Positions 1 through 54,237 of a stretch of 54,237 nucleotides of DNA are shown in pieces. Origin of the DNA: a virus (Duplodnaviria; Caudoviricetes); IMG/VR virus record IMGVR_UViG_3300049830_000086, positions 1 through 54,237 of that record, one strand, 5' to 3'. Position numbers and translations under genes: made by a program. Numbering within the stretch: position 1 is the first letter of the stretch; the number at the start of each line of letters is the position of its first letter. The notes under the pieces were generated by a model. That model did not search any database. It worked only from the letters and a program-made list of their open reading frames with translations, and had not been told where the DNA came from.

Positions 1-211
1 GTCTAGGACTAGGTCCTGACATGATGGAGGGAGTTTTAACATTCTCCCAATGTATAATATTGAACACAGGATGACGCCACACAGTTTCTCTCCATGGGCG
101 TGTCTTCTCAATCTCTCCAATGCTCTTAGTAAAAGAACGTTGGATACCCTGCTGTTCGTCGAGGAAACCCTCGAACTTCTTGAAGAACTCTTCTATCATA
201 ATTTAAGGGGA

Positions 212-333
212 CGGAGCTACATGGGAATTGAACCCACAATAAACTTGGCTAGATTTCACGAACGTTCCAGGGTTTACTAGTAACACCCTTGTCTATCGGC
301 CTTTGCTTGTCTTAGCCATTAAACGATAGCCCC
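212..333 (-). ncRNA. tRNA-like RNA with Ala-type acceptor stem (G3:U70) and a ~70-nt structured insert replacing the anticodon arm
   Basis: GGGGCTA/TAGCTCC acceptor stem, D-arm GTTTAATGGCTAAGAC, T-arm GTGGG-TTCAATT-CCCAT; no 7-nt anticodon loop and no encoded CCA. Confidence 0.6.
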
Positions 334-433
334 ATCCATAATAGTCTAATATAAAAAAGACTATTTTTATATTTAGCATTAATAGGTAAATCCTCGAAAG
401 GAGCCTATATGTAGATACTAAATAAACTTTAAG

Positions 434-516
434 TGCACGTAGCTGGACTTGAACCAGCAAGGTTTTTAGGCCGAGGGATTTTAAGTCCCTTGCGTCTGCC
501 ATTCCGCCACACGTGC
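434..516 (-). tRNA. tRNA-Leu(TAA)
   Basis: Cloverleaf with long variable arm; anticodon arm AGGGA-CTTAAAA-TCCCT. Confidence 0.93.
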
Positions 517-1349
517 TTACATCTCAATACCGTGAGTCGAGTACCACCATTCTTTAGTTTGATTAGGATGCTTAGGCAGTAAAGCCTCGTATCTCTCTTT
601 CATTCTAGACTGGCGATTGACTTCAGTTATAAACAATGGATGATCCCAAGTAAAGCCTTCTTTGACCATTTGTCTTAGAAGTCTCTTAAGAACGTAACCC
701 TGGTTTTTGTGACCTGGCTTGTATCCACTATCTACTATCTTCACGATTACATCTTTGAGGCACTCTTCCCTAGTCTTAGGTAAAGTACCGTTGATCAGCT
801 TATCCAGCCTTTCAAAACCAAAACCAACATCTATGCAAGTTCCTAAAGGGTTGACAATGTTACCAATCTCAATGCCTTGGGAATAGAACTCTGTGCAGTA
901 ACCTCCGATCTCACCATCCGTCCATTTGCATTCTGGATCTAGCCTTACTTCATGTTTGTGTAGGTCAGCCCAATTAGGACAGTCTGGATGGATTGTAACA
1001 TAGTCTACCTTCAATTGGCACAGGTCTAAAAAACCAGTCCAAAAGTCGATAGCTTGTTTAACAGTCCAGTCTCTGAATGAGAATAGGCCCATCATCTCGA
1101 AGTGTCCAAGATGTGTACCGTCTCCCATAAAGTCGAAGTCGTTTAGCCTAATACAAGATTGTACGTTAGCTAAGGTTATGCCTTTGTATGACTCGTCTTT
1201 GAACTGATTCTTGAACTGCTGCATTCCAGCTGGACAGAATAGTGTAGTCTCATCATACGGGTTTACTGTGTTTACCGGTTTATAAGGAATGCCGTGTTTC
1301 GTACAGTAATCGAAATACAGTTCCTTTACATTGCGTTTAGCGGTGTCAT
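517..1349 (-). CDS. alaS: Minimal alanyl-tRNA synthetase catalytic core; 5' end frameshifted (ORF track start 1224, SD-led ATG at 1349 is in another frame)
   Basis: DETTLFCPAGMQQFK, QSCIR, HxxxFEMMG, EIGNIV, IDVGFGFERL and GYVLKRLLR match AlaRS class II motifs; no editing or C-Ala domains. Confidence 0.8.
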
Positions 1350-1358
1350 AGCATCCTC

Positions 1359-1556
1359 CTACTTGAAGTCATTAGATATGCGCTCACCCATAATTTTGGA
1401 TAAGGCAGTCATGGCTTCGTATTGTTTGGTTATCCGGTCTTGTTCAGCCGGTGTGTTTAGACCAAAGTAGCTTGAATTCATGAATCGGGCAAGTCTAGAC
1501 ATGCCTTCATCCAAGTCCTGCTTTTCGTCTACTATCCTTTGTTGATAAGCTTCCAT
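1359..1556 (-). CDS. Small phage protein (crAss001_48-like helical protein)
   Basis: MEAYQQRIVDEKQDLD...LARF...Q..AM..L..RI pattern recalled from phage proteins. Confidence 0.5.
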   Translation of the reverse strand: MEAYQQRIVDEKQDLDEGMSRLARFMNSSYFGLNTPAEQDRITKQYEAMTALSKIMGERISNDFK

Positions 1557-1804
1557 TAGTTTAGCAAACCTAGTTCACGTTTAAGCAAGTAGATTAGTAC
1601 ATCGTCATTGACTACTATATCAGTTCCTGCTTGAGTTACAGACGGTTCACATCCAGGAGAGTAGTTGGTGTAATACTCACTGATCAGTTCTCTGGATTCG
1701 GGTGAGTCAGGGATGTGTAAGTCATTACAACCTGCATTAGCCTGAGCATCTCCTAGATCATTTACGATCTTAGTCAAGAGACTGGTTATTAGTGGTGATC
1801 TCAT
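1556..1804 (-). CDS. Hypothetical protein
   Basis: ORF tightly packed in the minus-strand gene run. Confidence 0.6.
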   Translation of the reverse strand: MRSPLITSLLTKIVNDLGDAQANAGCNDLHIPDSPESRELISEYYTNYSPGCEPSVTQAGTDIVVNDDVLIYLLKRELGLLN

Positions 1805-1805
1805 A

Positions 1806-2282
1806 TTAGTCTATCAGTCCTAGCTCTTCTAAGGAGTAGGTCTTGTCTTTGATTAGTTTAAGCGCTACTCTAGCTCTGGACTTACGCATGATCTCTTCAA
1901 TTGTGACACAGTCTTTGTAGATACCAGTCTTGCGTTGACGATCCAGACCCCATTCAAAGAGCATGTTAAGACTTTGGTCTGTATACACTCCTTCAGCGGT
2001 GATGTAGGGTTGGAATACGAAGTTAGCCTCGAACAGCTTGCCGTAATCTTCCATACCCAGTTTCTTTAGCTCATAGCCTTCCTCATCCTCAGAGTAGATC
2101 TCTTCGCAGTCTCGGTTGTAATCGGCGTTTAGAGAGTAGAGAGGGCTGTGTTCATAGTCAACGTCACTTGGGATCAAAAGACCGCTGTAATCGCAAATGT
2201 GAGCTCCTGAGAGGCTATAGGATTCACCGACTTGTTTGCCAGTCTTCCTAGAGAACTCAGGAGACTTAGTATAGAGGTTCAT
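1806..2282 (-). CDS. Hypothetical protein
   Basis: 158-aa ORF; start overlaps the upstream stop (ATGA). Confidence 0.65.
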   Translation of the reverse strand: MNLYTKSPEFSRKTGKQVGESYSLSGAHICDYSGLLIPSDVDYEHSPLYSLNADYNRDCEEIYSEDEEGYELKKLGMEDYGKLFEANFVFQPYITAEGVYTDQSLNMLFEWGLDRQRKTGIYKDCVTIEEIMRKSRARVALKLIKDKTYSLEELGLID

Positions 2283-2506
2283 GATGGGAATGTTTTTTGA
2301 AGGATAGCCACAAATTGATCAGGAGCTAACTCTCTTACAGCTGCTTCTAGTTTAGTGAAGCATTTTGACTGTTCGACTGCTCTAGTCTTATATCCAGATA
2401 TCTCCTGGTCCTTTTGAGCCACCTGCTGTTCTAGGTCAGTGATCTTAGTTAACAGCGATTCAATCTTAGTCTGGATAGCTTGATCTACAATTATTTGAGC
2501 AGTCAT
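2279..2506 (-). CDS. Hypothetical coiled-coil protein
   Basis: Heptad-like sequence; translationally coupled to neighbours. Confidence 0.6.
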   Translation of the reverse strand: MTAQIIVDQAIQTKIESLLTKITDLEQQVAQKDQEISGYKTRAVEQSKCFTKLEAAVRELAPDQFVAILQKTFPS

Positions 2507-2970
2507 TAGTAGCCTAGGAGATAGTTTTCAATCTTGTTCTTCTTAGAGATGACAGGACTATGCACACTCCAAGTAGGAAGGTCAGACAGCTTAGCATCTT
2601 TGCAGGCTTTGGTATAAGCTTTGACAGCAGCCATCTCATCTTCTTTATAAGAGATAGCACTACCAAAACTAATGTAGCCTGGAACACCTCTATCTTTGAA
2701 GAACTTGGTTAGTTCGTCATAAGTCTTGAGATGTAGCCAGCTTAGGTTGTCAGGAGGGTTGATTAGTCCTGCAGCCATCAGATCTTGGACATTAGACTTC
2801 TCATCGAAGATAACTCCGATAGTCTCAGATTTGGCTGTAGCATTGGCGACTGGGAATAGGGTACGGAATCCTTCAGCAGTAGCTCCAGTCTTAGCATGGA
2901 TAGCTTTGGATTGTTTGACAGTGGATTGCAGATCAGCCACTAGTTTTTTTAAGTCAGCATTATCACTCAT
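2506..2970 (-). CDS. Divergent cyclic-phosphate-processing receiver-like domain protein
   Basis: W..LKTYDE...F...GVP.YISF...WSVHS...K..I layout; the DHD motif is absent. Confidence 0.4.
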   Translation of the reverse strand: MSDNADLKKLVADLQSTVKQSKAIHAKTGATAEGFRTLFPVANATAKSETIGVIFDEKSNVQDLMAAGLINPPDNLSWLHLKTYDELTKFFKDRGVPGYISFGSAISYKEDEMAAVKAYTKACKDAKLSDLPTWSVHSPVISKKNKIENYLLGY

Positions 2971-3311
2971 AGTGTTTCTTTGAAGTTCTTGATCTCTTCG
3001 ATCATCTTTTGGCGTTCATCTCTGTAACGTTTGATCATGAAGATGAATTCTTCTCTGTGATCTTCAGTAGCTGCATCAATGAAGTCAATGATAGCTTGAT
3101 CACAAGGCTTGAAGTCAAACTCTTCACAGATAGCCATAACGCTTTTACCCATTGCAGTCATAGTGAAGCCGCCACCTACCACACCAAGTTCATTGAGTGT
3201 ATTAAGGTATCCGGTGACCATTAGGACGCTGATAGTAGTTTCGTCGTAGTTTAAGTTGAACTTAGCTTTGATCCTGGATTGGATCTCTTTTAACTTTTCT
3301 TGTTCAGTCAT
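2967..3311 (-). CDS. Hypothetical protein
   Basis: 114-aa coupled ORF. Confidence 0.6.
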   Translation of the reverse strand: MTEQEKLKEIQSRIKAKFNLNYDETTISVLMVTGYLNTLNELGVVGGGFTMTAMGKSVMAICEEFDFKPCDQAIIDFIDAATEDHREEFIFMIKRYRDERQKMIEEIKNFKETL

Positions 3312-3562
3312 AAGCTTAGTACTGGGGTTAGTTTGGTGAATCCCTTAGGTTCTCCACACTTAACATCATCTCCAGTCCTAACGAACAATTGATCGTAGAA
3401 TTGGTAGTGGGTGACATCAGGTAGTAGGAGAGGAAGAGGATTAACAGTTTTGGATGTAACAGAGATATCAGCACTCCACATTTCTCCTATAAAGGTTCTA
3501 AGGAAACGTTTGGTCTCATATACAGGTTTAGCATGCTTTGTTTTCTTGGTTAATTTGGACAT
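3308..3562 (-). CDS. Hypothetical protein
   Basis: 84-aa coupled ORF. Confidence 0.55.
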   Translation of the reverse strand: MSKLTKKTKHAKPVYETKRFLRTFIGEMWSADISVTSKTVNPLPLLLPDVTHYQFYDQLFVRTGDDVKCGEPKGFTKLTPVLSL

Positions 3563-3616
3563 GATTAGTAGTAGGAGATGGAATGTGGTAATAAAGGTAA
3601 AGACGAATCTTACTCC

Positions 3617-3793
3617 TTAGTTCTGTTTTAGAGCTAGCCTCGTCAGCTCATCAAGAGGGATAGGCAATGCTCGGTTACTGAAGTCTGGATGTGGATTTCC
3701 TAGTATTACGTAGTGTCCACATTCCGGACATTTAACTAGAGTTCCATTTGGCTGTGCTTGATGGTCCTCTGGGTTGAAAGTGCAATTGTTCAT
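3617..3793 (-). CDS. 58-aa zinc-ribbon-like protein (not in ORF track)
   Basis: MNNCTFNPEDHQ...KCPECGHY...LKQN*; starts 1 nt after the upstream stop. Confidence 0.55.
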   Translation of the reverse strand: MNNCTFNPEDHQAQPNGTLVKCPECGHYVILGNPHPDFSNRALPIPLDELTRLALKQN

Positions 3794-3794
3794 A

Positions 3795-4145
3795 TTATAA
3801 TTCGGTGTCTAGTCTACGCTCTCCTCCAGAGGGAACGTTGAAGTTCTCTACTACGAAACCACAGTGAATGCAAATGTCCCGGCAATAAGTGCCTGGGATA
3901 ACTTTCTTATGCATTTCTCTGAGATTAGCAATGGCTGTAGTGATAGCCCTAAGCTTGAATTCTTTGTCATCAACACTATCATTGCTTCCAGGTTTGAAGT
4001 TATTGACTAGCTCGGCAATCTTGCTAGCAACAAATTCTTCAGAAGTAGTCTCTTTAGTAGGTTGAAGTTTGGAGTAACGAGGCTCAAACCGGTGGCCAAA
4101 GACGAAGCCTAGAAAACCTTTACAGGTAGGTAATGTAGATTTCAT
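3795..4145 (-). CDS. Cys/His zinc-binding protein, paralog A, C-terminal RRLDTEL
   Basis: C.G..G..FGH.F.PRYS ... RDICI.CG shared with the neighbouring ORF. Confidence 0.65.
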   Translation of the reverse strand: MKSTLPTCKGFLGFVFGHRFEPRYSKLQPTKETTSEEFVASKIAELVNNFKPGSNDSVDDKEFKLRAITTAIANLREMHKKVIPGTYCRDICIHCGFVVENFNVPSGGERRLDTEL

Positions 4146-4477
4146 ATATCGGTGTCTAGCCTACGAGTGGGAGTAGGAGTCAAAGGTAGGTTAAGCATCA
4201 CTTCAGTGCCACATCTAATACAGATGTCCCGGTGATAATGCTTTTCAATCGGTACTTTAACTTTAGTAACTTCGACAATTTGCTGCTGACCTTCTTTTCG
4301 TAGTTCTTGGTCAGTACTGATAGCTTTTACTTGACCACACAGCTTTTCGTAAGATTCCCGGATATTTTTGATAGCCTCCAGAGTAACTTCATTACTGGCT
4401 AAACTAAGCTTTTCGGAATACCTTGGTTTGAACTTGTGGCCAAAGATAAAGCCGAGGATACCACAACATTTTGACAT
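4142..4477 (-). CDS. Cys/His zinc-binding protein, paralog B, C-terminal RRLDTDI
   Basis: Same N- and C-terminal motifs as 3795..4145. Confidence 0.65.
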   Translation of the reverse strand: MSKCCGILGFIFGHKFKPRYSEKLSLASNEVTLEAIKNIRESYEKLCGQVKAISTDQELRKEGQQQIVEVTKVKVPIEKHYHRDICIRCGTEVMLNLPLTPTPTRRLDTDI

Positions 4478-4541
4478 AACTTTGTTTTTGATTTTGTTAA
4501 AGTTGAAGGGCTAGGATACATAAGTACCCTAGCCCTGTGAT

Positions 4542-4625
4542 TGGTGCACGTAGAGGGACTTGAACCCCCAAGGATTGCTCCGGTTGACCCTAAATCAACT
4601 GTGTCTGCCATTCCACCACACGTGC
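4542..4625 (-). tRNA. tRNA-Leu(TAG)
   Basis: Cloverleaf with long variable arm; GTTGA-TTTAGGG-TCAAC; encoded CCA. Confidence 0.93.
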
Positions 4626-4669
4626 GAAATTATTGTATTGAGTGACAATTTGGACATAAGATAAGAAGA

Positions 4670-5212
4670 TTACTTAGCTATATTGCTTAGCACATATGCT
4701 AAGATAGCTTCCTTATCTTTATAGGAAAATTCGACTAATTTCAAGCCTTCTTTTTCCTTACGCTTCAGCGTGTCATACATCAGCTTGTCAATTTCTTTGG
4801 CTTGTTCATGCGTCTGATACCTGCCTTCTGCTACATAAGGCTTGTCTCCTCTAACCAAAAAAATGTTGATTGAGGGAAATTGTTTTTCGTAAACGTCAGC
4901 CATGTGCTCCATGTCAGCAGCAAAATTGAGATGCTTGCAATAAACATTGGCATACATGCTAGATAAGAGAACGGGTGAATCAGTCACTACGTTCTTTATG
5001 CCGTTTGACAAAAACCTGTATTCGTATTGGATTTGCTTACCGAAAAGATAGACCTGGTCAAAATCATTAACTTTACGTTGTTGAATCGCCCAAGCTTTCA
5101 CGTACTCGGTAACTAGCTCTACACTTGTCTGAGCGTATTTCAGCTCGCTAAATAGCCAGGCAGCGGTGGTAGATTTACCGCTGCCTGGGCCTCCAAAGAG
5201 GTTAATTCTCAT
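4670..5212 (-). CDS. P-loop kinase/ATPase (AAA_28/NadR-like)
   Basis: INLFGGPGSGKST Walker A; TDSP; GRYQ. Confidence 0.75.
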   Translation of the reverse strand: MRINLFGGPGSGKSTTAAWLFSELKYAQTSVELVTEYVKAWAIQQRKVNDFDQVYLFGKQIQYEYRFLSNGIKNVVTDSPVLLSSMYANVYCKHLNFAADMEHMADVYEKQFPSINIFLVRGDKPYVAEGRYQTHEQAKEIDKLMYDTLKRKEKEGLKLVEFSYKDKEAILAYVLSNIAK

Positions 5213-6378
5213 TCGTAATCTCGAACAGTTTCCAAGACTGGGGTCAGTGGAATGCCATACTTGCTGTATTCACCAAAGGTTATACTTCCAAGCTTACCAA
5301 CTAGCTTAAGACGGTTTTTCCACCAATCCTTAGCTCGCTCCATATTTCCTTCAATGCCTGCAGCTGAGGTATCCTGTAACTTGCCTGCACTGTTTATCAC
5401 AGGTTTAGGTAGTTTGAATATCACTCGTTTAGCACATCCTTTCCAATCTGCGTCACCTTCCTGGATTTCAACGATTTCAAATTCTTCGGTGATCCAGTTT
5501 TTGTATTTCAACAGAGTATTGGTACGCTTATACTCATAGGTACAGTCACCCCAACGGATGATGATACCTTCGCGAAGAGCAGCCTTACTTTCAGCAAGTA
5601 TAGCATCGATCTCTTCTAATGTATTACAGACGGTGTATTTTAACACCTTCACGAACTCGTAACCTTTGAGCAACTTCTGCAACGCTTTACGGCGTTCTAC
5701 AAAAGGAGTCTCAGGCGTGATACCTTCAAAACCAAAACCATCATAGATGTGGTATTGCACGATCTTACGACTAGAGGCCAGCACTTCAGGAGTTACATCC
5801 TTAGGTTTCATGGCGACACTAACTAGCTTAACCAAATCTCCTAGATCAATTCTGCCTTGAGCATTGATTAGCTTAGGATTAAACAACTCACCATCCAGAT
5901 AGAGATCAGGATACTTTTTGTAGAGTGGAGCCAGTTCTTCCTGGATATGCGCTAAAGTATTGAACTGTTTGTTCTTACGGCTACGAGGATCATTGGCTTT
6001 AGTCCAACAACGCACACCATTCAACTTATCATCTACGTAAGCTGGTAACGTGATCTTGTCTTTGTAGTCCCTGAAGTCCTTAGCACGCATAGGCTCCTGG
6101 TAACCCGTTTCGTCAACGTCGTCACTTTCAAGAGTATAACCGTGCGTGAGCTTATGATCGAACTTAGATTGAGCCTCCGACAACGCTTGTTTTTCTGCAC
6201 TTGTTTCATTTTTCTTTCCTGCATTCTTAGTCTCGGCTGTGCTAGGTTTAGTTTCGGTTAGCTTGCCTCCGACTTGCCCGCTGATAGAGTAGTATTCAGA
6301 ACCATCAACTATCATCGTCCACTGTTGTACTTTTCCCGTATGAGCTCGTTTGAAGAGTGTCGGGAATGTTTTTTTCAT
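5209..6378 (-). CDS. ATP-dependent DNA ligase
   Basis: KLNGVR (motif I), LDGELF, YHIYD, EGIIIR, LLKYK, C-terminal OB-like region. Confidence 0.9.
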   Translation of the reverse strand: MKKTFPTLFKRAHTGKVQQWTMIVDGSEYYSISGQVGGKLTETKPSTAETKNAGKKNETSAEKQALSEAQSKFDHKLTHGYTLESDDVDETGYQEPMRAKDFRDYKDKITLPAYVDDKLNGVRCWTKANDPRSRKNKQFNTLAHIQEELAPLYKKYPDLYLDGELFNPKLINAQGRIDLGDLVKLVSVAMKPKDVTPEVLASSRKIVQYHIYDGFGFEGITPETPFVERRKALQKLLKGYEFVKVLKYTVCNTLEEIDAILAESKAALREGIIIRWGDCTYEYKRTNTLLKYKNWITEEFEIVEIQEGDADWKGCAKRVIFKLPKPVINSAGKLQDTSAAGIEGNMERAKDWWKNRLKLVGKLGSITFGEYSKYGIPLTPVLETVRDYE

Positions 6379-6380
6379 AT

Positions 6381-6842
6381 TTATAAATCTGGGGATAGTT
6401 CCCTTTTCGGAACTTGATTGGCATCTAAAGCTGCGGTTTTCAACCTCATAGACTCCAACAATCTTTCTTGTACTAACCTTTTGAAAGTATCTTCGTCTGT
6501 TGCAATATGCGTCCAGCTTCTTCCTAGGAACTCACTCATACTATCGTTAGTAGCATCGTCCACTTTAGTCCTAAGCTTAGCTTCAAGCATAGCTTGCATA
6601 GCAGAACTGACAGGAGATAACATAGCGATGTTTTCCCAAGTTCTACACTTATGCCTGTTAATTTGGCTACTGAGGATATAGGTTGCGTTATTGACTTCAA
6701 CGTTGTCACCATAGCCATCAGAGATGAGGTGACGAAGGTATGACAGAAGATATTCAGCAGATTCAAGCTCTGCAAGTCTAGTCCGTAAATGGACTTCAGC
6801 ATCAAGCATGGAAGCTCTGCGTTCGTTTTTAGTTTTACTCAT
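6381..6842 (-). CDS. Hypothetical protein, C-terminal KRELSPDL (start moved to MSKTKN)
   Basis: The longer ORF start overlaps tRNA-Gln. Confidence 0.6.
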   Translation of the reverse strand: MSKTKNERRASMLDAEVHLRTRLAELESAEYLLSYLRHLISDGYGDNVEVNNATYILSSQINRHKCRTWENIAMLSPVSSAMQAMLEAKLRTKVDDATNDSMSEFLGRSWTHIATDEDTFKRLVQERLLESMRLKTAALDANQVPKRELSPDL

Positions 6843-6849
6843 TTGAAGT

Positions 6850-6924
6850 TGGCTGCCGCACTTGGATTCGAACCAAGGGTATCCGGTTTCAGAGACCGGC
6901 GCAATACCACTATGCAATGCGGCA
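6850..6924 (-). tRNA. tRNA-Gln(CTG)
   Basis: CCGGT-CTCTGAA-ACCGG; U1:A72; CCA. Confidence 0.93.
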
Positions 6925-6931
6925 GTGAAGT

Positions 6932-7336
6932 TTATTTGTACGGTCTATTTCTAGCCGTAAATGTTTTAGTTTGAGAGTGACAATTAGGACAAAGAAATTC
7001 TAAGTTATCTAGACGGTGATCATTATGTACACCGTTTTTATGCTCTAATTGTAATACTAGCTTTTGTCCTTGCCACTCTCCAATATTACCACATTTACAG
7101 GCATAAGGTATAAGCTTATTTTTTATTATTTGTCGTTTAAGACAGCTTCTAGGATATGTTGAATTCTTAGTAGCTACTTCGTTAATAGGCTTAGTTGTTG
7201 ACCTAGGGCTAATATCGCCTCTATTTACAGCGTCAGTCCAAGCTTGGGAAGCGAAGCCGAATTTTTCACGGCATTCACGTACAGTATGGTCTTTAGCGTA
7301 CTTACCTATTAATTTCCAATCGTAAACTTTATTCAT
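6932..7336 (-). CDS. HNH endonuclease
   Basis: C.CG...W...LQLEHKNG..ND.RLDNL.FLCPNCHSQT. Confidence 0.9.
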   Translation of the reverse strand: MNKVYDWKLIGKYAKDHTVRECREKFGFASQAWTDAVNRGDISPRSTTKPINEVATKNSTYPRSCLKRQIIKNKLIPYACKCGNIGEWQGQKLVLQLEHKNGVHNDHRLDNLEFLCPNCHSQTKTFTARNRPYK

Positions 7337-7378
7337 AGTAGTATATTGATACTACCAGATAAGTATGCTATCTGTCAA

Positions 7379-7452
7379 TGGTTGGAGTGGCTGGAATCGA
7401 ACCAACACCACGAGCTTCAAAGGCTCAGGCACTACCACTATGCAACACTCCA
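7379..7452 (-). tRNA. tRNA-Gln(TTG)
   Basis: TGAGC-CTTTGAA-GCTCG; U1:A72; CCA. Confidence 0.92.
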
Positions 7453-7460
7453 ATACTATT

Positions 7461-7760
7461 CTATACTTTTTTGAAACCAGCTAGCTTAACTACTTTAGCA
7501 ATTAATCTAGAACCGGTTATGACTTGTTTTTCAGTCAAATCTGGATAGGCAGCGTGCAATGCCTCATGTATTGTTATCCTAAGCTTCTGATCTTCAGTTA
7601 ACTTAGGATGCACGTAAATGAATGCTCCGTCAAGACCATCTTCATGAAATGGTAACATCAGACCTATGTTGCCTTTGTTACTCTTCTTGAATGGCGCGGA
7701 GGAATACTCGAAGATAACGTTTTTAGGCGTCGTGATCGGTTCTTGTGTCTTGTTGGCCAT
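7461..7760 (-). CDS. Small HEXXH (zincin-like) protein
   Basis: IYVHPKL...TIHEALHA; resembles the adjacent ORF. Confidence 0.55.
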   Translation of the reverse strand: MANKTQEPITTPKNVIFEYSSAPFKKSNKGNIGLMLPFHEDGLDGAFIYVHPKLTEDQKLRITIHEALHAAYPDLTEKQVITGSRLIAKVVKLAGFKKV

Positions 7761-8020
7761 TTGCTTTTAGGGCTGCGGTAGCCTAGTCGCCATAAAACTT
7801 CACCCACTATCACACCGTTGTTTTCCACCCATCTTTCCTTAGCTTTAGGGAGTATGTAATGGAGCATCTCATGTACTCCAGTTATTAAACGCTCCTTATC
7901 ACATATATTAGGATTAATGAAGATACACTTCTCGTCGTTGTCGCATAACCCTTTGATTATACGGCCTCTATAGAATAGCTCATCTTTTGGAATGTAACGG
8001 TAGATGCGAGGTAGCTTCAT
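7664..8020 (-). CDS. Small HEXXH (zincin-like) protein
   Basis: GLCD...IFINP...VHEMLHY; TACAAT 6 nt before the ATG. Confidence 0.55.
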   Translation of the reverse strand: MKLPRIYRYIPKDELFYRGRIIKGLCDNDEKCIFINPNICDKERLITGVHEMLHYILPKAKERWVENNGVIVGEVLWRLGYRSPKSKWPTRHKNRSRRLKTLSSSIPPRHSRRVTKAT

Positions 8021-8061
8021 ATCACTATTGTATACAATTGTGGATACCGCAAGCTAGAAAA

Positions 8062-8472
8062 TTAATAGACTAAGTTTTCCGTGACTAGTAGACCTTCTAA
8101 GTTACTTATCATCAGATTAAACTTATGAATGTCATCGGTGAGCACTGGATTGGCTTCATCGGACTTCATTAAAATGTAAAATCTCAGGCCACCAAACTTT
8201 AACTTGATCTGGTGTATCTCGAAATCAATGCCTTGGTTTTGTATAGCCTCCAAGAAGCTGTCAATTGCTGTAGCCCAAGACATAGGTACATTGTGGCCTA
8301 ATGAAAAACCATACCAGCCTTTAGGGACTTTGTGTGCCCATTTTTGGAACAACCTTACATCAGGATTGAGGTTTCCGTTGTCTTCAAATGGTTGGTTTGC
8401 ATCAGCTTTAGCGTTGTCGGCTTTGATACGCTCTACTAATGACTTTGGGATTATTTCTTCGAAAGTTTTCAT
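8062..8472 (-). CDS. Hypothetical phage protein
   Basis: W...I...L...QIK.KFGGLRFY motif common in phage ORFs. Confidence 0.6.
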   Translation of the reverse strand: MKTFEEIIPKSLVERIKADNAKADANQPFEDNGNLNPDVRLFQKWAHKVPKGWYGFSLGHNVPMSWATAIDSFLEAIQNQGIDFEIHQIKLKFGGLRFYILMKSDEANPVLTDDIHKFNLMISNLEGLLVTENLVY

Positions 8473-8481
8473 GTTTTATAA

Positions 8482-8590
8482 TTGCCAGGGAAATCTTGTG
8501 AGACGGTGGCATCCAATTGCCAATCCCCGCATCAAGAGCGGGGACTTTGATTCGAACAAAGAAGAACGTCTTACGATGCACCACTGACAA
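8482..8590 (-). ncRNA. Y RNA (YrlA)-like element with permuted tRNA module
   Basis: Paired ends TTGTCAGTGGTG/TTTCCCTGGCAA; T-arm CTTTG-TTCGAAT-CAAAG, closed acceptor hairpin TCCCCGC/GCGGGGA, then D-like arm. Confidence 0.7.
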
Positions 8591-8593
8591 AAG

Positions 8594-8669
8594 TGGAGCC
8601 AGAGGACGGGGTTGAACCGACGACCTTCGCTTTACAAAAGCGTTGCTCTACCAACTGAGCTACTCTGGC
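8594..8669 (-). tRNA. tRNA-Thr(TGT)
   Basis: Loop TTTGTAA; U73; CCA. Confidence 0.93.
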
Positions 8670-8675
8670 TTTAGA

Positions 8676-8978
8676 TTATAACTTACAGGCTTTGTAAACT
8701 TTAAGGAACTGATTCCAAGCTTCCTCAAGTTCTTTCGGAGCCTTTACACTCTTACCGTCAGTTGCTACGAAAACTAGCAAGCCTAACAGATGTTTGACAA
8801 TTAGTTTAGCTTTAAGTGTACCGAAGCTAAACGGATAAGGACTATTCTTATTGATAGCAAATGTTGCTCTTCCCTTGAAGCTATCGATGCTGCATATAGA
8901 CTTTTCTTCGTCCATCAAGCTCTCTACAGTCGGTGAGGGGCGTTCTGATTCTGGCGTTGTATTAGTTGTGTTACTCAT
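8676..8978 (-). CDS. Hypothetical protein
   Basis: 100-aa ORF with PFSFG..KAKLI motif. Confidence 0.55.
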   Translation of the reverse strand: MSNTTNTTPESERPSPTVESLMDEEKSICSIDSFKGRATFAINKNSPYPFSFGTLKAKLIVKHLLGLLVFVATDGKSVKAPKELEEAWNQFLKVYKACKL

Positions 8979-9049
8979 GTTGTGTTTTGCTAGCCTGTTG
9001 TATCTGACTAGCCCGATGTCGACTTATGTCCCAAGTCGATGAGATATAT

Positions 9050-9124
9050 TGGTGGGTCGCCCCGGTATCGAACCGAGTTCCATTGATTAAGAGTCAATTG
9101 CTTCACCATTAAAGCTTGCAACCC
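9050..9124 (-). tRNA. tRNA-Lys(CTT)
   Basis: ATTGA-CTCTTAA-TCAAT; CCA. Confidence 0.92.
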
Positions 9125-9627
9125 AAATTCTTAGCCCATTTTCTAACAGCATTATCACTGACATCAAACATTCTTCCAATCTGTAACCAGGATATGTTTT
9201 TATCTAGTAACTGCTGCAGTTGTTCTTTAGTAGGATGTTTTACCTTATGCTGTGCCAAATGTGTACATTCTTGGCTACAAAATTTTCTTTCATAGTCTTT
9301 TGTGTCAAATAGCTTCTTGCATACAGTACATTCTTTTGTCTTAAAAGTTTTAAGGTATCTAACTAGAGAATGATCTATCTGTAATTCATGTATTTCACGA
9401 TGACAGTTTGAACAAACTAATATACATTTTTCTAGTTCTTTCTTTGCTCGCTTCCAAGACCAACGCTGAACTACATAGCCAGCATCATGATCTTTTTTTC
9501 CAATGTGATGAAACTCTAATGCTCCAAGGCATTTATTATAGCCACATATAGAGCATTTTCCACCAAATTGATTAACTGCAAATTCCTTCTTCCTTCGTTG
9601 TGCTTTTACTACAATGTTAGTATCCAT
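9109..9627 (-). CDS. HNH endonuclease with zinc finger and C-terminal HTH (start moved to MDTNIV)
   Basis: GGKCSICGY..C..ALEFHH...KCILVCSNCHREIH; SDNAVRKW HTH; stop codon lies inside tRNA-Lys. Confidence 0.85.
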   Translation of the reverse strand: MDTNIVVKAQRRKKEFAVNQFGGKCSICGYNKCLGALEFHHIGKKDHDAGYVVQRWSWKRAKKELEKCILVCSNCHREIHELQIDHSLVRYLKTFKTKECTVCKKLFDTKDYERKFCSQECTHLAQHKVKHPTKEQLQQLLDKNISWLQIGRMFDVSDNAVRKWAKNLGCKL

Positions 9628-9633
9628 ACTAGA

Positions 9634-9662
9634 AGTATAGTTCGAATAATTGGGCCAAGCAA
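9634..9662 (-). promoter_or_regulatory. Sigma70-type promoter, probably leaderless HNH mRNA
   Basis: TTGCTT-N17-TATACT-N6-ATG. Confidence 0.6.
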
Positions 9663-9687
9663 GTAAAATATTCGAACTAACTAAAAT

Positions 9688-9762
9688 TGGTGGCAGTAGT
9701 TGGAGTTGAACCAACGACAAATGGCGTATGAGACCACTGCTCTACCGCTGAGCTACACTGCC
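9688..9762 (-). tRNA. tRNA(CAT), elongator Met or Ile2
   Basis: GTGGT-CTCATAC-GCCAT; G1:C72 paired; CCA. Confidence 0.88.
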
Positions 9763-9949
9763 TAAATTGGAGGTTGTACTGATACAAAACTCTCAATGCG
9801 TTTATCTAGTTCTCTGACCTTATTGATCAGGAATGTTGTTTCTTCGATGTGATGTTGTTCTAGTCCTTTGAAGTTTTCTTCCCAAGACTTAGCAGGATCA
9901 AATTTGAACTGTTTAACCTTGATCCACTTGTAACCGTCAAATTCACTCA

Positions 9950-10168
9950 TTAGTATCCTCCGCAACCGTATGCTGGTGGGTCGTAATAACCTTGACCACA
10001 ATCATCTTCGGTTGGTTTAAGTGGATGTTCACGGTCATACTCTGCTATCTTTATAGCAGCAATAGCGTCGTCCACAGCCTTTGTTACTAGCTTTGGTGTT
10101 AGATTAGGGTTCTTGCTGAGCAGTGTAGTCATCTCAGCCCTAATCCTTTTTTCTTTTGTTTTTGTCAT
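9950..10168 (-). CDS. Hypothetical protein
   Basis: 72-aa ORF directly after tRNA-Thr. Confidence 0.5.
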   Translation of the reverse strand: MTKTKEKRIRAEMTTLLSKNPNLTPKLVTKAVDDAIAAIKIAEYDREHPLKPTEDDCGQGYYDPPAYGCGGY

Positions 10169-10172
10169 AAAT

Positions 10173-10246
10173 TGGAGCCAGAACTGGGAATCGAACCCAG
10201 ATGTCTACATTACCAATGTAGCGCTCTACCACTGAGCTATTCCGGC
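10173..10246 (-). tRNA. tRNA-Thr(GGT)
   Basis: CTACA-TTGGTAA-TGTAG; CCA. Confidence 0.93.
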
Positions 10247-10249
10247 AAA

Positions 10250-10600
10250 GTCTGTCTCATAGCCGCGCTTCTGTTTCTAATCCATCATTTGTCTAAGCCC
10301 TCTAAAAAACCATGTACTATTGGCAGCACTACCGTACATATTCGAGGTTGCATCTACTTTGTGGTGTTAGCGGATTTCTCCTCCCAAACAGCTGCTGTGA
10401 TGGCGCGAACTTCCTCTATCCTCAGGGTGATTCCCGATTCTCCACACCCACAGCCTCCATTGCCCTGCCCACTATATCAAGGCGGTTAAGGGTTAGCTAG
10501 CCGAAGAGGCATACTGATTTATGGATCGTGTCTAGCATCCGGTGAAATTGTAATTTTCCGGACTCGTTATATTATGAGGACAGCGATGGATCGGACAGAC
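10250..10600 (-). ncRNA. rnpB: RNase P RNA, atypical (long P3, reduced S-domain, no P18)
   Basis: P1 GTCTGTC/GACAGAC; P2 ATCCATC/GATGGAT; P3 CTGTCCTCA/TGAGGATAG; CR-I GAGGAAGTTCGCGC pairing with CR-V ACAGAAGCGCGGCTA; CR-IV AGACAAATG. Confidence 0.85.
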
Positions 10601-10800
10601 TAAATTGATCTTTCACCTTTGACTATAATCCAACCAGTATAGGTTGTACGAGCATAAGCGTGAGTATAACCTGCTGACCAAAGATTCCTAAGGTGATCGT
10701 GTCTAATTTTTTCTTTAGCCATTGTTTTTGCAGATTCTATACTTTTTAACGCCGACGCTATGGTTTTTAATTCTTCCTTTGTTGCGCTTTTAGTAAACAT
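10600..10800 (-). CDS. Hypothetical protein
   Basis: 66-aa ORF. Confidence 0.45.
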   Translation of the reverse strand: MFTKSATKEELKTIASALKSIESAKTMAKEKIRHDHLRNLWSAGYTHAYARTTYTGWIIVKGERSI

Positions 10801-10830
10801 AATTTGATTGTAAACATTGCTAGTTTAACC

Positions 10831-11109
10831 TTAAACTAGTTTAAGCTCAATGATGTTGAACTTATTGACTATATCGGATTCTGCAAACTGTGCCCTAATG
10901 ACGGCTAGTGTTTTATCTTGCTCATCAAAGGTTAGTCTACGAGAAGCTTTGATCTGACCTATAGGACCTTTGCTTACTAACATCATTTTTTCCGAGAAGC
11001 CGAAGTCATTCATGTGACTATTAATTCGGTCTTCAAAATCTTTTACAGATGGTACGACATCACCAGTCTTCACTTCTGCGATTATGTCGTAAAGGTATTC
11101 TGGTGGCAT
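10831..11109 (-). CDS. Hypothetical protein
   Basis: 92-aa ORF packed after the membrane protein gene. Confidence 0.55.
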   Translation of the reverse strand: MPPEYLYDIIAEVKTGDVVPSVKDFEDRINSHMNDFGFSEKMMLVSKGPIGQIKASRRLTFDEQDKTLAVIRAQFAESDIVNKFNIIELKLV

Positions 11110-11110
11110 G

Positions 11111-11446
11111 TTAGTGTAAGTAGATGTAAGTTAGCGTTAGAGACCAAGCATGTATAAGCTGGTCTAGTCCTATCACTGCAAAGAACCAATGCCTATGAAA
11201 GACAGGATAATAGAGTGCTCTAGTCATCCTTGAAGTTATGGCGTCGGTAATGAAGTGAGTGACGAAAGTTATTAGTGCAAACTTCCAACCTAGCCAGCTA
11301 AAGGCTAGTGAATAGATAAGCACGTGTAGAGTTAGTGCACCCCAATGCTTTGATTTGTTGATTGCCATCCAGTCATTCTGTAGCAGGAAGTCTGCTACGA
11401 AGTGGACAGTCAAAAGGATGAGGACGATGTAAAATGGGTTAGTCAT
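11111..11446 (-). CDS. DUF3307-like membrane protein
   Basis: HFVADFLLQ..W.A.NK, H...D and GLDQLIH motifs in hydrophobic helices. Confidence 0.8.
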   Translation of the reverse strand: MTNPFYIVLILLTVHFVADFLLQNDWMAINKSKHWGALTLHVLIYSLAFSWLGWKFALITFVTHFITDAITSRMTRALYYPVFHRHWFFAVIGLDQLIHAWSLTLTYIYLH

Positions 11447-11467
11447 ATTTGGGATGCATATTAGTAT

Positions 11468-11496
11468 TTGCTTTTCACAAACTAGTATACTATAGT
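11468..11496 (+). promoter_or_regulatory. Sigma70-type promoter, probably leaderless HNH mRNA
   Basis: TTGCTT-N17-TATAGT-N6-ATG(11503). Confidence 0.6.
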
Positions 11497-11502
11497 GTTG
11501 TT

Positions 11503-12039
11503 ATGAAATTGATGATAAACGTTAAAGACCTGAGCAGCTATAAGTCTAGAGATTTTGTACCTTTGGAGTGTAGACAATGTGGTAAAAATTTTTCTAAACC
11601 AAAACATTACGTATCAAAAGTATTAGGTAACCAATACAAAAATATTACATTAGATTTTTGCTCAAAATCATGTCACTGGCTTGCTATGAAGAAGCAAGTG
11701 GTTGTAACGTGTAATAACTGTAATAAACAGGTGGAAAAGAAACCATCCGAGTTGTCTAAATCAAAGCATGGTTTGGCTTTTTGTAATAGGACTTGTGCAG
11801 CAACATACAACAACAAACATCGTGTTCGAGTTATAAAAGTTGACTATAGATCTTTTGCATTAAAAAATCTAAAAAATGAATGTGTCAAATGTGGGTATAA
11901 CAGGTATCCAAATGTACTGCAAGTCCACCATAAAGACCGTAAGAGGAATAACAATAAATTAAATAACTTGGAGTTATTGTGTCCAACATGTCATCAAGAA
12001 CATCACTTTTTAGAAAATACTGGAGCTTACTCTAAATGA
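11503..12039 (+). CDS. HNH endonuclease with N-terminal zinc-finger repeats (only convincing plus-strand gene)
   Basis: CxxC...FCSxxC repeats; CVKCGY...LQVHHKD..R.NN...NLELLCPTCHQEHH. Confidence 0.88.
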   Translation: MKLMINVKDLSSYKSRDFVPLECRQCGKNFSKPKHYVSKVLGNQYKNITLDFCSKSCHWLAMKKQVVVTCNNCNKQVEKKPSELSKSKHGLAFCNRTCAATYNNKHRVRVIKVDYRSFALKNLKNECVKCGYNRYPNVLQVHHKDRKRNNNKLNNLELLCPTCHQEHHFLENTGAYSK

Positions 12040-12042
12040 CTG

Positions 12043-12117
12043 GGTGCTGTATGGAAGTTGAATCCACATAGTCTACTTTCACAAAGTAGGGCATTAACCA
12101 ATTATGCTAACAGCACC
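12043..12117 (-). tRNA. tRNA-His(GTG)
   Basis: CTACT-TTGTGAA-AGTAG; encoded G-1 opposite C73. Confidence 0.9.
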
Positions 12118-12123
12118 GTTCAG

Positions 12124-12195
12124 GGCCTAAGACTGGAGTTGAGCCAGTATCTTCCTTATTACGAGTAAGGGGCTCTACCATTGAGCTACTCAGGC
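12124..12195 (-). tRNA. tRNA-Thr(CGT)
   Basis: CCTTA-CTCGTAA-TAAGG; T-loop variant CTCAACT; no CCA. Confidence 0.8.
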
Positions 12196-12504
12196 TTAAA
12201 GTTCTGTGTCTAAATTACGTTCCGGCACAACAATCAATTCACCCGATACTTGCGTACCATATGCGTTTGGAACATTGAAACCGGCTAAATGGATTAACTT
12301 ACATTGCGGACAGGCTAATAGAAAACCACCTTTAACCATGTTTTTGCTTATGTTAGTTCTGACTACGAAATCATTGTCAACAAAGACAATTTGACCCAAA
12401 TCGATATCACTACTGTTGAATGGTACGAGGAGAGCTTCATTAGTCTTGAAGATATGATCTCTATCACAACATACCTGATCTTCGATGTTTTGGATTTTTG
12501 TCAT
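12196..12504 (-). CDS. Zinc-binding hypothetical protein, C-terminal RNLDTEL
   Basis: CC...H and CPQC motifs. Confidence 0.6.
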   Translation of the reverse strand: MTKIQNIEDQVCCDRDHIFKTNEALLVPFNSSDIDLGQIVFVDNDFVVRTNISKNMVKGGFLLACPQCKLIHLAGFNVPNAYGTQVSGELIVVPERNLDTEL

Positions 12505-12508
12505 AAGT

Positions 12509-12584
12509 TGGTAGGCGTGGCAGGGCTCGAACCCGCGACATTTTCCGTGTAAAGGAACTACTCTACCAACTGAGTTACACGCCT
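12509..12584 (-). tRNA. tRNA-Val(TAC)
   Basis: Loop TTTACAC; A73; CCA. Confidence 0.92.
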
Positions 12585-12982
12585 ATTCTAATTCTTTTAT
12601 ACGATCTACCTTGTCCTATATTCAATGAACCTGCATTAGGAGTTAACGCATGACAATTAGGACATAGCAAATCTAAATTTGGTTCTGCGGAATTTCTGAA
12701 ACTACCATCCTTATGATGAATTTCCAATGGGATAGTTCCAGTGGTCTTATTCTTTTTAGACCAATGACAAATACTACAAGCATTATTAAATTTTTCAAAC
12801 AGGTAGCGTCTAATATGCCTAGATACTGAATATCCAACAGTAGCCGTTACTAAACCTGCTTTCCATTTAAGCACAAACTCCTTGTACTCAAACTCTCGTT
12901 GACAAAAATTGTTACAGTATTTTTTAGGTTTTCTGGATACCTCTTTATCACAATTTAAGCATGACTGTTGTTTCACCTTCAT
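12575..12982 (-). CDS. HNH endonuclease
   Basis: CLNC...KYCNNFC; CSICHW...LEIHHKDG...NLDLLCPNCHALT; stop codon inside tRNA-Val. Confidence 0.9.
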   Translation of the reverse strand: MKVKQQSCLNCDKEVSRKPKKYCNNFCQREFEYKEFVLKWKAGLVTATVGYSVSRHIRRYLFEKFNNACSICHWSKKNKTTGTIPLEIHHKDGSFRNSAEPNLDLLCPNCHALTPNAGSLNIGQGRSYKRIRIGV

Positions 12983-12988
12983 ATTCAA

Positions 12989-13016
12989 ATTATAGCATGT
13001 AGACCTGCTATTGCAA
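12989..13016 (-). promoter_or_regulatory. Sigma70-type extended -10 promoter, probably leaderless HNH mRNA
   Basis: TTGCAA-N16 (ending TGC)-TATAAT-N6-ATG. Confidence 0.65.
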
Positions 13017-13023
13017 ACTAAAT

Positions 13024-13049
13024 CAGCTCTACCACTGAGCTATGCGCGC
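13024..13049 (-). pseudogene. 5' fragment of a tRNA gene (acceptor strand plus D-arm only)
   Basis: GCGCGCA-TA-GCTCAGTGGTAGAGC, then directly the HNH promoter; no anticodon or T arm. Confidence 0.6.
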
Positions 13050-13055
13050 GTTAAA

Positions 13056-13367
13056 TTATTGTACTCCTGCTGCTCTTTTTAACATCTGTAAATCAGGATG
13101 TGAGAGCCTAATGTTGTGCTTTGGAAGCTTGATATAAACAGCGTGTGTAGCACCTGTATCAATCAGCTTTACACCATTTTCACGCATGTATTCCAAGTCC
13201 TGTTTCACTACATCATAATGAGCTTGACCCATTAGAGAGTTGTCTTTCAAGAAATCAGCAATGGCCATGATTTGTATAAAGTGTAACTCTGTCGGACGAT
13301 AAATGTATAATGGGTAATGCCATTTCGTCAATGATTTGAAATATGTGTTAGCTTTCATCTTTGACAC
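13056..13367 (-). CDS. Hypothetical protein
   Basis: 103-aa ORF. Confidence 0.55.
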   Translation of the reverse strand: MSKMKANTYFKSLTKWHYPLYIYRPTELHFIQIMAIADFLKDNSLMGQAHYDVVKQDLEYMRENGVKLIDTGATHAVYIKLPKHNIRLSHPDLQMLKRAAGVQ

Positions 13368-13713
13368 CTAGGCTACGTTTCAGCTCACGTTCAAAGTCTG
13401 CAATGGCATTCTTTGCATCATAGAGCTTTTCATCTAGTTCACCAATCTTTTCAGTAAGCAACTCCGCAGCTTTTTCGGCTATCATACGGGACATTTGCTT
13501 CTGGTAGTTTTCGACCATTTCAAGGAAGTCGAACTCCTGACCATTGATTTTAAGGTCAATGGTTACGACGTTGTGATTAGTTGAAGACCGTTCACAAGCT
13601 TTTAACATAGCATCAAACTCCTTGTCTTTGCGCTTAGCACTGACAATAGTCATGAATGCCCAGTATGCAGCCTTAGAACAAGTAGCTTCGTTGATTTCAA
13701 GTTTTGTGCTCAT
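13348..13713 (-). CDS. Hypothetical coiled-coil protein (start moved to MSTKLE)
   Basis: The longer ORF start overlaps a Y-like RNA. Confidence 0.55.
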   Translation of the reverse strand: MSTKLEINEATCSKAAYWAFMTIVSAKRKDKEFDAMLKACERSSTNHNVVTIDLKINGQEFDFLEMVENYQKQMSRMIAEKAAELLTEKIGELDEKLYDAKNAIADFERELKRSLGVKDES

Positions 13714-13725
13714 AATTTTGTAATC

Positions 13726-13881
13726 ACTAGGGAAAATCGAATCAAGACTTGGGACAGTTAAGCCCACTCTAGGACCAATGTGTCTGCCAATTCCACCACC
13801 TCTCCGTCTATGGAGAGGGCAGGGCTCGAACCTGCAGCTGTCGGTTTATGTAAGATGAACCTCGATTCAGGCACCACTAGT
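13726..13881 (-). ncRNA. Y RNA (YrlA)-like element with permuted Leu-type tRNA module
   Basis: ACTAGTGGTG...GTTCATCTT...TTTTCCCTAGT; T-arm GCAGG-TTCGAGC-CCTGC, acceptor hairpin CTCTCC/GGAGAG, D-arm GGTGGAATTGGCAGACAC. Confidence 0.75.
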
Positions 13882-13887
13882 AAAAAT

Positions 13888-14193
13888 TTATTTGTAGGCA
13901 ACACGCCTACCGTCTTTATCGTGCATCTCGTAACCTTTTTCAGTCACGGTATAACGATAGTCATTTCGGGGAAGTTCTGGATGAGGAGACATTGAATGTA
14001 GCTCAGTTAACCTAGCTATGAATGTATTCCACATACTTCGGTCTACAACTTCATAAGTGATCAATGATGCATTCCGCTCAAGTGTAGCGAATAGGACACA
14101 TGATCTCTTATCTTCCGCAGGTGAGATACCTATGGCCACTAATGTGCCTAGAGTAATTACATCGCCTGGGGTGATAGGTAATTTTTGTAGCAT
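13888..14193 (-). CDS. Hypothetical protein (start moved to MLQKLP)
   Basis: The longer ORF start overlaps tRNA-Phe. Confidence 0.5.
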   Translation of the reverse strand: MLQKLPITPGDVITLGTLVAIGISPAEDKRSCVLFATLERNASLITYEVVDRSMWNTFIARLTELHSMSPHPELPRNDYRYTVTEKGYEMHDKDGRRVAYK

Positions 14194-14200
14194 TTTGAAA

Positions 14201-14276
14201 TGGTCCCTCATACTAGTTTCGAGCTAGTGACACCTGGTGTTTCAAACCAGTGCTCTACCATCTGAGCTAATGAGGG
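14201..14276 (-). tRNA. tRNA-Phe(GAA)
   Basis: CTGGT-TTGAAAC-ACCAG; T-loop variant CTCGAAA; CCA. Confidence 0.88.
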
Positions 14277-14278
14277 AT

Positions 14279-14356
14279 TGGTGCACCTGGCAGGATTCGA
14301 ACCTGCAACCTAACGGTCCGTAGCCGTTCGCTCTGATCCAATTGAGCTACAAGTGC
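14279..14356 (-). tRNA. tRNA-Arg(ACG)
   Basis: AACGG-CTACGGA-CCGTT; CCA. Confidence 0.93.
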
Positions 14357-14362
14357 GTTTGC

Positions 14363-14668
14363 TTAAACCGGAGCTGTGCGTTCCTCAGGGATCTCGACAG
14401 CAGGTTCAACATTCTTTTTCTGTTCAAAGAACTCACGAACAGAGAGGCCGGTCTTGGCCTTGACTTGACGTTCGTGTTCAACGTAACCCGTGAACATCAT
14501 GTCAATAACGATCTCTTTGACGATCTCCTCGGACATACCTGCTTTAAGCATCTTGGTAATGTAAACGAGTAAACGTGCTTTGGTGCCGGTCTTTTCATCC
14601 CAGTACCATGTGCCTTGATTCGGTAGATCCTTTTTGAAGCGATCTAATAGTTCGGATGCGTCTGTCAT
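14363..14668 (-). CDS. Hypothetical protein
   Basis: 101-aa ORF preceded by TGA-TAAACT-N6-ATG. Confidence 0.6.
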   Translation of the reverse strand: MTDASELLDRFKKDLPNQGTWYWDEKTGTKARLLVYITKMLKAGMSEEIVKEIVIDMMFTGYVEHERQVKAKTGLSVREFFEQKKNVEPAVEIPEERTAPV

Positions 14669-14710
14669 ATTAGTAGTTTATCAGTTTTATGGTTTTGTCT
14701 ACAAGGAAAA

Positions 14711-14785
14711 TGGTCGTCCTAGTTGGTCTCGAACCAACGACCTAACGGTTATCAACCGTTTGCTCTACCACTGAGCTATAGGACG
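14711..14785 (-). tRNA. tRNA-Ile(GAT)
   Basis: AACGG-TTGATAA-CCGTT; CCA. Confidence 0.93.
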
Positions 14786-14795
14786 ATTGGGAAAT

Positions 14796-14873
14796 TGGTC
14801 GGAGTGACAGGATTCGAACCTGCGACTTCTTGCTCCCAAAGCAAGCGCTCTAGCCAGACTGAGCTACACTCCG
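14796..14873 (-). tRNA. tRNA-Pro(TGG)
   Basis: CTTGC-TTTGGGA-GCAAG; C1:G72, A73; CCA. Confidence 0.95.
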
Positions 14874-14962
14874 TGGCGGATAGGGAGGGATTCGAACCCC
14901 CGTAGGTTATTAGCCTAAGCGGTTTTCAAGACCGCCGCGTTCAACCACTCTGCCACCTATCC
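14874..14962 (-). tRNA. tRNA-Ser(TGA)
   Basis: GCGGT-CTTGAAA-ACCGC; long variable arm; G73; CCA. Confidence 0.95.
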
Positions 14963-14967
14963 AAGGC

Positions 14968-15747
14968 TTACAAATCTGAGTAATTTTTAATCGTAAGGGC
15001 CTTATCTCTTACAATGACATATTGGTTCATAAAGCAATCAATGTCAAGATTATCTATGTTTGGTTTAAGAACAGTTTCACCTCTAAGATAGTTTGTTATT
15101 TTGTTATGTGGTGTATGACCTACAATCTGTTTCAAACCATCAATAGGCTTGAACTCACAATTGAAGTCTAACCACAACAAACCACCTACAGGATGACTAC
15201 CACCTCTACCGTAACCAGCAGCAGTGAACCAACCTTGACTAGACATAGCCAAGAATTGTTCGTTCTTATTGATCTCATCCTTCATCCATTTATCAATAGA
15301 CTTTTTGTCGATCTTTAGCATTGGATGCAGAAAACTTGGATGAAGACCTGCGTGGCTAATGAAGTAATCATCTAGCCATACATACCATTTCATACTATCT
15401 CTAACAGCAATTCGATGTTCTCCTAGAGTTGCTCTGATAATCATCTTCTTGCGTCTTTCAAAGCCTGAGCAAGGTAGACTCTCGCTATCAAAAAGATAGT
15501 GTACGTCATGATTTCCTTTGCAGGTTATGAAGGTTGGTTTTTTGTGAACCTCAAGTAAAAATTTGGCGGCATCTCTGACATGATAGTCTTCATCATAGTC
15601 AAAGCTGTCAAACCAGTCGCCAGTAGTGACTACAATGTCAGGAGCTTCAGCTTTGATGATTTTCTTTAGCTTAACTAAGTCTTGATGGATGTCTCCTAAC
15701 AACAAAACTGTTTTTCCGGTACTATCAATATTAACTGGGTAGGACAT
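14968..15747 (-). CDS. Calcineurin-like metallophosphoesterase
   Basis: GDIH, GDWFD, GNHD, SHAG, GHT motifs. Confidence 0.9.
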   Translation of the reverse strand: MSYPVNIDSTGKTVLLLGDIHQDLVKLKKIIKAEAPDIVVTTGDWFDSFDYDEDYHVRDAAKFLLEVHKKPTFITCKGNHDVHYLFDSESLPCSGFERRKKMIIRATLGEHRIAVRDSMKWYVWLDDYFISHAGLHPSFLHPMLKIDKKSIDKWMKDEINKNEQFLAMSSQGWFTAAGYGRGGSHPVGGLLWLDFNCEFKPIDGLKQIVGHTPHNKITNYLRGETVLKPNIDNLDIDCFMNQYVIVRDKALTIKNYSDL

Positions 15748-16129
15748 TTGCCCTTTCTAAAACTAGCTTTGCTGGTTTCTTGTAACTTTTAATTGGAAAG
15801 CAGTGTACTAAAAACTTCATAGCTGTCATTAAGCCAGCTTGATCTAGACACGTTACTATCCTATCTGGCCCTGCTAAAAGCGTTACTCGCTTATGATAGG
15901 TAGGGCTAAGTTCGATTTTCTGTAAAGGTTCCAACGTACATTGACCAGGCATTTGCTGGTTATTGATGTTATGGAACATAGCCTTTACAGGTATGATGCG
16001 TTCTTCACCATTCTGCATAACGTTGTACGTCTTGATGTAAACATCAGGCTCGTATCTGTTAGCAGCCGGGTCTCTGGGCTTTAGTTCCCACCCGTTAATT
16101 CTTAGAAAATTGAGGAATCTATCGTTCAT
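15731..16129 (-). CDS. Hypothetical protein
   Basis: 132-aa coupled ORF. Confidence 0.55.
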   Translation of the reverse strand: MNDRFLNFLRINGWELKPRDPAANRYEPDVYIKTYNVMQNGEERIIPVKAMFHNINNQQMPGQCTLEPLQKIELSPTYHKRVTLLAGPDRIVTCLDQAGLMTAMKFLVHCFPIKSYKKPAKLVLERANVLPS

Positions 16130-16401
16130 GTAATAAGCGCAGTAGTAAGCGCGCCATTTACAACAAATGAAACTTCGTCACATTTCCCCCTTAATACACA
16201 AAAAGGTTGCTGCTTATTGTGTTTGCTTTTCAGAGGTACCCTGCAGTCTATATGATCAACGATGTGACACTTTTTCATATAGTGAACCGACAACAATGGT
16301 TTATTGTTAGCTCGACTCGCAGGTTTATTGTAATGGAGCATGAATACTCGACTCATTAGCAGTGTTGGAAATCTTGTGGATACATGTCGTCTAGCCAACA
16401 A
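16126..16401 (-). CDS. Hypothetical phage protein
   Basis: F.LHYNKPAS....P.LSVH...C..V.....VP......QP..V..G pattern. Confidence 0.55.
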   Translation of the reverse strand: MLARRHVSTRFPTLLMSRVFMLHYNKPASRANNKPLLSVHYMKKCHIVDHIDCRVPLKSKHNKQQPFCVLRGKCDEVSFVVNGALTTALIT

Positions 16402-16592
16402 TGCTCGTGGATAGCAACTTGTTGTTCATCAGAAGGATCATGGTTAAAACTGTGTTGCCCTACTTGAGAACGCCAAAAGTTAAGTTTGTGTTTAGTAGTC
16501 TCACCCACACCATGTACTTCATAGTGGGTTTTAAGAGCAATACTATGCTTAGCTTTCAACTCTTCGTCTGTGAGTTTAGCTTCGGTTGTCAT
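16356..16592 (-). CDS. Hypothetical protein
   Basis: 78-aa ORF after the tRNA. Confidence 0.5.
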   Translation of the reverse strand: MTTEAKLTDEELKAKHSIALKTHYEVHGVGETTKHKLNFWRSQVGQHSFNHDPSDEQQVAIHEHCWLDDMYPQDFQHC

Positions 16593-16597
16593 ATAAT

Positions 16598-16675
16598 TGG
16601 TTGCGGGAGCAGGTTGCGAGCGCTGCGTTAAAAAAGCTTATGAGACTTTTGCTGGTCCCTCCAGTCCATCCCGCG
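16598..16675 (-). tRNA. Degenerate initiator-like tRNA-Met(CAT)
   Basis: CGCGGGA/TCCCGCA with C1:A72 mismatch; loop CTCATAA; aberrant T-loop and A/U-rich anticodon stem. Confidence 0.65.
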
Positions 16676-16684
16676 TAAAATTTG

Positions 16685-16781
16685 CCGTAACGGCGCTAAT
16701 TGTCAGGAAATCAGTCCGGCGGTTTCCTTCCTTGGGACCGATTGGATTGCCTTACAGTTTAACAATCCTAGGCCGTTACGG
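16685..16781 (-). ncRNA. Unidentified ~97-nt hairpin RNA
   Basis: 10-bp closing stem CCGTAACGGC/GCCGTTACGG; inner stem AATCGGTCC/GGACTGATT; lies between two tRNAs. Confidence 0.45.
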
Positions 16782-16834
16782 TTTTCAGCTAGACTATGCA
16801 CGGGATCTCACGACCACTGGCAATCTAGGGAAAT

Positions 16835-16910
16835 TGGTGCAGGGGTTGGATTTGAACCAACAACCTTTTGGTTATGAGCCAAATGAGCTACCAGGTTGCT
16901 CCACCCTGCG
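16835..16910 (-). tRNA. tRNA-fMet-like (CAT)
   Basis: CGCAGGG-TG-GAGCAACCTGGTAGCTC (fMet-type D-arm); C1:A72; TTTGG-CTCATAA-CCAAA. Confidence 0.88.
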
Positions 16911-16917
16911 TTAAATT

Positions 16918-16994
16918 TGGCTCCTGAGCTTGGGTTCGAACCAAGGACCTGCGCATTAACAGTGCGCCGCTACTACCAGCTGAGCTACTCAGGA
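16918..16994 (-). tRNA. tRNA-Asn(GTT)
   Basis: GCGCA-CTGTTAA-TGCGC; G73; CCA. Confidence 0.93.
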
Positions 16995-17000
16995 ATGAGA

Positions 17001-17594
17001 CTATTTGAAGACTAGCTTAGGTTGAGGCACTATGCAACTCGAAAGAGTTGAAAAGATGCTTTCCTTATTAGTCGTAATTGATGTGACAACAAAGTAATTA
17101 GTGCTGTAAGCCGGCACGATAATTACTACGTTTGTGGTATAGGCTCCAGGCACATAATAAGTTATGTCATAGCAACCTACTTTCGAACCACAATAAATTT
17201 TGTAACCAGAAATATTAGTGTTATTGGGTAGATCCCAATTCACCACTACCTTAGCTTCTAGAAGGACTGCCTTAAAGAACAAGTTAGTCCTGGAGGGATA
17301 AATGCTAATACCATTTGAATCGGTCATCGCAAAGTATTTCCAGTTAATCATGTCAGTTGAAGACAAGACCTGGACTTTGTTACTGCATGACAACGTGTAT
17401 GTCCGGTTAGTTAACACTGGGTTATACACGTTTGTTCCTCTAATACGATTGGTATTAACAATCGCAGAGGGTAGGCTTAGGGTCATCCGTTGACCTGGCA
17501 TTGGAGGCATGACAGCCTGTGTAACTTGAGGTTTCGTCACAGTGCAACCTGCAAGAACAGCTGTGATAACTGCTAGGACGAGTATGTTTTTCAT
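17001..17594 (-). CDS. Lipoprotein with C-terminal fibronectin-III-like domain (start moved to MKNILV)
   Basis: Signal peptide with LAGC lipobox; W......ISGYKIY.G...YFVVTS...ES.FS. Confidence 0.7.
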   Translation of the reverse strand: MKNILVLAVITAVLAGCTVTKPQVTQAVMPPMPGQRMTLSLPSAIVNTNRIRGTNVYNPVLTNRTYTLSCSNKVQVLSSTDMINWKYFAMTDSNGISIYPSRTNLFFKAVLLEAKVVVNWDLPNNTNISGYKIYCGSKVGCYDITYYVPGAYTTNVVIIVPAYSTNYFVVTSITTNKESIFSTLSSCIVPQPKLVFK

Positions 17595-17642
17595 TTTTTT
17601 TTGTTTTGTTGAGGGGTGCCTGTTTCCAAGCACCCCAGTTGA

Positions 17643-18185
17643 TTAGACTACATCGGAACCGATAGCCTTCAAGAAGGTCGTAACGGCAGGAGCTCCGTAA
17701 GTGGCTACGCTAGCTAAGAGATCAGAGCCTGCGGCGCTGAGCAACTCTTTAGCGAACAAACCAGCTTCAGAGCGAGTTACCCCATTGGCTTTATTTGAGC
17801 CAGGGAGATAAAATGAGCTGATGGTATTAGACTTACCATTAGCAGAGACACCGTATGCATAACCACCTTGAACATTGAAAGTTGCATAGATCTTACCATT
17901 TAATTTGAACAAAGAGCCAATTTGGGCGGAATTGTCAACAGTAGGCTTGTAACCGGTGAGGACTTCAGTCAACTCAGCCAAGCGTTGGGTAGTGACATCA
18001 TTAGGCCATTTGTCGAACAAGGCCTGAATATCATTGTGTTCATCTGCTTCAACATCAGGAGAATACTTGTCCATGATCACTTGTGCGAAAGCATGGCTTA
18101 CAGGTGTAGCGTTAGCAACAGCTTTTGCAGTGGAGGTTGAAGGAGCAGCTTGGAAGCTTTGACGAATAGCGAATTTACGACTCAT
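17643..18185 (-). CDS. Hypothetical protein
   Basis: 180-aa ORF followed by GGGGTGC/GCACCCC hairpin. Confidence 0.65.
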   Translation of the reverse strand: MSRKFAIRQSFQAAPSTSTAKAVANATPVSHAFAQVIMDKYSPDVEADEHNDIQALFDKWPNDVTTQRLAELTEVLTGYKPTVDNSAQIGSLFKLNGKIYATFNVQGGYAYGVSANGKSNTISSFYLPGSNKANGVTRSEAGLFAKELLSAAGSDLLASVATYGAPAVTTFLKAIGSDVV

Positions 18186-18266
18186 TAGTGTGTGTTTAGT
18201 TAGTGTTAGTTACGAGTGGTTGTTACCTAGGATGCTCGTACACCCGTGTTTTTTTATTTTTGTAAA

Positions 18267-18343
18267 TGGTGCACTTAGGTGGGATCGAACCACCGACCTG
18301 GGGATTAGAAGGCCCCCGCTCTATCCAACTGAGCTATAAGTGC
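18267..18343 (-). tRNA. tRNA-Arg(TCT)
   Basis: Loop CTTCTAA; CCA. Confidence 0.92.
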
Positions 18344-18344
18344 A

Positions 18345-19157
18345 TTAAATTGCGTCTGGGCAAAGGTGTCTTACTTCACACCATTTGCATAAGTACGATG
18401 GTTTGGTCGGGAATGCCTTATTCCTGATCGCTTCCAGAACTTGATTGATTTCAGTATGCAAACTAGCTTTAAGCTGCTGTAACTGTTCCTTAGTTCTAGT
18501 AGATACCATGTCTTTGTCGTGCTGTAGATAATGCCAGACTAAAGTCACATTCTCTACATTAGGATACATGTCCAATACTCCGAGAGCATAGGTGGCCAAC
18601 TGTCTGTCTTCATCACAGTCTTTCTGAGAAGGCATCTTGTTACCGGTCTTATAGTCATGTACTTCGAGGTGTGTAGGGTTGATCTCATCTATCCTATCAA
18701 CTACTCCACCCATCTTAAATTCTGTGCTATCAGCGATTTTGATCTTTATCCTTTGTTCTACGCTCAACAATTTGTTTTGGTTGAACGGATAAAATCTATT
18801 GTAATAATCGGTTAAGCATTTGATCCCAAGCTCTTTATAGTGAGCCATGGGCTTTTCTCTTCTAACAATTTTGATTCCGGAATGCCATTTGTCCTGCCAC
18901 ATCAATGTATACAAACCAAGTACAGAACTTAAAGTCCAAAGATTGCCTTTACTTGCTTCTAAATAGAGAGCCTCCAAGCATTCGTGTACACGTTTGCCGA
19001 GGAACAGTTCTACAGTATCTACCTTCTCAGCATGTCCGCCTTTAGCAACGTAGATTAACTCATACTTGCGTGGACAGCCTCGGTAGCAGCTTAGGCTAGA
19101 GTGTGAAAATGATCTTGGTTTGGCACTCTTGTCTTGTACTTGATTTGTGTCATTCAT
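18345..19157 (-). CDS. PD-(D/E)XK RecB-family (Cas4-like) exonuclease
   Basis: SHSSL..Y..CP, G..VH..LE, GVVDRID, DYKTG, QL..Y, C-terminal CxxC...C. Confidence 0.88.
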   Translation of the reverse strand: MNDTNQVQDKSAKPRSFSHSSLSCYRGCPRKYELIYVAKGGHAEKVDTVELFLGKRVHECLEALYLEASKGNLWTLSSVLGLYTLMWQDKWHSGIKIVRREKPMAHYKELGIKCLTDYYNRFYPFNQNKLLSVEQRIKIKIADSTEFKMGGVVDRIDEINPTHLEVHDYKTGNKMPSQKDCDEDRQLATYALGVLDMYPNVENVTLVWHYLQHDKDMVSTRTKEQLQQLKASLHTEINQVLEAIRNKAFPTKPSYLCKWCEVRHLCPDAI

Positions 19158-19354
19158 ATTGGAAATTTACAGGTGTTCTTCAAGAACCGTCTGAGCGGGT
19201 GGATACCTCGCTCTCCGGCATGACAGCTGTAAAAGGGCAATGACTTATCAGCAGGCATCACCTTAACCACGGACTTGGAGGTTTCTTGAACCTTACATCC
19301 ATGAGCTTTAGCGACTTCTACTAGATCCCAGAATTCTTTCGACTGGTGTTTCAT
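19154..19354 (-). CDS. Small protein, possibly HicA-like fold
   Basis: 66 aa with alpha-beta-beta-beta-alpha pattern and a late His. Confidence 0.35.
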   Translation of the reverse strand: MKHQSKEFWDLVEVAKAHGCKVQETSKSVVKVMPADKSLPFYSCHAGERGIHPLRRFLKNTCKFPI

Positions 19355-19553
19355 TTGTGTCCTTCCTCAACTGTTCAATTACAGCATCAGCGTATTTAGC
19401 ATACCATTCGTAGTTATACGCAGACATCTGATTCAACAGTGTATCAACTGCCTTGAGCTGGTCAATACTAAATCCATGTTTTTGGATTAAGTCATTGAAG
19501 CGTGAATATAACAAGCTTGTACGTATTCCTTTAGGCGTCAGATTTACTGCCAT
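19308..19553 (-). CDS. Hypothetical protein
   Basis: 81-aa ORF. Confidence 0.5.
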   Translation of the reverse strand: MAVNLTPKGIRTSLLYSRFNDLIQKHGFSIDQLKAVDTLLNQMSAYNYEWYAKYADAVIEQLRKDTNETPVERILGSSRSR

Positions 19554-20166
19554 GGTGATCCACAGGTTTGAATGTTTTCTTAGCCATGATAGCTCTGATT
19601 TGGTCTATACTAACAGGCTTTAGGCCGTGGCAGTCTACACCTACATCAAAACTCATGCTATTAGGATCGTCCGGTAAAGTACCGTGCGAATGTCCATAAA
19701 GATGCCAGGCACCTCTATGACTCTTGTTCCACGTACGCATAGCGTAGTGGCACAGCACTATCTGCTGTCCTTCGATTTGGATTTCGTGAAGGCCTCCAAG
19801 GAACTGAATCCTATCTTTGAGGTCTGGGTAATAATCAATCACCGTTGCAAAATCCTTCAACGGTTTGTCATGGTTACCCCAAATGAACTTGTACTTACCA
19901 TTTAGCCTGCGTAAAAGTCGAATAACGTTTTGAGTACCACCGAAGCAAAAATCGCCTAAGTGAATAACTTCGTCATCTGGCTTAACCAAAGCGTTGTGGT
20001 CAGCTATCATCTTCTCTGTCATCTCGGTAGCGCGCTCTGCTCCTACCGCTTTATTAACCCAAGCTCCATCCTTATCCAAGTCACCTGGCCTAATGTAAGG
20101 CCTCTTAACGTATCTGATGATATTGGCGTGGTAGTAATGGGTGTCACTTTCTATCCATGTTGCCAT
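19531..20166 (-). CDS. Calcineurin-like phosphoesterase (start moved to MATWIESDTH)
   Basis: SDTH..H.NII, HLGD, GNHD, LCHY, LYGHSH, DVGVD. Confidence 0.9.
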   Translation of the reverse strand: MATWIESDTHYYHANIIRYVKRPYIRPGDLDKDGAWVNKAVGAERATEMTEKMIADHNALVKPDDEVIHLGDFCFGGTQNVIRLLRRLNGKYKFIWGNHDKPLKDFATVIDYYPDLKDRIQFLGGLHEIQIEGQQIVLCHYAMRTWNKSHRGAWHLYGHSHGTLPDDPNSMSFDVGVDCHGLKPVSIDQIRAIMAKKTFKPVDHHGSKSDA

Positions 20167-20171
20167 AAAAT

Positions 20172-20249
20172 TGGCGGGAGTGACGAGACTTGAACTCGCG
20201 ACCTCTTGCGTGACAGGCAAGCGCTCTAACTCTTCTGAGCTACACCCCC
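20172..20249 (-). tRNA. tRNA-Asp(GTC)
   Basis: CTTGC-CTGTCAC-GCAAG; G73; CCA. Confidence 0.93.
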
Positions 20250-20256
20250 TTAAAAT

Positions 20257-21546
20257 TCAACGTGTTACGATCGCAGTAAATCCATTGCCTCGTGCTTCAT
20301 ACATCTTTCTTTTTCCAGATACACGAGTGTTGAGAAAATGATCAATTCTTGCTTTAGGTACGGCAGGAAACGCAGTGTAAATGTCTTCCTTAGTTTTGAC
20401 AACGGCTTCTTTGAGGAGGAAATCCTTTATAGCGGTATCTACACGATTGCCTTTTCCTTTACCACAACCTTTTCCTGTTAGCTTGGCATTCCAAGTCGAT
20501 ACTGGTGGTCGGTAGGTTGGGTCCGACTGTTGTATACAGGTTACCATCTTGTCCAACTCCATAGTCATATTGATGACTTGTTCCTTGAACCCGGCTGTTT
20601 GCTCTGTCAAAAACTTTTGTTTTAACTCAGCAATTCTCTTTTCTTCATCTTGTATTTTTTGCCATTGTGTGGCAGCTTCAGGTGTCATAAATCGTTTAGG
20701 TATAAATATGTAAGGTTTATAGTTTAGTGTGCGTCGTAAGCTTAAGTCATCCCATTTTACGTGCACGTATCTGTCTTCGTCGATAGTGATAGGATTAAAA
20801 AGCTCTATGCGGTCTTCAAATCTGTTACTTAATAAATCAGTATCAGATAGCATTTTATTGAAGACTTCAGAATCGTTAGTGCCAAATAACCAACACCATT
20901 TAAGTTTATCTCTAGGATCTGAGATCATCCAATGACGGTAGTATTGTTTTTCTACAATCATATCTGTCAGCGGGTAAGCTTCTGCAATAGATGCTCCGGC
21001 GCGATACGCACCTAAGTTTCGGCAACATTGATTAAAATTTACTCGAACTAGCAGATCGAACTCTGGAAATTTATCGCGATAGAGTTTAACTGTTTTTGAC
21101 GATGGGGCTCCGTAAGGATCAGAGACTACCAATCCTTTTGAGTATTTAGCGCTAATGTCGTTAAGAACGTAGTCCGCTGAGTTATCTCCACGTTTAATAT
21201 GTAGAGGGTAACTTTTGTCTTTTGCAATGTTAATTGCTCTAACTTTTAATGTTTCGGCAGCATCAAGATCATATTCGATAGCAATTATCTCTGTAGACAG
21301 CTCAGGATGATGCTCAAACAGTCTCATAGCTTGCAGAGGTGTACCAAGTATCTCCTCGACAGTACCATTGTTATGTTTGATCACATTGTAACCACATCCT
21401 GCATTGAGCTCACATAACGTGTACTCTTTTGTTTGCATAGCATGGATATGAGACAAGATAATCTGCGGGTACTCTTTTATTTTATCAAGTGTCGATAAGC
21501 TAGTTTTACTAAATGATAACAGCTTATCTTTTTCATGTTCATGCAT
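20257..21546 (-). CDS. TcmP-like (three-Cys-motif partner) methyltransferase-fold protein (start moved to MHEHEK)
   Basis: K......Y, ELNAGCG, GTP, IE.D, GD, DPYG motifs. Confidence 0.55.
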   Translation of the reverse strand: MHEHEKDKLLSFSKTSLSTLDKIKEYPQIILSHIHAMQTKEYTLCELNAGCGYNVIKHNNGTVEEILGTPLQAMRLFEHHPELSTEIIAIEYDLDAAETLKVRAINIAKDKSYPLHIKRGDNSADYVLNDISAKYSKGLVVSDPYGAPSSKTVKLYRDKFPEFDLLVRVNFNQCCRNLGAYRAGASIAEAYPLTDMIVEKQYYRHWMISDPRDKLKWCWLFGTNDSEVFNKMLSDTDLLSNRFEDRIELFNPITIDEDRYVHVKWDDLSLRRTLNYKPYIFIPKRFMTPEAATQWQKIQDEEKRIAELKQKFLTEQTAGFKEQVINMTMELDKMVTCIQQSDPTYRPPVSTWNAKLTGKGCGKGKGNRVDTAIKDFLLKEAVVKTKEDIYTAFPAVPKARIDHFLNTRVSGKRKMYEARGNGFTAIVTR

Positions 21547-21550
21547 AAAT

Positions 21551-21624
21551 TGGAGCGGATAGCGGGAATCGAACCCGCTCAGTGACATTGGAAGAGTCAC
21601 AGGCTACCATTACATCACATCCGC
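21551..21624 (-). tRNA. tRNA-Gly(TCC)
   Basis: Loop CTTCCAA; U73; CCA. Confidence 0.9.
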
Positions 21625-21706
21625 GTTGGCGTAGTCTCTCCCACGGTCACACACTCGGGCCGGTGTTAACAATTCCTCCCAAGTAACGCTTGTGTACGCG
21701 CTAGAT

Positions 21707-22054
21707 TCAGTTGAACTTGAATGGATTATCTGGAGTTGCTTTAGTTGAGCTCTTAGGCTCTTTGAACTTAAAGGCAACCTCAGGTTTATCTGGGTGCTGG
21801 TCAATTTTCATTTTGACCTCCATCAATTTCATTATCAGCCAAAAGCCTTCGATACCAAAAGCGTTAGATTGTGGTCTTACGATGTATCTGGCGATAGCTT
21901 CTTTCATGCCTTGGTATTTTTCTTTGACACTAAGGCCCATGAGTTTCTTGAAGCCTTCTCGGTCTTCATCCGTAATATTTGCTTTGAGTGATCCTGGATT
22001 AGGTTGTGACATTACTTCAAGGATCATGTCAATAGACTGTAGTTCTTCGTCCAT
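21707..22054 (-). CDS. Hypothetical protein
   Basis: 115-aa ORF. Confidence 0.6.
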   Translation of the reverse strand: MDEELQSIDMILEVMSQPNPGSLKANITDEDREGFKKLMGLSVKEKYQGMKEAIARYIVRPQSNAFGIEGFWLIMKLMEVKMKIDQHPDKPEVAFKFKEPKSSTKATPDNPFKFN

Positions 22055-22068
22055 AGTTTTTGTTTTGT

Positions 22069-22143
22069 TGGTGCAGAATAGAGGGATCGAACCTCTGACC
22101 TACTCCGTGTCAGGGAGTCGCTCTACCGCTGAGCTAATTCTGC
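22069..22143 (-). tRNA. tRNA-Val(GAC)
   Basis: ACTCC-CTGACAC-GGAGT; CCA. Confidence 0.93.
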
Positions 22144-22145
22144 AA

Positions 22146-22229
22146 TGGTGCGCGCAGCTGGAGTCGAACCAGCGAACCCGAAGGAGCAGATTTACAGTCT
22201 GCCTGTTTTGACCACTTACCTATACGCGC
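22146..22229 (-). tRNA. tRNA-Tyr(GTA)
   Basis: GCAGA-CTGTAAA-TCTGC; variable arm; CCA. Confidence 0.92.
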
Positions 22230-22235
22230 ATTAAG

Positions 22236-22487
22236 TTATTCTGGATCTAATCTACGTTCCTGGTGCTCAGATAATTTGGCAACAGGTTTGTCGTTGTGTA
22301 TGTCAGGGTAGATCTCGTATTCCACTGACAAAGGACCATAAAGCTGGTAGTCCGGCTTATCTTTAGGAGTAGTTATCAAAGCACCTTCGCCAACGACTTG
22401 TACATTAAGCCGCTGCATAACGTGTTCTTTTACTATCCTATCGATCTCTTCTGAGCTAACCCTGATTTTGCTTGATAAAGGGTTCAT
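22236..22487 (-). CDS. Small protein, tandem paralog 1, C-terminal RRLDPE
   Basis: KIRVSSEEIDRIV N-terminus resembles the two upstream ORFs. Confidence 0.6.
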   Translation of the reverse strand: MNPLSSKIRVSSEEIDRIVKEHVMQRLNVQVVGEGALITTPKDKPDYQLYGPLSVEYEIYPDIHNDKPVAKLSEHQERRLDPE

Positions 22488-22717
22488 AGTGATGGATCCA
22501 TTCTTCTTGTCGATTCGTCTGGATGTGTTGATGGAGAAGCATTGCCTCCCTTAGGTTTAACTGAGAATACAAGGCTTATGGCCCCATAATTGTTATACTC
22601 AGTCTCTCCAAAACGATGCTTAGTAACAGTTATGTCAGTAACATCAACATTAAACTTAGTTTGTACAATCGATTTGAGAGTCTCAGTTATTTCTTTTTCG
22701 CTTAGTCGTATCTCCAT
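22484..22717 (-). CDS. Small protein, tandem paralog 2, C-terminal RRMDPSL (start moved to MEIRLS)
   Basis: MEIRLSEKEITETL; starts 1 nt after the upstream stop. Confidence 0.6.
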   Translation of the reverse strand: MEIRLSEKEITETLKSIVQTKFNVDVTDITVTKHRFGETEYNNYGAISLVFSVKPKGGNASPSTHPDESTRRMDPSL

Positions 22718-22718
22718 A

Positions 22719-22976
22719 TTAGAGGGTTGGGTCGATTCTACGATCCTGGTTGACGGCGTTACTGACAGCGTTGGTCTCCACAACACTCGTCGGTTCAGTG
22801 TTAGGGGGAATAACAGCTTCCTGTATATCCACTCTGGTAGAACTGGTCTGAGAGTCTTTATCATTGTAGTCTTGAAAACTGATAGACATCTTTCCAGCTT
22901 GCTGTAACCCATATCGTTCTTTGATATATCGACCGAGAATGCTAAGGACTTCATTGTTCGTAAATATGATTTTCAT
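22719..22976 (-). CDS. Small protein, tandem paralog 3, C-terminal RRIDPTL
   Basis: MKIIFTNNEVLSIL. Confidence 0.6.
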   Translation of the reverse strand: MKIIFTNNEVLSILGRYIKERYGLQQAGKMSISFQDYNDKDSQTSSTRVDIQEAVIPPNTEPTSVVETNAVSNAVNQDRRIDPTL

Positions 22977-23124
22977 TTTTCTTGTCCTCGGCTTTTAGTC
23001 TGTGTCGAGTAAGACGATTGAGTTTTTGTTTATCCTTGCCTGTGAACTTATTGCAGCATGAGCACTTTAAGCCACCGGGTACGATAAAGCTATGTTGTGT
23101 TGATTTGAATAAGTCCATAAAGGT

Positions 23125-23208
23125 TGGTGCGACTAACTGGACTTGAACCAGTAAGGTATTACCCAGAAGTTTTTGAGACTTCCGCGTCTGCCATTCCGCC
23201 ATAGTCGC
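23125..23208 (-). tRNA. tRNA-Leu(CAA)
   Basis: GAAGT-CTCAAAA-ACTTC; variable arm; CCA. Confidence 0.93.
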
Positions 23209-23217
23209 GATTGAGAT

Positions 23218-23301
23218 TGGTGCTACTAAGAGGACTTGAACCTCTACGTCTTACGACACAAGTCTCTCAAACTTGCGCGGCTGCCATTACGCCATAGTAG
23301 C
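23218..23301 (-). tRNA. tRNA-Leu(GAG)
   Basis: CAAGT-TTGAGAG-ACTTG; variable arm; CCA. Confidence 0.92.
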
Positions 23302-23303
23302 AT

Positions 23304-23377
23304 TGGTGCGCTCACAGAGAATCGAACTCTGGTCAATCGCTTAAAAGGCGGTTGCTTTACCACTAAGCTATAAGCGC
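23304..23377 (-). tRNA. tRNA-Lys(TTT)
   Basis: Loop CTTTTAA; CCA. Confidence 0.9.
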
Positions 23378-23794
23378 TTTATATGTAGGTTTACGCGAGC
23401 ACGTGCGAACTCTGTGACAGTTAGCGCATACTATCTCGCATTTTCTTATTTCAGCTTTCAATGTGCCAATTGGGTAACCTAGATTTACTAAATGAGAAAT
23501 ATTACCAAGTTTTTTACCTTTAACATGGTCAAACTCCAAACAAACTAATCTATCTTCTGGGCAGTCATTACACTTCTTTTTGTATAAAAACTTTAGCATG
23601 AACCTGCGATTGAAAGCTCTCGTTAATAGCTTTCGTTGTTTTACAGCATTCTTATGCTTTACCTTATTGTTACTGTAGTACTCTTTACTTTTTTCTTTGT
23701 TGCACTTTTTACAATAAGGTTGTAATTTTCCTTTACCTTTAGAATTGAACATAGACTCGTCTAAGTCTTCGTCACAGCAATTGCAATGTTTCAT
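23363..23794 (-). CDS. HNH endonuclease
   Basis: CxxC...YCKKC; C.DC.E....LEFDH...EIRKCEIVCANCHRVRT; stop codon inside tRNA-Lys. Confidence 0.88.
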   Translation of the reverse strand: MKHCNCCDEDLDESMFNSKGKGKLQPYCKKCNKEKSKEYYSNNKVKHKNAVKQRKLLTRAFNRRFMLKFLYKKKCNDCPEDRLVCLEFDHVKGKKLGNISHLVNLGYPIGTLKAEIRKCEIVCANCHRVRTCSRKPTYKALIA

Positions 23795-23800
23795 GTTATG

Positions 23801-23829
23801 ATTGTAATTGCCTTTTAACTTATAGTCAA
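23801..23829 (-). promoter_or_regulatory. Sigma70-type promoter, probably leaderless HNH mRNA
   Basis: TTGACT-N17-TACAAT-N6-ATG. Confidence 0.7.
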
Positions 23830-23841
23830 CTTAAAAGTCAT

Positions 23842-23916
23842 TGGTGGAGCTGCGGGGAATCGAACCCCGATTTCCAGCGTGCAAAGCTGGCGTACTACCG
23901 TTATACAGACAACCCC
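23842..23916 (-). tRNA. tRNA-Ala(TGC)
   Basis: G3:U70; CCAGC-TTTGCAC-GCTGG; A73; CCA. Confidence 0.93.
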
Positions 23917-23918
23917 AC

Positions 23919-24377
23919 TTATAAATCTGGATCGAGCCGTCTAGGCTCTTCTTCTTTTTTACCGAACTTACCAACCCCAGATAGGTTAGCCAAGAACTCT
24001 AAGATAGCCTGTGCCATCTCAGACTCACTAGGACAATGCATATAGCCTTTGTCTTTGAAAGGATGCGGGTTCTTCTTAGCATACTCCTGCTTAAACTTAA
24101 CCATGAAGTCTGCCAATTCATCCCGCTTAGATACTATAGCTGTAAAGTCATATGGATGCTCAGGTATATCTGCTACCTTCGTCACTAAACCCAAAGACTT
24201 ACAACCAGGTGCGATCTTCATCAACCATAGACCCTCGCTTAGTTTCATTCTATCTGCGAGGAACTGACCTTCTAGCTCTTGTGCGATACCATTACCACCC
24301 CTTACACGCACACCACTAGCCTTGTCAGTTACAGCTATGTGATACTCGCCACCTTTTCTGTAATAGAGGGTAGGCAT
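23919..24377 (-). CDS. Hypothetical protein, C-terminal RRLDPDL
   Basis: 152-aa coupled ORF. Confidence 0.6.
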   Translation of the reverse strand: MPTLYYRKGGEYHIAVTDKASGVRVRGGNGIAQELEGQFLADRMKLSEGLWLMKIAPGCKSLGLVTKVADIPEHPYDFTAIVSKRDELADFMVKFKQEYAKKNPHPFKDKGYMHCPSESEMAQAILEFLANLSGVGKFGKKEEEPRRLDPDL

Positions 24378-24691
24378 TAGTTTGTCTCGGTTATAGGTGT
24401 AACACGGTAGATGCTGTTTTCAGTATGTAGCAGGTTACCCTCAATTCTTTTGACATAGGAGGTATGGAACAGCCCTGGAGTCATCACACCGTTTCTATTA
24501 GTGCGCATCATGACCAGAGGCTTATCCAGCTCTACATCGTTCTCCAATACACCGATAGCCCAATAATCAATGGGAAGACTGACCGGTCCATTATCTTGAC
24601 CAGCTACATAGCCTTTTCGATCAGGTGTGGGAGCAGCCGGGTTATGCACCGGGCTTAGCTTCTCGATTTTTATTTGAATACCTTTTTTCAT
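24377..24691 (-). CDS. Hypothetical phage protein (start moved to MKKGIQ)
   Basis: F.TS.V..I......TENSIY motif; the longer start overlaps a Y-like RNA. Confidence 0.6.
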   Translation of the reverse strand: MKKGIQIKIEKLSPVHNPAAPTPDRKGYVAGQDNGPVSLPIDYWAIGVLENDVELDKPLVMMRTNRNGVMTPGLFHTSYVKRIEGNLLHTENSIYRVTPITETN

Positions 24692-24702
24692 AGTAAGTTG
24701 TA

Positions 24703-24834
24703 TTGTGGGGAAAAACGTCACAAAGGTTTACGCGCTCTAGCCAATTGAGCTACCTGCCGATAGTCGGCAGGGAAGGGCTCGAACCTCCAACCTCGATCTC
24801 CATAAGATGAACTTTGTAACTTACACCACCACAA
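24703..24834 (-). ncRNA. Y RNA (YrlA)-like element, array copy 1, permuted tRNA module
   Basis: GTGGTGTAAG...GTTCATCTT; T-arm GGAGG-TTCGAGC-CCTTC, acceptor hairpin CTGCCGA-CTA-TCGGCAG, D-arm GCTCAATTGGCTAGAGC; 3' TTTTTCCCCACAA. Confidence 0.8.
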
Positions 24835-24841
24835 AGTGAGC

Positions 24842-24930
24842 AGATAGGGAAAAGCGGACCAACGTTTGCCCCTTTCGGAGCTGGTTTCATTTGCAGTGAA
24901 GATGAACGTCGGGATCCTACACCACTATCT
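24842..24930 (-). ncRNA. Y RNA-like element, array copy 2 (short, no tRNA module)
   Basis: AGATAGTGGTGTAG...GTTCATCTT...TTTTCCCTATCT with paired termini. Confidence 0.7.
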
Positions 24931-24939
24931 AAATTGAAC

Positions 24940-25042
24940 TGCAGGGAAAGTCGAAACAAGAATTGCGGATTTGAACCGCTAAGCCCGGGTTTTACGCCAG
25001 GTTCTTAACCAATAAGATGTATCTCATTTCTACGCCACTGCA
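24940..25042 (-). ncRNA. Y RNA-like element, array copy 3
   Basis: TGCAGTGGCGTAG...TACATCTT...TTTCCCTGCA; internal anticodon-like hairpin and T-arm GCGG-TTCAAAT-CCGC. Confidence 0.7.
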
Positions 25043-25059
25043 AAAGTGTTTGACGGGAA

Positions 25060-25186
25060 GAGGGGAAATCAGCAACGAAAAGTTTGTCACACGTCCTACC
25101 AACTATGTGACGAGGTTTTAACTATATCCTCTCGACTTACGCCGTTTAGCTTTCGCCAAAGATGAACTTCGTTTGCTTCGCCACTC
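25060..25186 (-). ncRNA. Y RNA-like element, array copy 4
   Basis: GAGTGGCGAAG (GNCGAAG consensus)...GTTCATCTT...TTTCCCCTC; multi-hairpin insert. Confidence 0.7.
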
Positions 25187-25196
25187 AAAATTGAAA

Positions 25197-25324
25197 GACA
25201 GGGAAAATTGAACTAACATTGTTTCTGTGCTACCATTACACTACCCCGGCATAAAGCCAGGGCTAGGATTCGAACCTAGACTAGTCTTTTGAACGAAGAT
25301 GAACGTCAATTCTACACCACTGTC
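25197..25324 (-). ncRNA. Y RNA (YrlA)-like element, array copy 5, permuted tRNA module
   Basis: GACAGTGGTGTAG...GTTCATCTT; T-arm CTAGG-TTCGAAT-CCTAG, acceptor CCCTGGC/GCCGGGG, D-arm GTGTAATGGTAGCAC; 3' TTTTCCCTGTC. Confidence 0.8.
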
Positions 25325-25341
25325 AAAAATTCTAGTTCGTG

Positions 25342-25597
25342 TGGTACCGGATAATCGAACAATCCCCGGCTGTTTTAAGTACAGTAACTTGCTAGGTAAC
25401 CCTAGCGTGCTTTCGCACTCCAGTTATATTAGCTCAAAACCAAAACTACTGTGGACTGTACTGGCTGATTGCTCTTTAGTGCATATAGCCTAGCTCTGAG
25501 AGAACACTGGGACTCAGTTGATTAGCGACTGACCGGACCTAGGACCGGTGCTGCTACCTTAAGGTAGCTACCCTGTTTAACAGCTGTCTAACCTCCC
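25342..25597 (-). ncRNA. Unidentified multi-stem structured RNA (~255 nt)
   Basis: Closing stem GCTGTT/AACAGC; hairpins GCTACCTTAAGGTAGC, ACCGG..CCGGT, GTGCGAAAGCAC, GCTAGG..CCTAGC; long-range AGTACAGT/ACTGTACT. Confidence 0.5.
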
Positions 25598-25601
25598 TAA
25601 A

Positions 25602-25925
25602 TTATTTGACCGGCACTAACTTGTAAGATACGCCATCCATCACTATGATAGCCTCATTGTAAGAGGATTTACCGGCTGTTACACTATGGTTGATGGTGCC
25701 TGTATTTGTGTCACCCGTACCAAAGTAGTAGATATAGTGGTAGTGTGTGTCTTGCACATTGTTGATCTTGATGCAATACAATGTCCGACCATCTGGCATA
25801 GTGCACATGACTGTAGGACATTGTGCACTAGCTTGATTTTGAGCGTTGATCTCTACCGGATCTCGCACACAGCCTGCAAGAATTAGTAGAGCAACGACGC
25901 TGAACAGTAATAAGTAATTTTTCAT
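25602..25925 (-). CDS. Lipoprotein
   Basis: MKNYLLLFSVVALLILAGC lipobox. Confidence 0.7.
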   Translation of the reverse strand: MKNYLLLFSVVALLILAGCVRDPVEINAQNQASAQCPTVMCTMPDGRTLYCIKINNVQDTHYHYIYYFGTGDTNTGTINHSVTAGKSSYNEAIIVMDGVSYKLVPVK

Positions 25926-25935
25926 TTTGTTAAGT

Positions 25936-26009
25936 TGGCAGGAGCAGCAGGAATCGAACCTGCACCAATTCTTTTGGAGAGAATCAGGCTACCATTACAC
26001 CATACTCCT
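25936..26009 (-). tRNA. tRNA-Trp(CCA)
   Basis: ATTCT-CTCCAAA-AGAAT; G73; CCA. Confidence 0.92.
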
Positions 26010-26015
26010 ATTTGA

Positions 26016-26432
26016 TTATTGAGCTTTCTTGGAAGGCTTGAAAACACATTCAGGGCAAGCTTTGATAGCCTCGCCAATCTGTTTGAACGTAGCCTTACCA
26101 TCGTCGTTATACTCGGCTAAGGTGAAATTCTCCTCACCCTTGTAACCGGCAGCTGTAATGGCTTTGAAAAATTTCTCTGAATAGGCCAGTTCACCAGATT
26201 CGCCACGCATACGCATATCAGCGATCGCAGCTTTGGATAGCGAGCCTTCACCACCTTCGTATAGGAAGGTACCTTCATAACCTTTTCCAGGCTTAACTTT
26301 GCGGATGTGATGTTGAATCAATCCTAAGCAGCAGAAGCTTTTGCCTTGGTTAGAGAGTTTACCTGTAGTCTGGCTATATTCACCAGAGGTTAGCATAGTA
26401 GTCCAGAGTTTTTGTTTAGCAGTTAGTGTCAT
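26016..26432 (-). CDS. Hypothetical phage protein
   Basis: W...L.SGEY.Q..G.L.....CCLG...ND....F.QI motif common in phage ORFs. Confidence 0.7.
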   Translation of the reverse strand: MTLTAKQKLWTTMLTSGEYSQTTGKLSNQGKSFCCLGLIQHHIRKVKPGKGYEGTFLYEGGEGSLSKAAIADMRMRGESGELAYSEKFFKAITAAGYKGEENFTLAEYNDDGKATFKQIGEAIKACPECVFKPSKKAQ

Positions 26433-26535
26433 AAATTTAGATTAGTTTAAGGTTCGAAACCCTTAGCCCAGACAAAGAACACTTCATTAGAGAGCTTGTA
26501 AGCTAATACAGCTTTCTGTCTATAATGTTCTAAGG

Positions 26536-26778
26536 TTAAGCTAATGATCTGTTGTATTTGTTTAGCTGTGCACATGATACGAACAGGAATAACCTTCTCA
26601 GGCCTTGATACGTCCATTTACCTTTACCAGGTGAAAGGATAGTCAAGCCGCCTGTAATTTTCTGAACTCGCTTATCCCACTCTTTGTGGTGCTTAGTTCT
26701 TATCGGCGTTGTTTTGGGATAGCCGTATTGTGTCGGAACCAGTATCTCGTACAGGTTCTTCTGTTCTTGGTCGTTCAT
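26536..26778 (-). CDS. Hypothetical phage protein
   Basis: YEILVPT...H..WD..V..I.GGLTI..P.KG.W motif. Confidence 0.55.
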   Translation of the reverse strand: MNDQEQKNLYEILVPTQYGYPKTTPIRTKHHKEWDKRVQKITGGLTILSPGKGKWTYQGLRRLFLFVSCAQLNKYNRSLA

Positions 26779-26906
26779 TTATTTTTTGTGAAGCATCTCG
26801 ACACCAGAAGGCACAGTCTATACAACCGTTGCCGCAGCAGTGTCCTATAGCTTGTCCACGCTCGCCTATCGGGTAGCCTGCATGTTGTGTTATTGTAGAC
26901 ATAAAT

Positions 26907-26981
26907 TGGTAGCCTTACAGGGAATCGAACCCTGGTCTACTAATTGAGAATCAGTCGTCCTAGCCGCTAGACGATAAGGCC
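26907..26981 (-). tRNA. tRNA-Glu(CTC)
   Basis: ACTGA-TTCTCAA-TTAGT; Glu-type D-arm GTCTAGCGGCTAGGAC; CCA. Confidence 0.9.
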
Positions 26982-27491
26982 AATCTTTGATCTCGGTATG
27001 TTTTAAGTATGTGACCGAGCTTGTTTTCACCGATTCCTCCCAAGTCCTGACCCCAGTAAGTGTCATTCCAGTGGTTCTTTTCGATGAGAAGTTTTCCTTT
27101 AGTTGCCATGAGATCTTGGAATAAACCAAAGTTCATGTCAAATTTGTGGCGAACGATGTCGCGCATGATAAAGAACCTAACCTTGCCCCAGTCCGACCTC
27201 ATCTCTAGCTTAGAACCCAATTTCTTGGCTTGGCTAGGAGTGGCGGAGGCAAAGATGAAGCGCTTATCACGATCAAGTGTTTTAGCCGCTTGATAGGCAT
27301 TTTCTGAAGAAGGATATAACATTCCTTCAAAGTATACCTGACATGGCTCAAAGTTGCTTAGGAATCGGTAAGGACCAAAGAAGCCAGCAATAGTGTTCTC
27401 GTCATGAACAGCGTATTCTTGCCATCTACCAGCTACCAGCTACATAAGGTTTACCATCTAGAAGCACTTCATTGTAAAGTTCTTCGCTCAT
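26960..27491 (-). pseudogene. NADAR (YbiA-like) family gene frameshifted by a 7-nt tandem duplication
   Basis: IAGFFGPYRFLSNF...YPSSENAYQAAK...R.DW...KF...E.N.W.D.YWG...GEN.LG; removing one GTAGCTG copy (27430-27443) restores frame to the ATG at 27491. Confidence 0.75.
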
Positions 27492-27946
27492 CTTAATTCT
27501 TTCAAGAAATTCAGTGTGTCTTCTTTAGAAAACTTATTTTTACCGTAGTTGACAAATAGGCAAACAAACTCGACATTACCTTGAACATAACCCTTAGAAG
27601 AGTCTATTCTATCTAACGACGCCGAGTTTGGTTTACATTCGCCTCGTTTAGATAAGTGCATTGGGATACCTAGATAAGAACAGTTGCCTTTTTGGTTATC
27701 CCACAAATTTTTTAGATAGCTTAGTGTAATATCAATCTGTAGTTTCTTAACACGTGAACTCTTTTTAGAGTTAGCTAGTATCTCTCTAAATGCAGAGAGT
27801 CCATCTAATCTGTTATGCTTGCTTGCGCAAGATTGATTACAATAAAAGTCATACTTAGAGCTATGTAACCTAAGCTGTCTATCATACTCGTTCTTTTCTT
27901 TTTCAAACGACTTACCACAACCTGCACAAATTAAAGTAATTTTCAT
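27488..27946 (-). CDS. HNH-like homing endonuclease
   Basis: C..CGK.F...FYCNQSC; QKG.C...G; SLDRIDSSKGY..GNV..VC..VN. Confidence 0.82.
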   Translation of the reverse strand: MKITLICAGCGKSFEKEKNEYDRQLRLHSSKYDFYCNQSCASKHNRLDGLSAFREILANSKKSSRVKKLQIDITLSYLKNLWDNQKGNCSYLGIPMHLSKRGECKPNSASLDRIDSSKGYVQGNVEFVCLFVNYGKNKFSKEDTLNFLKELR

Positions 27947-27952
27947 ACCTTA

Positions 27953-28004
27953 ATATTAGCAGTTATGTGGAGACTATACAACTATTTTCTGAATAGTCTC
28001 CACA
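27953..28004 (-). promoter_or_regulatory. Sigma70-type promoter overlapped by a 12-bp inverted repeat
   Basis: TTGTAT-N17-TAATAT-N6-ATG; TGTGGAGACTAT (27966-27977) / ATAGTCTCCACA (27993-28004). Confidence 0.55.
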
Positions 28005-28008
28005 AATC

Positions 28009-28410
28009 TTAGCCTACCCAAACGTAACCTTGTTCAGGAACTTCACCTATTCTTTCTTGAGGTGAGATATCCTTGTCGTAGATCACATGAACGTCTTTAG
28101 ACTTAAGATAGTCTTCTAGAGTGATTAGTTTTTTGTTCTCGTCGTACTTAGTATCAGGAACTTCGACATATTCACCAGCTACGTAATCGCAACCTCTGTG
28201 AAAGGCTGTCATTTGTGCCAAGCTTTCGCCTTCACTAATTGAATAGTCGTTACCGCAGCAAGTACAGGTTATCCTGTCTGGATTGTGTCCGAATCTGTTG
28301 TAGAAAATTATCTTAGCTTCCTTTTCAGGCGCATTGATGTAGATGTGTTCCCATTTTTCTTTGGAACCACCACCACTATGCATATCCCAGAATTGTGTCC
28401 ATTTTGTCAT
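28009..28410 (-). CDS. Hypothetical phage protein (start moved to MTKWTQFWDMHSGG)
   Basis: FWDMHSGG...IYI.A...FG.NP..TC.CCG.DY motif. Confidence 0.65.
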   Translation of the reverse strand: MTKWTQFWDMHSGGGSKEKWEHIYINAPEKEAKIIFYNRFGHNPDRITCTCCGNDYSISEGESLAQMTAFHRGCDYVAGEYVEVPDTKYDENKKLITLEDYLKSKDVHVIYDKDISPQERIGEVPEQGYVWVG

Positions 28411-28418
28411 TGTAAAAT

Positions 28419-28493
28419 TGGTGTCCCTATGGAGAATCGAACTCCAGCCTACGCATGGAAAGTGCGTCGTTCTACCACTAAACATATAGGGAC
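28419..28493 (-). tRNA. tRNA-Glu(TTC)
   Basis: ACGCA-CTTTCCA-TGCGT (unusual C37); CCA. Confidence 0.88.
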
Positions 28494-28582
28494 AATTACC
28501 CGCAAACTTAGCCTCAGTTCACGGGATTAGTAGTTTACGTAGTATCCTTTGCAGAACGCCACATAGGTCTTCACCTAGAAGT

Positions 28583-28657
28583 TGGAGCGATAGATGGGAC
28601 TTGAACCCACAACATTCACGTTGGCAACGTGATGCTCTACCATTGAGCTACTACCGC
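28583..28657 (-). tRNA. tRNA-Gly(GCC)
   Basis: TCACG-TTGCCAA-CGTGA; U73; CCA. Confidence 0.94.
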
Positions 28658-28663
28658 GTTAAA

Positions 28664-28867
28664 TTAGTTATGTACCCACTTTATCAAACAACTCAGACCA
28701 CAGAAGTGATGAGGTTGGTTAATCTCTGGGTGGATCATCATGTCTGTTACAGGCCCTTCATTACAAGGGATTGCCTCGCACTTTAAGACTAACCTGTAGT
28801 CGACTGAATTACTTGTTTTTGTAATGCTTCTGCCACAGCCATCACAAGTTATCTTGGAGTCTTGCAT
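28664..28867 (-). CDS. Small zinc-finger protein
   Basis: CDGC...HFCGLSCL..W. Confidence 0.6.
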   Translation of the reverse strand: MQDSKITCDGCGRSITKTSNSVDYRLVLKCEAIPCNEGPVTDMMIHPEINQPHHFCGLSCLIKWVHN

Positions 28868-29127
28868 TAGACGTCGATTATTGGTTTAAGATCAGGAGGC
28901 AAGAACTCCGCTAAAGGAGCACTGCACTTCGAACAAATTGGAATTCGGATAGGTACTACATCGCCAGACCCGCCGCTAAGAATCATACTGACTCTGCGGA
29001 ACATGATGCCTTCGATGAATACTTCGTTACCACAAGGACATTTGATTGGCGTGGTATCGCTCAGCTTAAGCTGCACTTGGACTCGGCTAACTTGGTGAGA
29101 GTTGGTAGAAAACGGATTTTCACTCAT
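28867..29127 (-). CDS. Small zinc-ribbon protein (start moved to MSENPF)
   Basis: C.CGN..F......R.VS.....P....CSKC. Confidence 0.65.
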   Translation of the reverse strand: MSENPFSTNSHQVSRVQVQLKLSDTTPIKCPCGNEVFIEGIMFRRVSMILSGGSGDVVPIRIPICSKCSAPLAEFLPPDLKPIIDV

Positions 29128-29277
29128 AAAAAATAAGGCTGGTTGTTCTGTTCGCAAACCAGCAAGCGCTTGACCTAAAGTTGGTGACCAGGACTATCAA
29201 TCCTGACCGGCCCTGCAGATTTTGTTTTGGTTTCTCTCCGCTACGCCTCTACTGCATGAATCACATGCTTAAAATAC

Positions 29278-29306
29278 AAAAACCCCTAGGATTTTATTCC
29301 TAGGGG
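29278..29306 (-). terminator. Intrinsic terminator of the attenuator
   Basis: CCCCTAGGA-ATAAAA-TCCTAGGGG followed by TTTTTGTATTTT. Confidence 0.85.
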
Positions 29307-29334
29307 TGTAAACTCTTCTACACTACACCCCTAG
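29300..29334 (-). promoter_or_regulatory. Antiterminator hairpin, mutually exclusive with the terminator
   Basis: CTAGGGGTGTA (includes the leader stop codon) pairs perfectly, 11 bp, with TACACCCCTAG, which overlaps the terminator 5' arm. Confidence 0.75.
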
Positions 29335-29435
29335 AACATAAATTCCGCACTTGTAAGTGCTGGAATCTGGGCATAATTATCCCAGCCGGTTCTTTTTACC
29401 GGTTGCGTTCCGCGTGATGTATGTAACAAAGTCAT
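29331..29435 (-). CDS. 34-aa attenuator leader peptide MTLLHTSRGTQPVKRTGWDNYAQIPALTSAEFMF (not in ORF track)
   Basis: Lies between promoter and terminator; 32 distinct codons, 19 amino acids. Confidence 0.7.
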   Translation of the reverse strand: MTLLHTSRGTQPVKRTGWDNYAQIPALTSAEFMF

Positions 29436-29448
29436 TGAACTTATCTTA

Positions 29449-29477
29449 ACTTTACAAGAAGTGCTGAGAACTGTCAA
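29449..29477 (-). promoter_or_regulatory. Sigma70-type promoter heading the tRNA island
   Basis: TTGACA-N17-TAAAGT. Confidence 0.75.
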
Positions 29478-29480
29478 CAC

Positions 29481-29900
29481 TTAATCGTCACTTTCTGTAT
29501 ATTCATTTTTAAGAATACTTTTACGTTCAGTAGTCCAGCGTTTGCCAGTTCGTACACGTTCAAAGTAATCTTCAAAAGTAATAACAGTAGCTTCAATTAT
29601 TGTAAAGTTGTAAGTTTGATTTTTTGGTGGAAACAATGGATTCTTTCCAGGTAAGGGTATTAGGTTAAGATAGTCACTATAACGTAACCTAAGTCCTCTA
29701 AAGTTAAATTCCCGGTCACCATAGAAAAGGTCAGTGTACTTACCATTGACTTCTTGGTCAGTCAAAACTTTAGGAATGTCTTTAGTAGCTGCCTCTACTT
29801 TTGAAAATATTTCGTAGACCGCTGCGTGAGGATCTTGATGCTCAAAAAACGTGTACTCCTCACTATACCAGCGGCCTATGTCTAGCAATACAAGTCTCAT
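29481..29900 (-). CDS. Hypothetical protein
   Basis: 139-aa ORF. Confidence 0.55.
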   Translation of the reverse strand: MRLVLLDIGRWYSEEYTFFEHQDPHAAVYEIFSKVEAATKDIPKVLTDQEVNGKYTDLFYGDREFNFRGLRLRYSDYLNLIPLPGKNPLFPPKNQTYNFTIIEATVITFEDYFERVRTGKRWTTERKSILKNEYTESDD

Positions 29901-29923
29901 TTTGGTTTTTGAAGAGAGTTTGA

Positions 29924-30229
29924 TTAAAGGTTTGCGGCTAAGTTTATAGCTTCTTTCAGGTTTTCAATTAGGGAGATATGTACATCAAGTTGCCTAGCTT
30001 GCGCCAACATTCTTTGAAGATGTTCAATCAGTTTTATCTGATGGTCTGCTAGTACGTGAGTGTAACTGATTAGGTCTAGTGCTTCTTCCCTGACATTAAG
30101 TACGGTAGGCTTAGCAAAGAAATTTCCGCCATGCTCCTTCTGTCCCTTAGCATATTTGATTTCAATCTCGCGTCCTACTGTCTTAGCTATATTACTGGCT
30201 TGCAATACCGGGTCAAATTCTTCGCTCAT
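29924..30229 (-). CDS. Hypothetical protein (start moved to MSEEFD)
   Basis: KY.KGQ.EHGG...EEALD...Y helical motif. Confidence 0.55.
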   Translation of the reverse strand: MSEEFDPVLQASNIAKTVGREIEIKYAKGQKEHGGNFFAKPTVLNVREEALDLISYTHVLADHQIKLIEHLQRMLAQARQLDVHISLIENLKEAINLAANL

Positions 30230-30315
30230 GTTTAACTTCGTTGTGGTTGACGGCGAACTGTTGTCCACATACCAGGCATTCAACATGGTATGTGGACAAC
30301 AGTTCGCCGTCTATA

Positions 30316-31128
30316 TTAGGCTGATGCTGGTGATGTATTCTGAACTCTGACTTGTTCGAGCACTTCGTTGGTGCCACGCGTGAACACTTCACCTTGTTTA
30401 TTAAATCCTGGCTGTTCAAAGACATAACTCCAATACCTCGTATCATTTTGGCTTTGTACCTTGTCCCAATAGACATTTCGTGCCATGAAGGCGGGAATGT
30501 TTTTTAGCTTACACTGGACTACCCAATGTTGCTCTAATGTTTTATATCTGCTGGGAGAAGGAACAGGGCTTGATTTCTGTCCATATAGTTGCAGCATGTG
30601 AGTGTCTAGACAAGTCACTTCACATTCGTTAGGATAGCATAATTCGATCGCGAATGCCGTCTTAGCATAGCCAAGACCGTGCACCTGATTCATTGTTCTA
30701 TGCCTGAACATGTCCCAAGTTTCTGTAGGTTTCTTGCGCCAAAAGCTTGGATTGGCGTAGAATGTTTGTGTGAACTCCCACATACCTTTGCTTCTCATAG
30801 TGGTCAAGCCTACGCCTGATGCTGTTATGATGTCAGTGAGTTCAGCCTTAGTTTTGAATGTCTGTCTCGTTACATTAAGATAGCCTTTTACATTAGCCTT
30901 CCATCCGCAGTGTACGGAGAGGAAAGCGAACAGCCACCTTTTGTAGTGCTCGTCATCTGTTTGAGGAGCGATTGACTGCCAGTAAGCTTGATAGTCTGCT
31001 ATCTGCTTAGTGTCGAGTCCGGAGATGTAGTCAGCGATGGTTTTGTTTTTGAATCCAGTTTCTGGCTGCACTACAATACTTTTGTCGTTGAGTTTAGCGT
31101 AGTATTGAGCGTTAGTTAGAATAGCCAT
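30316..31128 (-). CDS. HhH-superfamily DNA glycosylase/lyase-like protein
   Basis: FAFLS, HhH motif VHGLGYAKTAF, catalytic-type LDTHM. Confidence 0.7.
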   Translation of the reverse strand: MAILTNAQYYAKLNDKSIVVQPETGFKNKTIADYISGLDTKQIADYQAYWQSIAPQTDDEHYKRWLFAFLSVHCGWKANVKGYLNVTRQTFKTKAELTDIITASGVGLTTMRSKGMWEFTQTFYANPSFWRKKPTETWDMFRHRTMNQVHGLGYAKTAFAIELCYPNECEVTCLDTHMLQLYGQKSSPVPSPSRYKTLEQHWVVQCKLKNIPAFMARNVYWDKVQSQNDTRYWSYVFEQPGFNKQGEVFTRGTNEVLEQVRVQNTSPASA

Positions 31129-31134
31129 AGGAAT

Positions 31135-31160
31135 AAAAAAACCGCCTGGTTTGGGCGGTT
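31135..31160 (-). terminator. Intrinsic terminator
   Basis: AACCGCCC-AAACC-AGGCGGTT followed by a T-run. Confidence 0.6.
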
Positions 31161-31180
31161 GAGAATAGATTAGTTTAGTT

Positions 31181-31723
31181 TCATAGTGTCTTTTTAGGTT
31201 TTGGGGGTTTTACTGTTTCTAGGGTGCTACGATTCTTTGCCCAATATGCAATGAGCAGTGAATCAGCATCCTTCTTCAGCTTAAGGTTTGGGAACAATTT
31301 CTTGCCCAATTCTAGAGAAGCTTTCTTCAATTCTGAGCTTCCCTCTATGTTAGGTAGAAGGATGCGTTGCCACTGCTTGGAATCAACATACTCTACATTA
31401 AGACCGAACTTCTCAATCACGATTAGTTCTGCCTCTAAGCAGCGTACAGCGGAGATGCTGGCCCTAAACCTGGTTGGGTTTATCATAGGCCTCTCCATTA
31501 ACACTAGAGTCTTGGTGGGATCTAGGTTCCACTTCAAGATCTGTTGTTCCATTTTAGGGGCGTCTAACCTAGTGATGTGATGCTCTTCCTTAGTGTAGGA
31601 GAGCTCATATCTAATAGGAAGGGGCACATACTCTACCAGGCTTGTACCTAATAGAGCTACTCCGTTCGCGGAGGTGCCATTGTCAAATGCTAGAAAAAAC
31701 TCAGGACGTAATACATCAGCCAT
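31181..31723 (-). CDS. RuvC-like Holliday junction resolvase
   Basis: AFDNG, MERP, QWQ...K, DADSLLIA RNase H-fold acidic residues. Confidence 0.7.
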   Translation of the reverse strand: MADVLRPEFFLAFDNGTSANGVALLGTSLVEYVPLPIRYELSYTKEEHHITRLDAPKMEQQILKWNLDPTKTLVLMERPMINPTRFRASISAVRCLEAELIVIEKFGLNVEYVDSKQWQRILLPNIEGSSELKKASLELGKKLFPNLKLKKDADSLLIAYWAKNRSTLETVKPPKPKKTL

Positions 31724-31767
31724 AGGTGGTAATGTACTCCATCCTGAGAAAAAGTCAATAGGCTGAT

Positions 31768-32085
31768 TTAGCCTTGAGGATCTTCCTTCTTTTCTACTAC
31801 GAAAGTAGACTCGGAAGGTGCATCTTTGACTTCTGTTTTGGTGATAGCTTGCAGAGGATTAAAGATCTGGTTCATCTGGTCCTTGAAAGGCAGATGGTCA
31901 ATTCTTCGAAATCCTTCTAAGCTTTGTGTGACAACTTTAGGAACAGCGCCGGCTTTCTGTTCTTGTGTCTGAATCTTCTTAGCAATCTTAGTCTTAGAGA
32001 CCTTAGGCTTCGTTACCTTAGCTTTGGTAGGTTTCTTAGTGACTTTAACTGCTTTCTTGACAGCTTTATTTACAGGTTTGCTCAT
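31768..32085 (-). CDS. Lys-rich basic protein
   Basis: K/A/V/T/P-rich N-terminus; coupled to recA. Confidence 0.55.
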   Translation of the reverse strand: MSKPVNKAVKKAVKVTKKPTKAKVTKPKVSKTKIAKKIQTQEQKAGAVPKVVTQSLEGFRRIDHLPFKDQMNQIFNPLQAITKTEVKDAPSESTFVVEKKEDPQG

Positions 32086-33278
32086 AGTTCCTTAGGTTCC
32101 TTATCAGTGTCTCTCTTCTTCTTGCGCTTAGCTAATCTTTCGGATTCACTAGCTTTCAAGTCTTCTTCAGATGGCATGGCTGGAACTTCAAGGACAGTAC
32201 GAATAGCATCCTTAGCTGCTTCAGACCTAGCAATGATTGCGCCCAATTCCTGGTCACGATATTGCTCTTCAGTGCTTAGTGGAATTTCTTCTCCCTCCAA
32301 ACCCTTATAAGTCATTCCATCGATCTTCCAACGATAATAGGCACCACTCTTGTTGATAAGCTCAGGGTAGTGTTCCCCGATCAACCTAACTAACGGTGAA
32401 TACCAATCGATACCACCATTGATGTATAGGTCAAAGTTTACCTTTTGAGTAGAACCTTCACGACCAAGCTTGTTACGAGTACAAGTGATGTCATGCTTAG
32501 AGCCAATCTTGCGTTCAGCTCCGTGTTCGTTAGTCTTCTTCATGTCACCAGTTCGTTCCATCTTGATCTGGTAAGTGCTGCTAAACCTAGGAGCTTCACC
32601 ACCCATCATGGATTCTGCTTCGCCACCGAACGGTACGAAACCACCAATCTTAGTCTTGAGCTGGTTTAGAGCTAGGAATACACAACGTTCATTAGCTAGT
32701 GGATGCTCCATCTCGCGGTAGAAGCGGGCTAATAGACGTGCGTGAGTGCCGGGCATGGTGTTCGTCATGTTGTTTGACGAATCCTGCTCATAATCTGTTG
32801 TGCTGCCTGCAATACTGTCTAGGCAGATGAGAATAGGCATTTGACCATCAGGGTCAATCTTGCCTAAGTTGCGGATAAATAACTCCGCGATGTTCAAAGC
32901 TTCTTCCAAAGTCTGCGGGTGAATCAACTCCACCTCGTCCAACTTCACACCTTGTTTCTTGGCGTATTCCAGATCGATAGCGTTTTCAGTTTCTAGCCAT
33001 ATGACCTTGCCTCCGTTCTTTTGGAATGTTTTGGCGATGTCATAGAATAGGGAGGTCTTTGATGAACTCTTCTTGCCATACACTAGATAGAACCTGCCGT
33101 AAGATAAGTATCTACGGTCAAGCACATGCTCTAATAACGGGTTGTCGAGTAGTAAGCCTGTTGGTGGCTTCTCTTCACTAGCTTTAATAAACTTCGTATC
33201 GCTAGTCTTGTACTTCTTCTCGTACGCTTTCTTAACGGTATCGGTTAACTGGTTGAATAAGTCATTCTGTGTTGGCAT
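32082..33278 (-). CDS. recA: RecA/UvsX-like recombinase
   Basis: YGKKSSSKT (variant Walker A), ETENAID..YA..GV, LDSIA, NQL..KIG, GG.A..F, .NK. Confidence 0.88.
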   Translation of the reverse strand: MPTQNDLFNQLTDTVKKAYEKKYKTSDTKFIKASEEKPPTGLLLDNPLLEHVLDRRYLSYGRFYLVYGKKSSSKTSLFYDIAKTFQKNGGKVIWLETENAIDLEYAKKQGVKLDEVELIHPQTLEEALNIAELFIRNLGKIDPDGQMPILICLDSIAGSTTDYEQDSSNNMTNTMPGTHARLLARFYREMEHPLANERCVFLALNQLKTKIGGFVPFGGEAESMMGGEAPRFSSTYQIKMERTGDMKKTNEHGAERKIGSKHDITCTRNKLGREGSTQKVNFDLYINGGIDWYSPLVRLIGEHYPELINKSGAYYRWKIDGMTYKGLEGEEIPLSTEEQYRDQELGAIIARSEAAKDAIRTVLEVPAMPSEEDLKASESERLAKRKKKRDTDKEPKEL

Positions 33279-33339
33279 AACGTAAAATAGGAAGAACCCA
33301 GGTTAATCCCAGGCTCTTCCTTCACTACTGAATGTCAGC

Positions 33340-34377
33340 TTACTTAGTCTTGGACTTCATGTAAGCCATTGCCACCTTTAATGCATCGCTGTCTGCAGCG
33401 AATGCGGGTAGTGCTTCTGAAGCCGTTTCAGCCTTAGCGTTTGCCTTTGGAATGCTCATAGTGGGAGCAATTGTCGCCTTGGGTATTGATGGAGCCTTAG
33501 GAAGAGATAGCATCGGGTTTACTTCCGATTCTACTTCCGTAGAGTCTACCTTCTCTGCAACTTCGTGAATCGGAGCTGCAAATGTTTTAGAAGCTGGAAC
33601 TGCCATACTAACGGTGGTTGTACCGTCATTGTAGCCTTCCATACCTTTCCTAAATATATCGGTGGGCACGATGCTCTTTAGCTTCTCGATCAACTGTTCC
33701 TTAGGAGGATAGTTGATTACTTCATCGAGGTTATAGAGATAATCTGTGTCTGCCAATTCCGTAGGTAGTCTTGTAGTCCTACCAGGATTGATTTGGATCT
33801 TCCAAGGCTGACCGCTAGCCTTAAGATCAAGTTTGATGTTAACTACGATAGCTTTCTCGTAGTCCGTCAACTCAGGATTCGGGGAATTGTCTTCCTGTTT
33901 ACCGCGAGTAAACTCGTCGATAACGCTAGCTCCACCTGATTGTGGTAAGTCAAGAACGTGAACTCCTGAGCCGAACTCATTATGAATTGCGGCATTGTAA
34001 AGAACTCTCCATGCAGTCCTACCCCATGCAGGGTAGACCCAGCGAGTTTTACCCGCTTCGTCCTTCACTTGTTCACTTTTAGCCATGTTCGGCGCAAACG
34101 TCTGCACTTTATTTGCGAAATATTCTATCGGGCAATTAGGTTGTACTGCGAATTTCTCCTTGTACAATCCCATGCCGAAGTTATCTCGTATTTTTAAGGG
34201 ACGATACCAGACACCTGCACCTGCACTGTCTGTTTTATAGCCACCTAAAATGTAGAGGTATACGCCGTTTTCTTTGTTCTTGAAGTCTACTAAACGAGTT
34301 CCTGACTTGATGTAAGTTGAGGATCTCTGGGTGAGGTCGCCGCCTTCGAATGTTCTAGATGCTCTGATTATAGGCAT
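33340..34377 (-). CDS. Probable single-stranded DNA-binding protein (gp32-like)
   Basis: Adjacent to recA; CPI motif, OB-like core, disordered tail; no firm family motif. Confidence 0.45.
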   Translation of the reverse strand: MPIIRASRTFEGGDLTQRSSTYIKSGTRLVDFKNKENGVYLYILGGYKTDSAGAGVWYRPLKIRDNFGMGLYKEKFAVQPNCPIEYFANKVQTFAPNMAKSEQVKDEAGKTRWVYPAWGRTAWRVLYNAAIHNEFGSGVHVLDLPQSGGASVIDEFTRGKQEDNSPNPELTDYEKAIVVNIKLDLKASGQPWKIQINPGRTTRLPTELADTDYLYNLDEVINYPPKEQLIEKLKSIVPTDIFRKGMEGYNDGTTTVSMAVPASKTFAAPIHEVAEKVDSTEVESEVNPMLSLPKAPSIPKATIAPTMSIPKANAKAETASEALPAFAADSDALKVAMAYMKSKTK

Positions 34378-34488
34378 ATGTATGTGTGTTTATTAATAAG
34401 TCTTAGTGTTCATATAGTTTGTAATTTTGTTTTGGGGACTAGAGTAAACTCGTACTCTAGTCCCGATTGTAATTTTCGTATCCCTATA

Positions 34489-35106
34489 TTACAACATTAG
34501 CACGACCGGGTCAAGCTGTAAATCGTCGCGCAAATAGTTGAGAAATGTCTGGGTCATCATGCCGGCTACGATCTGCGGAGTTACGTGTGAAGTCTTATTC
34601 TTCTTATCGTACTCTAACAGACAGCCGGTGCGTTCTTTGCTGTTGGTGATAGCTTTTTCCAATACCGACTTTTCGAGTCGTGAGTGGTAAAGTCCTACTT
34701 GACGAGATGAACAACGCCCGTCAATCCAGAACAATTCAGGGTGGGTATAACCGTACTCGTAGAGGTCTTTGCGAAAAGACATACTGTCAACGGCACTGAA
34801 TATTACGTCAAAGTTTCCAAAATCCTTTTTAGTCAAGAAGCGTTTGTGAGCTTTGACCATATCAAGACAACGTTCGGCGACGATCTCGGACTTATACTTG
34901 CCGATATCTTCGTCGTAGAAGTTTTGATGGAGGAGGTTGGAAGCATCCACAATATCATCATCGAAGATGTCTATCGTGGATCCACCGAAATCAAACTGAT
35001 TTCGTTTCGCACCGTAATCAAACAGGTTGGCTGCTAAGAAGGCTCCGATACCTCCCGCGCCTGCTATGGCTATGCGATCAATTTTAGCTTTAGTTTTAGT
35101 ACTCAT
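34489..35106 (-). CDS. ThiF/MoeB/E1-like adenylating enzyme
   Basis: IAGAGGIG, DDDIVDASNLLHQNF, GKYK, AVDS...R, WIDGR; candidate catalytic Cys in TGCL. Confidence 0.88.
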   Translation of the reverse strand: MSTKTKAKIDRIAIAGAGGIGAFLAANLFDYGAKRNQFDFGGSTIDIFDDDIVDASNLLHQNFYDEDIGKYKSEIVAERCLDMVKAHKRFLTKKDFGNFDVIFSAVDSMSFRKDLYEYGYTHPELFWIDGRCSSRQVGLYHSRLEKSVLEKAITNSKERTGCLLEYDKKNKTSHVTPQIVAGMMTQTFLNYLRDDLQLDPVVLML

Positions 35107-35110
35107 TTAG

Positions 35111-35626
35111 TTATAGATTTTCAGATTCGATCCACGCAGAGCTCATGTAAGTTCTTCCTTGATCCGGTGCAAAACCATGGAACTTAAGGACACTACTGTA
35201 GAGCCACTTGCTATGATTATCTTCCTTTACGTGGTTAGGATTATAATCGAACCTATTCAATTCCTTGCTTGGTGCATAAATGAAATTGATAGGGAAACTG
35301 GTAAACAACATGTTGACGTCAATACTACTTGGCATCGCCCTCATACCTAACGGGTGTGTATGATAGCTAGCAAAGATCGACCATCCATCGTCGATAGTTC
35401 GCAAGAACACATTGTTGTTGAACTCGTCGTCGTCGGCTACATATAGTCCGACCGCTTGAGTTGTACCGGTTATTTTGTTTTTAACCGGTACAAACTCATA
35501 ATTCTCTTTGCCTGCTTCCTTCAAAATAAAACCACCCTGCTCTTCAGCCAAGGCATGGTTATAGTGTGATATTGCTGACAAAAGGCACTGGTCTAGAAAT
35601 GTTCTGGATGTCTTTAGTGAATTCAT
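35111..35626 (-). CDS. JAB/MPN+ (JAMM) metalloprotease
   Basis: EEQGGFI ... YHTHP ... PSSID (E-HxH-S-D). Confidence 0.85.
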   Translation of the reverse strand: MNSLKTSRTFLDQCLLSAISHYNHALAEEQGGFILKEAGKENYEFVPVKNKITGTTQAVGLYVADDDEFNNNVFLRTIDDGWSIFASYHTHPLGMRAMPSSIDVNMLFTSFPINFIYAPSKELNRFDYNPNHVKEDNHSKWLYSSVLKFHGFAPDQGRTYMSSAWIESENL

Positions 35627-35957
35627 CGATACGAGAGATAATTTCTTTTTTCAAATCATCGGAAAACTTTGTTTCCCAATGGTCTGCATGCTTCATAATG
35701 ACTTTGAAACACTGACAGACAATTTTCGTTTCATACAGTCTACGTTTTTTCCTGATAGAATCAGGTTCTTTTTCCGTCGGCGTGAGTTCCAGCGGGTTTA
35801 CTGTAGGGGCTACTCCCCAAAACACTTCACCTGGCCAATCGATAGGTTTTAACATATCGATTGCCATACTTACCGCCTCGGGTTGGTCTTCCCAATCCTC
35901 AGCGATAAGCTGGGCGAGCTGATAACACGTCGCGAAAACTAGATCTTCGCGGTCCAT
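35559..35957 (-). CDS. Hypothetical protein in the Ubl operon
   Basis: 132-aa ORF overlapping the JAB start. Confidence 0.55.
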   Translation of the reverse strand: MDREDLVFATCYQLAQLIAEDWEDQPEAVSMAIDMLKPIDWPGEVFWGVAPTVNPLELTPTEKEPDSIRKKRRLYETKIVCQCFKVIMKHADHWETKFSDDLKKEIISRIDEFTKDIQNISRPVPFVSNITL

Positions 35958-35964
35958 GGTTTGA

Positions 35965-36546
35965 TTACTCGATTAGAGCAACCTGCACTTGCACTGGCAA
36001 TGTCTTATCGACAACCAAGTTGTCTTCTGCGCTAAGGACGACATGGCGTTCATTGTGGAACTCAGGGTCGATAACGGTAGAAGTCTTGACAGTCGGACGA
36101 AGGCCGTACTCAGCAGTTGCTTCTGTGATGCTTCTGGAAACTTCCAACATCTCATCCTTTGTAAGACCAGTCAAATCAACAGTCAAATGCTGACTGTCTT
36201 GAATGTAGTCTAACAACGGATGTCCCTCACCCAAGAGCTTAGCGAGAGTCTGTGCATGCTGGCTATCTTTGATGACGTATGAATTTACGAAGTTGACTTG
36301 AAGTCCTCCTACGTCAAAGGAGTGCACTACTTCGTTCTGGTCTTCTGCAGTTGCATTGAAGCCGAAATAGGCTGGCTTTAGCAAGTCCTTGAGATCGACT
36401 TTGAGCTCGCCTTCAAGCTTCTCAGCTTTACGACGAACTTCGATCAACTGTTCAAGTTTAGCTGTGAGCTTTCCAGCCTGTCTTTGCTGAGCTGCTGAGA
36501 GCTCTAGGTCCAAAGACTCATTTGGATAATTACTGATTGCTGACAT
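35965..36546 (-). CDS. Hypothetical protein in the Ubl operon
   Basis: 193-aa ORF with N-terminal coiled coil. Confidence 0.65.
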   Translation of the reverse strand: MSAISNYPNESLDLELSAAQQRQAGKLTAKLEQLIEVRRKAEKLEGELKVDLKDLLKPAYFGFNATAEDQNEVVHSFDVGGLQVNFVNSYVIKDSQHAQTLAKLLGEGHPLLDYIQDSQHLTVDLTGLTKDEMLEVSRSITEATAEYGLRPTVKTSTVIDPEFHNERHVVLSAEDNLVVDKTLPVQVQVALIE

Positions 36547-36549
36547 AAG

Positions 36550-38565
36550 TTAGCGTTTAAGTGTGTGGATTTGTTTAGCCATCATCTCATCGTTAGCGAG
36601 CGCGAATAAACGAGCGACTAAAGCATCTCTGCCTACGCCCATCTCGCCTCTATTAACAATACAGACATAGCTTCCGTTCTTGTCGTCGTGATGTTCCCAA
36701 ACTTTGTTAACACCTTCGGTTTCAACGAAGTAGCTACGCATTTTGCCCTTCACGACGTAACCTTGCTTACCGTCACGAGTGCTAGCTTTAGCACCGGTCA
36801 AGTCGCAGGCTTCTTTGAGCAGTTCTTCGGAGCGTTTCTCCGCTTCACTTAGCTCATAGTTGATTACACCAACAATATTCTTTTTGTCTTCTTCAGTAAT
36901 ACCATCAGCATAGGTGGTCAACATCTCTGCGAGTTTAGTACCGCAGGTGTTACCACTTGAATTGTTATTCTTCGGAACAAAGAAACCTTCCTTTGTCTGA
37001 GTGTAGTCGCCCTGATAACCCATGTAGGCTTGGCGATTGACTTGGTCTACCTTCTTCACGAACTCAGCGAACTTGCCGATCTTATACTCGTGTGTAGCCA
37101 ATACTTTCGTCTTATCCTTAGGATCATAGATGTTTACGACTAAGTAGAAACCTTTAGCGTTCTTAGCATCTTTGTGGACGAACCTTAGTTTAGGATGCTT
37201 GAGTGTTGCAGGCTTACCATAGCTGTTCCTGTCAGTCTCAAAGAAGACTGTCTTAACAGGTAGACCATTAGCCCATACATCACGGATCTTTAGTGAGTGA
37301 CGAGAGACGTTACTGATGAACTTGTCAAAGTTCTCAATGTTGCTGCCTACCGGGTCACCTTCGACCTGTTGATAGCAGCTAGCACGTCTTAGGACTGGAC
37401 TAAGCTCATCGACGTTAATCAAGTGACCGTTGATGCTGCGCCTAGTATTTTCAGTAGAACAAGAGATCTTTAACGGAATGTCATTGATCTTGAATGAGAA
37501 GTTCTTAGCTTCGGCAAATCCAGTCTCATCTGCGTTAAGCGTCAGACCCTTGAATTGGTCGTTCACCCAGTCAGTATAGATATTGATTAGTGTAAAGATG
37601 TCCCACTCAGCTTCATTAGGATTCAGCTTAGAGAAGACGACTTCAGCCAAGTTCTTGGCTTCAATACTAACATGACCAGCAGTGTAGTCAGCGCGGGTAG
37701 AAGTGATACGGATACCATTCAAATCAATGAACGGGCTCTCAGCTCTCTTCAATTTACCAATCATGACGTTAGAAGTGTTCTTGCTAAAGTCTTCCTGGAT
37801 CCTTGTTTTAAGCTGGATATACTGATCGCGTAGTTTAGCCGGCATAGCTTTTTCCATCTTAAGCAGCTGCAACCTACAGTCTTTGCTAGGGATGAATGCC
37901 TTATGCTGGATGATCTCGTCGATTGCTGGAGGATAGACTGATGCAGCCGCTATGACATAGTTCATGTCTAGAGTCACTGCATCCGTGATAAACATACGAT
38001 GACCGTCTTCTATTGAGTCGCCAGTCGAGACGTAGCAAATCACATGGCCTTGGTCGACATAGTTGTAAAAGGGAGTTTGTTCATCTGCGCAGAAGACTAG
38101 TTGTCCGCCGCTGTAGACACCACCGTGAATACATGACCTAATCGTATGACCATTGCCGTCTGATTTTTCAGGAACAGCCTTTTCGAGTAGATAGAGGTTT
38201 ACGCGGTTGTTGTTGTCAAACACGCTAGCAGCGTAGAATTTGACACCTGGAACATTTTTACGGTACAGGTCACCGTTAACTTTGGTGCAGTTAGCATCCT
38301 TAGTCATAGCATCCAGGCCTTTGAAACCTTGGATTGCATCAAGCTGGATTGTGTTGGGAGCTGCCGTCCAAATATCAGCCAACGCACGTAGCGAAGTGAC
38401 ATTCTTGAACGTAGCGTAAAAGCCGATTTGATAGTATGCGCTTTGTGACCCTTCACCGGCTACATACTTTTCAGTTTTGTTGATTTCAAATTCGAGATTG
38501 GCTTTCTTCAGCTTGTTAAAATAGTTCAGGTAATAGTTAAGATTTTCGAGAGTAATTGCGTGCAT
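36550..38565 (-). CDS. 671-aa protein of unknown function in the Ubl operon
   Basis: Long clean ORF; C-terminal V.GK.R.Y...YVCIV...D....R..AL.ND domain. Confidence 0.75.
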   Translation of the reverse strand: MHAITLENLNYYLNYFNKLKKANLEFEINKTEKYVAGEGSQSAYYQIGFYATFKNVTSLRALADIWTAAPNTIQLDAIQGFKGLDAMTKDANCTKVNGDLYRKNVPGVKFYAASVFDNNNRVNLYLLEKAVPEKSDGNGHTIRSCIHGGVYSGGQLVFCADEQTPFYNYVDQGHVICYVSTGDSIEDGHRMFITDAVTLDMNYVIAAASVYPPAIDEIIQHKAFIPSKDCRLQLLKMEKAMPAKLRDQYIQLKTRIQEDFSKNTSNVMIGKLKRAESPFIDLNGIRITSTRADYTAGHVSIEAKNLAEVVFSKLNPNEAEWDIFTLINIYTDWVNDQFKGLTLNADETGFAEAKNFSFKINDIPLKISCSTENTRRSINGHLINVDELSPVLRRASCYQQVEGDPVGSNIENFDKFISNVSRHSLKIRDVWANGLPVKTVFFETDRNSYGKPATLKHPKLRFVHKDAKNAKGFYLVVNIYDPKDKTKVLATHEYKIGKFAEFVKKVDQVNRQAYMGYQGDYTQTKEGFFVPKNNNSSGNTCGTKLAEMLTTYADGITEEDKKNIVGVINYELSEAEKRSEELLKEACDLTGAKASTRDGKQGYVVKGKMRSYFVETEGVNKVWEHHDDKNGSYVCIVNRGEMGVGRDALVARLFALANDEMMAKQIHTLKR

Positions 38566-38651
38566 GTTGAGATGTGGGTGTTGTATACTAGCGCTATTAG
38601 CAATAAGAAGAGTCTTTTAATTTTGTGACTCCTCTTGTTGTTGATAGGTGC

Positions 38652-38951
38652 TTAGTGCGTGCCACCTGCGAGAGCACCAGTGATGAAAATCACGGGTTCC
38701 TCGTATTCCTTAAGGATAGAGTGGAAACGAATAGTGTCCTTAAGTAAGCCTTCAGCGTCATTAATGTCGCGTGCTTGTAGCTCAAAGGGCCTGACGCCGT
38801 TTTGGCTACGAACATTGATGTTTTTACCATTAGTGAAGTGGTAAGTAAAGGCAGTCTTGATAGCGTCGTCGATCTGTTGTTCCAGAGTTGAGTGTCCGGT
38901 TTGATCTAGGATCTTAATCTTGACGATGATGTTTGCGGTAGTCTTGTTCAT
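38652..38951 (-). CDS. Putative ubiquitin-like (beta-grasp) protein with C-terminal GG-TH
   Basis: 99 aa, beta-beta-alpha N-terminus, final strand VIFITGALAGG plus a 2-residue extension; E1 and JAB genes downstream. Confidence 0.65.
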   Translation of the reverse strand: MNKTTANIIVKIKILDQTGHSTLEQQIDDAIKTAFTYHFTNGKNINVRSQNGVRPFELQARDINDAEGLLKDTIRFHSILKEYEEPVIFITGALAGGTH

Positions 38952-39091
38952 AATAATTGTATGTTAGTGTTAGTGTCGATATAGTTTAGAACTATTTCCT
39001 ATTTGCTGATAATTGTATCAGACACATGCAGATAGGTCACGAATTATTTTAGACCAGACTTTTTAATTTTAGTGGTACTTTTTGATGGATC

Positions 39092-39835
39092 TTAATGAAT
39101 CTTGAACTTAATGTTCCTCAGACGGATGTCGTCTGTATAAGTGAAGCAAAGCTTGCAGGATGCGCAAGCACCTTTAGTGTCGGTGTTGGCCACCTTACCG
39201 TAAGTCTCAGGGCATCCTACGAATTTCTCAGTAGTATCCTCAGGCTTAGGTTCTCCTAAATGTGCCATTCCTATATTCTTGTAGGTTGGCTTCAAAGAAT
39301 CATAAATTTTAACCGCAGTCTTCATGTTGACCGGGTCTATACTTAGATAGACAGCCAGGTTAGGAGCTTGGACAAGTATATGTGCAAACTCATGGCTTCT
39401 AGTGTACGTCCAGAATTTGACTTCCGGAAACTTGCTGCAACTTGCGACTATAGCTCTGGCAAACTGTTCGGAGAATACGTCTCCACTGTAAAACAGTCTG
39501 AAATACCAGTGCTCCTTCGTATTACTGTTGACGAAATTTTGGAAGGTGTTAGACAACACCGTCACTTGCTCATCATAGGACTTGCCTACGACAGCTTGTG
39601 TGTTATTGTCTAAAACCTTCCCAACCGCCTTGTAAATTTGTACTATCTTAGCCATATAACAGGTTTCCCTTTTTCTACCTGTTCGTACGTCTAAGCAACC
39701 ACCAGCACCAGAAGTGGCACCAGGGCATGTTCCGCCATCCTTAGGCAAACCGTAATTAAGTCCAAACGTATTCCTATGATTGGACCTAAATTTTACTTTG
39801 CCGTTGTCTGTAAGGGTCAGACTAGGGGTAAGCAT
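39092..39835 (-). CDS. Gp88-like Cys-rich (radical-SAM-like) protein
   Basis: TCPGAT...C...CY, FRL..SGD, FW.YTRS, C-terminal CP...C..C..C. Confidence 0.7.
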   Translation of the reverse strand: MLTPSLTLTDNGKVKFRSNHRNTFGLNYGLPKDGGTCPGATSGAGGCLDVRTGRKRETCYMAKIVQIYKAVGKVLDNNTQAVVGKSYDEQVTVLSNTFQNFVNSNTKEHWYFRLFYSGDVFSEQFARAIVASCSKFPEVKFWTYTRSHEFAHILVQAPNLAVYLSIDPVNMKTAVKIYDSLKPTYKNIGMAHLGEPKPEDTTEKFVGCPETYGKVANTDTKGACASCKLCFTYTDDIRLRNIKFKIH

Positions 39836-39844
39836 AATATTTGT

Positions 39845-40093
39845 TGAGCATGGTAGGATTCGATACCTACATGAGGTGCTTTACACAGCCAGTTTTTCCG
39901 ATTAGTGTCCTGCGTCTTTATCAGGGCCGTATCTCCGCAGAACCGACTGTCACTCCCGTTAGGTCTTGTGTGGTACTCCACTCAGCTAACCCATCGCCTT
40001 GCACTCTCTCAGTCTACCTAGGATTGCTCCTAGCGTCATATACCTGCGTCTACTTTCGAGGAACAACAAAGTCCTCGCTTCCGCCACATGCTC
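39845..40093 (-). ncRNA. ~250-nt tRNA-like RNA with D-loop hairpin insert and ~150-nt central insert
   Basis: GAGCATG/CATGCTC-A acceptor stem; Leu-type TGGCGGAA...GTAGACGC D-arm; T-arm GTAGG-TATCGAAT-CCTAC. Confidence 0.65.
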
Positions 40094-40100
40094 AAATTAC

Positions 40101-40808
40101 TTATTTAGCTAACGCCTTAGCAGAATCTAACAAGTAGAATCCGCGCTCAGGGTTAGTCAATGCCTTAATGTTCTTGGATGGAACCGCTAACCAAGAAGTT
40201 ACATCAGGGTCTGCCAAACCTGAACCCTTTACGATCTCAGCTTTAGTGACCTTTTTATCCTTGTTCTTAACAAAGAATGTAACCAATGTCCTGGTCTTTT
40301 CAGTCAATCTATCAAAGTTTGCTAAGACAGCCTTGGTCAAAACTTCGTCTGATACTGCACTTGATACAGCCGGCGCAGGCAGTTGGGCAGGACTGGTATC
40401 AGAAGTTGCCGCCTTTTCAACCTTAGTGAACGCAGGTTTCCAGTCCACAGCTTTTATGCGTGGTGGATCGTTTTCGTCTAACTCATCCTTCATACCTGGC
40501 ACTTCTGTGTCTGGTTGTTGAGGTTTGTCGACAGAAGAAAGTTTCTTTGCTACTTTAGTATTGATCGTTTGTAGTTCAGCGATCTTTACATTAGCCGGGT
40601 TTGCAATGTTATATGCACAGGCTTTTAGGTCGTTCACGTCGTCAGAGACAACACTGTGAGCGATGATGATATTTGGGTCGAGCTTGAGAGCTTCTGCAAA
40701 CTTGATAATTTGCTGCCCTACGTCTCGATATGCTGTCTTAACAGCAGTTTTTTCAGTGGAATCCACAGGAGCCACGAAACAAACACTAACCTTAATTTTA
40801 GATGCCAT
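40101..40808 (-). CDS. Hypothetical protein with C-terminal winged-HTH-like domain
   Basis: C-terminus TKAEIVKGSG...VTSWL...RGFY resembles that of 40811..41308. Confidence 0.6.
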   Translation of the reverse strand: MASKIKVSVCFVAPVDSTEKTAVKTAYRDVGQQIIKFAEALKLDPNIIIAHSVVSDDVNDLKACAYNIANPANVKIAELQTINTKVAKKLSSVDKPQQPDTEVPGMKDELDENDPPRIKAVDWKPAFTKVEKAATSDTSPAQLPAPAVSSAVSDEVLTKAVLANFDRLTEKTRTLVTFFVKNKDKKVTKAEIVKGSGLADPDVTSWLAVPSKNIKALTNPERGFYLLDSAKALAK

Positions 40809-40810
40809 AT

Positions 40811-41308
40811 TTATAGTAAATCAGGATTGAATAGGTATACACCACGGCTGACACAAGTAATAGCTTTGCATTGCTTGCCAGTACCTCCTAACCACACAGA
40901 CAAAGTGCCAGCCGGTGAACCGACAGCATTAGCGATGTCTTGTATTTTTAGTTGTATACCAGAGTTTTGAACAAAATAAGTAACAGTTTTCTTAGTAGAC
41001 TCAGTCCTAACATTGAAGCATTTCATTGCCTTTTCGATCATGTCTTGTTCAACATTCATCTTAGGCATTGGAGCTGAGCTAGTCTTAAAGATAGGGATGC
41101 TTGTTGGAATAGCTTGTGAGGCTTCTCCAGGTGGTAGCATAACAGTATCTTGTCTAATGTAGTCGTAGATTGCATCTTTATTTTGTTGAATCCTTTCGGC
41201 CGCCGCTAATATTTGTTTGGACAAACTATCAACAGCGAGTTTTTGACTATCTATGTTTTTATCAGAAGCAGTATCTTTGAATGATACGTAAATGATTGAA
41301 TCAGCCAT
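40811..41308 (-). CDS. Hypothetical protein with C-terminal winged-HTH-like domain
   Basis: IQDIANAVG...TLSVWL...SRGVY. Confidence 0.6.
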   Translation of the reverse strand: MADSIIYVSFKDTASDKNIDSQKLAVDSLSKQILAAAERIQQNKDAIYDYIRQDTVMLPPGEASQAIPTSIPIFKTSSAPMPKMNVEQDMIEKAMKCFNVRTESTKKTVTYFVQNSGIQLKIQDIANAVGSPAGTLSVWLGGTGKQCKAITCVSRGVYLFNPDLL

Positions 41309-41349
41309 GTTATAGAGGCTGGTAGGGGTTAGCCTACCAGCCTTGGTGA

Positions 41350-42150
41350 TTAAGCCCTCAAAGTGCCGAGAGCATCAAGCTGGTCTTGAAACGCATCAGC
41401 GACAGCCAAGGTCTTTGCAAACTTAGGCTGTTGAAGGACGGTTAGCAAGGTAGCTTCAAACTGCTTGCTAACGAAGTAGCGTGAAGCAGCCAACGTACCT
41501 TTCTTGCTAAGGATAGTGAAGTCAGTCGCCAACCTAGCAACGACAGCGCTTGAAGCAGATACTGCACTTGCAATCTGTGATGCACCAACAGTAGAGCTGA
41601 AACTGCGCTCCGTGCCGTAGTGAGCATAGAGAGCGATTGCAGTCTGGATGTTTCGAGTCGTAGGCAAGTTCTGGCTTGCGTTCAACGTAGTGCTGCTCTG
41701 AACAGTAGTGCGCAAAGTCTCGACAAAGCTAGCATTACCGATTAGGGCAGTTGCAATAGCATGTGCGAGTTGTGTGCGGTTCTTAGTCTCAGTCTGCAAG
41801 ACCTTAGTCGTAGCAGCTTTCTTAGGAGTCCTAACTGCCGCAGCAGCTGATGTGACGCCGGTGACGGCCTGGTTGATGATCCTGCTCAACTGAGCGAAGG
41901 TATCATTGAAGTCTCCTTCAGCAGAAGCGAGAGTGCTGACAGGAGTGCGAGAACTACCCAAACCTACTTTGCGGGAAGCGCGCACGACGGCAGGTGATGC
42001 AGTCGGAGGCTGTAGCACAGTCACGCCAGCAGTTAGCGTAATCTTCTGCAAGCTGTTGATAAGGTCGGTTGAAGCACCTTTCAAAACAACCACGTCAGGG
42101 TCGAGTTGAGAGCTGTTAACACGTTGATTTTTGATGTCGATTATTAGCAT
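41350..42150 (-). CDS. Ala/Thr-rich hypothetical protein
   Basis: 266-aa ORF followed by an 11-bp hairpin (41316-41343). Confidence 0.65.
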   Translation of the reverse strand: MLIIDIKNQRVNSSQLDPDVVVLKGASTDLINSLQKITLTAGVTVLQPPTASPAVVRASRKVGLGSSRTPVSTLASAEGDFNDTFAQLSRIINQAVTGVTSAAAAVRTPKKAATTKVLQTETKNRTQLAHAIATALIGNASFVETLRTTVQSSTTLNASQNLPTTRNIQTAIALYAHYGTERSFSSTVGASQIASAVSASSAVVARLATDFTILSKKGTLAASRYFVSKQFEATLLTVLQQPKFAKTLAVADAFQDQLDALGTLRA

Positions 42151-42159
42151 AATTGTTGA

Positions 42160-44895
42160 TTATTCTTTTTTCCATTCCCAGCACTTCTTTTGGAAGTCCC
42201 AGGCTGTCTCACCATGGAATATTTCTTCTTTCGCTTTCCACCTAGAGGACACAGACATTTCCATGCCTAAGTTATCTCCGGTAGCGATCTTACATTCCTT
42301 GGTAAAGAAGTTCCTACATACTTCAGGGAAAAAGTTACCCTGTAGCATGTCTTTGTGTATAATAAAGTATGAAGCATCGTGGACGCTGTTGACTGGGTAA
42401 ACCCACTTCATCCAGACGCCCTCTTTGACTAAGTACTTCTTCATGCTTACACAAATATCCCACATGAAAAGGGCTAGCTCACTAGCAGGAGGAAAAGCCA
42501 AGCTTTCGTTCTTCCAGCCAGCAACTATTCGTCTATCTGAGCTATCTTCAAAGTGATAGCGCATACCGCGAGCGTTCTCGATATAGCGGTGTTCATCCAC
42601 CTGTTGTTTACATTTTTCCCTGTAATCCATGTAGTCCCCGTATTTTCTCCAAGTCTCCAAAGCATACTCAATACGATTGATAGGCAAGTAAATGCCTGAC
42701 TCTGCGTAAATCTCAGCTTGAATAGGCATTGCTGCCGCCAATAATTCAGAAGTATATGCTACCCTGAATGTAATGGCTTTTGCTGAAACGTACTTAGAAT
42801 AATCGTTCTTGCCTACTGTAGGATCTTGGAAATACTCCCTTGCTTTAGTTACATGGAAGCCACCACTCAAGATGTCGTGGATGTACTGCTTGTCTTTGCT
42901 AAGGAACGCGAGAATACCTAAGTCTGCACTAGCTACGTCACATTCGACCCAGTACCAGTCAGGAGAGCCTGAATGGAAGATGTGCCTTATGTTACCTGGT
43001 ATTAGATGAGCATGTTTCTTTTGATCTTCTTTGTTCATCGCAGAATGACCAGGAACGAAGATGTTAGGTAAATGACTCAAGACTTTGGAGGCCGGGTTCT
43101 GAACGTTAGGCCTACTGCTAGACCTAAAGTTATCCAGACATTCATAGAAGTCTGGGTGAATCCTACCATCTTTGCAGATAGCGGACCAATAAGAACTCTT
43201 CTTACCTTCCTCGTCATCCTCATCACCTTCTTCTACGTCAGTATCAAATCCAGTTCCAGTCTTGCATAGGAACTTGGTCGCAAACACACCTACCCTCGCC
43301 AAGTCTAATAGATTCTTGACGATAGCGTGTTTAGTCTTAAGAACATCATCATTAGGTGTTTTCTCCAAAGCCTTCTCCAAGTCAAAGCAAATAGTACTAA
43401 GACTCTTGCCATTGGTGCTAGGAGAATACTGCTTCTGAGTAGCCACTTTCTGAGACTCATACCATGCCCTAGGTTTAATTTTGCCTTTCTTAGTGTAAAA
43501 GGCAGGAGCTAGTTTAAGGACATCATAGAGCAGGGTTTTCTTCTGTTTAGCTGAGGCTGGGTTGAAGTCAGGATAGATGTCCTGCAACTTGTCAGCTAGC
43601 TCATTCAAAAGACCGTGGTACTTGTCAGTGTAAAGCTTGGTCAGCTCTTCCATCTTCTCCAAGTCCATCGGGATACCATTCAACTCCAAATCCATGAAGT
43701 AATTGGTGAGGGGCAAGTAAGTATTATACCAATAGTTCCTAACTCTCTCCGGTAATTTGTCCATTGCTTCTTTCATTCCTAAGCAAGCGGTTCTATGTGC
43801 AACCGCGTCGCCTGCGCAATAGTCCCAGAAAAAGTCGGGTTCTAGAAATTTTAGTTTAGCCATCTCTTCGTAAGCTAGTTTATGCTTTTTCAAGAGATCT
43901 GGCATTTCCTTGTAATAAGGTTTGTAGTTTGTGAAATACTTGATGCCTGTTTCCAATCCTTTAGGCCACCTACTATCTAGGAAGCCACATGCCTTCATAC
44001 CATCGAAGAATAGTGTATCATCCGATAATTTGAAACCCCTATGCTTTAACCTCTTGTCGTCCGCCCTTACATTCCAACCCATTCTCTGGACTTGTGGATG
44101 TTCGAGTAGCGGCTTCATTGTATCAAGAAGTGCTTTGTTCTCAGTCGTACCGTCTTTACTGATGTCTAGGATGATAGCTACATTAGGTTCACAGGAGTAC
44201 TGGAACGTATGCAAGACTTCATCATCACTCAACTTCTTGCCAAACCATTCAGCGTCATAGCCTACTTGGAACTTCCCTTGTTCTATGTAAGATTGGATTA
44301 GAACCTTATTCAACTCAGGGTCGTCTACAACCATCTTTTCAAATTTAGTGTAGTCTAGCTTATCTTCCATGAAGCGCTTAGCCAAATCAAAGGATTCCCT
44401 GAACACTGGTCGTAATGTCGGGTCTTGGCTGACTATCATGCCTGGAGAGTAGTTGGCGATCAACTTACCACCATGCACACAATCTACGATGTTACCTAAG
44501 TAATTCGTCATCTTGTCGTTGGCTTGCTTTACCGCCTTAAACGGTTCGGCACCAAGCGTCATGATGAGCTTAGGCTTGATTGTTGCGATTTCGAAGTCCA
44601 ACACAGGTTTGCATTGGTCTATCATTCCTTTAGTAGGCTTGCCTGCAGCTCCAACGTCATACTTAACCATTGAGGTCAGGTAATAGTCAGATTCTTCAAA
44701 GCCAGCTACTTGTAGAGCATTCCTAAGCTCTTCTCCGTTCGGTCCTTCAAGCAAATCGCCATGTTCACAGGCATCATAGCCTGGATAACTCATAACGATC
44801 ATGAACTTTGCGTCAGTGCTTCCACTCGGCAAAATCCAGTCTTTGCCTTCAGGCTTAAACTTATTGTAATCTGTCAAAAACTGTTCTAGTGTCAT
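42160..44895 (-). CDS. polA: Family A DNA polymerase with N-terminal uracil-DNA-glycosylase-like domain and 3'-5' exonuclease
   Basis: UDG-like N-terminus (PG...G..L.GP.G..L; KPKLIMTLG; YSP); exo DAE / YCAGD; R.SS..PN.QN; motifs A (DVASAD), B (KAITF..AY), C (VHDA). Confidence 0.9.
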   Translation of the reverse strand: MTLEQFLTDYNKFKPEGKDWILPSGSTDAKFMIVMSYPGYDACEHGDLLEGPNGEELRNALQVAGFEESDYYLTSMVKYDVGAAGKPTKGMIDQCKPVLDFEIATIKPKLIMTLGAEPFKAVKQANDKMTNYLGNIVDCVHGGKLIANYSPGMIVSQDPTLRPVFRESFDLAKRFMEDKLDYTKFEKMVVDDPELNKVLIQSYIEQGKFQVGYDAEWFGKKLSDDEVLHTFQYSCEPNVAIILDISKDGTTENKALLDTMKPLLEHPQVQRMGWNVRADDKRLKHRGFKLSDDTLFFDGMKACGFLDSRWPKGLETGIKYFTNYKPYYKEMPDLLKKHKLAYEEMAKLKFLEPDFFWDYCAGDAVAHRTACLGMKEAMDKLPERVRNYWYNTYLPLTNYFMDLELNGIPMDLEKMEELTKLYTDKYHGLLNELADKLQDIYPDFNPASAKQKKTLLYDVLKLAPAFYTKKGKIKPRAWYESQKVATQKQYSPSTNGKSLSTICFDLEKALEKTPNDDVLKTKHAIVKNLLDLARVGVFATKFLCKTGTGFDTDVEEGDEDDEEGKKSSYWSAICKDGRIHPDFYECLDNFRSSSRPNVQNPASKVLSHLPNIFVPGHSAMNKEDQKKHAHLIPGNIRHIFHSGSPDWYWVECDVASADLGILAFLSKDKQYIHDILSGGFHVTKAREYFQDPTVGKNDYSKYVSAKAITFRVAYTSELLAAAMPIQAEIYAESGIYLPINRIEYALETWRKYGDYMDYREKCKQQVDEHRYIENARGMRYHFEDSSDRRIVAGWKNESLAFPPASELALFMWDICVSMKKYLVKEGVWMKWVYPVNSVHDASYFIIHKDMLQGNFFPEVCRNFFTKECKIATGDNLGMEMSVSSRWKAKEEIFHGETAWDFQKKCWEWKKE

Positions 44896-45317
44896 ATGTC
44901 CGTTGGTACCCAGATTCCGCTCACATTCTTGTACAAGAAATTGCCAAGTTTGTAGTCTAGGTGTGGTTCGATGTCCTTTGTGAAAAAGCTTGGAAAGTCT
45001 ATAACGTTTGAATCAAATCCGTTTAGATCTAAAGCTTCCGAAGCAGGTACTAGCTCTAATTCTCTGTCATCTCCGGCGTAATCAAAGATTATTTCTTTGT
45101 CGAAGGCTACTAAATAAAGAGGTCGGTCAACGATACTAACGAACGTGTTCTGACCAACTTTCATTATAATGGACGCTTGGGCTTGCCCACCGTCTTCATC
45201 CATGTGTTGAAAGGCTTCAATCAACTGTGGCAATATCTTACTAGGAAACAAGTTGTGATACTTGTTCTCATGCAAGCACAGGAAGAAATAGTTTTGGTCT
45301 AAGTCTAAGTCTTCCAT
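44892..45317 (-). CDS. Hypothetical protein
   Basis: Coupled ORF between helicase and polymerase. Confidence 0.6.
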   Translation of the reverse strand: MEDLDLDQNYFFLCLHENKYHNLFPSKILPQLIEAFQHMDEDGGQAQASIIMKVGQNTFVSIVDRPLYLVAFDKEIIFDYAGDDRELELVPASEALDLNGFDSNVIDFPSFFTKDIEPHLDYKLGNFLYKNVSGIWVPTDI

Positions 45318-46720
45318 TATCGTCTTGGGATGATTGAGGCTGTGTTAACTTGAGTCATCGAGCCTGGATTAGACGTACCTACATCCAAGTCCAACGTATC
45401 TCTGACTACCTCCGATTTAACCCTCATGAACTCTAGTTCAGTCCTTAAGTGCACGGAGAACTCCTTGACGTGTCTCTGCTTCAAAGAGAAGATGTTGAGA
45501 CAATCTTCAGTCTTAGGCTTACCTACACCAAGCACAATGTCGGCTTTGTGAATAATACCTTTGTAACCGTCGATGTCTTCGCGAGAGAAGGTAGGCTTTA
45601 GCTTACCCTTAGCCTGATGCTGCACCCACAATACGAAGTTTTTACCGTTGATCGTTCTGTGAGATAGCTCGTCCAGTTCTTCACCCAATACCTTTTCCTT
45701 CTGCCAGTTATCTGCACCTCTAGGCACTTCTGTGATAGGATCCAGACATTGCATCTGATCTAGCATAACGACTTTAGGTATGAACCCAGTCATCTCGTAG
45801 TGATGCTTTATGCTCTCGTAAGCATGGTCAACGTTCTTGACTCTTGCATCCCTAAGATCGGCCATGTGTAACTTGTGAAGCATGCGCCTCTTAGTTTCGT
45901 GCATAGCATCGTTAGCCTGAGCTTCAAGTTCAATGTTCGACTGACCTTGTCTCAAACCTGTATACCTAATACCGAATACGTTAGCATATAACCTCTGGCT
46001 CAAGTCTGTCGTAGGCTCTTCGTAGCTCAAGTATAGTGTTTCATCACCACCCTCTGCAATCTTCTGTACAATGTTAAGACCTAGTGCAGTCTTACCACCA
46101 CCAGAGAAACCTACAATAAACCCGAACTGACCTAACTCCAAACCACCCAACCTCTTATCGAGTTCATGGATGCCGGAACCAATTAGGTTAGTCTTAGACT
46201 TATAAACGATGTCACGGAAAGGTACAATGAACTTAACACTGTTAGATTCACTGTCACTGCTTAACGAATACTGGAGTCTGCTTAGCTCAGCCGTAGCCGT
46301 AGCCAAGTCATCCTTGTGCTTGTTCCAAATTTTAGTAGCTCTGCGCTTTTGTAGGAAAGCTGCGATCTTACCATCAAAGAAGTTGGATGGTTCCAAAGGC
46401 CTTGATGTATCATAGAAGTAGGCCATGAGCTTGATTAGGCTATCACGGTGTACCTCATCTATGAGACCAGCGTTGATTCTGGCTGTTATGCCATTAGCAA
46501 AGTTCTGCACACTCATCGGGCATTGCTTCGCGCTGATGATCATGTTAACGATCTCTTTGTAGACCTCGTTACCATATGTGGCATCAATCATGAAGTCTTC
46601 GCCCGTAAGCTTTAAGGCTTGCGCCCTGTTGTAAATCTCCGGCACTAATAGCATGTGCCTAAGCAACAACTCGCTAAAGTCATCATCGTGCAACGGTTCT
46701 ATAAACGCTGTGTCATTCAT
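45317..46720 (-). CDS. dnaB: DnaB-like replicative helicase
   Basis: SGI.ELD..LGGL..G, GFSGGGKT, YLSYE, VMLD, KADIVL, K.R. Confidence 0.85.
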   Translation of the reverse strand: MNDTAFIEPLHDDDFSELLLRHMLLVPEIYNRAQALKLTGEDFMIDATYGNEVYKEIVNMIISAKQCPMSVQNFANGITARINAGLIDEVHRDSLIKLMAYFYDTSRPLEPSNFFDGKIAAFLQKRRATKIWNKHKDDLATATAELSRLQYSLSSDSESNSVKFIVPFRDIVYKSKTNLIGSGIHELDKRLGGLELGQFGFIVGFSGGGKTALGLNIVQKIAEGGDETLYLSYEEPTTDLSQRLYANVFGIRYTGLRQGQSNIELEAQANDAMHETKRRMLHKLHMADLRDARVKNVDHAYESIKHHYEMTGFIPKVVMLDQMQCLDPITEVPRGADNWQKEKVLGEELDELSHRTINGKNFVLWVQHQAKGKLKPTFSREDIDGYKGIIHKADIVLGVGKPKTEDCLNIFSLKQRHVKEFSVHLRTELEFMRVKSEVVRDTLDLDVGTSNPGSMTQVNTASIIPRR

Positions 46721-47283
46721 ATCTTCGGTATCCTTGTTAAATCAAGCTTCTCTCCGCCCGATTCGACTGACCTCAGAAACTCAAGCAGCTTTGGTTGCAT
46801 TAACAAAAGCTGCCTAGCTGCTGCTCCATATTTCTTGATCATCTCAGCATCCTTGGTAGGATACATAAGAATACGGAACCAAGACATGAAATCAAAGGAT
46901 TCGTTCTTCAGACACAGCGCAGGATCCCAACCATTCTCGATGTAATGCACATAGCGTTCACACTGAGAATTGAATTCTTCCTCAGGTGACACATCCCAAT
47001 GCAAAGCAATGTACTCGTCCAAATAACGTTGCGCATCTTTGGTAGCGAGTTGTGTAGGTATTAGGCTAGTATAGCCTTTCAGTACAGGACTGAAGAATAC
47101 CTGAGCCGACACATAGATGTGAGGCGTAACATTGTTCTTTATGCAGGTTTCAGCTGCTTTCTTAGCGTGCGTATACAATTGCTTCTTGAAAGAAGGCATC
47201 AGCACATAGTTACACTGCTTTACGAACTCATGAATGATCTGCTCGATCAACTCTTCATGAGATGTTGTTGTGTACTTGTTCAT
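46717..47283 (-). CDS. Hypothetical protein between primase and helicase
   Basis: 188-aa coupled ORF. Confidence 0.6.
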   Translation of the reverse strand: MNKYTTTSHEELIEQIIHEFVKQCNYVLMPSFKKQLYTHAKKAAETCIKNNVTPHIYVSAQVFFSPVLKGYTSLIPTQLATKDAQRYLDEYIALHWDVSPEEEFNSQCERYVHYIENGWDPALCLKNESFDFMSWFRILMYPTKDAEMIKKYGAAARQLLLMQPKLLEFLRSVESGGEKLDLTRIPKI

Positions 47284-48220
47284 TCCATTCCTGTTCTACT
47301 ATCATGGCGAGAATATCTGACGGTAGATCATCTGGGGATTCGGCACCATACTTTTCTAAGTTGATGTTGGCGACCTTCTTCCCAGCTGCTCTTAAACCAT
47401 TAGTAAACTCCTGCGCTCGTGACGGAAGACCATTTCCTCTAAGGACATGCTGGTCAGCGTCGAGCATCATTACAATCTCCGGCCAAGTCTGCATCAATTT
47501 AAGCTGCCTTCTTGATATGCCGGCTCCCCAAGTAGCCACACCATTAGGAAATTTCAAGGCTTTCTTCACACCCTCGACTACCACCACCCTTCTAGGATTG
47601 GCGGCTTTTGCATTGTCGAAGTTATAAAGGTAGCTGCCTTTGTTGAACAGATGATAATATTTAACGTTGTTCTCCTGGTCACCATAAATGGTTCCAGGCA
47701 AACTTCTCATCTGCCAGCCCACAAGTTTATTGTCGAAGTAAACAGGGAAGACTAAGCGTTCAGCACTAGTAATGAATGATTTACCGTTGTGGAAGTTCTT
47801 ACCTCCTTCAAACGGCACAAAGACTATCTTATGGAGATTGGCGTAAACGTCCAAATCCTTAAGTTCATCTTTGAGTAGAAATTGTACAGCAGGGTGATCG
47901 ATTGGTAGCTTATTGACGGGTATAGCAGTAGAGTAAGGTAAAATGAATGATCGCGGATCTGGCTCTTTTTCTTCTTCGAAATCCACATCTTTGAAATCGG
48001 CTGCGCTAGGAACATAGTATCCATCTAGTAAGTCTGCAATGTTCATTTTGACACCACATATGAAACAATTACTAGTGTAACCGTGAGTAGGAACATAGCG
48101 CTTTAGCTTGCTCCTATTGTGAGGCGTACAACTTGGACAGGGTATGCGCAACCATTCACCATGTCCTTTAACAACTCGAAACTTGCGTTTGAGTGCCTCT
48201 TCTAATGATTGGTTGCTCAT
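47255..48220 (-). CDS. DNA primase (zinc finger plus TOPRIM)
   Basis: CPSC...CFIC; RLVFP...GWQMR; VVEG; LDAD; PDD. Confidence 0.85.
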   Translation of the reverse strand: MSNQSLEEALKRKFRVVKGHGEWLRIPCPSCTPHNRSKLKRYVPTHGYTSNCFICGVKMNIADLLDGYYVPSAADFKDVDFEEEKEPDPRSFILPYSTAIPVNKLPIDHPAVQFLLKDELKDLDVYANLHKIVFVPFEGGKNFHNGKSFITSAERLVFPVYFDNKLVGWQMRSLPGTIYGDQENNVKYYHLFNKGSYLYNFDNAKAANPRRVVVVEGVKKALKFPNGVATWGAGISRRQLKLMQTWPEIVMMLDADQHVLRGNGLPSRAQEFTNGLRAAGKKVANINLEKYGAESPDDLPSDILAMIVEQEWNEQVHNNIS

Positions 48221-48222
48221 AC

Positions 48223-49689
48223 TTAAAGCTTCTTGTCATCTATAGATCCAAGTTCCCAAGCTATATCTTTCACAGAATCCACTACCTTGCACTTCCAACC
48301 TTGCTTCTTGTAGATCTCCATGCGTTTGTGGCTCATGTTCTCAAGAGTTTGGTCATGCTGGTCCATGAAATCTATGAGAACAAAGTGAGTCTTGTCTGGA
48401 GCTATTCTCGCTCCACGGTAAGCTTCCTGAAGTAACTCTACTTCACTCGTACCACCGCTAGCTTGAACAACTACTTTTATTTGCGGAATGTCTGCACCCG
48501 CTCTTAAACAATCCGTTGCCATCAAGTATTGATACTCGTTGTTTCGGAATTGTTCTAAGTTCTTGTCTTGTTTCGTCGGTGTTAGTGCATAAGCTCCGAA
48601 CTCCTTACCTTGTCCTCTATGAACATACAATGTACCTTGCGGCATGAATTGATAGAGAGGGACTAGGTGATCAGCGATATGGTCTACGAATACCAAAGTC
48701 TGCCAATCTTTCGGGACGTTCTGACACACTTCACCAATCAACTTATTACGTATCTCATTGCGCTTAATACCTTTAAGCAGCTTACCATCCATGGTACCAG
48801 CACTAAAGATAGCCTGCTCCGGAACCTTAACAAAGTAAACTTTGCAGGGAACCACAGCGCCATTGTCTTCAGCGTCAGCGTAAGGAACGTAAATCAGTCT
48901 TTCTCCAAACAAACCTTTGATTAGCTTATCCGCACCGTTGAACAAGTTCTTATCGGTGGCGGTGTAACCAAACATACGTACAGGTGTTATGCCGCTTAGG
49001 GTCGTTGCAATGGCTTCTCCAGTAGTGCCCTGGATCTCATCCATCAGCATTAGTTTACACTTTTCAAGAGCGCATTTGGGTAAGGATTTGAATGTGGTAA
49101 TAGTGACATCTCTTGAAATATCAAAATACCCGTCGCCTACCCTGCCTATATGACGATCCGGAAACAACTTAGTGAACTTGAGGTATGTTTGGTCAAATAC
49201 CGTTTTTAGAGGCGTGGCGACAATAGTTGGTCCTAAGTGAGCAAAGGCAGCATAAGTACAGGCCATCATAATGGTCTTACCGAAGCCACCTGCCGCACAA
49301 CAGATACCATTACCATCCTTAGCCTTGAACAAGAATTCTACTATAGGCTCAACTTGATAGTCCCTTAACCCTTCACTACCAATGCCTTCCCAATTGATCT
49401 GTTTGATTGCTTTTAAGTCAGGTTCTTTGACAGGGCTGCGCAGGTCTTCTATTACAGGAGTATCAGACTCATGTTCTATCAGACTTACAACCTTGTCAAA
49501 AAATCCGGCGAATGTAATCACCCCACCGTGCTCAGCTGAGGAATAAAGTTCTTTCTTATCAAACTTGTTAACCTTCTTCCAACCTTGGAATCCAAAACTT
49601 CTATGGGAGTACTGCAGATAGTTTAGTAAATATGCAGGTGCTGGATTGATTCCAAGCGCTCCGTCAACCCTTGTTAGTTGGATGTTCAT
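48223..49689 (-). CDS. Superfamily 2 helicase (UvsW-like)
   Basis: LRDYQ, GFGKT, DEIQ, TAT, G.DIP, Q...RG.R. Confidence 0.88.
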   Translation of the reverse strand: MNIQLTRVDGALGINPAPAYLLNYLQYSHRSFGFQGWKKVNKFDKKELYSSAEHGGVITFAGFFDKVVSLIEHESDTPVIEDLRSPVKEPDLKAIKQINWEGIGSEGLRDYQVEPIVEFLFKAKDGNGICCAAGGFGKTIMMACTYAAFAHLGPTIVATPLKTVFDQTYLKFTKLFPDRHIGRVGDGYFDISRDVTITTFKSLPKCALEKCKLMLMDEIQGTTGEAIATTLSGITPVRMFGYTATDKNLFNGADKLIKGLFGERLIYVPYADAEDNGAVVPCKVYFVKVPEQAIFSAGTMDGKLLKGIKRNEIRNKLIGEVCQNVPKDWQTLVFVDHIADHLVPLYQFMPQGTLYVHRGQGKEFGAYALTPTKQDKNLEQFRNNEYQYLMATDCLRAGADIPQIKVVVQASGGTSEVELLQEAYRGARIAPDKTHFVLIDFMDQHDQTLENMSHKRMEIYKKQGWKCKVVDSVKDIAWELGSIDDKKL

Positions 49690-49793
49690 TGGTCTTAAAT
49701 AACTGCATTAACTTACTGCGTTTTTCAGGATACCACAGAATGTGCCTGATGAGGAATCCGATCAGAATACCAGCTAGTATTTCCATAGTCAAA

Positions 49794-51851
49794 TCATAAT
49801 TGAATTGTTTGGTCTACAACCTCACTCAATCGTTCATCATGGTCAATGATTATGATCTGGTTGATGACTTTTTGGTTCCTGAGTTCGTTGATGAGGTTAA
49901 AATAGTTTTGACGATTGTCATCACTAAGATGTGTTGTACCTTCATCTATGATCCAGATAGGAAACGCTTTGGCGAACATCTTATGTAGCGCCAACCTTAG
50001 ACAAATACCTACCATCATCTCCTGACCGCCAGAGACACTAGGAAGCATTTTGTCGTGCTCAGTGAAGAGCCTAATCTTGAAGCCATCCACAACCTTTACA
50101 GTGTATGGAAGGTTGAAGTACTCTAGGTACGTCGCGAGCGATACCTGTACATGATCCATGTATGTCTCAATAAGTCTTCTAGGGAACTTAGCAGTGGCAA
50201 AAACATCGTAAACGTTAGTCAAAGCTTCGAGATAACTCTTACGCTTCGCGTTGTACTTGCTGTTGACATGACTATTGTTGATCCTTTGCTCTAATAAGAC
50301 TAGTTCATGCTCTAGCTTACCTGATTGGAGTTGAAATTGACCGATTTCTTCCCTTCTCTTGTCGTCCAGCTCTAAAGCTTCACGAAACATGGTTAGCTCT
50401 TGCTCAATAGGTGCAGAACCTTCATGAGTAGCCAAGCTTTTCAATTTTTCTTCAGCTACCTTTACATTTGAGGATAACACAACTTTACGGTTACGAAGGT
50501 CATTAAGACTAGCTTGCAAATCCTTCACTAACTTATGTTCAGTCTGTGCTTGGATCAGTTCTTCATCAGTAAAGACCAAAGTGCTCATCGGCTCCAGTTC
50601 CTTCACCAAATACTCTTTACGGCCCATCAAGCCTTCGTATTTAGCGAGTTCTTGATTGTACTGCTGCAAATGCTTCATCTGCGCTTGGTAGCGAGAATTA
50701 GTCAATGTAGCGTTGGTGGATAGTGCTGACTCCTGAACCCTTAAGTCTGCCAAGTACTGTTTACTGTCAGGAATGTCTTGTTTACAGGTTGGACAAGAAG
50801 CATGTCCTTCTAGCGCGCTTAGATGGTTCTTTTGAGCAATGATGTCTCTTAGTTTACCGTTCATCTCAGTCAATGTCTCATAAAGATGAGCATTTGACTG
50901 TTGTAGAGTTTCCTTAGCTTTGGTGACTGCTGCGAAGTCTATGAGATTTTGCTTATCAAGATTTTCGATTTCTCTTAATATAGACTGTTTACGGCCAAAT
51001 ACCACTTTGTTCATGGTAAGTTGTCCAATCTTAGTCCTTAGCTCTTCTTCATCAGGGTAGTTCTCTAGGACTGATTCACTAGTCTCGATCTGTCCATCCA
51101 GCAACCTAAGTTCCTCATTAGTCCTGTAGATCTCAGTCTCTAACTCAGGTCTTTTCTTAGAGTCTTGTTGGCACTTGTCTAAGAAGAACAACCTGTCCTT
51201 GATACTGGCTATGATGGCTGGGGACGCTAGTTTTGTGGTCAAGGTTTCTACCTTCGCCAATACCTCGTTACGGTTTTTGGCTACTTGTGTCTGAGATGTT
51301 ATCAAGAGTTGAACATCCTCTTCTGGTTTTTCGGGTGGGCATTCCTTGACATACTTATTCCAGATAGTGTTACGAAGCTTTTCAGTCTCCGGCACCATGA
51401 ATATCTTCTGGAATATCTTTTCCCTGACAACGGACTCATCACTAAACAAATTCTGGATTTCACCTTGCTTAGCTACTATGACATTGTTGAAAATTGTGGT
51501 GTCGATCTGAAGTAGTTCATTCCACAACGCATTGACTTCACTCACCTTGTTATAGGTCATGCCGTCATAGGTTAGGGATACTTTCGGAACACTAAGATGA
51601 CGTTCAAGAGTACCTTCCTTGCCATTAAGCAAGAACTTACCCTTCACCCATCCCTCAGTCTCTCCAACAGTAATGCGATCGGCTTTCTTGTCACCATCTA
51701 AGTCTCCGGTGAAAAGAAAGCAGATAGCACTGATTATGCTAGATTTTCCACTACCGTTCTTTCCAACAATACCAACTACACCAGGATCAAACTTAAGATC
51801 CACTTTACGGTGTACGTTAAAATTACGTAATGATAGTTCTAGTAGTTGCAT
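49794..51851 (-). CDS. sbcC: SbcC/Rad50/gp46-like ATPase
   Basis: GKNGSGKSS, Q-loop KQGE, zinc hook CPTC, signature SGGQ, IDEG, DH. Confidence 0.92.
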   Translation of the reverse strand: MQLLELSLRNFNVHRKVDLKFDPGVVGIVGKNGSGKSSIISAICFLFTGDLDGDKKADRITVGETEGWVKGKFLLNGKEGTLERHLSVPKVSLTYDGMTYNKVSEVNALWNELLQIDTTIFNNVIVAKQGEIQNLFSDESVVREKIFQKIFMVPETEKLRNTIWNKYVKECPPEKPEEDVQLLITSQTQVAKNRNEVLAKVETLTTKLASPAIIASIKDRLFFLDKCQQDSKKRPELETEIYRTNEELRLLDGQIETSESVLENYPDEEELRTKIGQLTMNKVVFGRKQSILREIENLDKQNLIDFAAVTKAKETLQQSNAHLYETLTEMNGKLRDIIAQKNHLSALEGHASCPTCKQDIPDSKQYLADLRVQESALSTNATLTNSRYQAQMKHLQQYNQELAKYEGLMGRKEYLVKELEPMSTLVFTDEELIQAQTEHKLVKDLQASLNDLRNRKVVLSSNVKVAEEKLKSLATHEGSAPIEQELTMFREALELDDKRREEIGQFQLQSGKLEHELVLLEQRINNSHVNSKYNAKRKSYLEALTNVYDVFATAKFPRRLIETYMDHVQVSLATYLEYFNLPYTVKVVDGFKIRLFTEHDKMLPSVSGGQEMMVGICLRLALHKMFAKAFPIWIIDEGTTHLSDDNRQNYFNLINELRNQKVINQIIIIDHDERLSEVVDQTIQL

Positions 51852-52351
51852 TATAAATCTGTATCTAGCCTTCTCTCCAAGGTATCTCCATAAGGTACGG
51901 CTGTTACCCTATAACCTGTGACTCTGCTTATCTCTATCTCCACATCAATGTTTTTACTCACTAATGCAGGTGGAGATATGTTACTGACTCTCCTAAAAGG
52001 TTGTGGTGCTGGTGGTCTGTAACTAGGGACAATACCGAGATTAGTTATAGCTGGATTAGCTACAAATGGTGCTCTAGGAGGTCTTGCATCCCAAGCAGCT
52101 TGCCAAGTCGCTATAACTGCCATTAGCGCGTGCATTGGTATGTCTCCTGCCGGAATCAAGCCACGACGCTGAGCTTCGTTTCCTAGCTCTGCTAATTGAC
52201 CTTCAGTAAAGACTACGTATGCTCTACCATAAGCTGGATTAAGAATACGGTTCCTTAGCAGGCGCATAGAATTTTTGAGGTGGGGCTCATCCATGTCTTG
52301 TATTCTAATCTCCTCACCCGTCTTCATCTTCCAATAGCCTGGTTGGCTCAT
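51851..52351 (-). CDS. Hypothetical protein, C-terminal RRLDTDL
   Basis: W....GE.I.I.DM...HL.N N-terminal motif. Confidence 0.6.
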   Translation of the reverse strand: MSQPGYWKMKTGEEIRIQDMDEPHLKNSMRLLRNRILNPAYGRAYVVFTEGQLAELGNEAQRRGLIPAGDIPMHALMAVIATWQAAWDARPPRAPFVANPAITNLGIVPSYRPPAPQPFRRVSNISPPALVSKNIDVEIEISRVTGYRVTAVPYGDTLERRLDTDL

Positions 52352-53490
52352 AATTCGTAGCTTTCTTTGAATGTATCTAGGACTTCCTTAGCGTCACCCT
52401 TTAACAGGTTATTGGCTAGGGTAAACATCCCTTCGTCATTTTCACAGAAGTATCTAAGAGCTGTTTCAATTTTGTCGTCTGTAGTTGCCTCTGAGCGGCT
52501 AGCAAAAGCTTCGTCCTCACCTTTAGCTTCCATTGGATCGCTTAGTTTTACTTGCTGCATCTTAACTAATGCAACTTCGTATAACGGCGTCAGCTTACTA
52601 AGATAAGGATCACTATCACTATCCCAAATAACTTTGATGACTGGTTTGAAGGTCTGAGCCTTAGCCCAGTCCACCTGTTCCATGACATCGAAGTCAGTCG
52701 CTGTTTTTCCTCTAAAGTTGATTTCAGTCATGATTCTTCTTTGAGGGAATGGTAAGCGTACCAAGTTAGTACCGTCACAGTAAAGCACAGATTTTTTACT
52801 ATCTGCTTCACTTATGTCAACTATACCTAAGCTACCTGGGTAACCTACGTAAGCTTCGCGGTTTATGCCATATGCTCTCGTTTCCGGTGCATAATGTAAA
52901 TCTCCAGCGATGACACCTTGTATGTTAGGGAATGTATCAAACAACATTAGTTTGTTGAAATCGATACCCTTCTTAGGCTCAGTCTTGTCGAAGACTTGAG
53001 GAAATTGACAATGCAAAAATACCCAGCTTACTTTAGCCTGATCAGTGTCTTGGGCTAATGAAGCGATTAGTTCTTCTGGTGTAGCTTGTGAGTAATCAAA
53101 ATAGTCTAAGCCTGAAAACTCAGGTACGACTTTAACATGATCTATCCCACTAATACGCATCCAGCTTTCACCTTTTTGTGATTTATCGTGGTCACCGGTT
53201 ATACCGAGTAGTTGAATGCCATTAGCTTTCAATTTCTCAACTAACCTAGTGACAAAAGCTATGGTGTGAACCTTGGCGTGATTGTCGTCAAACAAGTCTC
53301 CTGCAATAACAAGATACTTGACCTTTTTTTCAATGGCTAGGTCTACCAATCGACTTAAGTTGTCTCTTAGATCATCTTCAAGCTCAGGGAAGTTATACAA
53401 CTTCTTTCCTAAGTGGATGTCTGCCGAAGCAATGAACCTGGGACCTTTGTAACCTGGTCTTAGTGTAAATGCAATTTTTACTTCACTCAT
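52348..53490 (-). CDS. sbcD: SbcD/Mre11/gp47-like nuclease
   Basis: ADIHLG, AGDLFD, GDHD, GDLH, YPGS. Confidence 0.92.
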   Translation of the reverse strand: MSEVKIAFTLRPGYKGPRFIASADIHLGKKLYNFPELEDDLRDNLSRLVDLAIEKKVKYLVIAGDLFDDNHAKVHTIAFVTRLVEKLKANGIQLLGITGDHDKSQKGESWMRISGIDHVKVVPEFSGLDYFDYSQATPEELIASLAQDTDQAKVSWVFLHCQFPQVFDKTEPKKGIDFNKLMLFDTFPNIQGVIAGDLHYAPETRAYGINREAYVGYPGSLGIVDISEADSKKSVLYCDGTNLVRLPFPQRRIMTEINFRGKTATDFDVMEQVDWAKAQTFKPVIKVIWDSDSDPYLSKLTPLYEVALVKMQQVKLSDPMEAKGEDEAFASRSEATTDDKIETALRYFCENDEGMFTLANNLLKGDAKEVLDTFKESYEL

Positions 53491-53536
53491 AAATTAAATG
53501 GGGTGTGTGGCAAAATGTACCACACACCCCGACTAC

Positions 53537-53761
53537 TTACAGTCTTGACTCAATGACACGGACTTCTTCTTTAATGACCGCATCACGATCTTTACCATGG
53601 GCAATCAACTCACCCGAAGGTGTGCGTGCTTCCCATTGTTGACTCACCTCGTTGAATTCGACGTTACTAGCGCGTGTCATGGTCATTTTACCTAGACCAT
53701 TTAACACATCGGAATAAACCGCGCGCATAGTACCGTCCGTTCCAACAATGAGCTTTCTCAT
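53537..53761 (-). CDS. Small conserved hypothetical protein
   Basis: DG....Y...L..LG.....RAS.VE....W...R..A...E motif. Confidence 0.6.
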   Translation of the reverse strand: MRKLIVGTDGTMRAVYSDVLNGLGKMTMTRASNVEFNEVSQQWEARTPSGELIAHGKDRDAVIKEEVRVIESRL

Positions 53762-53967
53762 GAGTCAAGGTGGGCAGCGAGCTTCACAGGATCAAGCTCT
53801 TGATAAGGAGATGTTTGCACACGAGAAGCTTCATCTACGCTTCCGAGTGATTTTTCAAGGTCGCCTGTCAGATTGAGGCAGTTCTGGCCACCGTTGTTGT
53901 CAACGATGACTTGGCATCCGCCATTTTTTGAAACGACTACGCGACCGGCTACTTTTTGTTGGCTCAT
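53758..53967 (-). CDS. DUF2997-like small protein
   Basis: V.V...G.....V....G..C..LT..LE..LG pattern. Confidence 0.55.
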   Translation of the reverse strand: MSQQKVAGRVVVSKNGGCQVIVDNNGGQNCLNLTGDLEKSLGSVDEASRVQTSPYQELDPVKLAAHLDS

Positions 53968-54237
53968 ACGAATATAACGTGGTTGTGATGGATTGAGAGA
54001 CTCCCGGCTTTCGACGCAATGCGAAAACGAACACGAGAGACATGGACACGAGCGCCGATAGTAGAGAAGTGCATAATAGTCTGCACACTCGCTACCCAGA
54101 CATTATGGGTCTGGTCAACGAGACGGAGGGAATCCGGCACGATGATAATGTTGTCAGCCGGAGGCTGTTCACGCTCAAAGTAGCCTCCGAGCAATGAGGC
54201 TACTTTAGAAACAATTGCGGTTGGAGGTTGCTCAACC

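Follow-up and report, generated by a model that had tools for sequence, protein, structure and literature searches.

A large freshwater phage carries a mini RNase P RNA of 353 nt, located on the minus strand at 10601..10249 of the window, the whole 54,237-nt stretch of DNA that was analysed. RNase P, a ribozyme that trims the precursors of tRNAs, is regarded as a housekeeping enzyme that all cells possess. The phage element is a homologue of the bacterial type-A RNase P RNA, an observation that was confirmed, and it is descended from that type. The catalytic core is present, with P1-P5, the P4 and P6 pseudoknots, P15-P17, the GGU of the CCA-binding loop, and the CR-I, CR-IV and CR-V regions. 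The element probably encodes a functional phage-borne RNA, for which activity, use of host RnpA and binding of CCA are predicted. It belongs to a widespread family whose members sit for the most part within tRNA arrays on their own strand in large and huge phages, and at least once in a conjugative-type island. The features of the locus are as follows.

10249..10601, minus strand: whole mini RNase P RNA, from the P1 5' to the P1 3' end (from helix reading, the covariance model R1 and the RNaseP_arch alignment)
10594..10601, minus strand: P1 5' strand, 8/8 pairs with 10249-10256
10249..10256, minus strand: P1 3' strand, read from the sequence
10585..10591, minus strand: P2 5' strand, 7/7 pairs with 10280-10286
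10280..10286, minus strand: P2 3' strand, read from the sequence
10576..10583, minus strand: P3 5' strand, 8/8 pairs with 10416-10423, one of them G-U
10424..10575, minus strand: lineage-specific insert of 152 nt in the P3 loop, missing from the relative L080 and all other members
10416..10423, minus strand: P3 3' strand, whose final G doubles as the first G of CR-I
10403..10416, minus strand: CR-I (J3-4) and P4 5' strand with the bulged U, aligned to the Rfam and R1 consensus
10399..10402, minus strand: P5 5' strand, CAUC/GAUG, 4/4 pairs with 10351-10354
10355..10398, minus strand: residual specificity-domain stub of 44 nt, with the P6 5' strand, a P7-like helix and a GAAA-capped hairpin
10393..10397, minus strand: P6 pseudoknot 5' strand, 5/5 pairs with 10324-10328 in the P17 loop
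10351..10354, minus strand: P5 3' strand, read from the sequence, then the 3-nt linker CAA (10348-10350)
10299..10347, minus strand: P15-P16-P17 arm with the P6 3' strand and the GGU internal loop (10309-10311), P15 4/4 and P16 6/6 pairs
10286..10298, minus strand: CR-IV, immediately after P15 (Rfam, R1 and helix reading)
10257..10275, minus strand: CR-V (J2/4) and P4 3' strand (10261-10268) (Rfam, R1 and helix reading)
10173..10246, minus strand: tRNA-Thr(GGU) with a genomically encoded CCA, 2 nt past the 3' end of the ribozyme
10600..10800, minus strand: upstream ORF of 66 aa, whose stop codon shares 2 nt with the start of P1

The initial annotation, which had placed an RNase P RNA at 10250-10600, was correct to within 1-2 nt, and the P1, P2, P3, P4, P5, CR-IV and CR-V that it named could all be read from the sequence. 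P4 is formed by 10411-10403 with 10268-10261, giving 8 pairs and one bulged U. The P1 of the relatives differs in sequence and keeps the helix, P2 shows a compensatory C-G to U-A change in L080, and the register of P3 in the window is that of the family. The P6 once listed as possible (GCAGC/GCUGC) is a real helix, reached by a 2-nt slide of the family register within a CAGCAGC repeat. The P17 of the window copy has 2 bp, and the loop strand after GGU differs from the consensus. Most of the S-domain is lost, as had been proposed, with 44 nt between the P5 strands (earlier estimate, about 45); within this stub, the P7-like helix has 4/5 pairs with one mismatch and the hairpin 3/3 pairs. P18 is also missing, in agreement with the first reading; CR-IV begins immediately after the P15 3' strand, which leaves no space for it. 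Folding the 355-nt stretch as a single sequence (MFE) was uninformative because pseudoknots cannot be drawn in such a fold and the z-score was -0.93, with 18/100 shuffles folding at least as well.

The core was then scored with a covariance model, R1, whose seed consisted of 16 other phage elements with the window excluded, and whose 157 positions span CR-I to CR-V; the P1-P3 helices of the family lie outside it and come from the MAFFT alignment A2 and direct reading. Searched against both strands of the window, R1 gave a single match at E<=10, at 10258-10416 on the minus strand, with 80.8 bits and an E-value of 1.1e-17 over model positions 1-157 of 157. The seeds score 104-165 bits against this 80.8, placing the window copy among the more divergent members. 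Of the 44 columns without variation among the 16 seeds, it keeps 41 and differs at 3.

General models and sequence searches saw much less of the element. At Rfam gathering thresholds, the whole window gave tRNAs only. In E-value mode, the best RNase P match was RNaseP_arch (RF00373), with 25.0 bits against a cut-off of 84, at 10248-10442 on the minus strand, in an alignment that includes CR-I, CR-IV and CR-V of the window; this model comes out best among the Rfam models only because the archaeal model tolerates deletions. The bacterial type-A model RF00010 (cut-off 100 bits) had no match in the window record at E<=0.001. A BLAST comparison of the region with 50,697 phage records returned a tRNA match only, the window core had a sole match of 43 nt in a 735-kb phage, and the element of the relative L016 had no match.

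About 42 distinct relatives were found. Some are on IMG/VR contigs, the longest of them 501 kb, and others come from uncultured phages of 635 kb and 735 kb, from Stenotrophomonas phage DLP6, which is in culture, and from a conjugative-type island of Achromobacter. The typical member is about 200 nt long and retains a conserved stub of 44-60 nt. The closest relative, L080, has the same tRNA synteny as the window. Among 17 full-length relatives, the 60 pairs of the structure were 83.8% paired compared to 57.8 ± 1.1% for shuffles (0/500 reached the real value) and 33-46% when slid, and 53/60 pairs vary on both sides. When 27 sequences including the window were scored with the P4 and P6 pairings left out of the model structure, P4 was 99.5% paired with compensatory changes in 6/8 pairs, and P5 was 98.1% paired. 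P6 covaries across the family, and the GG and U columns of the GGU loop are near-invariant.

The RF00010 scores of the relatives form a continuum (118.5, 82.7, 70.8, 63.5, 54.7 and 48.9 bits), in which only L025, with 118.5 bits, exceeds the cut-off of 100, the others lying at 28-83 bits. When the Achromobacter copy is aligned to the Rfam model, the deletions coincide exactly with the S-domain and P18, 140 model positions of the S-domain being represented by 45 nt and 24 positions of P18 by 0 nt. Besides the mini copy, Achromobacter anxifer carries a canonical rnpB (202 bits), and on this basis the mini RNA is an accessory extra copy and not the essential gene of the cell. Several candidate loci were rejected during the searches. 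Loci L004-L007 from a pattern search were chance matches, with no tRNAs and no significant R1 match, and 12/35 loci of another search were chance matches inside coding sequence; 3/23 loci of a further search and 28/36 loci from genome contigs had no R1 match at E<=0.01.

Compared to the bacterial type-A RNA (RF00010, the type of E. coli M1 RNA), the helix order P1-P2-P3-P4-P5...P15-P16-P17...P2'-P4'-P1' is the same, as are the 7-bp P2, the P4 bulged U, the P6 pseudoknot, the GGU internal loop beside P15, and CR-I, CR-IV and CR-V. Type A is about 370-400 nt long, whereas the family is about 200 nt (353 nt in the window, with its insert). In the phage family, P7 ends in one small hairpin, and P8-P14, CR-II, CR-III and P18 are gone. 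Type A is an essential gene of the cell and the phage family an extra copy on phages and mobile elements. Among the features that define type A, the P6 pseudoknot and the P15-P16 GGU loop were thus found, and P7-P14 with CR-II/CR-III and P18 were not. The mark of RNase P RNA in the broad sense (clan CL00002), a long-range P4 helix that has a bulged U and lies between CR-I and CR-V, was found.

Three reduced forms described earlier were also compared. The archaeal type T (RF02357) of Thermoproteaceae keeps the C-domain and lacks most of the S-domain, escaped the standard Rfam models then in use, and is a cellular RNA with a 3-bp P2, a 2-nt P5/P15 linker, a shortened P15 and archaeal proteins (Chan, Brown and Lowe 2012, PMC3579882). 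The likeness to type T raised in the initial annotation holds in that most of the S-domain is absent and fails for the 3-bp P2 and the 2-nt linker, the phage RNA having a 7-bp P2, the 3-nt linker CAA, and the bacterial P6 and GGU loop; it is an analogy only, and the two RNAs are convergent reductions that belong to separate families. The E. coli C-domain alone ('Eco CP RPR') is reported to cleave, less efficiently than the full RNase P, with an efficiency that depends on a P6-like interaction and with P18 dispensable without the S-domain (Mao et al. 2018, PMC5839562). The phage family matches this construct in keeping P6, dropping P18 and having lost most of the S-domain, and differs from it in being natural, conserved and mobile with a retained 44-60-nt stub instead of a laboratory truncation. 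Rfam cut-offs are also not reached by the diverged RNase P RNAs of CPR bacteria, in which helices including P12, P13, P14 and P18, and in some cases the CCA-binding motif as well, are reported to be missing (Lui, Nielsen and Arkin 2021, PMC8172020). The CPR RNAs are the cells' own single copies with most of the S-domain kept, whereas the phage family has nearly none of it and keeps GGU.

The enlarged P3 of the window copy measures 168 nt for stem and loop (about 165 nt in the earlier estimate), with an enclosed loop of 152 nt. For the insert in this loop, no homologue and no Rfam family turned up; it is not repeated anywhere in the window or at any of the loci, and it folds no better than its shuffles (z +0.46). 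An assembly artefact is ruled out by identical contigs of the independent run X2, which span both insert junctions; the contigs of runs X3 and X4 reach only the tRNA and the part below 10256. The proposal that the insert replaces the lost domain did not hold, as an equally tiny stub goes with a short P3 in L080 and in all other members seen. The insert is lineage-specific and not an S-domain substitute, because even the closest relative has a short P3. It forms a peripheral loop and leaves the 8-bp P3 intact, and it could hinder the folding of the RNA.

The element occupies the gap between the stop codon of the upstream ORF, which has no Pfam family, and tRNA-Thr, which begins 2 nt past P1 and adjoins the RNA as had been described. 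A scan for promoters and terminators gave nothing above chance, with no terminator-like site between the element and tRNA-Thr. The window encodes 31 tRNAs, all on the same strand as the element, and CCA directly follows the discriminator in 26/31. The idea that these tRNAs carry variant T-loops, and with it the suggested tolerance of the ribozyme for such tRNAs, was not borne out: 31/31 pass the Rfam tRNA cut-off and 29/31 T-loops start with the usual UUC. At least 3 tRNAs lie within 5 kb of 28 of the ~42 distinct elements, and in the 38/51 locus rows that bear tRNAs, every tRNA is on the strand of the element. The association with tRNA arrays is frequent and not universal, because for 14/~42 elements the available stretch shows no more than one tRNA inside 5 kb. 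A tRNA starts within 60 nt after the element in 9/~42 cases, the window included, and 33/~42 have none so near.

As to a protein partner, PF00825 was not found in the window, in line with the earlier statement that no rnpA is visible, and RnpA (PF00825) was found in 0/5 related huge-phage genomes that are 95-100% complete. We infer host RnpA as the partner because the phages encode none. In the working model that we favour, the element would be co-transcribed with the tRNAs, and cleavage at the 5' end of the adjoining tRNA-Thr would also create its own 3' end. It would recruit the host RnpA protein and remove the 5' leaders of phage pre-tRNAs. Substrates may be held mainly by pairing of the GGU loop with the genomically encoded 3' CCA and by acceptor-stem contacts, which would stand in for the T-loop contacts of the full S-domain. 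The likely benefit would be additional, host-independent tRNA-processing capacity during infection.

A wider version of this model, which we put forward as a tentative possibility and judge rather unlikely, is that phages and conjugative islands carry a self-contained 'tRNA supply module' in which a dedicated mini RNase P accompanies a tRNA array and, in many cases, a tmRNA. The ribozyme would be re-tuned to CCA-bearing tRNAs without the S-domain and perhaps without protein, and tRNA maturation would be shielded from the host and independent of it, for instance if host transcription or RNase P were shut off or a defence system attacked tRNAs. In this phage the P3 insert would then be a newly gained functional domain, for instance one on which a phage factor docks.

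The element might instead be a non-catalytic decoy or regulator, whose RnpA-binding face sequesters host RnpA or pre-tRNAs and thereby biases processing or stops host tRNA maturation. Any partner protein must be the host's, since no phage rnpA was found, and S-domain loss is reported to reduce the activity of engineered constructs (PMC5839562), both of which would suit such a role. We consider it improbable, as the ~42 elements conserve more than a protein-binding face, namely the active and substrate-binding sites (the P4 bulged U, CR-I/IV/V, the J5/15 linker and GGU) and the position directly upstream of tRNAs suits a processing enzyme.

There is likewise little probability that the RNA is a cis-acting or substrate-shifted ribozyme, which would serve only its own polycistronic transcript, for instance to release the neighbouring tRNA and its own 3' end, or non-tRNA phage RNAs, and would not be a general 5' maturase of tRNAs in trans. 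The 9/~42 elements followed closely by a tRNA, among them the window copy with its 2-nt spacing after P1, would fit a cis role, and the weakened T-loop recognition without the S-domain could alter the choice of substrate. However, most elements have no adjoining tRNA (33/~42, with 14 having 0-1 within 5 kb), so that a purely cis role cannot be general, and the GGU loop together with the CCA encoded on 26/31 tRNAs fits ordinary trans recognition of many tRNAs. Finally, a functionless, decaying fragment of a host rnpB, acquired with the tRNA genes and with the P3 insert as a sign of decay, would agree with the low Rfam scores, the large insert lacking detectable structure and the divergence of the window copy, but it fits the data poorly and is very improbable, as the same S-domain and P18 deletions recur in the ~42 elements of unrelated contigs, compensatory changes maintain the helices, 41/44 invariant positions are kept in the window, and the insert lies in a peripheral loop with the 8-bp P3 intact and has an identical sequence in separate runs.

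A phage-supplied, probably active mini ribozyme that would use host RnpA and CCA pairing is the reading that we retain. A search of literature with few subscription journals found no paper describing a phage- or plasmid-encoded RNase P RNA, and an earlier report may exist. If the tRNA supply module were true, the element would be the first RNase P to come from a virus and, among natural ones of bacterial type, the smallest. The family would be a natural experiment showing that a bacterial RNase P RNA can lose the S-domain and P18 and must keep P4, P6 and the GGU loop, and it bears on the question of the minimal catalytic core and on substrate recognition without T-loop contacts. The proposal is directly testable, because members sit in the cultured phage DLP6 and in cultured Achromobacter. 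Current annotation overlooks these genes, only one relative among the elements checked against Rfam lying above a cut-off, and phage genomes would be better annotated with a dedicated covariance model; the compact ribozyme may serve for tRNA processing in vitro. The translation-related genes brought by phages include tRNAs, tmRNA and synthetases, and a conserved, mobile viral version of about 200 nt would add RNase P to them.

The candidate RNase P RNA occupies 353 nt on the minus strand (window 10601..10249), between a 66-aa ORF and a tRNA-Thr(GGU) gene, and no long ORF was found on the minus strand within this interval. The helices named in the initial annotation were confirmed when the sequence was read directly. 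CR-IV lies immediately 3' of P15, so that P18 is absent.

Features of the element and its two neighbours (the element read directly from its sequence)
Ending at 10600: 66-aa ORF upstream of the element
P1: 8 bp
P2: 7 bp
P3: 8 bp, around a 152-nt loop
CR-I: continues into the 5' strand of P4, which has a bulged U
P5: 4 bp
Stub between the P5 strands: 44 nt, comprising the 5' strand of P6, a helix of 5 positions (one mismatched) where P7 would be, and a GAAA-capped hairpin of 3 bp
P5/P15 linker: 3 nt
P15, P16 and P17: 4, 6 and 2 bp, the P17 loop giving the P6 3' strand
Internal-loop strand: begins with GGU
CR-IV: immediately 3' of P15
3' part: P2 3' strand, CR-V with the P4 3' strand, P1 3' strand, 2 nt, then the tRNA
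10246..10173: tRNA-Thr(GGU) downstream of the element

In the alignments of relatives A3 and A4, nearly all members carry in the stub (window 10355-10398) a conserved unpaired GGGAGR before the hairpin and CG.U...ACC after it.

The Rfam search proposed in the initial annotation returned tRNAs alone and no RNase P RNA in the window at gathering thresholds, and the bacterial class A model RF00010 gave no match there; an E-value-mode search of 701 nt ranked the archaeal model RNaseP_arch highest among the RNase P models, at 25.0 bits (E 3.4e-5; cut-off 84), with an alignment covering CR-I, CR-IV and CR-V. The minimum free energy fold of the element was not better than that of shuffled sequences (z -0.93). 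Rfam by itself would not settle the identity of the element, and relatives were therefore sought. A first pattern (CR-I, about 110 nt, CR-IV, CR-V), with a spacing that no full-size RNase P RNA can match, found 35 loci in IMG/VR and 36 in 596 Gb of cellular genomes; a second pattern with longer spacing added 23 further loci, and a narrower one 2 metagenome contigs. The covariance model R1 (157 positions, 24 pairs) was built from A3, which holds 16 clearly related phage elements from CR-I to CR-V and excludes the window. On the whole window, R1 gave exactly one match at E<=10, at 10258-10416(-), over the full model length, with 80.8 bits and E 1.1e-17, and 41 of the 44 columns invariant in the seed were kept.

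R1 also matched 23 of the 39 loci L002-L040 (E<=0.0011) and 20 of the 23 second-scan loci (E<=1e-6), the contigs carrying elements reaching 501 kb. Three loci in cellular genome contigs scored 70-142 bits, on two short tRNA-rich MAG contigs and in Achromobacter anxifer LMG 26857, and further matches came from the metagenome locus L080, from two uncultured phages (635 kb and 735 kb) and from the cultured Stenotrophomonas phage vB_SmaS-DLP_6 (DLP6). After removal of duplicates (four by script, five more judged by identical sequences or identical scores), about 42 distinct elements were counted, most of them about 200 nt long with a short P3. The unannotated DLP6 copy (L081:2812-3052; KU682439.2, about 105777-106017) lies directly 5' of a tRNA-Arg, reaches 75.9 bits with R1 and is longer by about 35 nt where P18 would be; its locus starts with a fragment matching permuted tmRNA. 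Another related phage contig (L003) carries a tRNA with anticodon CUA (10616-10690; amber suppressor, Pyl per ARAGORN) and four consecutive tRNA-Cys genes (10988-11946), and a 150-kb phage contig a tmRNA gene (L017:1261-1644; Rfam 97.4 bits) about 1.3 kb from its mini RNase P RNA.

The pairing of the predicted helices was then compared with controls.

Paired positions in two alignments of relatives
A2, full length, without the window: 17 sequences, 60 pairs, 83.8% paired; shuffled 57.8 +/- 1.1% (0 of 500 reach it); slid by 1-3 columns 33-46%
A4, R1-aligned, with the window: 27 sequences, 37 pairs, 93.8% paired; shuffled 63.8%; slid by 1-3 columns 31-46%

Both-side changes were present in 53 of the 60 A2 pairs. 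In A4, P4 was 99.5% paired, with compensatory changes in 6 of its 8 pairs; P4 and P6 are pseudoknots outside the R1 structure, so their A4 counts are independent of the model fit, whereas those of the nested helices do depend on it. Between the window and L080, its closest relative, compensatory changes were seen by eye in P2, P4, P5 and P6. We consider it very probable that the element is a genuine RNase P RNA and is under selection.

The core of the element is bacterial type A. The relatives form a continuum on RF00010: L025 (118.5 bits) exceeds the cut-off of 100, followed by Achromobacter (82.7), L051 (70.8), L016 (63.5), DLP6 (54.7), L008 (48.9) and L012 (28.4); others resemble the window, with only 25-44 bits on the archaeal model, and L067, L080, L082 and L083 were not matched by any Rfam RNase P model at the thresholds applied. 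On the Rfam alignment, the Achromobacter copy retains P1-P5, P7, P15-P17, GGU, CR-IV and CR-V, with 45 nt in place of the 140 model positions of the specificity domain (S-domain) and 0 nt for the 24 P18 positions. The archaeal type T evoked in the initial annotation holds as an analogue and not as a class: PMC3579882 defines this Thermoproteaceae type by a 3-bp P2 and a 2-nt P5/P15 linker, whereas the element has 7 bp and 3 nt. Its design agrees with laboratory truncations of E. coli RNase P RNA, for which PMC5839562 reports that the C-domain alone cleaves at reduced efficiency, relies on a P6-like pairing and can do without P18 when the S-domain is removed. Five archaeal MAG loci from outside the Thermoproteaceae also yielded cellular RNase P RNAs just 187-220 nt long (L066:496-682, L058:4918-5137, L041:3450-3667, L050:3629-3845 and L069:949-1159; two named Aenigmatarchaeota and Iainarchaeum, three "uncultured archaeon"), four scoring 92.7-111.3 bits on RNaseP_arch and one 83.7, barely below the cut-off of 84.

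Among the elements compared, the large P3 loop is peculiar to the window. An assembly error is ruled out, since both junctions are bridged by a pair of contigs from an independent freshwater run (X2), which show no difference from the window across 10306-10456 and 10502-10652. L080 agrees with the window in tRNA order (Thr-CGU, His, element, Thr-GGU) and in a window-specific P15-P17 sequence, and its P3 has 5 bp and a 4-nt loop; this makes the 152-nt loop a recent insertion specific to the lineage of the window and rules out the proposal that it replaces the lost S-domain. The insert had no repeat or homologue in the window or the gathered loci and no Rfam match, and folded no better than shuffles (z +0.46). 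Smaller P3 expansions occur in L029 and L031.

The window, estimated to be about 25% complete as a virus record (54,237 bp, IMG/VR), encodes a T4-like replication module (DNA ligase, UvsX-like recombinase, DNA polymerase, DnaB-like helicase and SbcCD-like nuclease) and 31 tRNA genes, none of them on the plus strand. Around the element, the window scan showed nothing resembling a terminator, and promoter-like sites only as often as expected by chance. As aligned by Rfam, CCA directly follows the discriminator in 26 of the 31 tRNAs, which fits the GGU loop being kept. The T-loop-variant tRNAs of the initial annotation were not borne out, 29 of the 31 T-loops starting with the usual UUC; the Thr-CGU and Phe-GAA tRNAs (12124-12195 and 14204-14276, minus) have C, not U, at the first T-loop position. 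Within the tRNA cluster, an opposite-strand ORF (11449-12039, +) matches the Pfam HNH endonuclease (22.6 bits, cut-off 21.4), and two ORFs between tRNAs (9109-9720 and 12575-12988, minus) show Cys/His motifs by eye and no Pfam match.

Across the family, tRNAs were present in 38 of 51 rows of loci, every one of them on the strand of the element. Among the about 42 distinct elements, 28 have at least three tRNAs within 5 kb, 9 a tRNA within 60 nt after the R1 model end, and 14 zero or one tRNA within 5 kb in the stretch examined. The Achromobacter copy (C5:14076-14299) lies in an island of about 17 kb (about 9.4-26.4 kb; L084/L085) with 54 tRNA-like genes and a tmRNA-like gene, flanked by a type IV secretion coupling protein, a GyrB-like protein, an RNA ligase and a thymidylate synthase; its make-up suggests a conjugative element bearing a "translation island".

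In the full-text literature searched, we found no description of an RNase P RNA encoded by a phage or mobile element. None is mentioned among the matches listed in a 2024 RNase P history and review (PMC11143913), whose sole "phage-encoded" passage among them concerns phage tRNAs, and "RNase P" does not occur in the excerpts of the DLP6 genome paper (PMC5349666). Nothing is annotated at the site in the DLP6 record, and no Rfam 15 family captures these mini RNAs. The family is thus probably, not certainly, undescribed, the search having covered only some subscription journals and no supplements: the RNase P ribozyme is known, and its mobile, bacterial-type form devoid of S-domain and P18 is probably new.

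In agreement with the initial annotation, which saw no rnpA, no RnpA homologue (PF00825) was found in the window or in five genomes of related phages (296-476 kb, rated 95-100% complete). Achromobacter anxifer also has a canonical rnpB (202 bits), and the mini RNA is therefore an accessory gene. From the tRNA context, the CCA/GGU match, the absence of RnpA and this accessory status, we infer that the element would be co-transcribed with the tRNAs, that its 3' end would be made by the same cleavage that matures the next tRNA, that it would borrow host RnpA, and that its main contacts with pre-tRNAs may be CCA pairing and the acceptor stem. The initial observation stands, and its interpretation is upheld in part; as the best-supported mechanism, and with good though not full confidence, the element would serve as the phage's own tRNA 5'-maturase, using host RnpA.

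Follow-up and report, generated by a model that had tools for sequence, protein, structure and literature searches.

Y RNAs normally dock onto the Ro60 protein, and together they form a conserved, poorly understood RNA-surveillance system. The sole phage Y RNA system studied biochemically, to our knowledge, is that of phiLo. In this Thermus phage, Ro60 binds the RNAs Yrl1 and Yrl2 in a complex with the host PNPase, whose activity is damped, and both Y-like RNAs, described as stem-bulge-stem structures with a CGAA-type motif, are encoded directly upstream of the phage Ro60 gene (PMC12135203, 2025). The bacterial YrlA and YrlB RNAs described in Salmonella Typhimurium and Mycobacterium smegmatis consist of an end-paired stem that binds Ro60/Rsr and an effector module. 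The module of YrlA is a permuted tRNA with T-arm, closed acceptor stem and D-arm, and there are also companion RNAs, such as YrlB, in which a full tRNA mimic is lacking (PMC4201824; Wang et al. 2018, bioRxiv 10.1101/312249). According to the same sources, the handle docks onto Ro60/Rsr, while binding of effectors or gating of the ring falls to the inserts. Yrn1/RYPER of Deinococcus radiodurans, where a Y RNA links Rsr with an exoribonuclease and also gates the ring, is comparable as a functional model only, since Yrn1 is evolutionarily distant from the YrlA RNAs (PMC4201824; bioRxiv 10.1101/312249). The published Y RNA set of Chen et al. (2014, PMC4201824) lies within 4 kb of rsr, and its Table S2 gives YrlA RNAs beside Ro in 22 phages, including three beside the Ro gene of CcrColossus. 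Jumbo-phage TROVE proteins "with a tRNA-like partner" are mentioned in Iyer et al. (2021, PMC7824862). A full-text literature search, with partial coverage of supplements, did not reveal any account of phage tRNA clusters that contain Y RNA genes away from rsr. A phage YrlA RNA beside a phage Ro gene is thus known, and what is unusual in the locus described here is its genomic setting.

The window analysed is the whole IMG/VR virus record of 54,237 b, which corresponds to about 25% of the genome according to the CheckV completeness estimate. It contains 31 tRNA genes, all on the minus strand between 433 and 28,657 (31 calls by ARAGORN and 31 by the Rfam tRNA model), and replication genes encoding a family A DNA polymerase with a UDG domain, a DnaB-like helicase, a primase and a RecA-like protein. 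Further genes encode SbcCD-like proteins, a Cas4-like exonuclease, a DNA ligase and HNH endonucleases. The DNA polymerase shows at most 26% identity to those of cultured phages, and no relatives of this polymerase or of a 447-aa ORF were found in IMG/VR; by its sequence, this is a phage without a close relative among cultured phages. The identical sequence, with zero differences, is present in contigs from freshwater sediment and freshwater metagenomes of several studies, including freshwater runs of three studies other than that of the possible source run, and no RNA dataset is listed among the sequencing runs that carry it. Since all these contigs are identical to the window, they offer no natural variation for testing covariation. 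The source is an uncultivated large freshwater phage.

Seven units, five in tandem and two dispersed, are located inside the minus-strand tRNA cluster. We consider them, with a probability of about 0.75, to be genuine Y RNA genes with a putative Rsr-docking handle and effector inserts. The features are as follows.

Non-coding leader: 25325..25601, minus strand; 277 nt between the ORF at 25602-25925 and the array; fold z -2.55.
Y RNA unit A: 25324-25197, minus strand; 128 nt; handle GACAG-U-GG-UGUAG ... UUUUCCCUGUC; the insert is a permuted tRNA-like domain.
Y RNA unit B: 25186-25060, minus strand; 127 nt; handle GAG-U-GG-CGAAG ... UUUCCCCUC; the insert consists of four hairpins.
Y RNA unit C: 25042-24939, minus strand; 104 nt; handle UGCAG-U-GG-CGUAG ... 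UUUCCCUGCA; the insert consists of three hairpins in normal tRNA order, D-like, anticodon-like and T-arm (GCGGUUCAAAUCCGC).
Y RNA unit D: 24930-24842, minus strand; 89 nt; handle AGAUAG-U-GG-UGUAG ... UUUUCCCUAUCU; two small hairpins, minimal and YrlB-like.
Y RNA unit E: 24834-24703, minus strand; 132 nt; handle UUGUGG-U-GG-UGUAAG ... UUUUUCCCCACAA; permuted tRNA-like domain of YrlA type.
Dispersed Y RNA unit F: 13883-13724, minus strand; 160 nt; UUACUAG-U-GG-UGCCUG ... GUUCAUCUU ... UUUUCCCUAGUGA; permuted tRNA-like domain plus a long extra arm.
Dispersed Y RNA unit G: 8590-8482, minus strand; 109 nt; UUGUCAG-U-GG-UGCAUCG ... UUCUUCUU ... AUUUCCCUGGCAA; T-like, acceptor-like and D-like hairpins, fold z -3.2.

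The array extends from 25324 to 24703 on the minus strand and contains five head-to-tail units of 89-132 nt, separated by spacers of 7-17 nt. Its units show a single scaffold. A variable terminal stem (3-7 bp over all seven units) is followed by a bulged U and GG:CC, then by an asymmetric internal loop and a second stem, with UUCAUCUU at the junction. The internal loop is GUGGYGWAG/UUUCCC, with YGWAG opposite approximately UUU. The 5' block, GUGGYGWA(A)G, is followed by the 5' strand of the second stem and then by (G/A)U(U/A)CAUCUU, and the 3' block, UUUCCC, is followed by the complement of the 5' terminus. Five consecutive units sharing these blocks had been noticed in a preliminary description of the sequence, and they are present on the minus strand: the pattern GTGGYGWARN{5,20}CATCTT has five matches in the window, all of them within the array, versus none in 100 shuffles. 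Each unit has its own complementary termini (GACAG/CTGTC in A, GAG/CTC in B, TGCAG/CTGCA in C, AGATAG/CTATCT in D and TTGTGG/CCACAA in E). Folding pairs the 5' and 3' ends in all five array units (z -2.2 to -3.2), with a second stem of 9-11 bp; in unit B the terminal stem is short (3 bp) and the second stem is strong. A bulged end-pairing helix with a conserved motif in the 5' strand is found in seven of the seven units, units F and G being the two copies outside the array that bring the number to the seven mentioned in the preliminary description.

One genome per species of 185,579 prokaryote species (GTDB) was scanned for two successive handles (GTGGYGWAG..TTTCCC..GTGGYGWAG), which gave 102 loci, most of them due to chance. 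T-arm-bearing units are found in only two of these loci, one in a Rhizomicrobium MAG (L150) and the other in a Phenylobacterium MAG (L177), and the same two of the 102 show a TROVE gene nearby by tblastn; Pfam TROVE was found in two of the five genomes checked. Both arrays are located directly upstream of rsr on the same strand, with seven units in L150 and four in L177, and their units are built as stem-GGUGGYGWAG-stem2-(U/A)(U/A)C(U/A)UCG ... (G/U)UUCCCC-stem, with differing inserts. In the Caulobacter phage CcrColossus (JX100810), eight units upstream of the TROVE gene gp139 are recognised with a covariance model, and all strong model matches in this 280-kb genome are confined to that array. 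The three reference arrays are within 4 kb of rsr. The CcrColossus units resemble those of the window in being phage-encoded and head-to-tail, in sharing a common handle (stem-GGUGGCGUAG-stem2-UACUUCG ... GUUCCCC-stem) and in their variable inserts, several of which are permuted tRNA mimics. They differ in the motif variants, UACUUCG and GUUCCCC instead of the UUCAUCUU and UUUCCC of the window, and in location: the CcrColossus array is 46 nt to 1.2 kb upstream of its own rsr, whereas no rsr is found within 24 kb on one side and 29 kb on the other in the window, where two copies are dispersed. The same handle upstream of TROVE in Rhizomicrobium, Phenylobacterium and CcrColossus bears out the earlier proposal, in which Y-RNA-like modules combine an unvarying handle of Ro60 type with inserts that can be swapped.

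Pattern scans of other collections gave a single further locus of this kind. Among the loci listed in a first IMG/VR scan, at least 119, one shows a terminal stem of at least 4 bp, and it is unconvincing; a second scan of the whole IMG/VR collection gave 15 loci, none of them real by eye, and all the loci from both scans were taken as chance matches. A metagenome scan gave 23 loci, of which L247 alone is real. This 1-kb contig contains two tandem units with the phage-type scaffold, one minimal and the other YrlA-like, which score 20.2 and 52.5 bits with the second of the covariance models described below (R2). The handle of the YrlA-like unit is like that of unit A, with a different terminal stem that is still complementary. 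A tRNA gene is located about 290 nt downstream of the second unit, and the flanking ORFs show no homology to the window. L247 is a second, different phage contig with the same scaffold.

Membership of the window units was analysed with two covariance models containing none of them: R1, made from the 11 bacterial rsr-linked units of L150 and L177, and R2, made from 19 rsr-linked units including those of CcrColossus. Calibration of the models was shortened, and all E-values given for them are therefore rough. The top four R1 matches in the window are units E, C, A and D, with 31.8, 25.5, 23.0 and 20.0 bits, respectively (E 2.3e-5 to 0.011). R2 recovers five of the seven units at full length (E 5e-10 to 3e-4), with borders within 1-2 nt of those drawn by eye: E with 46.4 bits (E 5.2e-10), A with 31.5 bits (E 3.7e-6), C with 31.0 bits (E 4.8e-6), F with 28.6 bits (E 2e-5; 15.2 bits with R1) and D with 24.0 bits (E 3.2e-4). 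Models derived from rsr-linked arrays alone thus recover window units, in agreement with the Y RNA reading of the preliminary description. Units B and G are weak with both models: B shows 9.7 bits with R1 and 9.5 bits with R2 (E 1.8), and G shows 11.8 and 12.1 bits (E 0.37). Under R2 these two score below three competing matches of 18.6-21.5 bits, each overlapping two neighbouring tRNA genes; a match made up of the T-arm of one tRNA and the D-arm of the next is a known artefact (Chen et al. 2014, PMC4201824). Short handle profiles made from the bacterial units and used with nhmmer are too weak (E >= 1.1), with four of the five array units in the top six.

The Infernal search with the Rfam YrlA model (RF02553) suggested in the preliminary description finds units E (35.9 bits, E 9.7e-6) and A (21.6 bits, E 0.13), neither of which reaches the gathering score of 69 bits. 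The YrlA matches in L150, L177, L241 and L247 are likewise all below gathering, nine of nine with 27.2-45.9 bits (eight rsr-adjacent, three of these in CcrColossus, and one in L247). Because rsr-linked reference units also remain below 69 bits, a sub-gathering YrlA score is no argument against membership. Of the terminal-stem motif GNCGAAN0-1G, to which the units had been compared, the strict form is present in one of the seven window units (unit B, the sole strict GNCGAAG) and in none of the 19 rsr-linked units, and the relaxed GNYGWAN0-1G is present in five of seven and 16 of 19, respectively. Units F and G have a degenerate handle motif. These comparisons show that the handle is homologous to the one in the Y RNA arrays that directly precede Ro60/Rsr genes in bacteria and CcrColossus. 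Compared with YrlA and YrlB, the window shows seven genes instead of two, has no adjacent rsr-rtcBA operon and reaches 36 and 22 bits with the Rfam model versus 69. The likeness to the phiLo RNAs is by description, and those are two RNAs beside a Ro60 gene.

The scaffold covaries strongly. In an alignment of the seven window units, with a structure derived from these same sequences, 89.0% of cells pair versus 71.2% in shuffles, a value reached by none of 500 shuffles; 12 of the 19 pairs are changed on both sides, and pairing goes down to 42-52% when the partner is slid by 1-3 columns. The covariation that had been proposed from the unit-specific termini is therefore upheld. A larger alignment of 25 units from five sources (19 rsr-linked, five window units and one from L247), which favours the structure because it was fitted to the model, shows 96.0% of cells paired versus 66.9% in shuffles and 81 cells with changes on both sides versus 22.7 in shuffles; the three G:C pairs of the handle show no change in any of the 25 units. 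This bears on the idea that the units are decaying relics of a Y RNA array captured from a host with or without rsr, whose function is lost. The absence of rsr nearby, the degenerate handle motif of F and G and the weak terminal stem of B fit such a decay. Seven paralogues with unrelated stem sequences in which pairing is kept by compensatory changes argue against it, as do the unchanged sequence in the freshwater runs of three other studies and the different, still complementary terminal stem on the same scaffold in L247, and we regard decay as very improbable.

The preliminary description reported no Ro60/TROVE gene in the window, and three kinds of search agree with it. Pfam TROVE over six frames of the 54-kb record gives no candidate, tblastn with two bacterial Rsr proteins finds nothing, and a three-sequence Rsr profile against 329 stop-to-stop frames gives a best E of 0.56. 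Two ORFs without family, of 447 and 671 aa, were considered as a hidden Ro60 and rejected, as they show no hint of TROVE or vWA. Chen et al. (2014) use as a criterion that a Y RNA is encoded at most about 4 kb from rsr on the same strand, and no rsr is found at that distance in this record.

A precedent for a Y RNA unit distant from rsr is LR745206.1, a 634,780-b uncultured phage and the only cultured or deposited phage record with DNA similarity to the array. It contains one full-length unit (33.7 bits with R2) within a stretch of 13 tRNAs, 1 nt after a tRNA-Gly and 3 nt before a tRNA-Ala, and it encodes a TROVE protein about 126 kb away from this unit. The unit shows the same architecture as those of the window and is likewise placed among tRNA genes, on the tRNA strand and at a great distance from rsr. 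In its tRNA-like part it matches unit A with 76% identity over 76 nt, and its terminal stem, AGAUAG/CUAUCU, is that of unit D. It differs in being a single copy, in showing AG:CU instead of GG:CC in the handle and in the TROVE protein encoded in the same genome. No description of this unit was found in the literature searched. Near the rsr of LR745206.1, no unit is detected by R2 or Rfam. Handle-like sequences can be seen by eye upstream of that gene; their fold is weak (z -0.8) and they are suggestive only.

For the phage of the window, the gene for the Rsr partner would most likely be located in the ~75% of the genome that is unsequenced, or else in the host. An extreme form of the second option is that the phage has no Ro60 at all and that its seven Y RNAs, made from the tRNA operon, load onto the host Rsr and, through it, onto PNPase or tRNA-binding enzymes, as an RNA-only takeover kit. 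During infection, RNA surveillance by the host and its defence against tRNAs would then be diverted or stopped, each insert addressing a different host partner; we consider this rather unlikely.

The inserts differ among units. The Rfam YrlA alignment covers unit E over its whole length and unit A only in the core of T-arm, closed stem and D-arm, which confirms the permuted tRNA seen earlier in the first and fifth copies. The permuted order of T-arm, closed acceptor-like stem and D-arm is thus found in E and A by Rfam alignment and in F and G by sequence and fold. The T-arm suggested earlier for the third copy, unit C, is confirmed by the covariance-model alignment; in this unit the Y handle occupies the position of the acceptor stem. 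A tRNA-Sec match of unit C, with 17.4 bits (E 3.2), is at noise level. Units D and B, the second and fourth copies, fold into plain hairpins only, as described before, and have no tRNA-like part while keeping the full handle. The 31 ARAGORN and 31 Rfam tRNA calls all lie outside 24703-25324, 13724-13883 and 8482-8590. Matches between the tRNA-like parts of the units and the tRNAs of the phage are limited to T-arm stretches of 15-18 nt, and these parts are not copies of the phage's own tRNAs.

With tRNA mimicry in four or five of seven units, the units inside the tRNA cluster and no rsr in the record, they might, in line with the decoys or sponges proposed in the preliminary description, be Rsr-independent tRNA mimics or decoys, in which the scaffold serves only folding, stability or processing and the inserts absorb host enzymes that bind or cleave tRNAs, protecting the 31 tRNAs. 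However, units B and D keep the full handle without a tRNA-like part, which indicates that the conserved, selected part is the handle. This handle is also identical in kind to that directly upstream of rsr in three independent genomes, and the huge phage LR745206.1, with its tRNA-embedded unit, encodes TROVE. Decoys of this sort are accordingly an improbable explanation, less so than relics. Under the preferred reading as Y RNA genes, the handle would dock onto the Ro60/Rsr ring, by analogy with the described systems, and the inserts would be the modules that bind effectors. A permuted tRNA mimic would have this role in A, E, F and G, a tRNA-like three-arm fold in normal order in C, and plain hairpins in B and D. 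Such inserts may tether Rsr to different partners or gate the Rsr cavity, and the best-documented candidate partner would be the host PNPase, as in the Ro60-Yrl-PNPase complex of the Thermus phage phiLo.

As for expression, the minus strand of the array shows no promoter or terminator signal. A single sigma-70-like site was recognised on that strand in the region, at 26044-26015, further upstream of the 277-nt leader (25325..25601), for which no family match was found. Judging from their position, the units would be made within a long minus-strand transcript of the tRNA cluster and released by tRNA-processing nucleases, most plainly for unit G, which is 3 nt downstream of a tRNA-Thr gene (8594-8669), and for the unit of LR745206.1, both flush with tRNAs. 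The same observations, the 3 nt that separate unit G from tRNA-Thr, the LR745206.1 unit flush between two tRNAs and the lack of a promoter or terminator of their own, would also be expected of cis-acting processing or spacer structures of the tRNA operon transcript, that is, entry or stop sites for nucleases which do not give stand-alone RNAs. The homologous bacterial units upstream of rsr lie outside tRNA operons, though, and the published YrlA and YrlB are cut from a precursor and accumulate as discrete RNAs bound to Rsr (PMC4201824), so that a purely cis-acting role is highly improbable.

The handle consensus supplied here is common to the window, the alphaproteobacterial arrays and the CcrColossus array, and standard annotation, with the Rfam gathering score as its threshold, overlooks all units of these arrays, the rsr-adjacent ones included. 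Read as Y RNA genes, the units indicate that the Y RNA repertoire of a phage can be large and diversified, here with seven genes comprising four permuted mimics, one in normal order and two minimal forms. They also indicate that Y RNA genes can be wired into a tRNA operon instead of being placed beside rsr, a placement which points to an easy way of obtaining mature ends and to a functional link with the supply or repair of tRNAs.

The window contains other features in and around its tRNA cluster:
517-1224 (-), 235-aa ORF with a match to the family of alanyl-tRNA synthetases (E 4.6e-13 to tRNA-synt_2c).
20257-21600 (-), 447-aa ORF within the tRNA cluster.
25325-25601 (-), 277-nt non-coding stretch upstream of the Y RNA array, with a stable predicted fold (z -2.55).

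The match of the 235-aa ORF, which borders the tRNA cluster, covers positions 38-128 only of the tRNA-synt_2c profile; this ORF is a fragment or an editing-type protein. The 447-aa ORF shows no Pfam or PHROG family; Atlas leads, to be taken as leads only, point to clusters named 'three-Cys-motif partner protein TcmP', with scores <0.9. No Rfam match was found for the 277-nt stretch.

A second contig of sequencing run X1, 3,857 nt long and with a depth of 90, shares with the window only the scaffold motifs of unit D of the array, at 24846-24866 and 24899-24925, with one mismatch in each. Another Y-RNA-bearing element may be present in the same sample.

The pattern of the handle, the paired 5' and 3' ends of a Y RNA unit, is also fitted by a tandem repeat of approximately 135 nt (...TTGAGGTGGCGAAGTAGCGCCAC...TATTTCCCATTC...) at five loci of Alistipes MAGs (L151, L174, L182, L203 and L230). 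TROVE is absent from both Alistipes genomes examined, one containing L151 and the other L203 and L230 (three of these loci).

The 635-kb uncultured phage LR745206.1 contains a YrlA-like unit at 369033-369172 (L265 5976-6115), flush with a tRNA-Gly on one side and a tRNA-Ala on the other, and separated by about 126 kb from the TROVE gene of that phage. In its handle, AG:CU takes the place of the GG:CC of the other units. Handle-like sequences seem to be present in the 576-nt gap upstream of the TROVE gene (L266 4088-5539).

In the Phenylobacterium rsr locus (L177), the palindromic motif TTGCATTATGCAACAAG is found twice, at 5939-5955 and 6506-6522, preceding the first and the fourth Y RNA; it could function as an operator or as part of a promoter.

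In the Caulobacter phage CcrColossus (JX100810), the covariance model of rsr-linked Y RNA units shows eight tandem units upstream of the TROVE gene gp139 (L241 3003-4196, minus strand); three Y RNAs are given for this phage in a 2014 table (Chen et al., 2014; PMC4201824). The 'tRNA-Gln' annotated in JX100810 at 109217-109284 falls within one of the eight units, and therefore probably corresponds to a Y RNA's tRNA-like domain. The gp139 protein shows 65% identity to the Rsr of Phenylobacterium L177, a member of the order that also includes the CcrColossus host; this similarity fits a scenario in which CcrColossus captured both rsr and the accompanying Y RNA array from the lineage of its host.

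What the first reader, a model, noticed from the sequence alone, without database searches (positions are those of the whole stretch)
29278..29477. Whole-tRNA-pool-sensing attenuator at the head of a ~29-kb phage tRNA island
Seen in sequence (minus strand): a TTGACA-N17-TAAAGT promoter, then a 34-codon ORF at 29435-29331 (ATG ACT TTG TTA CAT ACA TCA CGC GGA ACG CAA CCG GTA AAA AGA ACC GGC TGG GAT AAT TAT GCC CAG ATT CCA GCA CTT ACA AGT GCG GAA TTT ATG TTC TAG). Only ATG and ACA repeat, so 32 of 34 codons are distinct; uniform random draws from 61 codons would give about 26 by my rough calculation. It encodes 19 amino acids (all but Cys) and uses all four Thr codons. The stop codon sits in CTAGGGGTGTA, which pairs 11/11 with TACACCCCTAG and would sequester the 5' arm of the terminator CCCCTAGGA/TCCTAGGGG-TTTTT. 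All 32 tRNA genes lie downstream on the same strand and also lack only Cys. 26 of their 30 distinct anticodons read a leader codon (exceptions: Leu-TAG, Lys-CTT, Val-GAC, Glu-CTC). Established: classical attenuators (trp, his, thr) use runs of one or two amino acids, and host defences such as PrrC, PARIS and retron Ec78 cleave tRNAs, which phage tRNAs can compensate. Inference: this is the inverse design, one codon per tRNA species. A ribosome reaching the stop masks the antiterminator and transcription terminates; a stall at almost any earlier codon frees it and induces the tRNA, RNase P and AlaRS island. I know of no description of such a system.
Basis: partly seen in the sequence, partly recalled or inferred. 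Interest (0 to 1): 0.95.

Follow-up and report, generated by a model that had tools for sequence, protein, structure and literature searches.

The report
Codon-sampling attenuator before phage tRNA genes
A short leader reading frame that uses almost every amino acid and almost never repeats a codon sits with a switchable terminator in front of a phage's tRNA genes, and other uncultured phages share the design, which suggests a sensor that raises tRNA supply when translation slows.

Summary
The promoter-like site, the 34-codon ORF (32 distinct codons, 19 amino acids), the 11/11 antiterminator and the overlapping terminator are all at the stated coordinates. ARAGORN and Rfam find 31 tRNA genes, not 32; all lie downstream on the same strand and none is for Cys.

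I found the same unit in ten further uncultured-phage contigs. Each has a sigma70-like promoter, an ATG close behind it, a short ORF and a stop codon in or beside the antiterminator 5' arm. The stems differ in sequence but still pair, and a same-strand tRNA gene follows within 140-811 nt.

The peptides are unrelated, yet the eight ORFs of 31 or more codons encode 18-20 amino acids. Without the window, summed diversity exceeds a uniform-codon null (z about 4.9-5.0; 0 of 1,000,000 simulations). The excess occurs only in the ORF frame and extends to synonymous codon choice.

Best reading: a ribosome-mediated attenuator whose leader samples the whole code. Nothing is tested experimentally. Leader codons do not match the phage's own tRNAs in a second phage, three short leaders are not diverse, and control of the whole 29 kb is unproven.

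A conserved unnamed RNA motif follows the terminator.

The parts
29449..29477 (-). sigma70-like promoter: -35 TTGACA at 29477..29472, 17-nt spacer, -10 TAAAGT at 29454..29449. It starts 3 nt after the stop codon of the upstream ORF 29900..29481.
   Evidence: 10 of 12, best in 24000-34000. A promoter of this type stands in the same position in the 10 homologous units. The transcription start is inferred, not mapped.
29331..29435 (-). leader ORF: 34 sense codons plus TAG. The ATG lies 13 nt after the -10, so the 5' UTR would be about 6 nt. There is no Shine-Dalgarno sequence.
   Evidence: The contig is Shine-Dalgarno-poor overall (4 of 66 long ORFs).
29406..29433 (-). segment 1: the 5' strand of the long-range helix (codons 1-10). 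It pairs with 29338..29311, the stop-codon region, and so acts as an anti-antiterminator.
   Evidence: MFE -63 kcal/mol, z -6.25 against 200 shuffles.
29342..29402 (-). three internal hairpins inside the ORF: 29402..29386, 29385..29367 and 29366..29342.
   Evidence: A close relative in run X4 carries a net 3-nt, in-frame deletion in the loop of the first hairpin.
29324..29334 (-). segment 2: the antiterminator 5' arm, which contains the TAG stop codon.
29300..29310 (-). segment 3: the antiterminator 3' arm. 8 of its 11 nt are also the terminator 5' arm.
29278..29307 (-). intrinsic terminator: a 10-bp stem at 29307..29298 / 29291..29282, a 6-nt loop and a T run. It is one of only 3 strong terminator-like sites on the minus strand of the whole window.
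29138..29252 (-). 'block 2': a conserved structured RNA motif directly after the terminator. It runs GUAGA, then helix A (GGC, AGA, stem, AGA, GCC), hairpin B, the small hairpin C (ACC AACNNNA GGU), CAAGCG, and hairpin D, followed by a T run and the ATG at 29127. No Rfam family matches it.
28664..29127 (-). the first two ORFs after the leader: 29127..28867 (86 aa from the ATG, with CxC...CxxC) and 28867..28664 (67 aa). Function is unknown.
   Evidence: no family; a homologue of the first ORF follows block 2 in L005.
433..28657 (-). tRNA island: 31 tRNA genes, all on the minus strand, interspersed with ORFs. These include an AlaRS-like fragment, an ATP-dependent ligase/RNA-ligase-like protein, an AAA_28 protein, two metallophosphoesterases and a PD-(D/E)XK nuclease.
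   Evidence: No strong intrinsic terminator lies on this strand between 29283 and position 1.

Best explanation
This is a ribosome-mediated (leader-peptide) transcription attenuator at the entrance of the phage's tRNA-gene island. It belongs to a previously undescribed family found before tRNA genes in several uncultured phages. A sigma70-like promoter starts a transcript whose ATG lies at or within a few bases of the 5' end. The 34-codon ORF is translated while RNA polymerase moves on. Four RNA segments compete: early ORF (1), stop-codon region (2), segment 3, and segment 4. Pairings are 1:2, 2:3 (antiterminator) and 3:4 (terminator). If the lead ribosome has reached the last codons or the stop when segment 3 emerges, it covers segment 2. 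Then 3:4 forms and transcription ends at 29278-29282. If the ribosome is delayed earlier in the ORF, 2:3 forms first. Polymerase then reads through into the block-2 RNA, the small ORFs and the tRNA genes. The ORF contains nearly every amino acid once or twice and hardly repeats a codon, so its translation time integrates the supply of almost all aminoacyl-tRNAs. Shortage of almost any one of them should raise read-through. What is shown: the sequence anatomy, its conservation, and frame-specific codon diversity. What is inferred: the transcription start, translation of the ORF, the kinetic competition, and what lies downstream in the same transcript.
For: (1) Anatomy in the window. (2) The unit recurs in 10 further contigs. 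L005, L001, L009, L020 and L012 were reached by synteny with the UvsX-like gene. L039, L040, L041, L044 and L095 were reached through the block-2 motif. In 11 of 11 units by my reading there is a promoter-like site and a first ATG opening a 19-56 codon ORF. The ATG lies 7-13 nt after the -10 in 8 of the 10 units measured. In 11 of 11 the stop codon lies in, or within about 12 nt of, the arm that pairs with the terminator 5' arm. A same-strand tRNA gene follows within 140-811 nt. The arm sequences differ between contigs while pairing is kept. (3) A strict automatic scan for terminator, antiterminator and an ORF stop at the arm gave 11 hits in 38 loci on both strands (557 kb). Seven of these are at the then-known leaders, and none lies elsewhere in the window. 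(4) Peptides are not alignable, yet amino-acid counts over codon counts are 19/34, 20/33, 13/19, 18/31, 20/43, 20/56, 20/46, 14/26, 11/19, 19/43 and 19/32. Against a uniform 61-codon null and leaving out the window, summed distinct amino acids are 174 against 152.5 (z 4.9). Summed distinct codons are 291 against 260.7 (z 5.0). 0 of 1,000,000 simulations reach either value. Nulls drawn from short ORFs and from gene windows of the same loci agree for the leaders of 31 or more codons. (5) The excess is frame-specific. There are 323 distinct triplets of 382 in the ORF frame, against 280 and 287 of 371 in the other two frames. The ORF frame has the most amino acids in 10 of 11 leaders. (6) Given each peptide, synonymous choice is more varied than uniform choice: 323 against 303.9 +/- 5.3, P 1e-4. 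(7) Transcripts cut before the terminator 3' arm fold into the antiterminator in 9 of 10 leaders. With a ribosome mask, the terminator 5' arm is freed only when the A site is at the last 4-8 codons or the stop in the window, L012 and L041. (8) In a relative about 89% identical (run X5), the listed differences fall in loops and the terminal pair of the attenuator, and none is listed inside the ORF. A second relative (X4) has a net 3-nt in-frame deletion.
Against: There are no RNA, ribosome or termination data. The promoters and transcription starts are only pattern matches. The three short leaders (19, 19 and 26 codons) are not unusually diverse in amino acids. Full-length equilibrium folding favours the terminator at nearly every ribosome position; the antiterminator wins only for A-site codons 4 and 7-11 in the window. 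The cut-transcript model shows the expected switch clearly in only 3 of 10 leaders. It shows it partly in 4 and not at all in L005, L020 and L044, and it predicts the antiterminator even without a ribosome. Single codons give far weaker sensitivity to partial starvation than the codon runs of classical attenuators (established knowledge). Leader codons do not track the phage's own anticodons in G001. The unit is absent from L007 and from more distant relatives that also carry tRNA arrays. The six leaders of the window's clade are homologous, so the tests overstate independence. I picked the units by eye. In one search, 15 differences were not shown, so the conservation of the ORF in X5 is not certain.
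Confidence: 0.55

Rival explanations
1. This is a coupling timer rather than a tRNA-pool sensor. The ORF is translated and the attenuator works as described, but it only reports whether ribosomes follow polymerase closely. That would reflect global translation capacity, ribosome availability or the stage of infection. The varied codon content serves to make the timer insensitive to any one amino acid, not sensitive to all of them.
For: The anatomical evidence is the same. One codon per amino acid gives little leverage under partial starvation (established knowledge of the his, phe and thr leaders). Short leaders with only 11-14 amino acids exist in the family. Leader codons do not match the phage's own anticodons in G001.
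Against: A mere timer has no need to include rare residues. Yet 4 of the 8 leaders of 31 or more codons have all 20 amino acids and 3 have 19. Synonymous codons are also diversified beyond uniform choice. Near-complete loss of one tRNA, as after anticodon-nuclease attack, would stall even a single codon (inference).
Confidence: 0.2
2. This is an RNA-only element. The roughly 165-nt promoter-to-terminator transcript would be a stand-alone structured small RNA, or a riboswitch-like leader whose long closing helix is stabilised by a ligand, protein or tRNA. The ORF would not be translated.
For: The fold is very stable: a four-way junction with z -6.25. Hairpins inside the ORF recur in relatives with different sequences. 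No difference is listed within the ORF in an ~89% identical relative, while the neighbouring gene differs at about 16% of positions. There is no Shine-Dalgarno sequence. A second structured RNA, block 2, follows directly.
Against: An ATG-to-stop frame is kept in 11 of 11 units although the peptides are unrelated, and its stop always lies at the antiterminator arm. Codon diversity is elevated only in that frame, while the other two frames sit at the random expectation. Lack of a Shine-Dalgarno sequence is the rule in this contig, at 62 of 66 long ORFs. No Rfam family matches.
Confidence: 0.1
3. This is an ordinary small protein gene followed by the terminator of the upstream operon. On this view the alternative pairing and the codon diversity have no regulatory meaning.
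For: Phage genomes are full of small ORFs. The terminator could simply end the UvsX-side operon.
Against: The peptide sequence is not conserved, whereas RNA pairing, stop-codon position and promoter are. The unit has its own promoter and keeps its place before tRNA genes in unrelated contigs. The 56-aa leader peptide of L012 has no homologue in the protein collection.
Confidence: 0.05

Closest known systems
Classical leader-peptide attenuators of amino-acid biosynthetic operons (trpL, hisL, pheL, thrL, leuL, ilvL of Proteobacteria). Recalled knowledge; pheL and his-leader papers seen as search listings and abstract starts only: PMC3082878, PMC4046918.
   Same: A promoter-proximal short ORF. 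Mutually exclusive 1:2, 2:3 and 3:4 hairpins. An intrinsic terminator. A stop codon placed so that a terminating ribosome masks segment 2. The outcome is decided by ribosome position relative to polymerase.
   Different: There is no run of codons for one or two amino acids; instead the ORF has near-complete amino-acid coverage with almost no repeated codon. The genes downstream are tRNA genes rather than biosynthetic enzymes. The element is phage-borne, lacks a Shine-Dalgarno sequence and has its ATG next to the predicted transcription start. The Rfam His_leader model scores only 18.2 bits against a gathering score of 49.
Polycysteine leaderless short-ORF attenuators of mycobacteria (bioRxiv 10.1101/834739; title and start of abstract seen in the listing)
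   Same: A short ORF at the very 5' end of the transcript (leaderless) acts as a cis sensor for expression of the genes behind it.
   Different: Those ORFs are enriched for a single amino acid (Cys) and control cysteine-related operons in a bacterium. Here the composition is the opposite (maximal variety), the context is a phage tRNA array, and an explicit antiterminator/terminator pair is present.
pyrBI/pyrE-type coupling attenuators of enterobacteria (recalled knowledge, no paper read)
   Same: The leader ORF has no regulatory amino-acid codons, and the signal is the distance between the lead ribosome and polymerase.
   Different: In pyrBI a closely following ribosome prevents the terminator from forming, so tight coupling gives read-through. 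Here the geometry predicts the inverse: a ribosome at the stop allows termination.
T-box riboswitches (recalled knowledge)
   Same: They tie transcription read-through to the state of tRNA through an antiterminator/terminator choice.
   Different: T-boxes bind one specific uncharged tRNA directly, need no translation, and have conserved Stem I and T-box sequences. No T-box match appeared even at E <= 10.

Membership tests
Ribosome-mediated (leader-peptide) transcription attenuators | A short ORF starting close behind the promoter, upstream of the regulated genes | tested here: met
   Window ORF 29435..29331 lies 13 nt after the -10. The same holds in 10 other units.
Ribosome-mediated (leader-peptide) transcription attenuators | Mutually exclusive antiterminator and intrinsic terminator, with an upstream segment able to sequester the antiterminator strand | tested here: met
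   hairpins of -18.2 and -17.7 kcal/mol share 8 nt. The long-range helix joins 29433..29406 with 29338..29311. The antiterminator forms in 9 of 10 cut transcripts.
Ribosome-mediated (leader-peptide) transcription attenuators | A stop codon placed so that a terminating ribosome covers the antiterminator 5' strand | tested here: met
   The TAG lies inside the arm in the window. In 11 of 11 units it is in or within about 12 nt of the arm by my reading. The strict scanner confirmed 7 of the 10 units known at the time.
Ribosome-mediated (leader-peptide) transcription attenuators | Clustered regulatory codons for the amino acid(s) that the operon supplies | tested here: not met
   32 of 34 codons are distinct and there are no runs. 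The family shows the opposite bias.
Ribosome-mediated (leader-peptide) transcription attenuators | Translation of the leader, and termination that responds to tRNA charging | not testable with these tools
   No RNA run holds the locus. Only indirect support exists, from frame-specific codon diversity.
Rfam His_leader (RF00514) | Score at or above the gathering threshold | tested here: not met
   18.2 bits against 49, E 2.5. The match rests mainly on the terminator.
T-box leader | Match to the T-box covariance model (Stem I specifier, T-box bulge) | tested here: not met
   No T-box hit at E <= 10 on 28650..29550, nor at E <= 0.05 on the whole window.
Stand-alone small RNA of a described family | Match to any Rfam family for the leader or for block 2 | tested here: not met
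   Searches gave only chance-level hits.

The most novel reading that the evidence does not exclude
Large uncultured phages carry a dedicated 'code pangram' sensor. It is a leaderless mini-ORF that runs once through essentially all amino acids and as many different codons as possible, wired to a classical antiterminator/terminator switch. Depletion of almost any tRNA, for example by host anticodon nucleases or by phage-induced host shut-off, delays the lead ribosome. That delay switches on the phage's own tRNA array, an associated conserved RNA (block 2) and RNA-repair-like enzymes. This would be a generic, feedback-controlled counter-measure to attacks on the tRNA pool. It would also be the first leader peptide selected for maximal rather than minimal codon variety.
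Probability: 0.35. Interest if true: 0.92.

Novelty: new variant of a known kind. Interest (0 to 1): 0.85.

Why it matters
Why and when phages express their own tRNAs is debated; the options include codon compensation and escape from tRNA-cleaving defences (listing, for example PMC10264068, abstract start only). No regulatory logic for phage tRNA arrays turned up in my searches.

A cis element that reads overall decoding capacity and gates the tRNA array would give that logic. It would extend leader-peptide attenuation from sensing one amino acid to sensing the whole code. It would also supply a compact part, about 165 nt, that can be tested directly in cell-free systems by leaving out single tRNAs.

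The accompanying block-2 motif is a further candidate new RNA class tied to phage tRNA arrays.

Tried and rejected

Searches for close relatives failed. blastn of the locus against cultured phages found no match. blastn of block 2 from the window and from L044 found only chance hits. The search for related loci with the single neighbouring proteins and with UvsX alone found none. Only the alignment-based scans worked. The UvsX-like protein has no cultured-phage relative above 32% identity, so no laboratory phage carrying the unit was identified.

No RNA holder was listed for the locus. The one read-laying run used DNA contigs only.

The second viral-contig scan returned 59 stretches. Six were true, five of them already known, and the rest were GC-rich coding sequence.

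None had the upstream half of block 2, which is the level expected by chance, so the search is incomplete and says nothing about absence in bacteria.

The leader peptide of the window is too short for the protein search. The 56-aa leader peptide of L012 found nothing.

Pfam and PHROGs gave nothing for the ORFs flanking the leader.

Equilibrium folding of full-length transcripts with a ribosome mask did not reproduce switching in most leaders, so I treat it as the wrong model for a kinetic device and report it against my reading.

I tested the idea that the leader mirrors the phage's own tRNA set and rejected it as a general rule. On that evidence I judge the shared lack of Cys in the window's leader and its tRNA set to be probably coincidental.

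I considered a tmRNA-like or tRNA-like identity for the leader, because L026 and G001 carry tmRNAs near their arrays. I rejected it: ARAGORN and Rfam do not call it, and the ORF starts with ATG at the 5' end.

The identical copies L015-L019 of L001 showed no variation to exploit. I did not build covariance models.

Literature searches returned nothing on leader peptides covering all amino acids or on attenuators before phage tRNA arrays. Only listings and abstract starts were read, no full text. Supplements were closed and were not consulted.
Full report
**What is at the locus.**
- The window is a 54-kb phage contig, and it is the whole assembly held for it.
- On the minus strand, 3 nt after the stop of ORF 29900..29481, lies TTGACA-17-TAAAGT at 29477..29449. 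This is the best sigma70-like match in 24000-34000.
- Thirteen bases after the -10 an ATG opens a 34-codon ORF, 29435..29331.
- Its TAG lies inside an 11-nt arm (29334..29324). That arm pairs perfectly with 29310..29300, and this second arm shares 8 nt with the 5' arm of a 10-bp terminator (29307..29282) followed by a T run.
- The two hairpins are nearly isoenergetic, -18.2 and -17.7 kcal/mol.
- The whole 171-nt RNA folds far better than its shuffles (-63 kcal/mol, z -6.25, 0 of 200 shuffles as good). A long helix joins codons 1-10 to the stop-codon region and closes three hairpins, and the terminator stands beside it.
- This is the four-segment layout of a classical attenuator.
- No Rfam family matches. 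His_leader scores 18.2 bits against a gathering score of 49.

- The ORF has 32 distinct codons of 34 and 19 amino acids with no Cys.
- Only 5 of 24,857 stop-free 34-codon windows in the six frames of the contig reach 32 distinct codons. Under uniform codons P is 0.0018.
- ARAGORN and Rfam each find 31 tRNA genes, not 32. All are downstream on the same strand, they cover 19 amino acids, and none is for Cys.
Given 32 distinct codons the expectation is 21.7 +/- 1.9, P 0.02.

**Relatives.**
- The phage has no cultured relative. The locus finds nothing by blastn, and the UvsX-like protein reaches at most 32% identity.
- That protein has many metagenomic relatives. An alignment of 30 of them brought in 35 loci.
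- Gene order from the 345-aa ORF through UvsX, a resolvase-like ORF and a 270-aa ORF is conserved, and tRNA genes begin soon after it.
- In L005, L001 (identical in L015-L019), L009, L020 and L012 the space before the first tRNA genes holds the same kind of unit.
- L007 and the more distant relatives L026-L034 have tRNA arrays but no such unit, by eye and by scanner.

**A second conserved element.**
- A ~115-nt block directly after the terminator (window 29252..29138) is conserved in sequence in L005 and L012.
- Two pattern scans of viral contigs with it found L039, L040, L041, L044 (L045 is a partial copy) and L095. All other rows were coding-sequence false positives.
- Each of these five contigs also has a leader unit upstream. 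In L040 a small ORF and a separate promoter lie between the leader and the block.
- In total, 11 of 11 units have a same-strand tRNA gene 140-811 nt after the terminator.
- In the 250-kb record behind L039, the unit heads an array of 32 tRNA genes.

**What is conserved and what is not.**
- The peptides cannot be aligned.
- The following are conserved: the promoter type; an ATG 7-13 nt after the -10 in 8 of the 10 units measured; an open frame of 19-56 codons; a stop codon in or next to the strand that pairs with the terminator's 5' arm; and the two alternative hairpins, built from different sequences in each contig.
- A strict scanner for this geometry gave 11 hits in 557 kb on both strands. 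Seven were at known leaders, it missed L005, L039 and L041, and it found none elsewhere in the window.
- Lack of a Shine-Dalgarno sequence is not informative, because only 4 of 66 long ORFs of the contig have one.

**Diversity of the ORFs.**
- Amino acids over codons are 19/34, 20/33, 13/19, 18/31, 20/43, 20/56, 20/46, 14/26, 11/19, 19/43 and 19/32.
- The eight leaders of 31 or more codons are all in the upper tail of nulls drawn from short ORFs and from gene windows of the same loci. The seven of them known were also in the upper tail there. The three short leaders are not.
- The window was chosen for its diversity, so I left it out of the summed test. The other ten then sum to 174 distinct amino acids against 152.5 +/- 4.4, and to 291 distinct codons against 260.7 +/- 6.1, under uniform codon draws. 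That null is the one most favourable to diversity, and 0 of 1,000,000 simulations reached either value.
- The excess is confined to the ORF frame: 323 distinct triplets of 382, against 280 and 287 of 371 in the other two frames. Those two values are what random sequence gives by my own calculation. The ORF frame has the most amino acids in 10 of 11 leaders.
- Given each peptide, the synonymous codons used are more varied than uniform choice: 323 against 303.9 +/- 5.3, P 1e-4, and 10 of 11 leaders lie above their mean.
- A frame-specific bias is hard to explain unless the frame is read, so I take this as indirect evidence of translation and of selection on codon content.
- Caveats: six of the leaders are homologous, and I chose the units by eye, taking the first ATG after the -10.

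**Mechanism.**
- Transcripts cut before the terminator's 3' arm fold into the antiterminator in 9 of 10 leaders.
- With 28 nt masked around a ribosomal A site, the terminator's 5' arm stays sequestered for every position except the last 4-8 codons or the stop in the window, L012 and L041. The pattern is partial in L001, L009, L039 and L040, and absent in L005, L020 and L044.
Arrival at the stop in time gives termination, and delay anywhere earlier gives read-through.
- Against it, full-length equilibrium folding keeps the terminator at almost all ribosome positions. The cut-transcript model also predicts the antiterminator without any ribosome.
- These thermodynamic proxies cannot settle a kinetic question.

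**Natural variation.**
- A contig in run X5 is about 89% identical over 29167-29720. Its listed differences lie in the antiterminator loop, its terminal pair and the terminator loop, and densely in the upstream gene. None is listed inside the ORF, but 15 differences were not shown.
- A contig in X4 has a net 3-nt deletion in a hairpin loop of the ORF, which keeps the frame.

**What does not hold up.**
- In G001 the leader's codons match the array's anticodons no better than chance (20 of 27, null 20.5, P 0.69). That array lacks Gly, Asp, His and Tyr tRNAs by ARAGORN, although the leader has those residues.
- So the leader samples the code, not the phage's own tRNA list.
- Whether one attenuator governs all 29 kb cannot be told. 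No other strong intrinsic terminator lies on that strand, but several promoter-like sites do.

**Context.** The island also encodes an AlaRS-like fragment, a ligase with DNA- and RNA-ligase matches, an AAA_28 protein and two metallophosphoesterases. This is an RNA-repair-like set, and it fits a function in maintaining the tRNA pool. That last point is inference.

**Novelty.** Four literature searches found no description of leader peptides covering all amino acids, or of attenuators before phage tRNA arrays (listings and abstract starts only). The closest known systems are classical leader-peptide attenuators and leaderless polycysteine short ORFs. I rate this a new variant of a known kind, with a conserved companion RNA motif that has no family.

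Noticed in passing
window 29252..29138 (-); also L005 about 9780-9893, L012 about 15972-16074, L039 (-) about 11065-10960, L040 about 632-725, L041 about 1563-1660, L044 (-) about 888-775, L095 (-): 'Block 2' is a conserved four-helix RNA motif that follows the attenuator and precedes tRNA genes. Its parts are invariant GUAGAGGC, a helix with a symmetric AGA/AGA internal loop, a variable hairpin, a 3-bp hairpin with loop AACNNNA, CAAGCG, and a last hairpin whose loop resembles CGAUAUA. The stems covary. No Rfam family matches. It has its own promoter in L040, and no cultured phage has it by blastn.
   Followed up: partly
window 24712..24810 (-): Sub-threshold match to the Y RNA-like family YrlA (35.9 bits, gathering 69, E 3e-4) inside the tRNA island.
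   Followed up: no
window 10248..10442 (-): Weak partial match to archaeal RNase P RNA (25 bits, gathering 84). No RNase P RNA reaches threshold anywhere in the window.
   Followed up: no
window 30249..30311 (both strands): A long, near-perfect hairpin between ORFs 29924..30286 and 30316..31128. Several microRNA-precursor models pick it up on both strands.
   Followed up: no
window 4670..6378, 14968..15747, 19531..20220, 517..1224 (-): The tRNA island holds an RNA-repair-like gene set: an AAA_28 protein next to a ligase with DNA-ligase and RNA-ligase matches, and two metallophosphoesterases. It also holds a 235-aa fragment matching only the first part of class II alanyl-tRNA synthetase.
   Followed up: partly
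window, whole contig (-): Only 4 of 66 long ORFs have a GGAG/GAGG/AGGA motif 4-20 nt before the ATG. The upstream regions are A/C-rich and G-poor, so this phage and presumably its host start translation without Shine-Dalgarno pairing.
   Followed up: partly
L026 13887-14278; L103 18443-18850 and 16150-16225: Related or similar large phages carry a tmRNA gene next to their tRNA arrays. G001 also carries a tRNA with anticodon CTA, which is suppressor-like.
   Followed up: no
L005 4030-4274: Sub-threshold group I intron match (38.2 bits, gathering 50, E 1.4e-6), upstream of the UvsX-like gene in a relative.
   Followed up: no
L027 about 13400, L032 about 13510, L033 about 13530, L034 about 13550: Distant relatives that lack the leader share a CTTTACTTT-containing motif about 25-35 nt before the ATG of a conserved small acidic ORF that precedes their tRNA arrays. 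It may be a phage-specific promoter.
   Followed up: no
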